DNA from: a virus
Length of the DNA stretch: 64,000 nt
IMG/VR virus record: IMGVR_UViG_3300032307_000370
Coordinates: 1 to 64,000 of that record
Direction: 5' to 3' (one strand)
Of this stretch, positions 1-64,000 are shown piece after piece. Position 1 is the first letter of the stretch. Each line of letters begins with the position of its first letter. The notes below the pieces were generated by a model. The model was not told where the DNA came from. It was given only the letters and a program-made list of their open reading frames with translations, and did no database searches. The position numbers and the translations under genes were made by a program.

Positions 1-663
1 ACTAACGGAACTAATGGTTCAAGTGGGACCAACGGTACAAGCGGTACGAATGGTACTTCAGGTGTTAGTGGGGCTTCGGGTACTAGTGGAACAAATGGTA
101 CTTCGGGAACTGGTTTTAACACCATATCACCAACAACCGCAAATAACATACTTACCGCCAACGGAACACCAAATAGTGCCGATAGCGAACCTAACTTAAC
201 TTTTGATGGTAACGTATTAAACGTTACGGGATCAATAGTTCAAACAGGTGGGGGTTATTCATTAATTAATAATCCAACGACCATTTTAACTGGTAATGGA
301 GGATATGGGGACATTGTGACTTTTGGAACAGGAACATTAAGTGCCGGTCAACTTTATTATTATAATAGTTCAGGAGCTTGGGTTGCTGCAGACGCGGATT
401 CGGTGACAACATCTAGTGGTTTATTAGGTATAGCATTAGGATCGGCACCTTCAAATGGTATTGTTTTAAGGGGGTATGTAAGAAATACTTCATACACATT
501 TGCAACCGCAGATATATTATATGTGTCAACAACCGCAGGATCAATTACTTCAACGCAACCTTCAGGATCGGGAGATATTGTTAGAATAGTTGGGTATATG
601 ATAGATTCCTCAACTGATGTTTTATTCTTTAACCCTGATAATACATTCATTGAATTATCTTAA
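1..663 (+). CDS. Collagen-like (Gly-X-Y) fibre/decoration protein, 5'-truncated by the window edge
   Basis: Frame 1 is open from base 1 (TNGTNGSSGTNGTSGTNGTSGVSGASGTSGTNGTSG...) and in frame with the tracked ORF 316..663. The C-terminal ~110 aa (GQLYYYNSSGAWVAADA...LLGIAL...LYVSTTAGSITSTQP) resembles capsid-decoration/fibre-tip domains. Confidence 0.7.
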   Translation, partial: TNGTNGSSGTNGTSGTNGTSGVSGASGTSGTNGTSGTGFNTISPTTANNILTANGTPNSADSEPNLTFDGNVLNVTGSIVQTGGGYSLINNPTTILTGNGGYGDIVTFGTGTLSAGQLYYYNSSGAWVAADADSVTTSSGLLGIALGSAPSNGIVLRGYVRNTSYTFATADILYVSTTAGSITSTQPSGSGDIVRIVGYMIDSSTDVLFFNPDNTFIELS

Positions 664-696
664 TTTATAAAAGGTCATTTATTTTTCTTGTTTGAG

Positions 697-704
697 TATT
701 TATA
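697..704 (+). promoter_or_regulatory. Putative late-promoter motif TATTTATA
   Basis: Lies 12 nt before ATG 717. The same octamer recurs 11-14 nt before ATGs at 5752, 8827, 19792, 41758, 46153 and 58107. Confidence 0.65.
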
Positions 705-716
705 ATATATTATATT

Positions 717-2717
717 ATGTCAAATCTTATTAAAATAAATGGTGTTTTATGCGAATCAATTTCAAAAATTGATGGTGTAAACCGTTTAAATATTTTTGAA
801 GTAAATCTTGTTGAATTAATCTGTAACACTCCGACCCCAACACCAACAAATACACCAACGAATACATTAACGCCAACGAACACATTAACGCCAACGAATA
901 CGTTAACTCCGACAAATACTCCAACGAACACATTAACACCAACAAACACATTAACACCAACAAACACATTAACACCAACAAATACTCCAACGAACACATT
1001 AACACCAACAAACACATTAACACCAACAAACACATTAACACCAACAAATACTCCAACGAACACATTAACACCAACAAATACTCAAACTCCGACAAGAACG
1101 GCAACACCAACTTTAACTCCAACAAATACTCAAACTCCAACAAATACTCCAACGAACACATTAACACCAACAAACACATTAACACCAACAAATACGCCAA
1201 CAAACACATTAACACCAACAAATACCCAAACTCCAACCAATACTCCAACGAATACGTTAACTCCGACAAACACATTAACACCAACAAATACCCCAACGAA
1301 TACGTTAACTCCGACAAACACATTAACACCAACAAATACTCAAACACCAACAAATACATTAACTCCAACGGTTACTCCTACGGTTACCCCAACAAATACA
1401 TTAACACCGACTATAACGCCAACGAGAACACCTTCAAATACTCCAACGAATACATTAACACCTACGGTTACACCAACATTTACTCCAACGAATACATTAA
1501 CACCTACGGTTACACCAACATTTACTCCAACAAATACATTAACGCCAACTATAACACCAACGAGAACTCCGTCAAATACACCAACAAACACATTAACACC
1601 TACGGTTACACCAACATTTACACCAACAAATACATTAACTCCAACCATAACACCAACGAGAACTCCATCAAATACGCCAACAAATACATTAACACCAACA
1701 AGAACACCTTCAAATACGCCAACAAACACATTAACTCCAACCATAACACCAACGAGAACACCTTCAAACACACCAACAAATACATTAACACCAACAAGAA
1801 CACCTTCAAACACACCAACAAATACATTAACACCAACCGTAACCGTAACAGAAAGTCCTGGAGCTTGTAAAAATGGTGCTTACGCTAACACTAATGGATT
1901 TGCGGTATTCATTACTTGGTATGACTGTTGTGGTGTTCAACAAAATATGACTGTTCCTGCAAATACAACATTGAATTTAACAACTTGTATTGATGTTACT
2001 CAACCATACACTTCAGGCATAAAAGCAACAGGAGCTTGTAGTCAAGTTTGTCCTTCACCAACACCAACAGTAACAGCAACAAGAACACAAACACCAACAA
2101 GAACACCATCACAAACACCAACAAGAACGCCATCACAAACACCAACAAATACATTAACTCCAACGGTAACTCCAACGAGAACACCATCAAACACACCAAC
2201 AAATACCCCAACAAATAGTTTAACACCAACAAGAACCCAAACACCAACAAATACTCAAACACCAACACCAAGTCCGGGTGGATCAACAACATACAAATAT
2301 AATATTCGTTTGTGTTGCGATGGTGGAGCAACTCCTGGTGTGGTTGAGGTTACATTTACTTTATCCGCAGGAGATGTATTTGTTGATACTAATGGTAATT
2401 GTTGGACGGTCACTACATCATCCACAGGTTCTCCAACCGTAACATTTGACACTTATGTTGGTACAGATTGTAGAGAATGTATGGAGATATACGGTTGTGT
2501 ATGGGAAATTCAATGTTGTCCATCATATTCATTTACAGATTACGTTAGTGATTTAGGATGGGCTGGAATGATATACCCTGGTGCGTTTGTTAAATGTAGT
2601 AACGATTTTTGTTATGAGGTAATACAAGCCGTGATTGCAACACCAACCGAAAGTATCGTTAGTGTATATCGCTCTTGTGACGAATGTTCGGGGGATAGCG
2701 GTAATCCATGTAAATAA
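717..2717 (+). CDS. Mucin-like Thr/Pro-repeat protein with Cys-rich modules (putative virion fibre/appendage)
   Basis: 666 aa; ~350 aa of [12 protein letters not shown] repeats, then three Cys-rich modules; no signal peptide visible; TATTTATA upstream. Confidence 0.75.
828..1850 (+). repeat. Degenerate coding tandem repeat (units such as CCAACAAACACATTAACA, ~18 bp) encoding TPTNTL
   Basis: Visible tandem iteration of 12-18 bp units, with longer recurring blocks ([18 protein letters not shown]) between ~1400 and 1850. Confidence 0.85.
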
Positions 2718-2734
2718 TAGTAATCTATAAAATA

Positions 2735-2770
2735 AAAAACCCCACCTTTTAAAGATGGGGTTTAATTTTT
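2735..2770. terminator. Bidirectional intrinsic terminator between convergent genes
   Basis: AAACCCCA..TGGGGTTT stem flanked by an A-tract and a T-tract, between stops at 2717 (+) and 2769 (-). Confidence 0.7.
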
Positions 2771-5693
2771 ATTTTCTGTTATCCATATAAATTATTATCT
2801 CATTATACCATTCCATAAAATGTTCATTCCATAAATCCCATTTTATATCTACACCGTCCACCGAATATATTTGAAAATTTTCAAATTGAGGTAGAATGTT
2901 ATCTCTAAACCATCGGAATTTACATTTATGAAAATTTTCATCTTCCCTCATATGAAATTCAGTTACAATCTTTGGGATAGTTTTTAAGAATTCAATATTA
3001 CTTTGTTGGAATACGTCGTATTCTCCACCTTCACAATCACACTTTAGGAAATCAATATGGTTGATATTATTTTCTTCCAAAAATTCTTTGAAGGTAAACG
3101 TTGGTACATTTTCTGTAACATTATCCCACGATATGGTAATATGTTTTTTATCTGTTATTGCTCCCTGTATAATTTTAACATTGTCTTGACCAACATTATT
3201 ATGTAAAACTCCAATCTGATATGATAAAGGTTCAACAACGTAACATTGTTTAGGGTTCTTTGGTAAAATCTTATATGTGAATGGACCCAATGATGCCCCT
3301 AAATCCACAACAATATCACCTTCCTCAACCTCAAAAAATCTTTCATAGGTATTATCTTCAAATATTTCTTTGGTTGCCTGATCTTTATACCAATCAGTTT
3401 TACCACCCCAATCAAATGGTTTGTCATCTATCATTTCTTCCATTACTTCATTATTTATTATTTTATTTATTTCTTTTATAACCATATCGGTACTAATACG
3501 TTTCGTACATTCAAACATCCGATCGGTATTTTTATGTAATGGACACCAATTCCAATCACCGGCATCTAATCTTTCCGAATTAAAACATCCGTGACAAACA
3601 TTTTCATTAATGACCCTATAAGTATCCAAAGTTGTTTCCGCCCATTTTTCACTAAACCCTGAGATTAAAACAACGGGTAATTTACAAGCCCAAGCCAACC
3701 AAGATAAACCTGAACCTAAACCAACGAAGAATTCACATTCGGATAAGTCGTTAATGACTTCTTGTAAGTTTCCTCCTTTAAAAATGGTTACCCCTTTTGG
3801 GTAATGGTTATTCATATAACCATTTCCTTCTTTAGAGTATATCATACATTCATACCCTAATGAGTTTAGGTAGTCAACCACTTTTTGCCAACCATCAGAG
3901 TTATTCCAATACTTTGCCTGTGCGGTTGAATGGAACCCAATCCCAACCTTTTTTTTCTTTGTGGTCTTAGGTAGATTTAATTTTGGTCTTATTTCTTTAT
4001 ACTCTAAACCTAAAATATCGGTTGCAGTTTTTTGTAGTGGTATTTTCTTAAAGTCAATTGGGTTTCTATTTTTATCAAACTTTCCGTCTTTATCGTAAAA
4101 CCAACCCAATCTATATTGAGCGTGTATATTTGGGACAACATCTCCCGGATCAACAAACTCTATATTCGGATATTGATCTCTAAATAAATCATTCATAAAA
4201 GTTGATACAATCAATTTACAATCATGTTTTTGTCTAAACACTTCCATATATGGTATCCATGCCAATGTATCTCCCAATGATTTAGACCCAAACGATATGT
4301 AAACCCTATTATCCTTTAAATTCAAAGTTTGATCATATATGGTCTTACCTTCTTCTTCAACGGTTGTTCTCCACTTAACAAAATATTCGGTATTCAATTT
4401 AACCCAACTATTAATTGATAATTGGTTTTGATAAACAACATTATTGTTGTTATCATAAAATTTTATCGTGAATAAGTTTTTACTTTCTCCTTGTACCTCA
4501 AAGTAAGGTTGGGTTACATAATGTCTTATAAATGTATAATTATTTGTGATCGGTTTGTTTTCGGTAATTTCTAAATCCATTACCATTTTATACATAGTTA
4601 ATAACTCTTCACCAAAGTTTTCATCATTAGGAACTTTATATGTTTTATCGTCATTAATTAAATTAACTAATTGTTTGGAGATATTATCAATACCTTCTTC
4701 AATTGGGGTTATATAGTTTTCAAACATACCAACATATTGTGGTAAATTTCTTGTTAGGATTTTTAACCCATAGTTAATAGATTCTCTTAAAACTAAAGGG
4801 TTACACTCCCAAGTTGAATTAAACATTAACACGTCACAAGCTTGCATGAATTTATCAACATCATCTCTTTCTCCCCAAACTTTTACATTTGATGGTAGGT
4901 TCTTCATAATTGGACCCCAATACTCTTCAAAGTTAGGTGCTTGATTACCAATAAAGTGAAATTGTATTTCGGGATTAGATTCAACCAAAGTTCTTGCAAC
5001 CTCAACTCCCTCACCTTGATTTTTTCCACTTGTCCATAATCCAACATTTAATACATGAGTTTTAAACATATCCATTCCAAGTTCATCCCTAACTTTAATT
5101 TTTTGAATTAATGGAATTTGGTTAATATTTAAATCTACACCATTTTCTTTTGATATCTCCCTAACTTTATTTTCATAAGGATACAAATTTAAAAATTTCA
5201 TGGGTGTTGTATTCTTAAATGTATTTTCCATATGATATGGTGTAACTAAAGAATATGCGTCAGGTTGTAATTTTTTATTTGTTTTTGGGTCATACCATAT
5301 GTTATGACACGTCTCAATAATTCTCCAAGTCCTATTATTAGAATATAATTGATTTAATAAATCTAATGGTATTTTATTAAAAGATTCAAACCCATCTAAC
5401 ATTTCTTCTGAGTGAATAACATCAATATTATTATTTTTAATAATATCAATTAACATATATTTTTTATCAACCTCATCAGTTCCACCTAATGTAAAGAAAT
5501 GATCGTTACCCAATAATTCAATAATTTTATTTCTTTGAACCACATATGTAGAACTGAATTGAGAATACTCAACCAAAAATAATTCAATCCGATCTTTATA
5601 ATCTTGTAATGACTCAATTCTTTTTAATACGAACTGAGGCATACCACCTGTTGATAAGTGGGGCGTTATATATAATAATTTAATCTTTTTCAT
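2769..5693 (-). CDS. Tri-domain enzyme: GT4 glycosyltransferase + TibC/Aah-family (BAHT) protein O-heptosyltransferase + FkbM-type methyltransferase
   Basis: N-term GT-B (HLSTGGMP...GERDDVDKFMQACDVLMFNSTWECNPLVLRES). Middle matches TibC motifs (EYFVKWR..DQTLNLKDNRVYISF..SLGDTLAWIPY; STAQAKYWNN; GSGLSWLAWA..PVVLISGFS; CHGC..WCPLHKNTDRMFEC). C-term VVDLGASLG...FLKCDCEGGE. Confidence 0.85.
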   Translation of the reverse strand: MKKIKLLYITPHLSTGGMPQFVLKRIESLQDYKDRIELFLVEYSQFSSTYVVQRNKIIELLGNDHFFTLGGTDEVDKKYMLIDIIKNNNIDVIHSEEMLDGFESFNKIPLDLLNQLYSNNRTWRIIETCHNIWYDPKTNKKLQPDAYSLVTPYHMENTFKNTTPMKFLNLYPYENKVREISKENGVDLNINQIPLIQKIKVRDELGMDMFKTHVLNVGLWTSGKNQGEGVEVARTLVESNPEIQFHFIGNQAPNFEEYWGPIMKNLPSNVKVWGERDDVDKFMQACDVLMFNSTWECNPLVLRESINYGLKILTRNLPQYVGMFENYITPIEEGIDNISKQLVNLINDDKTYKVPNDENFGEELLTMYKMVMDLEITENKPITNNYTFIRHYVTQPYFEVQGESKNLFTIKFYDNNNNVVYQNQLSINSWVKLNTEYFVKWRTTVEEEGKTIYDQTLNLKDNRVYISFGSKSLGDTLAWIPYMEVFRQKHDCKLIVSTFMNDLFRDQYPNIEFVDPGDVVPNIHAQYRLGWFYDKDGKFDKNRNPIDFKKIPLQKTATDILGLEYKEIRPKLNLPKTTKKKKVGIGFHSTAQAKYWNNSDGWQKVVDYLNSLGYECMIYSKEGNGYMNNHYPKGVTIFKGGNLQEVINDLSECEFFVGLGSGLSWLAWACKLPVVLISGFSEKWAETTLDTYRVINENVCHGCFNSERLDAGDWNWCPLHKNTDRMFECTKRISTDMVIKEINKIINNEVMEEMIDDKPFDWGGKTDWYKDQATKEIFEDNTYERFFEVEEGDIVVDLGASLGPFTYKILPKNPKQCYVVEPLSYQIGVLHNNVGQDNVKIIQGAITDKKHITISWDNVTENVPTFTFKEFLEENNINHIDFLKCDCEGGEYDVFQQSNIEFLKTIPKIVTEFHMREDENFHKCKFRWFRDNILPQFENFQIYSVDGVDIKWDLWNEHFMEWYNEIIIYMDNRK

Positions 5694-5730
5694 AATAATA
5701 AAAATAGGTTATTGAGAATTAAAATTAAAG

Positions 5731-5738
5731 TATTTATA
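5731..5738 (+). promoter_or_regulatory. Putative late-promoter motif TATTTATA
   Basis: 13 nt before ATG 5752. Confidence 0.6.
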
Positions 5739-5751
5739 AAATAAAGATTAA

Positions 5752-7341
5752 ATGCCAAATTCAATAAAATATAATGCAAGTGCGGAAACTTTATCACTTA
5801 AAAAAGGTAACTTTTGGATTGGTACTGGTGATGTTGGGAAAGGTCCGACAAGTACCTCAGGATTTTACAATGGGATCACACCCCCATCCGGTGGGTATAC
5901 AATATATTTAAACAAAGCATCAGGTGGACCATCAATATATGTTGCTTATGATGATACTGAATTAATAAGTATGACTAATAAAATTGCAGGAACAAGTTAT
6001 AGTACGGCAAATGAATGTTTAAATTATTATACATCCCAAACAGATAAAGTTATCTCCAATAAAGAATGTCCAGCAATTATTACAAATGGATTAGTTTTAA
6101 ATATTGATGCAAGTTTTACGCCTTCATACCCAAAAAACGGCACCACATGGTACGATATAAGTGGTGGTGGTAATAATGGGACTTTAATTAATGGGACAAC
6201 CTTTAGTACGGATAATGGTGGTACTATTTTGTTTGACGGTGTGGACGATTATGTTGATATAAATAATAATTCGTCTTTACAGATTGTAGATAATATTACT
6301 ATTGAGATTATAGTTAAAATTAATTCCACAAATATAGGTGATATAAAAGTTATTGCAAATAAATATTCTGGTACGGGTTGGGAATTTCTTTTAGATTCGT
6401 CAGGGAAATTTGTATTAGCAGGAAGAAATGGAGATGGAACCTATTATACTAGTAATAGTCAAACAGTGGTTGCCAACAATAATTACTCTCATTTGGTTGG
6501 TATAAAATCAGGTTTATTATGGCAAACATATGTTAATGGAACTTTAACCTCCACAACAAATGCCAATTCAACAGGTACGTTATCTAACAATACGAATATG
6601 CAGATTGGTAGGGAGGGTCCGAATTACTACACATCCATGTATTTACCATCATTTAAAATATACAACCGAGCTTTATCATCCTCAGAAGTTCTACAAAATT
6701 ATAATGCAACCACATTTTTAGGGTCACAATATAATCCCGCAAATTCAGCTGCGTCAATTTTATCTGTAAACCCATCCGCAACGGATGGATATTATTGGAT
6801 TAATACCAGTTTAGGTCCGAGACAATTATATTGCATCATGTCTCAAGGAGGATGGATGGGAGTTACAAGTGAACTTAGCCCTCAGATTGCAAATTTAGGG
6901 TCATCAGCATCTTGGGAAACTAACACAAATAGAAGATTACAAAGTGCCAACTCTCAAGTATTAAATGTTACGGTTCAAGAAGGTGACTGTGGTTCTCCAA
7001 AATACTATCAATTACGTAGCCCAAGTGTAAACGGATTAAACCATAGTCAAACTATGTTGTTAATACAAAGAGTTACAACCATAGGTCAATGTTCATATAT
7101 AACAGATACGGTTAGTAATGGATATTATACCGGACCAGAATATACCGGAACTTACACTTCTTCCGCAATGTGTACATGGGGTGATGGTAATTTTGCTAAT
7201 ACTTGTTGTGGAGCCCAAAACATGACAGGATTAAAAACTTATTGGGTATTAATAGGTAGTGGTACTAACTCAAGTTTAACTTACCAAGTACAATGTGCCG
7301 GTGGTAGTGGTCAACATTACCATATGTGGTTTGTAAAATAA
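5752..7341 (+). CDS. LamG/concanavalin-A-like domain protein with Cys-rich C-terminal domain (putative fibre/adhesin)
   Basis: GLVLNIDAS..SYPKNGTTWYDISG..NNGTL..FDGVDDYV..KIYNRALSSSEVLQNY is a typical phage LamG signature. It is followed by SAASIL..ATDGYYWIN..QLYC.M..GGW, resembling a fibrinogen-C-like entry motif. Confidence 0.75.
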   Translation: MPNSIKYNASAETLSLKKGNFWIGTGDVGKGPTSTSGFYNGITPPSGGYTIYLNKASGGPSIYVAYDDTELISMTNKIAGTSYSTANECLNYYTSQTDKVISNKECPAIITNGLVLNIDASFTPSYPKNGTTWYDISGGGNNGTLINGTTFSTDNGGTILFDGVDDYVDINNNSSLQIVDNITIEIIVKINSTNIGDIKVIANKYSGTGWEFLLDSSGKFVLAGRNGDGTYYTSNSQTVVANNNYSHLVGIKSGLLWQTYVNGTLTSTTNANSTGTLSNNTNMQIGREGPNYYTSMYLPSFKIYNRALSSSEVLQNYNATTFLGSQYNPANSAASILSVNPSATDGYYWINTSLGPRQLYCIMSQGGWMGVTSELSPQIANLGSSASWETNTNRRLQSANSQVLNVTVQEGDCGSPKYYQLRSPSVNGLNHSQTMLLIQRVTTIGQCSYITDTVSNGYYTGPEYTGTYTSSAMCTWGDGNFANTCCGAQNMTGLKTYWVLIGSGTNSSLTYQVQCAGGSGQHYHMWFVK

Positions 7342-7348
7342 TATAATT

Positions 7349-7546
7349 ATGGCGTATATAATAGTTAAAAATGTTATGGGAATTATTGGAGAACAAATCT
7401 TAATATACCCATTTAGAGAAGGGGATCAAATATATAGTTATGTTACTATGGAAGAAGCCCAACAAAAACTTAATGAGATTCAAAATGAAATCATTTACAG
7501 TGATTGTACCCTTCAAATTATTGAGGATAATGATTGGTATTTATAG
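7349..7546 (+). CDS. Hypothetical protein (65 aa)
   Basis: Tightly packed after the LamG gene, same strand. Confidence 0.5.
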   Translation: MAYIIVKNVMGIIGEQILIYPFREGDQIYSYVTMEEAQQKLNEIQNEIIYSDCTLQIIEDNDWYL

Positions 7547-7548
7547 TT

Positions 7549-7821
7549 ATGGAAACTCAAGAATATGATAATAGAAGATTTATGATATTTTCAGTAACTG
7601 AATTAAATCAAATTGATTTTAATGAAGTTTTAGAAACATCAATAGACACCGTAAGAAAATCGGTGGACCAATTAAAAACATTTGTAAAGTGGGAGAATGT
7701 AATACCCGAATGCGTAACTAATCTAACAACAAAGGAGGGTCCTTATACTTATGAAGAGATATTAGTAATTTTGGCAACACCAGAATGGACAGATCCGAAC
7801 CCTCCAATGATAATACCATAA
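7549..7821 (+). CDS. Conserved-looking phage hypothetical protein
   Basis: IDFNEVLETS..TVRKS.D..KTFVKW..PYTYEEIL.IL.TPEW motif; the ATG at 7549 follows the previous stop (track start 7534 overlaps the previous gene). Confidence 0.6.
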   Translation: METQEYDNRRFMIFSVTELNQIDFNEVLETSIDTVRKSVDQLKTFVKWENVIPECVTNLTTKEGPYTYEEILVILATPEWTDPNPPMIIP

Positions 7822-7859
7822 CTTATTTATTTTTATCTCATAGCCTTTATAATTAAGAT

Positions 7860-8798
7860 ATGAAAAAAGTTTGTTTGGATGTTTCGGGCGCAAGAGCGTT
7901 AGGTGATACCTTGGCTTCAACTCCCACTTTAAGAAAACTCTATCATTCATATAATCAAAAAATTTCCATCATAACTCACCACCCATATTTATTTCATAAT
8001 AACCCATACGTTGATGTGGTATACAACGAACTAACTATTCCGATAACCGATGAACAAAAACAAGAATATGAAATTTTTAATTCGTTCAACATTGGGTATC
8101 ACCCAAATGGTGTTTGTTATAAACATAATACGATGGATATAAGACAGTTCCACGCAATTAATCTTGGGTTTATGTTAACCAAAGATGAGATGGTGTTGGA
8201 TTACATTTCAGATCCGTACGAACCTATTGAAGGTCTACCTGAAAAATACGTTTTAATACACCCCGTTCAGAATTGGAACTCAAGAACGTGGGATGCAAAA
8301 AAATGGCAACTACTCACAAAACTTTTAAACGAAAGGGGTATTGCCGTTGTGTCGGTCGGTAAAGATTCTTCCGAACTCGGAGGATCTAATGTTGATAAAC
8401 CGGTATTCAATTTCCCAATAGAATTAGGTATGAACCTAATGAACCAAACTACATTATCTCAAACGTGGCATTTAATTAATAATAGTATGTGTTTTATCAC
8501 TATGGATTCAGGTTTATTACATTTGGCGGGAACGACAGATGTACATATTATTCAATTGGGTAGTTCAATAAATCCTGAGTTCAGATCACCATTTAGAAAA
8601 GGATCACAAGAATATAAATACCATTATGTTAGAGGTGGTTGCGGATTAAATTGTGCTTCAGATATGAAATATGGGGTTAGAGAATGGCAATCAATACAAG
8701 GAATACCATCTTTAGTTAATTGTTTGGAAAGAAAAGAAACTTTTGAGTGTCACCCAAACCCATTGATGGTATATAATAAAGTTATGGAAATAATATAA
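7860..8798 (+). CDS. GT9-like (heptosyltransferase-fold) glycosyltransferase with Cys-rich C-terminus
   Basis: ALGDTLASTP; YVLIHP..WNSRTW..KKW; FITMDSGLLHLAG; C-terminal CGLNC..C..FEC. Confidence 0.75.
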   Translation: MKKVCLDVSGARALGDTLASTPTLRKLYHSYNQKISIITHHPYLFHNNPYVDVVYNELTIPITDEQKQEYEIFNSFNIGYHPNGVCYKHNTMDIRQFHAINLGFMLTKDEMVLDYISDPYEPIEGLPEKYVLIHPVQNWNSRTWDAKKWQLLTKLLNERGIAVVSVGKDSSELGGSNVDKPVFNFPIELGMNLMNQTTLSQTWHLINNSMCFITMDSGLLHLAGTTDVHIIQLGSSINPEFRSPFRKGSQEYKYHYVRGGCGLNCASDMKYGVREWQSIQGIPSLVNCLERKETFECHPNPLMVYNKVMEII

Positions 8799-8805
8799 AA
8801 AGTAG

Positions 8806-8813
8806 TATTTATA
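8806..8813 (+). promoter_or_regulatory. Putative late-promoter motif TATTTATA
   Basis: 13 nt before ATG 8827. Confidence 0.6.
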
Positions 8814-8826
8814 ATAAAATAATTTA

Positions 8827-10596
8827 ATGTCTCAAGTAGTTGATATACTTACCTCAACAGGTGTTGCCCCATATAATGTTTTTGTTTGTGATATAACAAA
8901 TACTTTTTGTTATCCGGTTGCCAATGGTATAACATTACCTTATCAATTTACCGTACCACCACCATTAGACACATCAACATCAGTTATAATCAAACTTATT
9001 GATTCTGATGGATGTGAAACCTTTGAATTGTACCAATGTCCGGTAACACCAACTGTAACTCCAACCGCAACTGTAACCCCAACTCCAACACAAATTATCC
9101 CTTGTAATTGTTTAATATTAACAAACCCAACAACAACCATAATCGGTTATTTTGATTATGTTGATTGTAATGGTAATCAACAGACGAGTGTGCCTGTTAG
9201 CCCAGGATTAACATATTATGTGTGTGGTGGAAATATTACAAATGTTATTGGGTTAATACAATCAATGGGTAACCCTTGTGTTAACGGTGATTGTATTCCC
9301 GTACCTTCATCAACACCAACTTTAACTCCAACCCCAACTATTACCCCAACAATAAGTTTGGGACCAACGAATACCCCCACAAATACTCAAACACCAACCG
9401 TAACACCTACAAATACGTTAACACCAACTGTAACCCCTACAAATACTCAAACTCCAACTAACACACCTACCATAACGGAAACTTTAACAAATACCCCAAC
9501 ACCAACTGAAACCCCAACAAATACCCCAACAAATACATTAACACCCACAAACACAAATACGCCAACCAACACAAATACGCCAACCAACACAAACACACCA
9601 ACAATAACTCCAACCATAACGCCAACACCAAGTATTACACCCACTATTACACCAACACCAACTTTATCATCAACATATCCACCATTACCACCATCACAAA
9701 CTCCAACGAATACCCAAACGAATACCCAAACACCAACTAACACATTAACCCCTACAAATACCCAAACCCCAACTGTAACAACCACAAATACATTAACCCC
9801 AACAAATACACCAACCCCGACCAACACGTTAACACCGACTATTACACAAACACCAACTAACACATCAACAAATACAGTAACACCCACAAATACTCCTACA
9901 AATACCCTAACGCCAACCAACACCCAAACGCCAACCATAACCCCAACTAATACACCAACGAACACATTAACTCCAACAAATACTTTAACACCAACAAACA
10001 CATTAACCTCAACGATAACACCATCTATAACCCCAACAATAAACTATTCGGTATTTTATGTTGTATCTTGTGGAACTTGCGGTGGATCATACCCAATTGA
10101 TGGGTTTATGTTGTTACCATCATCATTCAGTATAGGTACGGTTGTTTTGGCAACAAATGGAGGATGTTATCAAATTAATTCAACTTTAAGTGGTACAATA
10201 ACATTATATTGGAGCTCAACATCATATACCGAATGTGCAAAATGTGAGTTAGATAACCCATGTCCTACCCCAACCCCAACTCCAACCAGAACAATAACAC
10301 CAACACCAACAATAACACCTACCAAAACTAAGACACCAACACCTACCAAAACTAAGACACCAACTCCAACTCCGACACCGGGTACGGTTTATTTAGCAAA
10401 TTCTTGTTGTATTCCGGGGTTACAAAAATACGTTATATTACCATCAGCAGGATTAGGTCCGAGATTAGTTTTAATTGGTGGTCAGTGTTATCAAACAATT
10501 GCTCAAACTAGTGGAACACCATTAAACGTTGGTACATTATTACCGATTGGTACTACTTGTAGTAGTTGTATATCAACTTATGGTTGTGACGGATAA
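8827..10596 (+). CDS. Mucin-like Thr/Pro-repeat protein with Cys-rich modules
   Basis: 589 aa; ~250 aa TPTNT tract, Cys modules shared with ORFs 717, 19792 and 23637. Confidence 0.75.
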   Translation: MSQVVDILTSTGVAPYNVFVCDITNTFCYPVANGITLPYQFTVPPPLDTSTSVIIKLIDSDGCETFELYQCPVTPTVTPTATVTPTPTQIIPCNCLILTNPTTTIIGYFDYVDCNGNQQTSVPVSPGLTYYVCGGNITNVIGLIQSMGNPCVNGDCIPVPSSTPTLTPTPTITPTISLGPTNTPTNTQTPTVTPTNTLTPTVTPTNTQTPTNTPTITETLTNTPTPTETPTNTPTNTLTPTNTNTPTNTNTPTNTNTPTITPTITPTPSITPTITPTPTLSSTYPPLPPSQTPTNTQTNTQTPTNTLTPTNTQTPTVTTTNTLTPTNTPTPTNTLTPTITQTPTNTSTNTVTPTNTPTNTLTPTNTQTPTITPTNTPTNTLTPTNTLTPTNTLTSTITPSITPTINYSVFYVVSCGTCGGSYPIDGFMLLPSSFSIGTVVLATNGGCYQINSTLSGTITLYWSSTSYTECAKCELDNPCPTPTPTPTRTITPTPTITPTKTKTPTPTKTKTPTPTPTPGTVYLANSCCIPGLQKYVILPSAGLGPRLVLIGGQCYQTIAQTSGTPLNVGTLLPIGTTCSSCISTYGCDG

Positions 10597-10656
10597 TAAA
10601 AATTTTTACTATTGTTTTTTTCATTTGATATTTTATTATTAAAATAAAAAAATCAT

Positions 10657-11904
10657 ATGAAAATATTTGTTCAAATCGCAGCGTATAGAGATCCTCAATT
10701 GGAGCCAACAATAAAAAATATGTTGGAAAACGCTAAAAGACCCAAAAATTTAAGAATTGGTATTTGTAGACAATACAATCCTGATGATCAATTTGATTTG
10801 TTAGAGGAATATCGTAAAGACAATAGATTCAGAATATTGGATGTTTTATATTCAGATTCAAGAGGAGTTTGTTGGGCAAGAAATCAGGTCCAACAATTAT
10901 ATGAAGGTGAAGAATATACCCTACAAATTGATTCACATATGAGATTTGAGAAGGATTGGGATGATACATTAATTAAAATGATTAAACAACTTCAGAAAAA
11001 AGGTTTTGAGAAACCTTTATTAACGGGTTATGTTTCATCATTTGATCCTGATAATGACCCAGCAGGAAGAGTTCAAGAACCATGGAGAATGGCGTTTGAT
11101 AGATTTATTCCTGAAGGTGCTGTATTCTTCTTACCTGAAACAATTCCGGGTTGGCAAAAAATGAAAGAACCTGTTCCTGCAAGATTTTACTCGGCACACT
11201 TCGCATTTACTTTAGGTCAATTTAGCGAAGAGGTACAACATGATCCTGAATTTTATTTTCACGGGGAAGAAATATCAATTGCGGTAAGAGCATATACTCA
11301 TGGTTATGATTTGTTCCACCCACATAAAGTAGTTATTTGGCACGAATACACTCGTAAGGGTAGAACTAAACAATGGGATGATGATAAAGATTGGGTTAAT
11401 AAAAATAATTTATCTCACCAAAAAAATCGTCAGCTTTTTGGTATGGACGGTGAAGAAGTTACAATGGAATTTGGTAAATATGGTTTTGGTACCGAAAGAA
11501 CATTAAGAGATTATGAAATTTATTCGGGTCTTTTATTTTCAAAGAGAGCAGTTCAACAATATACATTAGATAAAAACTACCCACCTAACCCCCATATTTT
11601 TGAAACCGAAGAAGAATTAATGGCGAGTTATGCATCCATATTCAAACATTGTATTGATATTGGGTTTACCCAAGTTCCTGAAAAAGATTATGAGTTTTGG
11701 GTTGTTGCATTTCATGATGAAAATGATGAAACCATTCATAGACAAGATGCCGATATTAACGAAATTAATATGATGATGAATGATCCTGATGGGTATTGTA
11801 AAGTGTGGAGAGAATTCCAAACCGCACATAAACCAAAATATTGGGTTGTATGGCCTTATAGTACATCAAAAGGTTGGTGTGAAAGAATCTCAGGAAATTT
11901 ATGA
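10657..11904 (+). CDS. GT60-like polypeptide N-acetylglucosaminyltransferase (Skp1 Gnt1 / GlcNAc family)
   Basis: KIFVQIAAYRD..LRIGICRQ..SRGVCWARNQVQQLY.GEEYTLQIDSHMRF..WD..FYSAHFAFT..FHGEEISIAVRAYTHGYDLFHP..IWHEY matches GT60 family motifs, including DSH. Confidence 0.8.
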   Translation: MKIFVQIAAYRDPQLEPTIKNMLENAKRPKNLRIGICRQYNPDDQFDLLEEYRKDNRFRILDVLYSDSRGVCWARNQVQQLYEGEEYTLQIDSHMRFEKDWDDTLIKMIKQLQKKGFEKPLLTGYVSSFDPDNDPAGRVQEPWRMAFDRFIPEGAVFFLPETIPGWQKMKEPVPARFYSAHFAFTLGQFSEEVQHDPEFYFHGEEISIAVRAYTHGYDLFHPHKVVIWHEYTRKGRTKQWDDDKDWVNKNNLSHQKNRQLFGMDGEEVTMEFGKYGFGTERTLRDYEIYSGLLFSKRAVQQYTLDKNYPPNPHIFETEEELMASYASIFKHCIDIGFTQVPEKDYEFWVVAFHDENDETIHRQDADINEINMMMNDPDGYCKVWREFQTAHKPKYWVVWPYSTSKGWCERISGNL

Positions 11905-12338
11905 TTTTAATATCTCATAGAGGTAACATTAATGGTAAAAAAGAAGATCTTGAAAATAAACCTCAATATATTGATGAAGCATTAAGTTTAGGTTATAATG
12001 TTGAGGTTGATGTTTGGATGATTGATGGCGTTTTATTTTTAGGTCATGATGATCCACAGTATGGTATAACTCAAGAATGGTTAAATACCCGATACGAACA
12101 TTTATGGATACATTGTAAAAATATAGGAGCAATAGAATGGTTTAATATTATTGGTGGGTTTAATTATTTTTGGCATCAAGAAGATACTTTAACCATAACA
12201 TCAAATGGGTATCTTTGGGTATATCCGGGTAAACAACCCATTAAAAATAGTATTTCAGTATTACCCGAAATGTTTAATGATGATGTTTCGGAATGTATTG
12301 GGATATGTTCTGATTATATAAAAAATTATAATGATTGA
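11901..12338 (+). CDS. PLC-like/GDPD-like phosphodiesterase-fold protein
   Basis: ISHRGN..EN..YI.EAL..GY.VEVDVW..LFLGHD..LWIHCKN; ATGA-type overlap with the upstream gene. Confidence 0.65.
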   Translation: MILISHRGNINGKKEDLENKPQYIDEALSLGYNVEVDVWMIDGVLFLGHDDPQYGITQEWLNTRYEHLWIHCKNIGAIEWFNIIGGFNYFWHQEDTLTITSNGYLWVYPGKQPIKNSISVLPEMFNDDVSECIGICSDYIKNYND

Positions 12339-13686
12339 GTTAATTATATTTGATTTAGACGGAGTATTATTTGATGCAAAAGAAATACATTATGAATCCC
12401 TAAATAAAGCTCTTGGTAATTATTCCATATCTTGGGATGAACATTTATCAATATATGATGGGCTTAAAACAAATCAAAAATTAGAAATACTTCACGACAG
12501 AAAAGATTTACCTAAAGAGTTATTTAAAGACGTGTGGGATAAAAAACAACAATACACACTAGAGTCATTAAAAAACTTAAAACCAAATAACGATATTATC
12601 TTAACGGTATCTAAACTCTCTAAAGATGGGTATAAATTGGCCGTGTGTTCTAATAGTATTAGAAAAACAGTTCTAACTGTTTTATCAAAATTAGGTATCA
12701 TTGAATATTTTGACTTAATACTTTCAAATGAAGATGTAAAAAATTCAAAACCTCATCCTGAAATTTATTGGAAAGCAATATCAATAATCCAATGTTTACC
12801 TGAAGAAACTTTAATCGTTGAAGATTCCCCATATGGTCTTTTATCCGCATCCAGAAGTAAATCCCATGTATTAAGAGTTAAATCAACCTCTGAGGTTAAT
12901 TATGATAACATAACAAATAAAATAAAAGAAATAGAAATGGGTAATGATATTGGTATACCAAAATGGGAAGATAAAAATTTAAATATTTTGATCCCAATGG
13001 CAGGTGCCGGATCAAGATTTCAACAAGCGGGATATACATTTCCTAAACCGTTGATAGATATTAATAATAAACCTATGATACAAGTTGTTGTTGATAATTT
13101 AAATATTGATGCTAATTACATTTATGTTGTGCAAAAAGAACATCGTGAAAAATATAACTTAGATACGATGTTAAATTTAATAACACCTAATTGTAAGATT
13201 GTTGAGGTGGATGGTATAACTGAAGGAGCCGCTTGTACCGCCTTATTGGCAAAAGAATACATTAATAATAACAAACCATTATTCTTTGCAAATTCAGACC
13301 AATATGCGGAGTGGGATTCAAATGAATTTATGTATAAAATGAATGAGACGGATTCTGATGGTGGTATCGTTACGTTTAAATCTTCCCACCCAAAATGGTC
13401 CTTTGCCAAAGTTGACGAAAATAATATGGTAACGGAAGTTGCTGAAAAAAATCCCATATCGGATAATGCAACCGTTGGATTTTACTATTGGAAAAAAGGT
13501 TCCGACTTTGTCAAATACGCGGAAAAAATGGTAGAGAAAAACATAAGGGTTAATAATGAATTTTATGTGTGTCCCGTTTTTAATCAGGCAATAGAAGATA
13601 ATAAAAAAATAAGAATATACGAAATAAAAAATATGTGGGGTCTTGGTACCCCCGAAGATTTAAAAACTTTTCTAAATAAAAAATAA
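12331..13686 (+). CDS. HAD phosphatase fused to sugar-phosphate nucleotidyltransferase-like domain
   Basis: N-term FDLDGVL..CSNS..KPHPEIY..IVEDS; C-term IPMAGAGSRF..PKPLI..NSDQY..VAEK.PIS..GLGTPEDL. Confidence 0.8.
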   Translation: MIELIIFDLDGVLFDAKEIHYESLNKALGNYSISWDEHLSIYDGLKTNQKLEILHDRKDLPKELFKDVWDKKQQYTLESLKNLKPNNDIILTVSKLSKDGYKLAVCSNSIRKTVLTVLSKLGIIEYFDLILSNEDVKNSKPHPEIYWKAISIIQCLPEETLIVEDSPYGLLSASRSKSHVLRVKSTSEVNYDNITNKIKEIEMGNDIGIPKWEDKNLNILIPMAGAGSRFQQAGYTFPKPLIDINNKPMIQVVVDNLNIDANYIYVVQKEHREKYNLDTMLNLITPNCKIVEVDGITEGAACTALLAKEYINNNKPLFFANSDQYAEWDSNEFMYKMNETDSDGGIVTFKSSHPKWSFAKVDENNMVTEVAEKNPISDNATVGFYYWKKGSDFVKYAEKMVEKNIRVNNEFYVCPVFNQAIEDNKKIRIYEIKNMWGLGTPEDLKTFLNKK

Positions 13687-14558
13687 TGGAAGAACTATCG
13701 TTAGTATTATATACATCCGTGAATAATACCTTAATTGCAAAATTATTTGTCCAAGAGTTTAATAAATTCTCAAATGGATTAAATATTCCAAAATACGTTG
13801 TGAGTAATAATTTTAAATGTGAAACGGATTTTGAGTCAATGGGTTTTAAAAAAATAAATTGTAACATACCACATTGTGATGGAGGAACTCATTTTACAAA
13901 AGTTATGTTAAATTCTTTAAATCAAATTGATTCTGATTACATTTTATTTTTTTTAGAAGATTATATTTTAATGAAAAATATAAAAGTTGATGTGTTAAAT
14001 AACATACTTAATTTTATGAAAAATGAAAATGTAGATCACATTTCATTAATGTCATATGAAGGAGATGATTGGGAATTGTTAGACATTGATTACAAGTCAT
14101 ATAATTTAGATGATGATATTTTTGTAAAAATGAATAAAAAATATCTTTATATGTTTTCTGTTCAACCATGTATATGGAAAAAAGATTCACTTATTAAAAT
14201 ATTAGAAAATAATATTAATGTCAGTATAAACAGTTTTGATACGAGCTACATTAAAAATATGAAAGGACAAGTGAGAAATGTTTTAATTGGTGAAAATTAT
14301 GAAACTCCATCTGATTTTTGGGATTATAACTTTAAACATATTGCATTAAAGAAAAATCCATTAACCACAAATTACGCTTTTGATGAACATAATGGTGAAG
14401 ACGATTATTTTTTATTTCTTTATTCTGAGATAATGAGACACGGTAAATTTAATATTTATTCTCATGAAAATAATAAAATTTTTATAAATAATTTCTTATC
14501 TTCTAATAACATTACCTCACAAAATAAAGAATATTCAAAATACTTTCACAATGATTGA
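13686..14558 (+). CDS. Putative GT-A fold glycosyltransferase
   Basis: DYILFFLEDY and FSVQPCIWKK motifs; translationally coupled inside the GT operon. Confidence 0.5.
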   Translation: MEELSLVLYTSVNNTLIAKLFVQEFNKFSNGLNIPKYVVSNNFKCETDFESMGFKKINCNIPHCDGGTHFTKVMLNSLNQIDSDYILFFLEDYILMKNIKVDVLNNILNFMKNENVDHISLMSYEGDDWELLDIDYKSYNLDDDIFVKMNKKYLYMFSVQPCIWKKDSLIKILENNINVSINSFDTSYIKNMKGQVRNVLIGENYETPSDFWDYNFKHIALKKNPLTTNYAFDEHNGEDDYFLFLYSEIMRHGKFNIYSHENNKIFINNFLSSNNITSQNKEYSKYFHND

Positions 14559-15387
14559 AGTCACATATCAAAAACCTAACGGTGTAACTTGGTCAGTTAC
14601 TAATATGTATGAAAAATTTTTTAATTACCTATCAGAAAATTATGAGTGTATACATAGAACCCCAACCTGTGTTGGTTATGGATCACCTAATTCTCCACAT
14701 CATATGACTATAAAAAATCTTATTAATAATAAGTATTTCGTTGTATCATATTGGGATTACACAGGTGACATATATAATCCCGAATATGGGTGGGACGTAC
14801 ATAATATGGTGGATTTATTTACATCAAGTGGTGTTCATTATGATTTTAATTTTACTCCTTTTTCATACATGGCATATTCAATAGAATTTGAGGAATACAC
14901 CAAAAATATAGTACCATTTGATGAAAAACCAAATAATGAATTATTTTTTAGGGGATTTTTACACGGAATGAGAAAAAAGTTACATTTATTAAACGAAATC
15001 CCAATGAGTGATGAAAGAATAGAACCTTTTGATTATTTTACGGAATTAACAAATAATAAAATATGTTTATCTCTTAATGGTGTTGGTGAAATATGTAATA
15101 GAGATATGGAAATTTTATCATCAGGATCTGTTTTATTGAGACCATTATTAAGACAGAAATTCCACGATGATTTAATACCTAATGTTCATTATATCCCATT
15201 TGATGTAAGTTTTGATCATGTAGAACAAATGAAAATTATAAAAGAAAAATATAATGAAATAAAAGATAATGATGATCTTTTAAGAGAAATATCTAAGAAC
15301 GGACACGAGTGGTACATGAAAAATGGTACAACTCAAGGTAATGTTGATATTTTAAAAAACATACTTAATATTGATTTAATCATATAA
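14551..15387 (+). CDS. Putative GT-B fold glycosyltransferase (exostosin/GT90-like C-terminus)
   Basis: LFFRG..YFTELTNNKICLSLNGVGEICNRDMEILSSGSVLL..LIPNVHYIP..ISKNGHEWY. Confidence 0.6.
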   Translation: MIEVTYQKPNGVTWSVTNMYEKFFNYLSENYECIHRTPTCVGYGSPNSPHHMTIKNLINNKYFVVSYWDYTGDIYNPEYGWDVHNMVDLFTSSGVHYDFNFTPFSYMAYSIEFEEYTKNIVPFDEKPNNELFFRGFLHGMRKKLHLLNEIPMSDERIEPFDYFTELTNNKICLSLNGVGEICNRDMEILSSGSVLLRPLLRQKFHDDLIPNVHYIPFDVSFDHVEQMKIIKEKYNEIKDNDDLLREISKNGHEWYMKNGTTQGNVDILKNILNIDLII

Positions 15388-15405
15388 ACAAAAAATATAA
15401 TAAAA

Positions 15406-15777
15406 ATGGAATACCCAATAAGTGAAATTTTAGACAGATATTCAATTGCCGTTTTAAAAAAACAAAGATTAGATGCTGATAATGATATTGAATTAAAAGA
15501 TTTGTCGGAAGTAATTGAGGAATATAAAAAAATTAATTCCCAAGTTATTGAAACTTACATTGATAAATTAATTGCAATTAATGGGGATATCTGGGATTTA
15601 GAATCGGATATTAGAAAAGGTAAAGAAGGTGAGTTAGGGTTAGAAGAAGTTGGTAGAAGAGCAATAAAAATTAGAGAATTTAACAAAATCAGAGTTGGAT
15701 ATAAAAATATTATAGTTGAAACTTTTGGTGAGGGTTATAAAGATGTTAAAATGAATCATGCAAGCTCAGATGAATAA
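15406..15777 (+). CDS. Small coiled-coil hypothetical protein (DUF6165-like)
   Basis: PISEILDRYSI..K..LIAINGDIWDLESDIR..A.KIREFNK.R. Confidence 0.55.
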   Translation: MEYPISEILDRYSIAVLKKQRLDADNDIELKDLSEVIEEYKKINSQVIETYIDKLIAINGDIWDLESDIRKGKEGELGLEEVGRRAIKIREFNKIRVGYKNIIVETFGEGYKDVKMNHASSDE

Positions 15778-17362
15778 AATAATAATTTCCCTAACAACCG
15801 TACCCGAACGTTTAACACAAAACGTTGATGATGGATTCAGATTGGTTATGAAGTCAATTTGTGAACAAAATTATAAAAACTATGAGGTTCATTTAAATTT
15901 ACCTTTAATTTATAATGTAACAGGTGAAGAATATATAATTCCTCAATGGTTAGAAGAATATCAAGAAACATATAAGCACCTAAAAATATTTAGAACTGAA
16001 GATATGGGACCACCAACAAAAGTGATCCCAACTATTATTAGAGAATCGGATGACACATTATTAATTGTTGTTGATGACGATTTAATTTATCATGAAAATA
16101 TGATTTTAGAACATATTAAATATCATATTGAATTACCTGATTCTGTTGTATTATATGATGGAAGAAGTTTGGTTACACCTAAATATGGTGATTTAAGAGA
16201 TTCTTGGGTTTTAAGTGTAAATGAACCATTGGAAGTAAAAGATTTACAACATTACAAATCAGCATCTTATTTTGTTAGATATTTTGAAGAAGATTTTTTC
16301 AATGACTTTGTTGGTAAAACAAAATCGGATGATGTATTAATGTCTTTCTATTTTAAATTCAAAAAGATTAAAATGTTTGTTGTACCTTATGGACCTGATA
16401 TTGATAAATTGTCAACTTATGATGATTGGTATAAGTTTCAAGGTGTAACCACATTTCCCGTTATAAGACATTCAAATAGTGTTTTAAATACGGGGTGTAA
16501 TCACCCAACAATGTTAGAGGATCAACCAAGATTCTTTATACCTGAAGAATTCAAGATTATTGAAAATCCTAATTACAAACCATCTAATCAAGTTATAACT
16601 CAACCTATAAGTCAAGTAATCATAGAGAATGGTATTGTTAGACCAAACATTCCGGAAATAACTGAAATACATAACTCAAGAGATTTAATTTATAAGTTGG
16701 TTGGCGAATTTAATAAAATGGAAAAACGTTTTTGGGATACTACTCAACTAACAGGTGAACAACATAACAACCAAAGAAGTAAACCAGCACCTTACATTAA
16801 AAAGACATCTGAAATTGCAAAAATTTTAGGTCTTAAAACTTTGGTTGAAATTGGTGCAACAAGACATGGTATTACACCTAAATGTATTAATTATTATTTT
16901 TTAGGTAATGATCCTTTTGTTTCACCACCTTGTTGTGGTGATGGTCACGGTGGAATAATGTTTACGTTAGAAGGTTTTGATGTTTATTCAGTTGATATTG
17001 ATGAGAATTGCTCAATACACGCAGATTGGTCATTTGGTTCATTAAATAGATCCATACCTGAAAATTTACATTTAAATATCCCTAAAGATGGTATTGAATT
17101 TTTAAAAGAATTTGACAAAAATATTGATATTCTATTTTTGGACGGATGGGATGTTGGTACCGAACAATATAAGGAAAAACATTTGGAGGCTTTTGAAGTA
17201 TGTAAAGATAAATTATCTGACACTCATTTAATCCTAATTGACGACACCGACTTTAATTTAACAAATGAAGGTAAAGACGCGTTATTATCTCCACATTTAT
17301 TATCGTTAGGATATATTCTATTATTTGACGGTAGACAAAAACTATACATAAATAAAATATAA
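15758..17362 (+). CDS. GT-A glycosyltransferase fused to class I SAM methyltransferase
   Basis: IIISLTTVPERL..GPPTKVIP..IVVDDDLIY..DDVLMS; C-term LVEIGA..DILFLDGWD..LILIDDT. Confidence 0.7.
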   Translation: MQAQMNKIIISLTTVPERLTQNVDDGFRLVMKSICEQNYKNYEVHLNLPLIYNVTGEEYIIPQWLEEYQETYKHLKIFRTEDMGPPTKVIPTIIRESDDTLLIVVDDDLIYHENMILEHIKYHIELPDSVVLYDGRSLVTPKYGDLRDSWVLSVNEPLEVKDLQHYKSASYFVRYFEEDFFNDFVGKTKSDDVLMSFYFKFKKIKMFVVPYGPDIDKLSTYDDWYKFQGVTTFPVIRHSNSVLNTGCNHPTMLEDQPRFFIPEEFKIIENPNYKPSNQVITQPISQVIIENGIVRPNIPEITEIHNSRDLIYKLVGEFNKMEKRFWDTTQLTGEQHNNQRSKPAPYIKKTSEIAKILGLKTLVEIGATRHGITPKCINYYFLGNDPFVSPPCCGDGHGGIMFTLEGFDVYSVDIDENCSIHADWSFGSLNRSIPENLHLNIPKDGIEFLKEFDKNIDILFLDGWDVGTEQYKEKHLEAFEVCKDKLSDTHLILIDDTDFNLTNEGKDALLSPHLLSLGYILLFDGRQKLYINKI

Positions 17363-17371
17363 TACTACATA

Positions 17372-28275: not shown

Positions 28276-28304
28276 TTGACTTAAAATTATTTTTATATTA
28301 TACT
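28276..28304 (+). promoter_or_regulatory. Sigma70-like promoter TTGACT-N17-TATACT
   Basis: Near-consensus hexamers with 17-nt spacing upstream of the DNA polymerase; identical hexamers upstream of gp32. Confidence 0.7.
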
Positions 28305-28361
28305 TATTAGTATAAGGTGAATGTCGTTATACACGGCAGCCAATGAACCAATATTAATAAT

Positions 28362-31145
28362 ATGATATCACAAGAAGAAATTAAAAGTTTCCTAGAAGGA
28401 AATGACCCTGAAGAGCACATAGTTGCCGTAGAGTTTGATTATGTATCAGACCACATTTTTAAAATCAAAGAAGTACCGGGAAAAGGTAAGGTTGTTCAAC
28501 AAGATTCTCTCATAGCATTCGCTTGGGTTGGTGATCTACGTGGTCTTAACTTTTACGAAGGGTCCAAAGCTTTACAAAAACAAGCAATGGGTAAATACGG
28601 TATTGTTATAGATAAACTCCGAACAGATGGTAATGAACGATTAGAAAATGGTTTAACTTATATGGTTAAATCAATTAAAGGTTATCGGTCATTAACCCAA
28701 TTTTTCCGTGACGGAGGAATTGACCCGTGGGGTGAAAAAGCAAAAGACAAGATATTAATGGTTTCCCCTGTAGAACAATACCTCATCTCAAAAGAGAAAA
28801 GATTGTTTAAAGGATTTGAAGAATACAATGATATTACAAGATTTGTATTTGACCTTGAGACGACCGCGTTAGAACCAAAAGACGGTCGTATCTTCATGAT
28901 CGGGATGAAAACAAATAAAGGATTCCAAAAAGTTATTGAATGTTCAAATGAAGATGAGGAACGAGCAGGTCTTGTTGAATTCTTCAGAACAATTGATGAT
29001 ATTAAACCATCAATTATTGCGGGTTACAATTCAGCAAACTTTGACTGGTTTTGGATTTTTGAAAGATGTAAAGCATTACATTTAGATATCAAAAAGATTG
29101 CGGTATCAATGAACGGTAAGAAAACAATCTCACAAAAAGAATCAATGTTAAAATTAGCAAATGAGGTTGAACGATATAACCAAGTTCAAATGTGGGGTTA
29201 TAATGTAATTGATATCATCCATTCAGTTCGTAGAGCACAAGCAATCAATTCCAATATTAAAGAGGCAGGTTTGAAGTATATTACGAAATATATTGACGCT
29301 GAGGCAAAAGACCGTATCTATATTGATCATACAAGTATTGGTCCAATGTACGCCGAGAAAGAAGAATATTGGTTGAATGTTGAGAATGGTAAATATAAAA
29401 GAGTTGGTATTGATCCAAAGGTGGATGAAATATGTGTGAGACGAGGAGATGTATATCTTAAAACAACGGGGGACGACATAGTTGAGCGTTATCTTGACGA
29501 TGACCTTGAAGAAACGTTAGTTGTGGATGATGAGTTCAACCAAGCAACGTTTCTATTAGCATCATTGGTTCCAACAACATATGAGAGAGCATCCACAATG
29601 GGAACCGCAACACTATGGAAAATGGTAATGTTAGCTTGGTCTTATAAATACGGATTAGCTATTCCTAAGAAAGAAGAGAGAAGAAACTTTGTTGGTGGAT
29701 TATCCCGATTACTTAAAGTAGGTTATTCTAAGGACGTATTAAAACTTGACTACTCGTCACTATACCCATCCATTCAGTTAGTTCACGATGTGTTCCCTGA
29801 GTGTGATATAACGGGAGCGATGAAGGGATTGTTAACCTACTTCCGTAACTCTCGTATTATGTATAAGAATTTGGCTGCGGAATATAAGAATATTGATAAA
29901 AAGAAATCAACATCTTATGACCGTAAACAATTACCAATTAAGATCTTTATTAACGCATTCTTTGGATCATTATCCGCACCACAAGTATTTCCATGGGGAG
30001 ATATTGATATGGGGGAACAAATTACTTGTACGGGTAGACAATACTTAAGACAGATGTTAAACTTCTTCAGTAAGAGAGGATATAGTCCTTTGGTATGTGA
30101 TACCGATGGTATGAACTTCTCATTACCTGAGGGTGGTGTTGATGATAGAGTTTATATCGGTAAAGGTAATAATTGGTTAGTTAAAGAAGGTAAGGAGTAT
30201 CGCGGATATGATGCCGATGTTGCTGAGTTTAATGACATTTTTATGAAAGGTGAAATGGGACTTGATTGTGACGGAACTTGGGATTCATGTATTAACTTGG
30301 CTCGTAAGAACTATGCCACTATGGAACATAATGGTAAGATCAAATTAACAGGTAATAGTATCAAATCTAAAAAGATGCCAAAGTACATTGAGAAGTTCTT
30401 AGATAAAGGAGTAAAACAATTACTTAAAGGTGAGGGTAAAGAATTTATTGAGTGGTATTACGAATACATACAAAAAATATTTGACCAAAGAATCCCATTA
30501 GCTGAAATTGCATCTAAGGCGAAAGTTAAATTAACGATTGAGGATTACATCAAACGTAGTAAACAAACAACCAAAGCTGGTAATCTTAATTCACGAATGG
30601 CACATATGGAACTTCTTATTAGAGATGGAGTTCAAGCAAATCTTGGGGATATGATTCTTTATGTTAATAACGGTACAAAAGCGTCTCATGGTGATGTTCA
30701 AAAAGTGAATGAGAAAATGACAAAGAAAGAAAAAGACGCTTACTTTGAGAAACACGGTAAGATGCCGGTACTTGGTTCACACATTGAATTAAACTGTTAT
30801 CGTATTGACCCTTCAGATTTAGAAAACAATCCTGAAATGTTGGGAGAATATAATATCCAAAGAGCGATTGCAACATTTAATAAACGAGTAGAACCTTTAT
30901 TAATTGTATTTGATGATGAGGTTAGAGATACTTTGTTAATTAAAAATCCTGAAGATAGAAGTTTTTATACAACAGAACAGTGTAGATTAATTAATGGTAA
31001 ACCATTTAGTCCTGAGGATCAGGATGATATTTATGAAAACTTAATTAAAATGGAACAAGGAGAAGTTGAGTTTTGGGAATCCGTTGGAATTGACCCTAAT
31101 TATATGTACGAGTTGGCCGAAGAAGGTTGGGAACAACACGTTTAA
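28362..31145 (+). CDS. gp43: Family B DNA polymerase with 3'-5' exonuclease
   Basis: ExoI FDLETT, ExoII GYNSANFD, ExoIII YLDDD; polymerase DYSSLYPS, KIFINAFFG, CDTDG, RKNY. Confidence 0.95.
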   Translation: MISQEEIKSFLEGNDPEEHIVAVEFDYVSDHIFKIKEVPGKGKVVQQDSLIAFAWVGDLRGLNFYEGSKALQKQAMGKYGIVIDKLRTDGNERLENGLTYMVKSIKGYRSLTQFFRDGGIDPWGEKAKDKILMVSPVEQYLISKEKRLFKGFEEYNDITRFVFDLETTALEPKDGRIFMIGMKTNKGFQKVIECSNEDEERAGLVEFFRTIDDIKPSIIAGYNSANFDWFWIFERCKALHLDIKKIAVSMNGKKTISQKESMLKLANEVERYNQVQMWGYNVIDIIHSVRRAQAINSNIKEAGLKYITKYIDAEAKDRIYIDHTSIGPMYAEKEEYWLNVENGKYKRVGIDPKVDEICVRRGDVYLKTTGDDIVERYLDDDLEETLVVDDEFNQATFLLASLVPTTYERASTMGTATLWKMVMLAWSYKYGLAIPKKEERRNFVGGLSRLLKVGYSKDVLKLDYSSLYPSIQLVHDVFPECDITGAMKGLLTYFRNSRIMYKNLAAEYKNIDKKKSTSYDRKQLPIKIFINAFFGSLSAPQVFPWGDIDMGEQITCTGRQYLRQMLNFFSKRGYSPLVCDTDGMNFSLPEGGVDDRVYIGKGNNWLVKEGKEYRGYDADVAEFNDIFMKGEMGLDCDGTWDSCINLARKNYATMEHNGKIKLTGNSIKSKKMPKYIEKFLDKGVKQLLKGEGKEFIEWYYEYIQKIFDQRIPLAEIASKAKVKLTIEDYIKRSKQTTKAGNLNSRMAHMELLIRDGVQANLGDMILYVNNGTKASHGDVQKVNEKMTKKEKDAYFEKHGKMPVLGSHIELNCYRIDPSDLENNPEMLGEYNIQRAIATFNKRVEPLLIVFDDEVRDTLLIKNPEDRSFYTTEQCRLINGKPFSPEDQDDIYENLIKMEQGEVEFWESVGIDPNYMYELAEEGWEQHV

Positions 31146-31163
31146 TTTCCTAAATGATGAGGT

Positions 31164-31511
31164 TTAAGACATCTTCAACCCGTCTGAAGATAGTATATAC
31201 CAGTTTCCTTCAACAAACTGAAACTGTACACAAGCCCCCCAATCTAATTGGAGTTCGTCCCATTCCTCATCAATTTTTCCAATGTCAGGTAATACCCTAA
31301 CATTTGTTAATACTTTTACTATTATTTTTTGATTTTTTGTGGAATCTAAAGTTATAACTGTTTCATCCACATCTTTAGCGATAATTAATTTTTCGCCATT
31401 AGAATTGTAATTAGGTACAGATACGATCATATAATCAACCGGTAAAGTTGGTTGTGATTGTACTGTCTTAGTTATAACTTTTCTTTGTGGTATTTTAATA
31501 ATTTCCGGCAT
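31164..31511 (-). CDS. Hypothetical protein (115 aa)
   Basis: Starts 2 nt after the neck gene stop, same strand. Confidence 0.55.
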   Translation of the reverse strand: MPEIIKIPQRKVITKTVQSQPTLPVDYMIVSVPNYNSNGEKLIIAKDVDETVITLDSTKNQKIIVKVLTNVRVLPDIGKIDEEWDELQLDWGACVQFQFVEGNWYILSSDGLKMS

Positions 31512-31512
31512 A

Positions 31513-32637
31513 TTAGATTACATATATTTGTCTTGGCATTGCTCTAAACTTAAGAGATTTATTTAAGTTTTCAGCAATTAACGCTTCTCGTTCCATTACT
31601 TTCTCAGGTTTTAATCTTGTCAATCTACCTTCAGGTCCGATAAGTTCATCTATAAGTTTTGTTTTTTCATCTTTCGCTTCAGTAGCTAATGATGTGTAAT
31701 CCATAGTTAATTCAGAATCAGGGGTTTTGATGTTACCACTAAACTTACCTCTAACTCTTGCTAACGTTTCTTTACAATAAGCGGTAAACCATCTACGAAC
31801 CCAAACTTGTGCCGGATTATTTAGATCTGACCAAGACATTTGTTGGAATGGTACATCCGATGGCATTTGAATTATATCAGGGTTATTTTTTAAACAATCG
31901 TCCTTATCTTCTTCACAAGCATCATAATACCAATACCATACTCTACCTTTATTTAATGAACCATTACCAAAATCAAATTTTCCACCAGGAACATTCATTA
32001 AGTGAATGGCCTTTTTACCATCAGGTAATGCGGTAATTCTATATGTTAAATCACCTTGTATAATTCTTCTTTGGATATTAATTTCTTGCATTCTTAACAA
32101 CATATCAAATGCTGGCATCATAAAGTAACTACCTGCCAAGTTTCCCATTTGGGCAAACCCCGCAGGTCCTGCTAAACCACCACCAGCAATACCACCAAAA
32201 GTCCACGGATCAATTAATGTATTGTTTAACTCTGCCGGTGAAAACCATAATAATTCATTTATTTCTCTACACGCAGGGATTTCATAAATTTGTTGGTTCT
32301 CAACTAATTGTATATAATCTTTTTTCAGAACATAATCACCACCGGCTTGTAACCCAACAATCTTGGAATAAGCGTAAGTGTATCTTGTTTCGTAATCCAA
32401 ACTTTTCGTGATGAATGCTTTTGCAACTGATTGAGTTTCTATATTCAAACCCCAAAGATTAGACCACTGAGATTCAATCAACCAATCTTGTATGTATTGT
32501 GAGTAATCATCAATAGAGAATTCCAATAGAGTATCCATTTGTTCATCCTCTAATTCAACACTACGAAGTGGTGCACCTAATAGGTGACGAATTCTCGTGT
32601 ATAATTTACTTCTTTCTGGTTCTGAAATTATTGACAT
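31513..32637 (-). CDS. gp13: Neck/head-completion protein (T4 gp13-like)
   Basis: RIRHLLGAPLRSVELEDEQM N-terminus; WVRRWFTAYCKETLARVRGKFSG..G..L C-terminus. Confidence 0.75.
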   Translation of the reverse strand: MSIISEPERSKLYTRIRHLLGAPLRSVELEDEQMDTLLEFSIDDYSQYIQDWLIESQWSNLWGLNIETQSVAKAFITKSLDYETRYTYAYSKIVGLQAGGDYVLKKDYIQLVENQQIYEIPACREINELLWFSPAELNNTLIDPWTFGGIAGGGLAGPAGFAQMGNLAGSYFMMPAFDMLLRMQEINIQRRIIQGDLTYRITALPDGKKAIHLMNVPGGKFDFGNGSLNKGRVWYWYYDACEEDKDDCLKNNPDIIQMPSDVPFQQMSWSDLNNPAQVWVRRWFTAYCKETLARVRGKFSGNIKTPDSELTMDYTSLATEAKDEKTKLIDELIGPEGRLTRLKPEKVMEREALIAENLNKSLKFRAMPRQIYVI

Positions 32638-32658
32638 AGTTTTTATTTTATAAATATC

Positions 32659-33753
32659 TTACTTTTTAGTTCTCAACAGATACAACTCATTAACAAACTC
32701 CCAATTTACGTGATCCCAAAACTTTTTAATATACTCGTCTCGTTTATTTCTATAACGTAAATAATATGCGTGTTCCCAAACATCAAGACCTAATAAAGGG
32801 TAACCCCCATCTTTAACAACACTCATCATAGGGTTATCTTGGTTTGGTGTTGATACGACTTTTAATCTTCCTGTCTTAGTAAGAACCAACCATACCCATC
32901 CTGAACCAAATCTATCCATGGCAGATTGATTAAATTCATCCTTCATTTTTTTTATGTTACCATATTGTTTGGTAATTTTTTCGTATACCTCACCACTTGG
33001 TTTTTGTCTTTTAGGTGATAACATTTTCCAAAACAATGCGTGATTAAAAGCACCACCAGCATTATTTCTAATTGTTGTATTGTATTTACCGATTGTTTTT
33101 ACAATATCTTCTAACTCAACATCACCATAATCTTTTTTGGATAACGCATCGTTTAATTTTTTAACATAACCTTTATAATGTTTGTTATAATGAACATCCA
33201 TAGTTTCAGGATCAACAAACTTATTTAATGCCGAATATGAATATGGTAATTTCTCAATACCAATTTTTTTCATTTCCATTATAAAGTTTTCACGGATATT
33301 TTGTTTTTCAACTAATATAAGTTGTTCATTGATTAAATTGATTTTTTTACCAATACCAACTAACCCTTCATACATTAACTTTTCATATTGGGGGAAATCA
33401 CGTTCAAATTTTTTAATAACTGAACCAGCTTCTGAGTTTGCTTCATCTTCATTTGGACCTCCAATATCAGGACCCCTCTCAACACCTTTAGTTGATCGTT
33501 GCCATTCGTGTACCCATTCGTGAGCCAATGTTCTACAAACATCACGATTTATTCGTCCTCTAGTTAACACTTTAAGTTCAGAATTATCGTTTCTACTTCC
33601 AGTTGACATACCTTCAGTTTTTTCACCCAAAAATAAAACAGTAACATCATTATTAACAGGATATTTTTTTTGTAAGTATTTTAGGAAATCTCCGACTAAT
33701 TCTTTGTCCTCTTTGGACATATCGCATTTTATATGTTTAATAGTTACTTTCAT
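32659..33753 (-). CDS. sod: HExxH metallopeptidase-like domain fused to Fe/Mn superoxide dismutase
   Basis: LPYSYSAL..MDVHYNKHYKGY..NNAGGAFNHALFW..FGSGWVWL..NQDNP..DVWEHAYY; N-term RTLAHEWVHEWQ..EDEANSEAG. Confidence 0.9.
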   Translation of the reverse strand: MKVTIKHIKCDMSKEDKELVGDFLKYLQKKYPVNNDVTVLFLGEKTEGMSTGSRNDNSELKVLTRGRINRDVCRTLAHEWVHEWQRSTKGVERGPDIGGPNEDEANSEAGSVIKKFERDFPQYEKLMYEGLVGIGKKINLINEQLILVEKQNIRENFIMEMKKIGIEKLPYSYSALNKFVDPETMDVHYNKHYKGYVKKLNDALSKKDYGDVELEDIVKTIGKYNTTIRNNAGGAFNHALFWKMLSPKRQKPSGEVYEKITKQYGNIKKMKDEFNQSAMDRFGSGWVWLVLTKTGRLKVVSTPNQDNPMMSVVKDGGYPLLGLDVWEHAYYLRYRNKRDEYIKKFWDHVNWEFVNELYLLRTKK

Positions 33754-33771
33754 TAATCATAAATATCATAT

Positions 33772-33801
33772 AAAACAAAAAACCCACCGAGTGGTGGGTT
33801 T
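33772..33801 (-). terminator. Intrinsic terminator
   Basis: Minus strand reads AAACCCACC-ACTC-GGTGGGTTT then TTTGTTTT, just after the 33808 stop. Confidence 0.75.
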
Positions 33802-33807
33802 ATAATA

Positions 33808-34194
33808 TTATTTTTCTCCTTCAGGATTTTCAACTTCTTCTTCAGATGGTGGTTCCTCTTCAGGTGTTACCGGTTCAACAAGTAAACCTAAATTCATTGC
33901 TTTAGTTTCTAAACACGTAAATAACGATTCAAAACTTTGACCTGATGGTCTTCCCATGCTAACCATAGCAGTATTGATATCATTTTTACATTTTACAAAT
34001 TCTTCTTTATTGTTAATTGATCTACAACTTTGGGGTATTTGATCCATTGTTAATCCGTTAGCATCAAAACACTCCATAAAATCTTCTATTGTAGATTCAA
34101 ATAATAAACCTTTTTGTTTCAAATATCTTTCTTCGGCAAGTAAATTAACTTGTTGTGTTTTTCTAATTTTAGTTTGACTTCTACTGTTACTCAT
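33808..34194 (-). CDS. Hypothetical protein with acidic C-terminus
   Basis: 128 aa ORF with TATTTATT 16 nt upstream on the minus strand. Confidence 0.6.
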   Translation of the reverse strand: MSNSRSQTKIRKTQQVNLLAEERYLKQKGLLFESTIEDFMECFDANGLTMDQIPQSCRSINNKEEFVKCKNDINTAMVSMGRPSGQSFESLFTCLETKAMNLGLLVEPVTPEEEPPSEEEVENPEGEK

Positions 34195-34235
34195 AATTTA
34201 TATGTTTCCAAATAAATATCATAAAAAAACAAATA

Positions 34236-35999
34236 TTATCGTCTCTTATTTATTAAACTTAATATTTCTTCAACAACATCTCCACTATTCTCAGGTTGTT
34301 CATCCCCCATTACGGTTCGGATGATTTCTTTCTTACGATTTAAGATGTCATAAATAGCACCTTCAATAGTGTTTTCGTACAATGGATAGTAAACAAGTAC
34401 GTTTGATTTTTGACCATAACGATACGCTCTATCTTCAGCTTGAGCGTGTTCGGCGGGAACAAATGATAAGTCATTCATAATAACAACCTCAGCGGCGGTT
34501 AAAGTTAAACCAACACCAGCAGCCTTTAAGTTCCCAACAAATACCTTAATCTTTTCATTATCCTGAAACTCATCAACTGCGTGTTGACGATGAGGTTTAG
34601 AACAACTACCATCCAAATAAACCGCTTGTTTTCCAAAGTGATTATAGATAGTTTGTAATGTGTTGGTAAAGTTTGTGAAGATAATAACTTTTTTACCTTG
34701 TTCTATAATGTTCTCAGCAAACTCAATAGTTTGTTTTGTTTTCTCGTTAGCAATAACCTTCCTAACTTTCATTAGTTTTGAGAATTGAACCGTAAGAGAA
34801 GATGACTCATCTTTCTTATTGTCAAACCAATCATAATATTCCCCCATTAATTCCTCATACTCTTTTGATTTCAAACGAAGATATACAGGTGAAATAATTT
34901 TATCAGGGAGATCTAATACATCCTCTTTTAATCTACGAAGAATTTGTTTTGAAGTTCTATCCCTTAATTCTTCCAAATTAGAAGCCCCCGTAACATTCCA
35001 CACTTTTCTATTTCCCGCAGTAAATTGATATCCCTGACAATAACGAATAGCATAAGCCATCCAATTTTGAGCAACGGGGGACTCAATAATGTTTAATAGG
35101 TTATAATAGTTCATTGGACGAGATGTCATTGGTGTTCCCGTCAACAACCAAACCCTTTTTATGTTTTTAACAAAATGGTTAATAATTTTTGTTCTTTGTG
35201 CTTGGGGGTTAGATATCATATGGGCTTCATCCAAGATAACCAACTCAAAATCAGATTGATTTAGTAAGGACTTACTTTTGTCCTTCATATCGTGAAAGTT
35301 TTTTAGAATATCATAATTAACGATAACAAAATCAGATTCAGTTGAAAATTTCTTACCTTCTGCAATATATACGGTTCTATCTGAATAATTTTCAATCTCA
35401 CGTTGCCAGTTAATCTTTAAAGATGCGGGACAAATAATTAATATTTTCTTCGCCCCCGTCTCCAAAGCGGCAATAATCGTAGCCGTTGTTTTACCAAGAC
35501 CCATATCATCGGCAAGAATAAATCTTCTTGATCCTGCCAATTTTTCTATTGCTTCTTTTTGGTGTTGTAGTGGTGGTCTATGATCGTATTTAGAATAATC
35601 AACTTCAATCTTCTCAACATTATGTGATTTAATAAGAGCCGACTTAGGTACCCAAAACTCACTTAACCTATCTTTCTCAAAGAATTTGGCCCAAACGTGG
35701 TAAGATTTTTCTTTCTCAACTAATAACTTCTCAATATATATGTTTTCAGGTGTTTCTAAAAGATATTTTTCTTCAGCAAACTTTTTAGCGAAGTAAGTAT
35801 CCAATTCCACCCACTTACGAGCAATCTTTGGTGTGGTGTTAAAATAATTTATAATGTAATCCGCTTGAGTTCTTGTCGGATAAAATCTTTTGTTGGTTTC
35901 TTTTTTGGTTTTAAGATATATTATATAGTTATTGGCACCCGAATAGGTGTCTAACAATTCCAACGCTTTGTGTTCTATTAATGATTGATTAATATCCAA
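34236..35999 (-). CDS. SNF2/SWI2-family (HARP/SMARCAL1-like) helicase
   Basis: LADDMGLGKT, DEAH, TGTP, GVGLTL, QAEDRAYRYGQ. Likely TTG start at 35999; the track start 36065 overlaps the divergent gene. Confidence 0.85.
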   Translation of the reverse strand: MDINQSLIEHKALELLDTYSGANNYIIYLKTKKETNKRFYPTRTQADYIINYFNTTPKIARKWVELDTYFAKKFAEEKYLLETPENIYIEKLLVEKEKSYHVWAKFFEKDRLSEFWVPKSALIKSHNVEKIEVDYSKYDHRPPLQHQKEAIEKLAGSRRFILADDMGLGKTTATIIAALETGAKKILIICPASLKINWQREIENYSDRTVYIAEGKKFSTESDFVIVNYDILKNFHDMKDKSKSLLNQSDFELVILDEAHMISNPQAQRTKIINHFVKNIKRVWLLTGTPMTSRPMNYYNLLNIIESPVAQNWMAYAIRYCQGYQFTAGNRKVWNVTGASNLEELRDRTSKQILRRLKEDVLDLPDKIISPVYLRLKSKEYEELMGEYYDWFDNKKDESSSLTVQFSKLMKVRKVIANEKTKQTIEFAENIIEQGKKVIIFTNFTNTLQTIYNHFGKQAVYLDGSCSKPHRQHAVDEFQDNEKIKVFVGNLKAAGVGLTLTAAEVVIMNDLSFVPAEHAQAEDRAYRYGQKSNVLVYYPLYENTIEGAIYDILNRKKEIIRTVMGDEQPENSGDVVEEILSLINKRR

Positions 36000-36058
36000 A
36001 TTTTCCTTTTTAATAAAAATAACAATAAAAAAGATATTTATCAATAAATACCGAAAAT

Positions 36059-36571
36059 ATGGCAAATAAAGTTCCTATTACAAGGATAGGTAAATTTTTT
36101 GGATCAAACGATTTTGACCTTGATATCTCAATGGGTGAAGAATGGTTAGTGGGAGATATGAACTTCACTTGCGTTTTATATCGCATTGATAGATACAAAA
36201 CAAAAACCGATGATGTATATGGTGAAACCGTATCAGACGGTATTAAATTTTTACCTCCAATTGAATTCAATGGTTTCGTTCAAGTAATGGCACCTGAAAA
36301 TAAAATGTTAGGATCAACAAGAGTTGATCAAATGGAACCTGGTAATATTAAAATTTCAGTTTATCAAAAAACTTTAGATGATTTAGGAATTGATATTAAT
36401 TTTGGTGATTATATTGGGTATTATGAAACGGAAACATTAGTTAGATATTACACCGTCAATAATGATGGTCGTGTGGTGTCGGATAATAAACATACTTATG
36501 CAGGGTATAAACCTTTCTATCGTACGATAATGGCTTCACCTGTAGGACCAAATGAATTTAGAGGATTATGA
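36059..36571 (+). CDS. Neck/head-closure protein (T4 gp14-like)
   Basis: VLYRID..KT..DDVYGE..IKFLPPIEF..; position near gp13- and gp15-like genes. Confidence 0.55.
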   Translation: MANKVPITRIGKFFGSNDFDLDISMGEEWLVGDMNFTCVLYRIDRYKTKTDDVYGETVSDGIKFLPPIEFNGFVQVMAPENKMLGSTRVDQMEPGNIKISVYQKTLDDLGIDINFGDYIGYYETETLVRYYTVNNDGRVVSDNKHTYAGYKPFYRTIMASPVGPNEFRGL

Positions 36572-37008
36572 AACTATTATTAAACGAATCTCAGAGTAAA
36601 GATTTAATTTATTCAATTAAGGGAGACCCGGATTTATTGATTAATAAACAAGTTAAAGTTTATTATGATATTACGAGACATATGTTCTCAGTTACATTTG
36701 GTGGTATTGTCGTATTAAAAGCGGATTACGTTAGATTGGAAAATGTAAGATTTTTAGTGGGGGAAAAAGGTAAAGAAAAAGTTAGATCAGTTAAACAAAA
36801 AAATGTTCATGCTTATGTAACAGGAACATTGGTTGATTACTGTGAGTTTCCTTGTGATAATATTCCATCACCCGATTCAAATGTTGTTATTAAATATAAT
36901 CCTTATTTTGATGATACTTTTGTAATTAAGAAAACAAGAGAACCAATCTTTGGTGCAAATGAAGTTGAAATGATAAATTTAGAAGATAAAATATTTTTAG
37001 TGAATTAA
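36568..37008 (+). CDS. Conserved phage hypothetical protein
   Basis: VKVYY....HMFSV..V.L.NV.F.V...G.EKVR..KQKNVHAYV.G motif; ATGA overlap with the upstream gene. Confidence 0.65.
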   Translation: MKLLLNESQSKDLIYSIKGDPDLLINKQVKVYYDITRHMFSVTFGGIVVLKADYVRLENVRFLVGEKGKEKVRSVKQKNVHAYVTGTLVDYCEFPCDNIPSPDSNVVIKYNPYFDDTFVIKKTREPIFGANEVEMINLEDKIFLVN

Positions 37009-37009
37009 T

Positions 37010-38071
37010 ATGGGGTTCCCAAAACAAATAAAAAAAAGTATTCCTCTGATTGAGAAAAAAATCTTAACTCCGAGAAGACATGAGATTGCGGACATGATTT
37101 CAGAAGATGGAACTTATCTTCCGAAATCTTTATTACACGCCGATTTAGATCGTGGATTTTTAGATTTTGTTAAAGATGAATTAAGATGTGTTGTTGAAGG
37201 ATCATTAATTCCAACTGTTGACATTATGATCACAACACAGAACTGGTCTCAGTTTGTGGAAACATGGGATTTCCAAAATATTGACAAAAATGCTGAACCC
37301 CCATTTATCACAACGATCAGAACCCCCGAAGTTAAATATGGATCAAATCCCGCATTAAGATGGAATATACCAAATAGAAGACAATACTATTACGCGAAAG
37401 TACCAACATGGGACGGACAAAGACATGGTATGGATATATACAAAATACCCCAACCAGTACCTGTTGATATAACATATACTGTGGCAATCTTATGTAATAG
37501 AATGAGAGAACTAAATAAGTTCAATCAAATTGTTCTTGAAAAGTTCGCATCAAGACAAGCATACCAAGTCATAAAAGGACATTATATTCCTATTGTAATG
37601 AATGACATTACAGATGAATCAGTATTAGACCTTGAGAAAAGAAAATTTTATATTCAAAAATATACCTTTACATTATTAGGTTTCCTTATTGATGAGGACG
37701 AGTTTGAGATTACTCCAGCAATCACACGAGTTTTTCAAATTTTTGAAACAGAAACAAAAACAAGAAAGAAAAGACAAAGAAAAGAAGAACCAAACCCACC
37801 TTCAGTAAAAAGATATGATTTTGCAACGGGTGTCACTGCCAATGAAGTTATAGAGGTTTTTGATTATAATGTTAATTTAAGATTTGTTGATAGTGATAAT
37901 GTATCAAGTGGGACCCCCCCATCAGGATATGAGGTTTATATTAATGGTCTTTACTATGGGAACGATGTTAGGGAAATACAAATTAATAGTGGGGATGAAT
38001 TAAAAATTATCATCTACAAACAATTTCCAAACGACACATCATTCTTAATATTTAATCAGGAGTTACTTTAA
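37010..38071 (+). CDS. gp15: Tail terminator/completion protein (T4 gp15-like)
   Basis: PQPVPVDITYTVAILC..ELNKFNQIV..F..YTFTLLGFL; directly upstream of the sheath gene. Confidence 0.65.
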   Translation: MGFPKQIKKSIPLIEKKILTPRRHEIADMISEDGTYLPKSLLHADLDRGFLDFVKDELRCVVEGSLIPTVDIMITTQNWSQFVETWDFQNIDKNAEPPFITTIRTPEVKYGSNPALRWNIPNRRQYYYAKVPTWDGQRHGMDIYKIPQPVPVDITYTVAILCNRMRELNKFNQIVLEKFASRQAYQVIKGHYIPIVMNDITDESVLDLEKRKFYIQKYTFTLLGFLIDEDEFEITPAITRVFQIFETETKTRKKRQRKEEPNPPSVKRYDFATGVTANEVIEVFDYNVNLRFVDSDNVSSGTPPSGYEVYINGLYYGNDVREIQINSGDELKIIIYKQFPNDTSFLIFNQELL

Positions 38072-38236
38072 TTAATCCTCTCCGTAAATATCTTTTTTTT
38101 CCTTACATTTTTCCATTATCAGGTTTTCCAAAAACCGATACATTTTAATCCCACGCTTATCACAATACTTTTTTAGGGTTTCGTGAACCTCAACTGAAAT
38201 CTTCAAATTTTTTATCTTCTTAGTATCTTTATCCAT
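38072..38236 (-). CDS. Small ribbon-helix-helix-like DNA-binding protein (54 aa, absent from ORF track)
   Basis: Manual translation: MDKDTKKIKNLKISVEVHETLKKYCDKRGIKMYRFLENLIMEKCKEKKDIYGED*. Alternating beta-ribbon (KNLKIS), helix, G turn, helix. Confidence 0.7.
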   Translation of the reverse strand: MDKDTKKIKNLKISVEVHETLKKYCDKRGIKMYRFLENLIMEKCKEKKDIYGED

Positions 38237-49100: not shown

Positions 49101-51201
49101 ACCAAAAACAAAAGATGGGGTATATGAATCGGTTACTTGTAGTGAGGACATAAGTTTAACTCCTAATGGTCCCGAAAATTCAACAGCACAATGGTACTCA
49201 ATACCGGCAATGGCTTGTAGAAGAGTTCGTTTATCAAGATTAGAAGTAAATATACCAACACCAACTACGACCACAACAACTACTGATCCGGCTCAAGGAA
49301 CTGATAAAACTGATGTAGTAACTACGGATACAACAATTAATAAAGTTGATTTAATACCACCGGGGATTAAACCTGTGAGAAAACCTGATCCAATTAAAAA
49401 GCTTAAAGAAGGTATTTCTAAAAAAATATTAAGATACTTATTTAGTGAGTGTGATTATTTTGAGGTTATAAAGGAAAATAACCCTATGGTGTATGATAGT
49501 ATTAAGGAAAAGATTAAATATTTTAGTCCGGCATTTCACTCAACAACACCTGAAGGTTTAAATGCAAGATTAACATTCTTAAACCAATGTATGAGACCGG
49601 GTCAAACAATACCTGTTATTGGACCTGATGGGAGACCAAAACATAATGATGCGTTGAATACATCATTTGGGGCTCCACCTGTATTAGTTTTAAGAATTGG
49701 TGACTTCTACCACACTAAAATCATACCAAATAGTATTGGTATTACTTATGATCCGTTAGTGTTTGATATCAACCCTGAAGGTATTGGTGTGCAACCTATG
49801 ATTGCGAAAGTTTCTTTAAATTTTGATTTTATTGGTGGTAGTGGTTTAGCTGGACCTGTGGAACAATTACAAAATGCATTATCGTTTAATTATTATGCGA
49901 ATACCGAGATTTATGATGAAAGAGCAATTGCAACTGAGGATACATCAGAGAGAGACGAAAAAGTAGTTGGTAAACTTGTCCCTTCAGCGTCAGCACCTTT
50001 AACAGTTGATAACATACCTAACGAAGTTGAAAATAGAGGAGGTCAAACTGTTGGTTCGATTATAAGTACTACTGCGAATGATGATGGAACAGTTGAAACT
50101 GGTGAGATTGATTATGACAATCTTATTCGTGAATTATCAACAGGAACAAAAGAATTCTTTTCAACGATATATAATAAGTTAAAAAGTATAAAAGATGTGA
50201 GTAATTACGGAATATTACAACTTGTTAATTTAAAAAGAAAATATTTTGATGGGGACATTAGTGAATTTCAAAACGATACCCCATTAAAAATTTATGGGAA
50301 ACCTGATAATGTTGAAAATTTAGTTAAAAATCTTGTTGATCAGGCAGTAAAAGATTGTAAAGATGATTTATCACCTGTTCTTAGGGAAATTGTTGAACCC
50401 AACTCCAATTTTAATAATGCTCAACAAAGACAAATAAGAAACAAAATGGAGGAAATTTTGGGTACGAGAAACGCTGAAATAAATAATGCGGTCATCGGAC
50501 CAATAAACGAGGCGACAAGTTATCAAGAAAATTTTAACTATACGTTTAGAAAAACAGATGTTGTTATATCAAAATTTGATGGTATACTTTTAGAAACGGG
50601 AGAACCTAAAGTTTATTCTTTGACTGGTGACAGTGCGACTACTGTAACAACTAAAATATTAGATGTTTATACAAATCAAGTTGGTAAAACAATAACAGAA
50701 TTTTTAGATGTTTTATCATCGTATTATATAATGGATTATAAATTACAATATAGTGATACTCAAAATATATGGAATCTACCGGATAGTTGGTCGAAACCAT
50801 TAGGGACAACAAAAGAAGATCAAAGGTTCTACATGGTAATGTCGGATATAATGTTAGATAATAATAAATACGATACTTTCATTGGTATTTTAACTTCATT
50901 GGATAAAATAAAATCATCTGATTCTTTGAAAAAAGAATTAAGAGATAAGTTTGATGTTTATAGAAAGAAATGTGTGGAACAAAGAGCAAATGAGGATAAA
51001 GCTTTTGCGGATTATGAATCAAGTCCCGAATACCAAAAGTTCCAAAGTTTTGAAATACTACCCTTTGAGGCTAAAGTAGGTTATACTACAAGTAAAGATG
51101 CTCTTGGGTATTCAACAGGAGTAGATAGAATTAAAAATTTATATTCTAAACAGAACTTGAATAAAGATGATAAATACAATGGTAAAGTAAAATTTAATTA
51201 A
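46153..51201 (+). CDS. Large baseplate/tube-initiator protein with internal OmpA-like domain
   Basis: RIMWFPPYDISF.E...ASW....FLGRPEPIYTY.NT.RSG and PVLVLRIGDFYHTKII are tube-initiator-type motifs. The internal YFDND..GSAS..YNRNLSKRR.NSV..GE..RRV segment is OmpA-like. Confidence 0.65.
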   Translation: MPESVLSFASSSSFRDLLIARNLAPYQVQGVFTPPPGNAIYEISPLNDSNVIDSPDNLISSNQLSNNLYPLNQWGPDGGFQGKYSVGNLVPIPPNEGPYEPNDTQLDLINEFYIDAAYITNIYGPEGGYKDLVIVTDVQLASHYYLPYYDGVPTNYIPSTYSPYSILFSDNPSGDLGNLSQDSYLAKIGAVELKGYFEDRIAQELIQLTLGSANLSSLQDPFSASMLATGQQPFFTKNWKITVPENPLLAAVSFANRLTGTYFPVSFIPGDYFDDPDPVFSPQTENALNTVNNLTGGALGSVLNKFRSPSEVFIANTGNGQQSVLFKSLEYNLYRPNYDKPPLQQFTSAISNLFGVGPNGGGGYYVGSEEAEPSLITQPANQVAVNYLGVQQGTLVYGPSELGKLYEGNEGKINFGLQAESYSNGGGINGKLVWTSPKYKDNAGFKVGPGGDPKIIDGEFNEIQNSYNQSLSTDIEFRGGSILDETQRIINAADNVTGAARLKHAGNAMNQVSKVFNDGYKEMTKGSQVIAYYDSSTGEDVIGIDGIEVGREYCRVFQKDTPYLTYADLQKTDGITTSGRKFNNSVLDNTYNLNIAPLRNPGSTNIIDSKVKKYMFSLENLAWRTSDQPGYTYDDLPTCEKGPNGGRIMWFPPYDISFNEDVRASWNPTKFLGRPEPIYTYANTTRSGSLSWKIVVDTPSAMNTIIEKQLANRPSKEVDSIIDSFFAGCVKYDIYDLAAKFNTIPTSELYTYQQLLNEPRLTEEELGSIYSNIGKDKSTDIGTNGSGNPGGGDSGKPGPDNQENDTLNTDETQKVDIESIQEFIDYSFYFDNDYPEGYTTNAVTASQPYDYWYNQYLSVKGTKYITNPPEYVYTGSKKYENKSVVQKFFNDIIIGNYQTIQTDFLNKLKEIIVEKNGTVKIELQGSASAPAKINYNRNLSKRRINSVLQWFRSKTIGDKTISALEGEGKITFIENANGEEITIPKTKDGVYESVTCSEDISLTPNGPENSTAQWYSIPAMACRRVRLSRLEVNIPTPTTTTTTTDPAQGTDKTDVVTTDTTINKVDLIPPGIKPVRKPDPIKKLKEGISKKILRYLFSECDYFEVIKENNPMVYDSIKEKIKYFSPAFHSTTPEGLNARLTFLNQCMRPGQTIPVIGPDGRPKHNDALNTSFGAPPVLVLRIGDFYHTKIIPNSIGITYDPLVFDINPEGIGVQPMIAKVSLNFDFIGGSGLAGPVEQLQNALSFNYYANTEIYDERAIATEDTSERDEKVVGKLVPSASAPLTVDNIPNEVENRGGQTVGSIISTTANDDGTVETGEIDYDNLIRELSTGTKEFFSTIYNKLKSIKDVSNYGILQLVNLKRKYFDGDISEFQNDTPLKIYGKPDNVENLVKNLVDQAVKDCKDDLSPVLREIVEPNSNFNNAQQRQIRNKMEEILGTRNAEINNAVIGPINEATSYQENFNYTFRKTDVVISKFDGILLETGEPKVYSLTGDSATTVTTKILDVYTNQVGKTITEFLDVLSSYYIMDYKLQYSDTQNIWNLPDSWSKPLGTTKEDQRFYMVMSDIMLDNNKYDTFIGILTSLDKIKSSDSLKKELRDKFDVYRKKCVEQRANEDKAFADYESSPEYQKFQSFEILPFEAKVGYTTSKDALGYSTGVDRIKNLYSKQNLNKDDKYNGKVKFN

Positions 51202-51202
51202 A

Positions 51203-51526
51203 ATGCAATTACAGTATTATAATAGATATAGTCCATTCTTGGTCAACGGAGAACAAACCGTTGTTCCATATATTAATTTACCATCAAAATCATCGGACAA
51301 AAGATACATTTATAAAGTTGGTATTTCAAGGTTGGATAAAGTTTCGCAACAACATTATAACTCACCATTTTTTGGTTGGTTAATATTACAAGCAAACCCC
51401 CAATATACAGGTTTTGAGTTTAACATACCTGACGGAGCGGTATTGACTATTCCATATCCATTACTAACTTCATTACAAGATTATAAAAACGAATTGGAAA
51501 ATTATACATTCTATTATGGTAAATAA
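51203..51526 (+). CDS. LysM-like baseplate wedge protein (gp53/GpX-like)
   Basis: SRLDKVSQQHYNSPFFGWLILQANP..NIPDGAVLTIP. Confidence 0.75.
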   Translation: MQLQYYNRYSPFLVNGEQTVVPYINLPSKSSDKRYIYKVGISRLDKVSQQHYNSPFFGWLILQANPQYTGFEFNIPDGAVLTIPYPLLTSLQDYKNELENYTFYYGK

Positions 51527-54500
51527 CGGAGAAAATATATTAGTTGAATTTGACTACCAAAACATATCAGTTATTGACCCAAACAAAGTTATTGATGAAG
51601 AAGGTAGACCAAAAGAACGTCTTATAGATCACGAAAATCTTGTGTTCTATGCGAATTTAGAATGCTCAGTTCTACCAAGAACAAAGTTAGCATTAGGTGT
51701 TCCTTTAAGTGATTCAGTTAGAACTATTTCGGTTGGTAAGATTAATTTCTTAAATCCTGGTTTTAAAAAATTTTTAGATAATGGATGGACAGACGAATTA
51801 ACGGGAAAAAACACATTAACAGGACAAGGAGTAAATCAACCAAGACAATCGGTTAGTGTTAGTCCTGACAAACCCGATGATTTTTATTTCAGTCAAAGTT
51901 TAGTTTCTAATGGTGTTCCCGGTGCTGTGGATAATGGATTATTGGGTATTACACAAATAAACTATACTTGTGGTTTAGATTTCGTACCTACGATTGATAT
52001 TACCCTTGAGGATGTTAAAGGTAGATCATTATTTGAGGGGGGTAATAGTTCTCCATATGCTGCGTTTTTCCAATTCCCATATCCATTATTTTATTTAACA
52101 ATAAAAGGATATTTGGGTAAAGCGGTTAGATTACCATTAATGTTGGAAAAATTTGGTTCATCCTTTGACCCAAGTACAGGTAATTTTAGAGTTAGATTGG
52201 AGATGAAGACATATAAGTATACGATTATGTCTCACGTTAGTTTTGGTGCAATGATGGGAACTCCATTGATGTATAAATCAATTGTCTCAACAAAACAAAC
52301 ACAACCAAATAATAGTACAAACAACTCGACATCGGTTGTTAAAACGTTTGCAAGTGAAGGTTACCAAAAAATGAAAGAATTATATTCTGAATATAAGTCC
52401 AAAGGATTAATTGATGATAACTTTCCTGAAATAACAATACAACAATTAAAATATAGGTTAGATAGATTCATTAAAAACATTATTGATAGTTTCAAAAAAA
52501 CTAATTTAAATGTCTTAAATGATTTAAATAATTATTCAACACAATTAACCGAATATGAGGGTTATGTATTTTTCTATACTCCTGATTCTTGGATGAAAAC
52601 ATATTTAGATCAAACAAATGTTTATATCCTTAAAGATAGTGGTGAGTATGTGTATCAATGGAAAAAAGAATATAGAGATGATCCGGCAAAACAAACCGCA
52701 CCATTAAATGAACTTAATGGGTTAATTAAGAAATTTAATCTTGCTTTTGCAAATAACAAAACTCTTGGTCTTAATCAACCTAATTATATACCTAATAAAA
52801 TTGACATACAAAGTTGTATTAGCAAGGCAAAGTTTGATGATATTAATATAAATAAAACATATTATATTAGAACAAACAAGGAATTACCTGGAAACCCATC
52901 TGAGGTTTCCGCGTTTACAAAAACTTTAAAAGTAGAGTTCCAAAAAAATAAAAATTTTCAATTTGATGGTAAGGGATATTTTTTGGATTTTACTAAAACA
53001 ATGCAACAAAAATATCAAACAATAAGACAGACAATTGAAGAAGAATTGACTGCTAAATTGGCGGACCAAATGAGTGATACCTCAACAGGTATTGGATTTG
53101 CACCGACTATGAGAAATATTCTTGCGGTGTTCTTTGCTCAGGGTGAAGCGTTTTTACGTTTAATGGATGATGTTCATACAAAGGCTTGGAATTTAAGAGA
53201 AGACCCATACAGAAAAGATGCTGTCTTTGGAAGCAACTCAACGGTACCAAGTGTTGATATAAAAGGAGATGGGGAACAAAATACTCCAATATATCCTTGG
53301 CCACAATTAATTGTTGAGAATACAAGAAATGATGGTGGTGAAAAATATGAATTAAAATATCCTGGTGATCCTGTATTAGCAAGTAAATTAAGAGCGTTTG
53401 TTCCTGAAATATGGCCTGAGGTTGAATTTGTTGAAGAGTTTATTAAAGGTTATACAGAAAGAGAATTACCAATACCTGATCCTGAATATACAAATAATGG
53501 GTTAACGAGACCAAATAGGTTTAGTTTCAATGCAATTGAGTTCCCAATTACTAATCAAGTTTTTCAAAATACTGAAGAGGTTAAATTTTTCTATGAGATA
53601 TATGAAAGATTAATGTTGAATTCGTTCTATAGTTTAATAAGTAGAGATTCCTCAAAAATATATAATATGAGTTTTTATTCTGCTGAGGCTGAGGTTACGG
53701 ATATCATACAAGCTTTAGGTGATGATAATCCATTCTTAACAAAAAAATTAAAAGAGTATAATATTAATTCACAAGTTTATTTAGGTTTCTTGAGACACAT
53801 CTCCAATCAAGGGGAGGGTCAATCATGGCAAAATTTTATTAGAGGTGAGTTTAATACGACATATATCAAAAATGAAACATTAAACCCGTTTGAACTTTTA
53901 GACGGTAAAATATTGGGTAATGAAGTATCTCAACCAAATGTTGGTTTGGAGAATAGCGAATTAGTTGAAAAATATATTGGGATTGATAATGTTCCTGAAA
54001 AATATGACATATGTGATTTATATCCATTAACTAATTTGAATTGGGATAAAAATTACTTGGCAAATGGGTCAATATTACAAAATCCAGAATCAACATATAA
54101 AACTTCGGATGTATTAAAATATAACCTCAACAATAAATCAATTGTTAATTTTAATGAGGATCAAGTTATAAAACCAATAACCAATTTAAATTATATTGAT
54201 AGTGTTTTTAATCAAACAGTTGTAAATGACGACCTTAAATTATTTTATCAAAATAGACAAATAAAGAATCAGTTCATAACCGAGGGGAATATATTTTATG
54301 GGAATTATAATAACAACTTAATTTCTGATCAAACAACATCTATGTTGAATACCCCCTATTTCATAAACGCAATACAAAAAGGGGTTTATAATTTTAGGTA
54401 TAATAGCGGTGATCTTTCCCCATATAAATTGGCGGCGTATTTGTTCTTGAATAGTTTACCGTTGGCAACATTAAAAGAAAGATATAAATTAGTTGATGAC

Positions 54501-57500
54501 ACGAATAACACAACCAATGAGTTAAGTTATATTATGTCTACAATTAAAAAATTCGGTGCAATTCACAAATTACCATACGCTTGGGTTTTGAAATATGGAT
54601 CCCTTTGGCATAGATATAAAACTTGGGTTGATACCGGAAATGATATGTTATCTGATGTTTGGCAAGATTTTAACTATTCATACAATTATGATCCTGTTAA
54701 TAGTGCCACAACAAAAGTTTATAATGTAACACTAAATGGTACGACTCAAGATATTGTATTAGAAGATAATGTAAGTACGACTGTTGGTGTAAACACATTT
54801 ACCAAAACAATCATTAATAATGGATTTTATCCTAAAACATTAGACGACTTTAACGTCTTTTATCAAGGGAGACAATTATTTGAAACAAACGTTCAGATAA
54901 TTGGTACGTGTGCGGTTGTTAACGACAATCAATTAGAAGTGTTAACGGTAAACTCAAATGAGATTATTGACGGTATGGTAATTTCTGGTTCAGGATTACA
55001 ATACAATACCACAATAGTTTCTCAAGTTAGTGGAACAACGGGGGGTGTTGGTAGATATAACATTACACCTAATCAATTACCAAATGGTACTACAGTTGTT
55101 CCTAATGTTTTAGGACCAACAATTAACTTTTTTGTAACAAATCCAAATTCAATTGGTTACACAAGTGCGGAAATACAATTGGCGTTAAATACTAAACTTA
55201 ATATGGTTAAAACCACTAAATCATTAATAAATGAACCAAATGGTTTTGATCCTGTTGCTAATGGTAGGTCATTAAATTTAACTCCTTGGTCTTGTTATGT
55301 AAAAACACCTGATGAAACGTTTATTTATCCATTACCATCATTTGGGGGATTAATAAATCAAACCAAAGGCGAATGTTTTAATTCAAATGGTACAATTAAA
55401 ACTGAGGTTCTTGGTAATTCGGCAATGTATAATGGTTCGGTAAGATTATTTTGGAAAGCACCTAATTATGGTTACTATGATAATAGTAAAGTTGTATCTC
55501 CTGAACCTGATAGTTATTTAAAACAAATTTTTAATAGTGGTACAACACAAGAAAACTTCTCAATAAATTCTAATGTTAATGATTATTCTAAATTAGATGA
55601 AATGTTTACAACTTTTGATAAAGATGCGTTAGATATTTTAGAGATTGAGTTTTTAAATTTTAGTAGATCTGTATATGATTATGATAGTATCATTACATCT
55701 ATAAGTGAAAATGAAACTGAGAGTGAAAAATCATATAAAAATTTCCAAATGTTAATGAGAATGATGATGAAGGTAACTAAACCTACATCAACTGTGGATG
55801 ATACAATTGTTGAGGAAATCCAAAACGCTCAGATTGAATCATTTAAAACATATCTTTCTGGTTTTATGGATTACGAGGTTATTATGAAATATGGTAATCC
55901 ATCCAACTTTAATAAAAAATTGTTCTACACATTTTCAAATAAATATATACAGGATCCATACACATACCAAGGTTATAAGCAATCATCACCAAATACATTA
56001 CCAAAAGGAACATTAAGTCCGGTAACATTAGCCCAATCAAAAGCAAGTAATCCACAAACATGGAAGGCGTTGGAAACTTATGTCGGGTTTTCTGAAATCC
56101 CTCAATTACAATATAAAAATACGGGATCATATATTACTGACTTTTTTATAGATTTAGATGTTCAGTTTAATGAGAAAAATGTTATTGATTTTGCGCCAAT
56201 TATAAAAATATATGCGACTCAAAAATTAAATAACCCTAATATTACTAAAAGTCAGTTTTATTCTTTAATGAATGATTATTTGAATAAAAATGAAGATTAT
56301 ATTGATACTGTTCTTGATTTGGAATTAACAAGATTGAGAAATAAATTGCCAAATGTTATTGTAACGCCTGATAGAACAAATGTTAAATCCGATTTACAGG
56401 GTGAACAAAGTAGATATGAACTTTGGGACACATTCAAATCAATAAATGATAAATTTATTTCGGGTAATGATTATAAAACAAAAACATTATTTGAGGATAT
56501 ATTATTATTTGATAGAGCAAGCAGAGATGTTGGACAGAGAATATATGCTGATATTTTTAAAGTAAAAGATTTAATAGAATACGCAAAATATAGTAATAGT
56601 ATGTTAGATATGGTTACGACCATATTAACTGAAAATAATTTTACCTATTTTACATTACCGGCGTACGCTAATTTTTATAACGTACAAGACGCAAGTAAAA
56701 ACCCAACCCCAAACCCTGAAGGTACTTTAGAATTTGCAAATTCATTGTTCGGGACATTTTTAAGTTTGGATTATAGAGATACTACCTCAAAGTTTTTATG
56801 TTTATATGCAAATAAACCTAGTGAACATTTAGCGTTAAATGATAACGTTGATTATCGTTTTAGAGATGATGCTTTTGATTTGAGACGAGCAAGTGATAAC
56901 CCACTACTTGATAATTTAAATGGTAAAACTGATTGGGATAAGTCGAATAAAGTTGTTGGGTTTAATGTTGATATAGGACCCCAAAACCAACAAATATTCA
57001 AGCAGTTTGATATTTCTCAAGATCCTGGTTCACCAACAACAGAATCTTTAGAGGTTTTAAACCAAATGGCTAATTTGAATCGTAATAGAAGTGAATCAAC
57101 TCAAAGTGTTTCATTATATAATCTTTATAGAAATAGAAGTTATAAATGTAATATTGATATGTTGGGTAATGCTATGATACAACCTATGATGTATTTTAAT
57201 TTAAGAAATGTTCCAATGTTTAGTGGTCCATATATGATAATGAAAGTATCTCATAGAATAAGTGAAAATGGATTTGATACTGAGTTTGAGGGTCAAAGAC
57301 AACCATTCTATAGTATTCCGGCTATTGATAAATTTTTACAATCTTTAAATACTAAAATTTTAGAAACAATTAAAGAACAAATTCAAAAAGAGGAATCGGC
57401 ATTAATTGAATCTGAGGGTAATATACTACAGGAACAAAGTGATATTGTTAATAATGCAAATAATGGTAATGGAACCTTAACGTCTAATCAAAATTGTTCG

Positions 57501-58061
57501 GATAAATTAAATAGTGCTTACAGTAGTTACACTAATGAAACACCGGTTAAAACAACATTAACATTAACTAAGGCGATTGATATAATAAAAACAGAAATGA
57601 GTGCGGCGAACATTACAACAGATAATCAAACAATAATGTTAGCGTTTATATTCTCAATTATGTATATTGACTCATATAAATCCGGTAAGTTTGAATCTTA
57701 TGGTCACAATTATGGATCAATAAGATTGGATGTATCTTATGGTGGTTCAGCCGCATTAATGGGTAACACTTATTATTGTGTTAATCAAGGAACGACTCAA
57801 AATATACCTCTTGTTAATTTTGATACCGACAATTCATTTGTAAGATTTGTTATTTCTAAATTTAAAGAGAAAGTACCGTATATAAAAAATCAACCATTAT
57901 CTACAGAAAATGAACAAATAAAGGCATTATCAAAAGCATTTATTTTACGTTGGCCGGTAAATCAACCTGATAATGTTTATGATAAAATGACGGAACAAGA
58001 TAAAAAAACAATTGAAAATAAATTCAGAGAGGCATTTGATATTGTTAAAACAATAAAGTAA
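51516..58061 (+). CDS. Very large baseplate hub protein (gp27/GpD-like C-terminal region)
   Basis: 2181 aa; GITQINY..PTIDITLEDVKG..; RSYKCNIDMLGNAMIQPMMYFNL..SGPYMI.KVSH.I...FDT.FEG.R. Confidence 0.65.
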   Translation: MVNNGENILVEFDYQNISVIDPNKVIDEEGRPKERLIDHENLVFYANLECSVLPRTKLALGVPLSDSVRTISVGKINFLNPGFKKFLDNGWTDELTGKNTLTGQGVNQPRQSVSVSPDKPDDFYFSQSLVSNGVPGAVDNGLLGITQINYTCGLDFVPTIDITLEDVKGRSLFEGGNSSPYAAFFQFPYPLFYLTIKGYLGKAVRLPLMLEKFGSSFDPSTGNFRVRLEMKTYKYTIMSHVSFGAMMGTPLMYKSIVSTKQTQPNNSTNNSTSVVKTFASEGYQKMKELYSEYKSKGLIDDNFPEITIQQLKYRLDRFIKNIIDSFKKTNLNVLNDLNNYSTQLTEYEGYVFFYTPDSWMKTYLDQTNVYILKDSGEYVYQWKKEYRDDPAKQTAPLNELNGLIKKFNLAFANNKTLGLNQPNYIPNKIDIQSCISKAKFDDININKTYYIRTNKELPGNPSEVSAFTKTLKVEFQKNKNFQFDGKGYFLDFTKTMQQKYQTIRQTIEEELTAKLADQMSDTSTGIGFAPTMRNILAVFFAQGEAFLRLMDDVHTKAWNLREDPYRKDAVFGSNSTVPSVDIKGDGEQNTPIYPWPQLIVENTRNDGGEKYELKYPGDPVLASKLRAFVPEIWPEVEFVEEFIKGYTERELPIPDPEYTNNGLTRPNRFSFNAIEFPITNQVFQNTEEVKFFYEIYERLMLNSFYSLISRDSSKIYNMSFYSAEAEVTDIIQALGDDNPFLTKKLKEYNINSQVYLGFLRHISNQGEGQSWQNFIRGEFNTTYIKNETLNPFELLDGKILGNEVSQPNVGLENSELVEKYIGIDNVPEKYDICDLYPLTNLNWDKNYLANGSILQNPESTYKTSDVLKYNLNNKSIVNFNEDQVIKPITNLNYIDSVFNQTVVNDDLKLFYQNRQIKNQFITEGNIFYGNYNNNLISDQTTSMLNTPYFINAIQKGVYNFRYNSGDLSPYKLAAYLFLNSLPLATLKERYKLVDDTNNTTNELSYIMSTIKKFGAIHKLPYAWVLKYGSLWHRYKTWVDTGNDMLSDVWQDFNYSYNYDPVNSATTKVYNVTLNGTTQDIVLEDNVSTTVGVNTFTKTIINNGFYPKTLDDFNVFYQGRQLFETNVQIIGTCAVVNDNQLEVLTVNSNEIIDGMVISGSGLQYNTTIVSQVSGTTGGVGRYNITPNQLPNGTTVVPNVLGPTINFFVTNPNSIGYTSAEIQLALNTKLNMVKTTKSLINEPNGFDPVANGRSLNLTPWSCYVKTPDETFIYPLPSFGGLINQTKGECFNSNGTIKTEVLGNSAMYNGSVRLFWKAPNYGYYDNSKVVSPEPDSYLKQIFNSGTTQENFSINSNVNDYSKLDEMFTTFDKDALDILEIEFLNFSRSVYDYDSIITSISENETESEKSYKNFQMLMRMMMKVTKPTSTVDDTIVEEIQNAQIESFKTYLSGFMDYEVIMKYGNPSNFNKKLFYTFSNKYIQDPYTYQGYKQSSPNTLPKGTLSPVTLAQSKASNPQTWKALETYVGFSEIPQLQYKNTGSYITDFFIDLDVQFNEKNVIDFAPIIKIYATQKLNNPNITKSQFYSLMNDYLNKNEDYIDTVLDLELTRLRNKLPNVIVTPDRTNVKSDLQGEQSRYELWDTFKSINDKFISGNDYKTKTLFEDILLFDRASRDVGQRIYADIFKVKDLIEYAKYSNSMLDMVTTILTENNFTYFTLPAYANFYNVQDASKNPTPNPEGTLEFANSLFGTFLSLDYRDTTSKFLCLYANKPSEHLALNDNVDYRFRDDAFDLRRASDNPLLDNLNGKTDWDKSNKVVGFNVDIGPQNQQIFKQFDISQDPGSPTTESLEVLNQMANLNRNRSESTQSVSLYNLYRNRSYKCNIDMLGNAMIQPMMYFNLRNVPMFSGPYMIMKVSHRISENGFDTEFEGQRQPFYSIPAIDKFLQSLNTKILETIKEQIQKEESALIESEGNILQEQSDIVNNANNGNGTLTSNQNCSDKLNSAYSSYTNETPVKTTLTLTKAIDIIKTEMSAANITTDNQTIMLAFIFSIMYIDSYKSGKFESYGHNYGSIRLDVSYGGSAALMGNTYYCVNQGTTQNIPLVNFDTDNSFVRFVISKFKEKVPYIKNQPLSTENEQIKALSKAFILRWPVNQPDNVYDKMTEQDKKTIENKFREAFDIVKTIK

Positions 58062-58106
58062 AATAATGTTTTTTTCTATTTGTTAGATATTTATAATAAA
58101 AAAACT

Positions 58107-58331
58107 ATGAGCACAAAATTAATTTTAGACAACTATCTTGGAAAGAATACAAGAATGTCAGAAAAAGATGCGGGTAACGGATTCAAAGAAGTATGTGATT
58201 TAGATACTGGTGATTGTTACACAATAAGAATGAAAGATGGTTTAATTGAACGTGTGGATAATACAATGAATACACATAAAAAAATCCAAGTTGAAACTAA
58301 ATCGGGGATTAAACAATTATTAAACGGTTAA
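58107..58331 (+). CDS. Hypothetical protein (74 aa)
   Basis: ATG 11 nt after TATTTATA (58088-58095). Confidence 0.6.
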   Translation: MSTKLILDNYLGKNTRMSEKDAGNGFKEVCDLDTGDCYTIRMKDGLIERVDNTMNTHKKIQVETKSGIKQLLNG

Positions 58332-58332
58332 G

Positions 58333-58944
58333 ATGGCGATAGATAAAAAAATTTTAGAAGAAATCAAAAGACATAATAGTATTAATAATTATATTATGGA
58401 ACAAGGTGAATTACCACCACCTCCAGCAGAAGCCGCTCCGGCACCTGTTGATGCTGGCGCTGCGGTTCCCCCACCACCTCCGGCACCTGCCGAACCAACA
58501 CCCCAACCTGTGGATATTGAAAATGATCCTGATGTTGAAGAAGTTGGTAATGAAACTGAGGAGTTAGATATTACAGATTTAGTTGACACACAAAAAACAT
58601 TTGCGGATAAGCAAGAAGAATATTTTAACAATCTTTTTGATCAATTAAAAAATCTTGAAACTAAATTAGGTGAGATGGATAACTTAGTTAATACTGTTAA
58701 TAGTTTAGAAACTAAAATTGAAAAAATGAGACCTAAAACACCTGAAGAAAAATTAGAATTGAGAAGTTTAGATTCAGGTCCATTTAATCAAAAATTAAGT
58801 CAATTTTTTGACGATAAAATGGATGATATGGAAAAAACAGGAAAAAATGAATACGTATTAACTAGCGATGAAGTTGAGGAATTTTCCCCAAGTGAAATTA
58901 AAGGAAGCTTTAGTGAATACGAAAACGAAGACGAAATGATGTGA
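58333..58944 (+). CDS. Hypothetical Pro-rich, acidic, coiled-coil protein
   Basis: 203 aa; PPPPAEAAPAP tract, heptad region; possible assembly/scaffold-like role (inference). Confidence 0.6.
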   Translation: MAIDKKILEEIKRHNSINNYIMEQGELPPPPAEAAPAPVDAGAAVPPPPPAPAEPTPQPVDIENDPDVEEVGNETEELDITDLVDTQKTFADKQEEYFNNLFDQLKNLETKLGEMDNLVNTVNSLETKIEKMRPKTPEEKLELRSLDSGPFNQKLSQFFDDKMDDMEKTGKNEYVLTSDEVEEFSPSEIKGSFSEYENEDEMM

Positions 58945-58948
58945 TGTG

Positions 58949-58979
58949 TGAGGTGTTGAAAGACACCTCATCTTTTTTT
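58949..58979 (+). terminator. Intrinsic terminator
   Basis: TGAGGTGT-TGAAAG-ACACCTCA followed by TCTTTTTTT. Confidence 0.75.
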
Positions 58980-58990
58980 AATATACCTTA

Positions 58991-59019
58991 TTGACTACTA
59001 CTTTTATTTAACTTATACT
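58991..59019 (+). promoter_or_regulatory. Sigma70-like promoter TTGACT-N17-TATACT
   Basis: Same hexamers and spacing as upstream of the DNA polymerase. Confidence 0.7.
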
Positions 59020-59051
59020 TACACTGTAAACTTTTAATTAATATATATAAT

Positions 59052-64000: not shown

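What the first reader, a model, noticed from the sequence alone, without database searches (positions are those of the whole stretch)
2769..5693. Complete TibC/Aah-type protein heptosyltransferase embedded between GT4 and FkbM domains
Seen: ~3460-4520 carries the N-terminal beta region (WVKLNTEYFVKWR..DQTLNLKD), the LGD catalytic-loop motif, AKYWNN, SGLSWLAW and four Cys (CHGC, WCP, FEC). Established: TibC/Aah (BAHT family) use ADP-heptose to hyper-heptosylate autotransporter adhesins and carry a four-Cys iron-finger. Inference: an assembly-line enzyme (prime, extend, methylate) for virion proteins, or a way to consume host ADP-heptose or alter host adhesins. The gene is convergent with a TP-repeat gene.
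Basis: partly seen in the sequence, partly recalled or inferred. Interest (0 to 1): 0.82.

Follow-up and report, generated by a model that had tools for sequence, protein, structure and literature searches.

The report
Phage TibC-like three-enzyme fibre glycosylation protein
A large uncultured freshwater phage encodes one 974-residue protein that joins a sugar transferase, a true relative of the E. coli adhesin-heptosylating enzyme TibC and a methyltransferase, and it most likely sugar-coats the phage's own giant collagen-like fibre, although no experiment has tested this.

Summary
ORF 2769-5693 (-) is an intact 974-aa protein: GT4, then a complete TibC/Aah-type (BAHT) domain, then FkbM.

- **BAHT identity:** TIGR04414 scores 297 bits (cut-off 200). 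TibC sequence match is E 6e-73. The model overlays TibC at TM 0.80-0.82.
- **Key residues:** The catalytic Asp, the phosphate and heptose contacts and all four iron-binding Cys are kept. TibC's adenine-contacting Arg286 is Val here, and this marks a separate branch of the family.
- **Host genome and spread:** The gene belongs to an uncultured freshwater myovirus (relatives 274-373 kb). Relatives occur in 286 viral contigs and thousands of metagenome proteins.
- **Partner protein:** No autotransporter is present. This branch, in phages and in bacteria, sits beside proline-free Gly-Thr-Ser/Asn collagen-like proteins. In a 99%-complete relative the only such gene, a 2,923-aa fibre, lies 1.9 kb away. 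Window ORF 1-663 is the tail of its orthologue.

Best reading: a cytoplasmic enzyme that primes, extends and methylates an O-glycan on the phage's fibre. The donor sugar is unproven, and no heptose pathway was found in the closest relatives.

This scan reached the same conclusion earlier on other phage DNA. Databases already auto-name such proteins, and I found no paper on them. I class it as a new variant of a known kind.

The parts
2769..5693 (-). Whole ORF, 974 aa: GT4 + BAHT (TibC/Aah-type) + FkbM three-domain enzyme. The N-terminus is the typical GT4 first strand and glycine-rich loop rather than an obvious export signal (read by eye; no predictor run).
4569..5693 (-). GT4 (GT-B, retaining-type) domain, aa 1-375, with EX7E motif E296...E304 (nt 4782-4808)
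   Evidence: PF00534 39.9 bits and PF13692 33 bits. Foldseek hits to BshA, WaaG and MshA at E 1e-10 to 1e-11. Motif read from the sequence.
4290..4541 (-). N-terminal beta-barrel of the BAHT module, aa 385-468 (eight predicted strands), equivalent to TibC residues 1-97
   Evidence: Secondary structure of the model. The Foldseek alignment spans nearly the whole TibC chain. TibC domain description in PMC4358343.
3456..4289 (-). BAHT catalytic (GT9-like GT-B) domain with beta-hairpin thumb and iron finger, aa 469-746
   Evidence: TIGR04414 296.9 bits; TibC E 5.6e-73
4269..4271 (-). Codon of Asp475, equivalent to the TibC catalytic base Asp110 (LGD loop)
   Evidence: Invariant in 157 of 158 aligned domains.
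3756..3758 (-). Codon of Val646, at the position of TibC Arg286 (adenine N1 contact). This is the branch-defining difference.
3507..3596 (-). Four-Cys iron-finger motif: C700, C703, C717, C729, equivalent to TibC C339, C342, C358, C370
2772..3416 (-). FkbM-type SAM-dependent methyltransferase domain, aa 760-974 (VVDLGASLG at aa 795)
   Evidence: PF05050 49.9 bits, TIGR01444 53.9 bits, phrog_8156
2737..2763 (.). Terminator-like hairpin (12 pairs) between the convergent genes, with T-runs on both strands
1..663 (+). C-terminal 220 aa of a proline-free collagen-like fibre (GTN/GTS/GSS triplets, then a globular end). The gene is cut by the start of the contig. This is the proposed acceptor.
   Evidence: 53% identity, E 4e-62, to the C-terminus of the 2,923-aa fibre of relative G001. 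Gly-X-Y run detected. PF01391 weak hit.
717..2717 (+). Thr/Pro-repeat protein, 666 aa, with Cys-rich modules (phrog_15511). Lies between the fibre end and the enzyme gene. Possible second acceptor, but not a conserved partner.
7860..8798 (+). Second, barrel-less GT9 heptosyltransferase-like gene, 312 aa, with its own LGDTLA loop. Conserved companion of the BAHT gene.
   Evidence: PF01075 52 bits. Weak WaaF, WaaQ and TibC matches. Present in 47 of 80 related loci. LGD loop aligned.
5752..7341 (+). Divergently transcribed LamG / concanavalin-like protein (phrog_8510, 'virion structural protein')

Best explanation
The ORF encodes a probably cytoplasmic, single-chain glycan assembly enzyme of an uncultured freshwater myovirus whose near-complete relatives are 274-373 kb.

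Its central module is a complete TibC/Aah-type protein O-glycosyltransferase: beta-barrel, GT9-like GT-B core with catalytic Asp475, beta-hairpin thumb and four-Cys metal finger. I propose the following steps:
1. The central module puts the first sugar, most likely a heptose from a nucleotide-heptose, on Thr/Ser hydroxyls of the phage's own giant proline-free collagen-like fibre. That fibre is made of (Gly-Thr-Asn/Ser)n repeats, and its C-terminal end is window ORF 1-663.
2. The N-terminal GT4 domain, and probably the neighbouring barrel-less GT9 gene 7860-8798, extend the glycan.

All of this would happen in the infected cell before virion assembly.

Shown: domain identities, fold, conserved catalytic and metal residues, conservation of the fusion, and the genomic pairing with Gly-Thr-Ser/Asn repeat proteins.

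Inferred: the acceptor, the sugar, the order of the steps, and that the fibre is part of the virion.
For: **Domain identity**
- TIGR04414 296.9 bits against a cut-off of 200.
- TibC 4RAP E 5.6e-73.
- Foldseek top hits are all TibC chains: E 1e-31, TM 0.80-0.82, 381-388 columns.
- D110, T226, K230, W305, F368 and the four Fe-Cys of TibC (roles from PMC4358343) are all kept here. They are near-invariant in 158 aligned domains.

**Conserved fusion**
- The 120 best of 4,205 metagenome hits are 78-98% identical. Most are about 975 aa with the same three families.
- 286 IMG/VR contigs carry a relative.
- In other representatives the BAHT module is recombined with GT4, GT2, PLOD-type collagen GT, FkbM, TylF or MT24 domains. 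This fits a modular glycan-building role.

**Acceptor**
- 51 of 80 viral loci and 11 of 21 bacterial loci of the same (non-Arg) branch have a proline-free, S/T/N-rich Gly-X-Y protein within the fetched flanks. Only 1 of 59 Arg-type bacterial loci does (Fisher p 3.5e-7 for the two bacterial sets; related rows are not independent).
- Among viral loci with at least 5 kb downstream, 28 of 54 have such a gene within 5 kb and 10 within 500 bp. 27 of the 29 downstream Gly-X-Y genes are convergent.
- The 99%-complete relative G001 (292 kb) has exactly one Gly-X-Y gene. It encodes a 2,923-aa fibre with 357 GTN and 267 GTS triplets and lies 1.9 kb from the enzyme gene.
- Window ORF 1-663 is 53% identical to that fibre's C-terminus.
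- In Methylococcales, stand-alone enzymes of this branch sit next to small (GTS)n proteins whose N-termini look like signal peptides.

**Setting**
- The gene lies in an island of fibrous and surface-type genes and at least six other transferase genes, in a genome with a tail sheath and PolB.

**Heptose**
- The heptose-O4 contact W305 is invariant.
- A second GT9 gene is a conserved companion.
- One 373-kb relative encodes a GmhA-like isomerase (238.7 bits) and an HldE-domain-II-like nucleotidyltransferase (107.5 bits).

**Precedents**
- PBCV-1 A064R is a viral GT-GT-methyltransferase protein that builds capsid glycans (PMC9614988).
- The collagen-like regions of BclA are densely glycosylated (PMC10050317).
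Against: - There is no biochemical or proteomic evidence of any glycan on any protein of this phage group.
- The adenine-reading Arg286 of TibC is Val646 here, and the C6-stereo determinant Pro300 is Gly. R286A abolished or largely diminished TibC activity. The donor may therefore not be ADP-heptose.
- No gmhA or hldE was found in this 128-kb fragment, which is 44% complete, or in four of five near-complete relatives. The host and its heptose supply are unknown.
- The fibre gene is truncated by the contig end in this window, and a TP-repeat gene is inserted between it and the enzyme.
- About a third of related viral loci show no Gly-X-Y gene in the fetched flanks. Some of these loci are truncated.
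- GT4, GT9 and HtrL-type enzymes are also typical of LPS-core synthesis.
- That the fibre is a virion component is inferred from its type, not shown.
Confidence: 0.55

Rival explanations
1. Same enzyme class and same protein acceptor, but the donor is not ADP-heptose. On this reading the non-Arg branch uses another nucleotide (for example a GDP- or CDP-activated heptose) or another sugar altogether. 'Heptosyltransferase' would then be the wrong name for this branch.
For: - Arg286, the only base-specific contact in TibC, is Val646 here. It is V/I/L/T/M throughout the branch.
- Arg versus non-Arg needs only 2 changes on a 131-row tree, against a shuffled mean of 43.7.
- Pro300 is Gly.
- The closest near-complete relatives lack gmhA and hldE.
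- The island has its own HAD (beta-phosphoglucomutase-like) plus sugar-1-phosphate nucleotidyltransferase fusion at 12331-13686.
Against: - The beta-phosphate contacts T226 and K230 and the heptose-O4 contact W305 are kept, and W305 is invariant in 158 domains.
- The paper itself calls the Arg286 hydrogen bond weak.
- One relative carries gmhA-like and hldE-II-like genes.
- A host of unknown identity could supply ADP-heptose.
Confidence: 0.3
2. The protein, together with the other GT9, GT4 and HtrL-type genes of the island, remodels a host envelope glycan (LPS core or a polysaccharide) during infection, for example to block superinfection. The acceptor would be a lipid-linked or free glycan, not a protein.
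For: - GT9, GT4 (WaaG-like fold hits), HtrL/YibB and FkbM are all families common in LPS and polysaccharide clusters.
- The companion gene 7860-8798 scores weakly with WaaF, WaaQ and WaaC models.
Against: - The module is not a generic GT9. It reaches the BAHT-specific model's cut-off, while the LPS heptosyltransferase I model gives only 20 bits against a cut-off of 185.
- It keeps the beta-barrel and the Cys finger, which in TibC serve protein-substrate binding and oligomerisation.
- No membrane anchor was noticed.
- The conserved genomic partner is a repeat protein.
Confidence: 0.08
3. The enzyme modifies host proteins (host adhesins or other surface proteins), or acts as a sink for host ADP-heptose, as part of host takeover.
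For: Classical BAHTs act on bacterial surface adhesins. Related non-Arg enzymes in bacteria sit beside bacterial repeat proteins that appear to be secreted, so a host protein of that kind could in principle be a target.
Against: - No autotransporter beta-domain was found in this contig or in four near-complete relatives.
- The phages carry their own matching repeat protein next to the gene.
- A sink function would not need the GT4 and FkbM domains or the conserved acceptor-binding modules.
Confidence: 0.04
4. The enzyme glycosylates phage DNA (sugar hypermodification of hydroxymethylated pyrimidines).
For: Phage GT-B enzymes, working with HAD/kinase and cytidylyltransferase partners, can put mono- and di-heptose on 5hmC (bioRxiv 10.1101/2023.12.21.572611). 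The island holds a HAD-nucleotidyltransferase gene.
Against: - Those DNA enzymes are T4 beta-GT-like, not BAHT.
- The protein-binding barrel and finger are kept here.
- None of the window ORFs that I scanned matched a base-hydroxymethylation family. I did not search the genome for one.
Confidence: 0.03

Closest known systems
TibC (ETEC) and Aah (DAEC): bacterial autotransporter heptosyltransferases, BAHT family (TIGR04414; PDB 4RAP, 4RB4; PMC4358343)
   Same: - Same family by HMM and same fold over the whole chain.
- N-terminal beta-barrel, GT9-like GT-B core, catalytic Asp, Thr/Lys phosphate contacts, Trp heptose contact, hydrophobic thumb tip and four-Cys finger are all kept.
- Like the BAHTs, it shows no obvious export signal, so it would modify a repeat-rich surface protein before export or assembly.
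   Different: - It is a domain inside a 974-aa three-enzyme chain, not a stand-alone protein of about 400 aa.
- It is encoded by a phage.
- There is no autotransporter or beta-helix partner. The conserved neighbour is a proline-free Gly-Thr-Ser/Asn collagen-like protein.
- Arg286 (adenine contact) is Val and Pro300 is Gly.
- It belongs to a separate branch shared with Methylococcales and Burkholderiales genomes.
Chlorovirus PBCV-1 A064R (PMC9614988)
   Same: One viral polypeptide with two glycosyltransferase domains followed by a methyltransferase domain that methylates the terminal sugar of the virus's own structural-protein glycan. It is predicted to be soluble and cytoplasmic. This is the closest functional analogue of 'extend and methylate on one chain'.
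   Different: - The domains are unrelated: GT-A-type rhamnosyltransferases in A064R, GT4 plus BAHT here.
- A064R works on N-linked glycans of a capsid protein of a eukaryotic virus.
- A064R does not prime the protein.
BclA exosporium glycoprotein of Bacillus anthracis (PMC10050317)
   Same: A trimeric collagen-like fibre whose Gly-X-Thr-type repeats are densely O-glycosylated. Its glycan ends in a methylated sugar. This shows that collagen-like Thr repeats are workable glycan carriers.
   Different: - The BclA repeats contain proline.
- The glycan is GalNAc-Rha-Rha-Rha-anthrose.
- I know of no BAHT involvement (not tested here).
- It is a bacterial spore surface protein, not a virion protein.
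Mycobacteriophage virion glycosylation (Freeman et al. 2023, as cited in PMC12619734)
   Same: Phage-encoded glycosyltransferases decorate the phage's own capsid and tail-tube proteins.
   Different: - Different GT families.
- Glycans sit on C-terminal tails of the major capsid and tail-tube subunits, in small actinophages.
- There is no heptosyltransferase-type enzyme and no repeat fibre.
LPS core heptosyltransferases WaaC, WaaF and WaaQ (GT9)
   Same: Same CAZy-level fold and catalytic Asp loop. The companion gene 7860-8798 resembles them about as much as it resembles TibC.
   Different: - They lack the beta-barrel and the Cys finger.
- They act on lipid A-Kdo acceptors.
- The central module scores only 20 bits on the WaaC model against 297 on the BAHT model.

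Membership tests
BAHT (TibC/Aah autotransporter O-heptosyltransferases, TIGR04414) | Scores above the curated cut-off of the family HMM over its full length | tested here: met
   296.9 bits against a cut-off of 200; profile positions 29-374 of 374. 299.9 bits in the six-frame genome search.
BAHT (TibC/Aah autotransporter O-heptosyltransferases, TIGR04414) | Protomer fold: flattened N-terminal beta-barrel packed on a GT-B catalytic core | tested here: met
   The model has strands from 385 to 468 followed by the GT-B core. Foldseek to TibC gives TM 0.80-0.82 and rmsd 3.3-3.9 A over 381-388 columns of chains with 380-390 residues. Pfam PF21129 (TibC_1st) gave no hit at E 0.1, so the barrel is divergent in sequence.
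BAHT (TibC/Aah autotransporter O-heptosyltransferases, TIGR04414) | Catalytic base Asp110 in the LGD loop | tested here: met
   D475 aligns to D110.
BAHT (TibC/Aah autotransporter O-heptosyltransferases, TIGR04414) | Donor contacts Thr226 and Lys230 (beta-phosphate) and Trp305 (heptose O4) | tested here: met
   T590, K594 and W665.
BAHT (TibC/Aah autotransporter O-heptosyltransferases, TIGR04414) | Arg286 contacting adenine N1, the stated basis of ADP specificity | tested here: not met
   Val646 at this position. The Aah-like (Salmonella plasmid) and Gluconobacter enzymes and 59 classical bacterial homologues keep Arg. The branch that holds the query has V/I/L/T/M.
BAHT (TibC/Aah autotransporter O-heptosyltransferases, TIGR04414) | Four-Cys iron finger (C339, C342, C358, C370) | tested here: met
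   C700, C703, C717 and C729 align to them. Whether they bind iron cannot be tested with these tools.
BAHT (TibC/Aah autotransporter O-heptosyltransferases, TIGR04414) | Beta-hairpin thumb with two hydrophobic tip residues (F265, V266), plus F368, for ring assembly | tested here: met
   Y626-M627 and F727 at the aligned positions. The tip has low model confidence (pLDDT below 50 at 625-627).
BAHT (TibC/Aah autotransporter O-heptosyltransferases, TIGR04414) | Dodecameric ring of six back-to-back dimers | not testable with these tools
   It needs size-exclusion or cryo-EM of the protein. Whether a ring tolerates the N- and C-terminal fusions is unknown.
BAHT (TibC/Aah autotransporter O-heptosyltransferases, TIGR04414) | Genetic pairing with an autotransporter or beta-helix adhesin substrate | tested here: not met
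   No PF03797 autotransporter domain in this contig or in four relatives that are at least 93% complete. The neighbours are a collagen-like fibre end, a TP-repeat protein and a LamG protein. The Aah-like gene on a Salmonella plasmid sits directly before AIDA-I.
BAHT (TibC/Aah autotransporter O-heptosyltransferases, TIGR04414) | Transfers heptose from ADP-heptose to Ser of a protein | not testable with these tools
   This needs an enzyme assay. The indirect evidence is mixed: see Arg286, and the absence of a heptose pathway except in G004.
GT4 glycosyltransferases (Pfam Glycos_transf_1) | Family HMM above cut-off, GT-B fold and EX7E motif | tested here: met
   PF00534 39.9 bits against 26.4, and PF13692 33 against 27. 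Fold hits to BshA, WaaG and MshA. E296-x7-E304. pLDDT is low in aa 98-165 of the N-lobe.
FkbM-family methyltransferases | Family HMMs above cut-off and a glycine-rich SAM-binding motif | tested here: met
   PF05050 49.9 bits against 22.7, and TIGR01444 53.9 against 37.7. VVDLGASLG at aa 795. The methyl acceptor is not testable.
Phage or virus virion-glycosylation systems | A glycan demonstrated on a virion protein and dependent on the viral enzyme | not testable with these tools
   Only genomic association is available.

The most novel reading that the evidence does not exclude
The BAHT family has a second, larger and undescribed branch that has lost the adenine-reading Arg and is dedicated to proline-free (Gly-Thr-Ser/Asn)n collagen-like proteins. 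In freshwater jumbo phages this branch is built into single-chain, possibly ring-forming multi-enzymes. These would coat a 2,000-3,000-residue virion fibre with a methyl-capped, heptose-based O-glycan. If so, it would be the first O-heptosylated viral protein and the first glycosylated collagen-like phage fibre.
Probability: 0.35. Interest if true: 0.75.

Novelty: new variant of a known kind. Interest (0 to 1): 0.58.

Why it matters
BAHTs are known only as stand-alone virulence-associated enzymes that hyper-heptosylate autotransporter adhesins in Proteobacteria.

Here the same catalytic machine, metal finger included, is a module of a conserved phage multi-enzyme. Its branch of the family is paired, in phages and in free-living bacteria, with a quite different acceptor type: Gly-Thr-Ser/Asn triplet repeats.

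If the pairing is real, three things follow:
- The substrate range of the family widens.
- There would be a defined, abundant and easily expressed system for studying virion-fibre glycosylation in environmental phages. Published examples are few: mycobacteriophage capsid and tail proteins, and chlorovirus capsids.
- It would offer a natural one-chain 'prime, extend, methylate' enzyme for glyco-engineering of repeat proteins.

It also warns that the automatic name 'autotransporter strand-loop-strand O-heptosyltransferase', given to thousands of metagenome proteins, asserts a substrate that is certainly wrong and a donor that is unproven for this branch.

Tried and rejected
- **Dimer prediction.** Complex prediction on two copies of aa 380-750 gave 'no answer'. 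It says nothing either way about oligomerisation.
- **TP-repeat gene as the conserved partner.** Rejected. Only 8 of 79 loci have a strongly TP-rich ORF within 6 kb, and 32 of 80 have any TP tract.
- **Moraphage lineage (PMC12619734).** Rejected. No HSP70 gene in this contig or in four near-complete relatives, whereas that paper reports heat-shock genes in all moraphages.
- **Cyanophage.** No psbA. The nearest cultured phage with the module is Microcystis phage Mel-JY01 at 50% identity. The host stays unknown, and the window has no tRNA genes.
- **Phage-encoded ADP-heptose pathway.** Not found in this fragment or in G001, G002, G003 and G005.
- **Context of the Methylomicrobium lacus stand-alone homologue.** The neighbours gave no informative Pfam hits. 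The adjacent 241-aa protein is Ser-rich with a signal-peptide-like N-terminus, but has no long Gly-X-Y run.
- **Large downstream structural proteins.** Pfam gave no beta-helix or adhesin family.
- **Metatranscriptome run X20.** Three short contigs of a related sequence lie on the gene. DNA carry-over cannot be excluded, so this is not evidence of transcription. Runs with small word shares are not used for habitat.
- **TATTTATA motif.** The whole-window count is not above chance: 21 against 16.5 expected.
- **AU test of an Arg-type clade.** It did not finish in the time allowed.
- **Literature.** Searches found no paper on phage BAHT enzymes or on Mel-JY01. The library is limited to open-access text.

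Full report
**What is there**

The window is the first 64 kb of a 127,725-bp IMG/VR virus contig that CheckV puts at 44% complete. ORF 2769-5693 on the minus strand is open for 974 codons.
- Pfam finds Glycos_transf_1/GT4 (aa 203-353), Glyco_transf_9 (aa 576-677) and FkbM (aa 855-921).
- NCBIfam places aa 408-745 in TIGR04414, the Aah/TibC 'autotransporter strand-loop-strand O-heptosyltransferase' equivalog. The score is 296.9 bits against a cut-off of 200, over profile positions 29-374 of 374. The LPS heptosyltransferase I model gives only 20 bits.
- phmmer against PDB sequences gives TibC (4RAP) at E 5.6e-73 over TibC residues 61-387.

**Structure**

I folded the full-length protein with an alignment of 31 homologues. 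Mean pLDDT was 76, and 80-95 over most of the central module. The model shows eight strands between aa 385 and 468, followed by a GT-B core.

Foldseek against the PDB ranks TibC chains first: E about 1e-31, TM normalised to TibC 0.80-0.82, rmsd 3.3-3.9 A, 381-388 aligned columns of chains with 380-390 residues. GT4 enzymes (BshA, WaaG, MshA) follow for the N-terminal domain.

**Residues**

I took roles from the TibC paper (PMC4358343) and positions from the HMMER alignment, checked in a 158-domain MAFFT alignment.

| TibC residue | Role | Here |
|---|---|---|
| Asp110 | catalytic base | D475 |
| Thr226, Lys230 | beta-phosphate contacts | T590, K594 |
| Trp305 | heptose O4 contact | W665 |
| Phe265-Val266 | thumb tip | Y626-M627 |
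| Phe368 | ring contact | F727 |
| Cys339, 342, 358, 370 | iron finger | C700, C703, C717, C729 |
| Arg286 | adenine N1 contact | Val646 (not kept) |
| Pro300 | C6-stereoselectivity | Gly660 (not kept) |

Arg286 is the contact the authors give as the basis of ADP specificity, and its Ala mutant lost most activity.

The Arg difference is not a quirk of this sequence:
- Among 80 loci from species-representative bacterial genomes, the 59 more distant homologues (37-42% identity; Lentisphaeria, Negativicutes, Enterobacteria, Oxalobacter) have Arg. The 21 closer ones (42-55%; Methylococcales, Burkholderiales and some small MAG contigs) have V/I/L/T/M, usually with Gly at the Pro300 position.
- On a 131-row maximum-likelihood tree, Arg versus non-Arg needs only two changes, against a shuffled mean of 43.7. 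The query sits in well-supported all-non-Arg groups.

The enzyme therefore belongs to a distinct branch of the BAHT family.

**Spread and architecture**

- The word-indexed protein search found 4,205 proteins of 535-1,705 aa. The best 120 are 78-98% identical. Most are about 975 aa with the same GT4 and FkbM families, and JGI already names them with the TIGRFAM name.
- The exhaustive search of 50%-identity representatives found 1,484 clusters, 770 of them at E <= 1e-30. Of the best 150, 139 are longer than 500 aa.
- Sampled architectures combine the module with GT4, a PLOD-type collagen glycosyltransferase domain, DUF6625, and FkbM, TylF or MT24 methyltransferases. Some proteins carry tandem BAHT modules.
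- IMG/VR holds 286 contigs with a relative, including complete or near-complete genomes of 274-373 kb.
- Among deposited phage records, only Microcystis phage Mel-JY01 and three huge-phage records carry the module. In Mel-JY01 it sits in a 1,226-aa GT4...BAHT protein annotated merely 'methyltransferase FkbM'.
- BFVD lists UniProt entries from Virus NIOZ-UU157 and an 'uncultured Caudovirales phage' already named 'Glycosyltransferase Aah/TibC'.
- Near-identical DNA occurs in freshwater and lake metagenomes of two further studies.

The window also encodes a tail sheath and a family-B DNA polymerase.

**What it acts on**

No autotransporter beta-domain is encoded in this contig or in four relatives that are at least 93% complete. 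The family's classical partner is therefore absent.

That pairing is not conserved: 8 of 79 loci have a strongly TP-rich ORF within 6 kb, and 32 of 80 have any TP tract.

Notes from this scan on other phage genomes proposed a proline-free Gly-Thr-Ser collagen-like fibre as the partner. I tested this independently:
- A scan for runs of at least 8 Gly-X-Y triplets found such an ORF in 51 of 80 viral loci and in 11 of 21 bacterial loci of the non-Arg branch. It found one in only 1 of 59 Arg-type bacterial loci (Fisher p 3.5e-7 for the two bacterial sets). Related rows are not independent.
- In nearly all of the viral hits listed, the runs are proline-free and 52-67% Ser/Thr/Asn.
- Among viral loci with at least 5 kb downstream, 28 of 54 have the gene within 5 kb and 10 within 500 bp. 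27 of the 29 downstream Gly-X-Y genes are convergent with the enzyme gene.
- I fetched the whole 291,867-bp genome of the closest near-complete relative (99% complete). It has exactly one such ORF: a 2,923-aa protein with 357 GTN and 267 GTS triplets, ending 1.9 kb from the enzyme gene.
- The 5'-truncated ORF at window 1-663 is 53% identical (E 4e-62) to the C-terminal 220 residues of that fibre. In this phage the fibre gene runs off the start of the contig, and the TP-repeat gene lies between it and the enzyme gene.
- In Methylococcales genomes, stand-alone enzymes of the same branch lie beside 230-330-aa proteins made of (GTS)n or (GTT)n repeats, with N-termini that look like signal peptides.

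This recurrent pairing across phages and bacteria is the same kind of evidence that links TibC with TibA. It is the main basis for naming the fibre as acceptor. It remains an inference.

**Donor sugar**

For heptose:
- The invariant Trp that contacts heptose O4.
- A second, barrel-less GT9 gene (7860-8798, with its own LGD loop) accompanies the enzyme in 47 of 80 loci.
- One 373-kb relative encodes a GmhA-like isomerase (238.7 bits on NF001628, cut-off 265) and an HldE-domain-II-like nucleotidyltransferase (107.5 bits).

Against ADP-heptose specifically:
- Arg286 is Val.
- gmhA and hldE are absent from this fragment and from four of five near-complete relatives.
- The host is unknown. There is no psbA or HSP70 gene, and the window has no tRNA genes.

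I therefore keep 'heptose from a nucleotide-heptose' as most likely and give about 0.3 to another donor.

**Mechanism proposed**

The protein has no obvious export signal and would act in the cytoplasm of the infected cell:
1. The BAHT module primes Thr/Ser of the fibre repeats.
2. GT4, which is intact (EX7E motif E296/E304), and the companion GT9 extend the glycan.
3. FkbM, which is intact (SAM motif at aa 795), methylates it.

A viral GT-GT-methyltransferase chain with exactly this logic is known in chlorovirus PBCV-1 (A064R; PMC9614988). Dense glycosylation of collagen-like repeats is known for BclA (PMC10050317). Whether the module still forms a TibC-like ring is open.

The rest of the island probably serves the Thr/Pro-repeat proteins and sugar supply: a GT60-like PF11397 GlcNAc transferase, a HAD-nucleotidyltransferase fusion, a GT2-like gene and an FkbM-HtrL fusion. 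I did not study these further.

**Rivals**

Host LPS or polysaccharide remodelling, host-protein modification or an ADP-heptose sink, and DNA hypermodification are all less likely. Phage DNA heptosylation exists, but it uses T4 beta-GT-like enzymes. The evidence against these rivals is the BAHT-specific protein-binding modules, the conserved repeat-protein partner and the absence of supporting genes.

**Novelty and verdict**

The domain is a member of a known family. One defining residue (Arg286) and the defining genetic partner (an autotransporter) are not met, so I file it as a distinct branch rather than a typical BAHT.

The fusion, the viral setting and the collagen-like partner appear in no paper I could find (the library is open-access only). 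Automated pipelines already attach the family name.

This scan reached the same reading earlier on other phage genomes. The present window adds:
- an independent re-test of the fibre pairing;
- the whole-genome count in a near-complete relative;
- the Arg/non-Arg split on a tree.

I class it as a new variant of a known kind and score its interest at 0.58.

Noticed in passing
window 697-704, 5731-5738, 8806-8813, 19771-19778, 46131-46138 (also 38316-38323, 42676-42683, and 32649-32656 on the minus strand): TATTTATA sits 12-14 nt before the ATG of the TP-repeat genes, the LamG gene, the large gene at 46153 and (minus strand) the gene at 31513-32637, and somewhat further before the sheath gene. 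The whole-window count is not above chance (21 against 16.5). The fixed spacing to start codons suggests a late-promoter or initiation-region element. The three-domain enzyme gene lacks it at that spacing.
   Followed up: partly
window 12331-13686 (+): A fusion of a beta-phosphoglucomutase-like HAD domain (TIGR02009, 97 bits) with a sugar-1-phosphate nucleotidyltransferase (RmlA-like, 55 bits). It could make a nucleotide sugar for the island, and the donor of the BAHT module might come from here.
   Followed up: no
window 10657-11904 (+): A PF11397 'GlcNAc' (GT60-like) glycosyltransferase: 247.7 bits, and phrog_24687 at 574 bits. It lies directly after the second Thr/Pro-repeat gene (8827-10596) and is present in 26 of 80 related loci. 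It is a candidate for mucin-type glycosylation of the TP tracts.
   Followed up: no
window 17372-19753 (+): A 793-aa fusion of an FkbM methyltransferase with an HtrL/YibB domain, a family found in the E. coli LPS-core cluster. Present in 19 of 80 related loci.
   Followed up: no
window 38357-41674 (+): The tail sheath protein is unusually long at 1,105 aa. The sheath domains occupy only aa 813-1102, and the protein carries a 43-aa Thr/Pro tract.
   Followed up: no
window 32659-33753 (-): A Fe/Mn superoxide dismutase (both Pfam domains, aa 166-356) with an N-terminal extension of about 160 aa of unknown family. It lies next to a head-tail adaptor-like gene.
   Followed up: no
window 21697-23610 (+): A protease-like N-terminal region (phrog_20754) fused to a PEBP domain (PF01161), between two TP-repeat genes.
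   Followed up: no
L083 (G004:C1:117294-120764) and L084 (G004:C1:315753-319145): A 373-kb relative with terminal repeats encodes a GmhA-like sedoheptulose-7-phosphate isomerase and, about 200 kb away, an HldE-domain-II-like nucleotidyltransferase. The closer relatives lack gmhA.
   Followed up: partly
P0196 (1,827 aa), P0125, P0131, P0134, P0139, P0269: Other representatives join the BAHT module to a PLOD-type collagen glycosyltransferase domain and DUF6625 (P0196), or carry two full BAHT modules in one chain.
   Followed up: partly
L088 (Microcystis phage Mel-JY01, PP395634.1) 4750-8430: A cultured cyanophage has a 1,226-aa GT4...BAHT protein (50% identical in the module, Ile at the Arg286 position). 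It is annotated only as 'methyltransferase FkbM' and lies next to a 'structural protein'. This would be a culturable system for testing the idea.
   Followed up: partly
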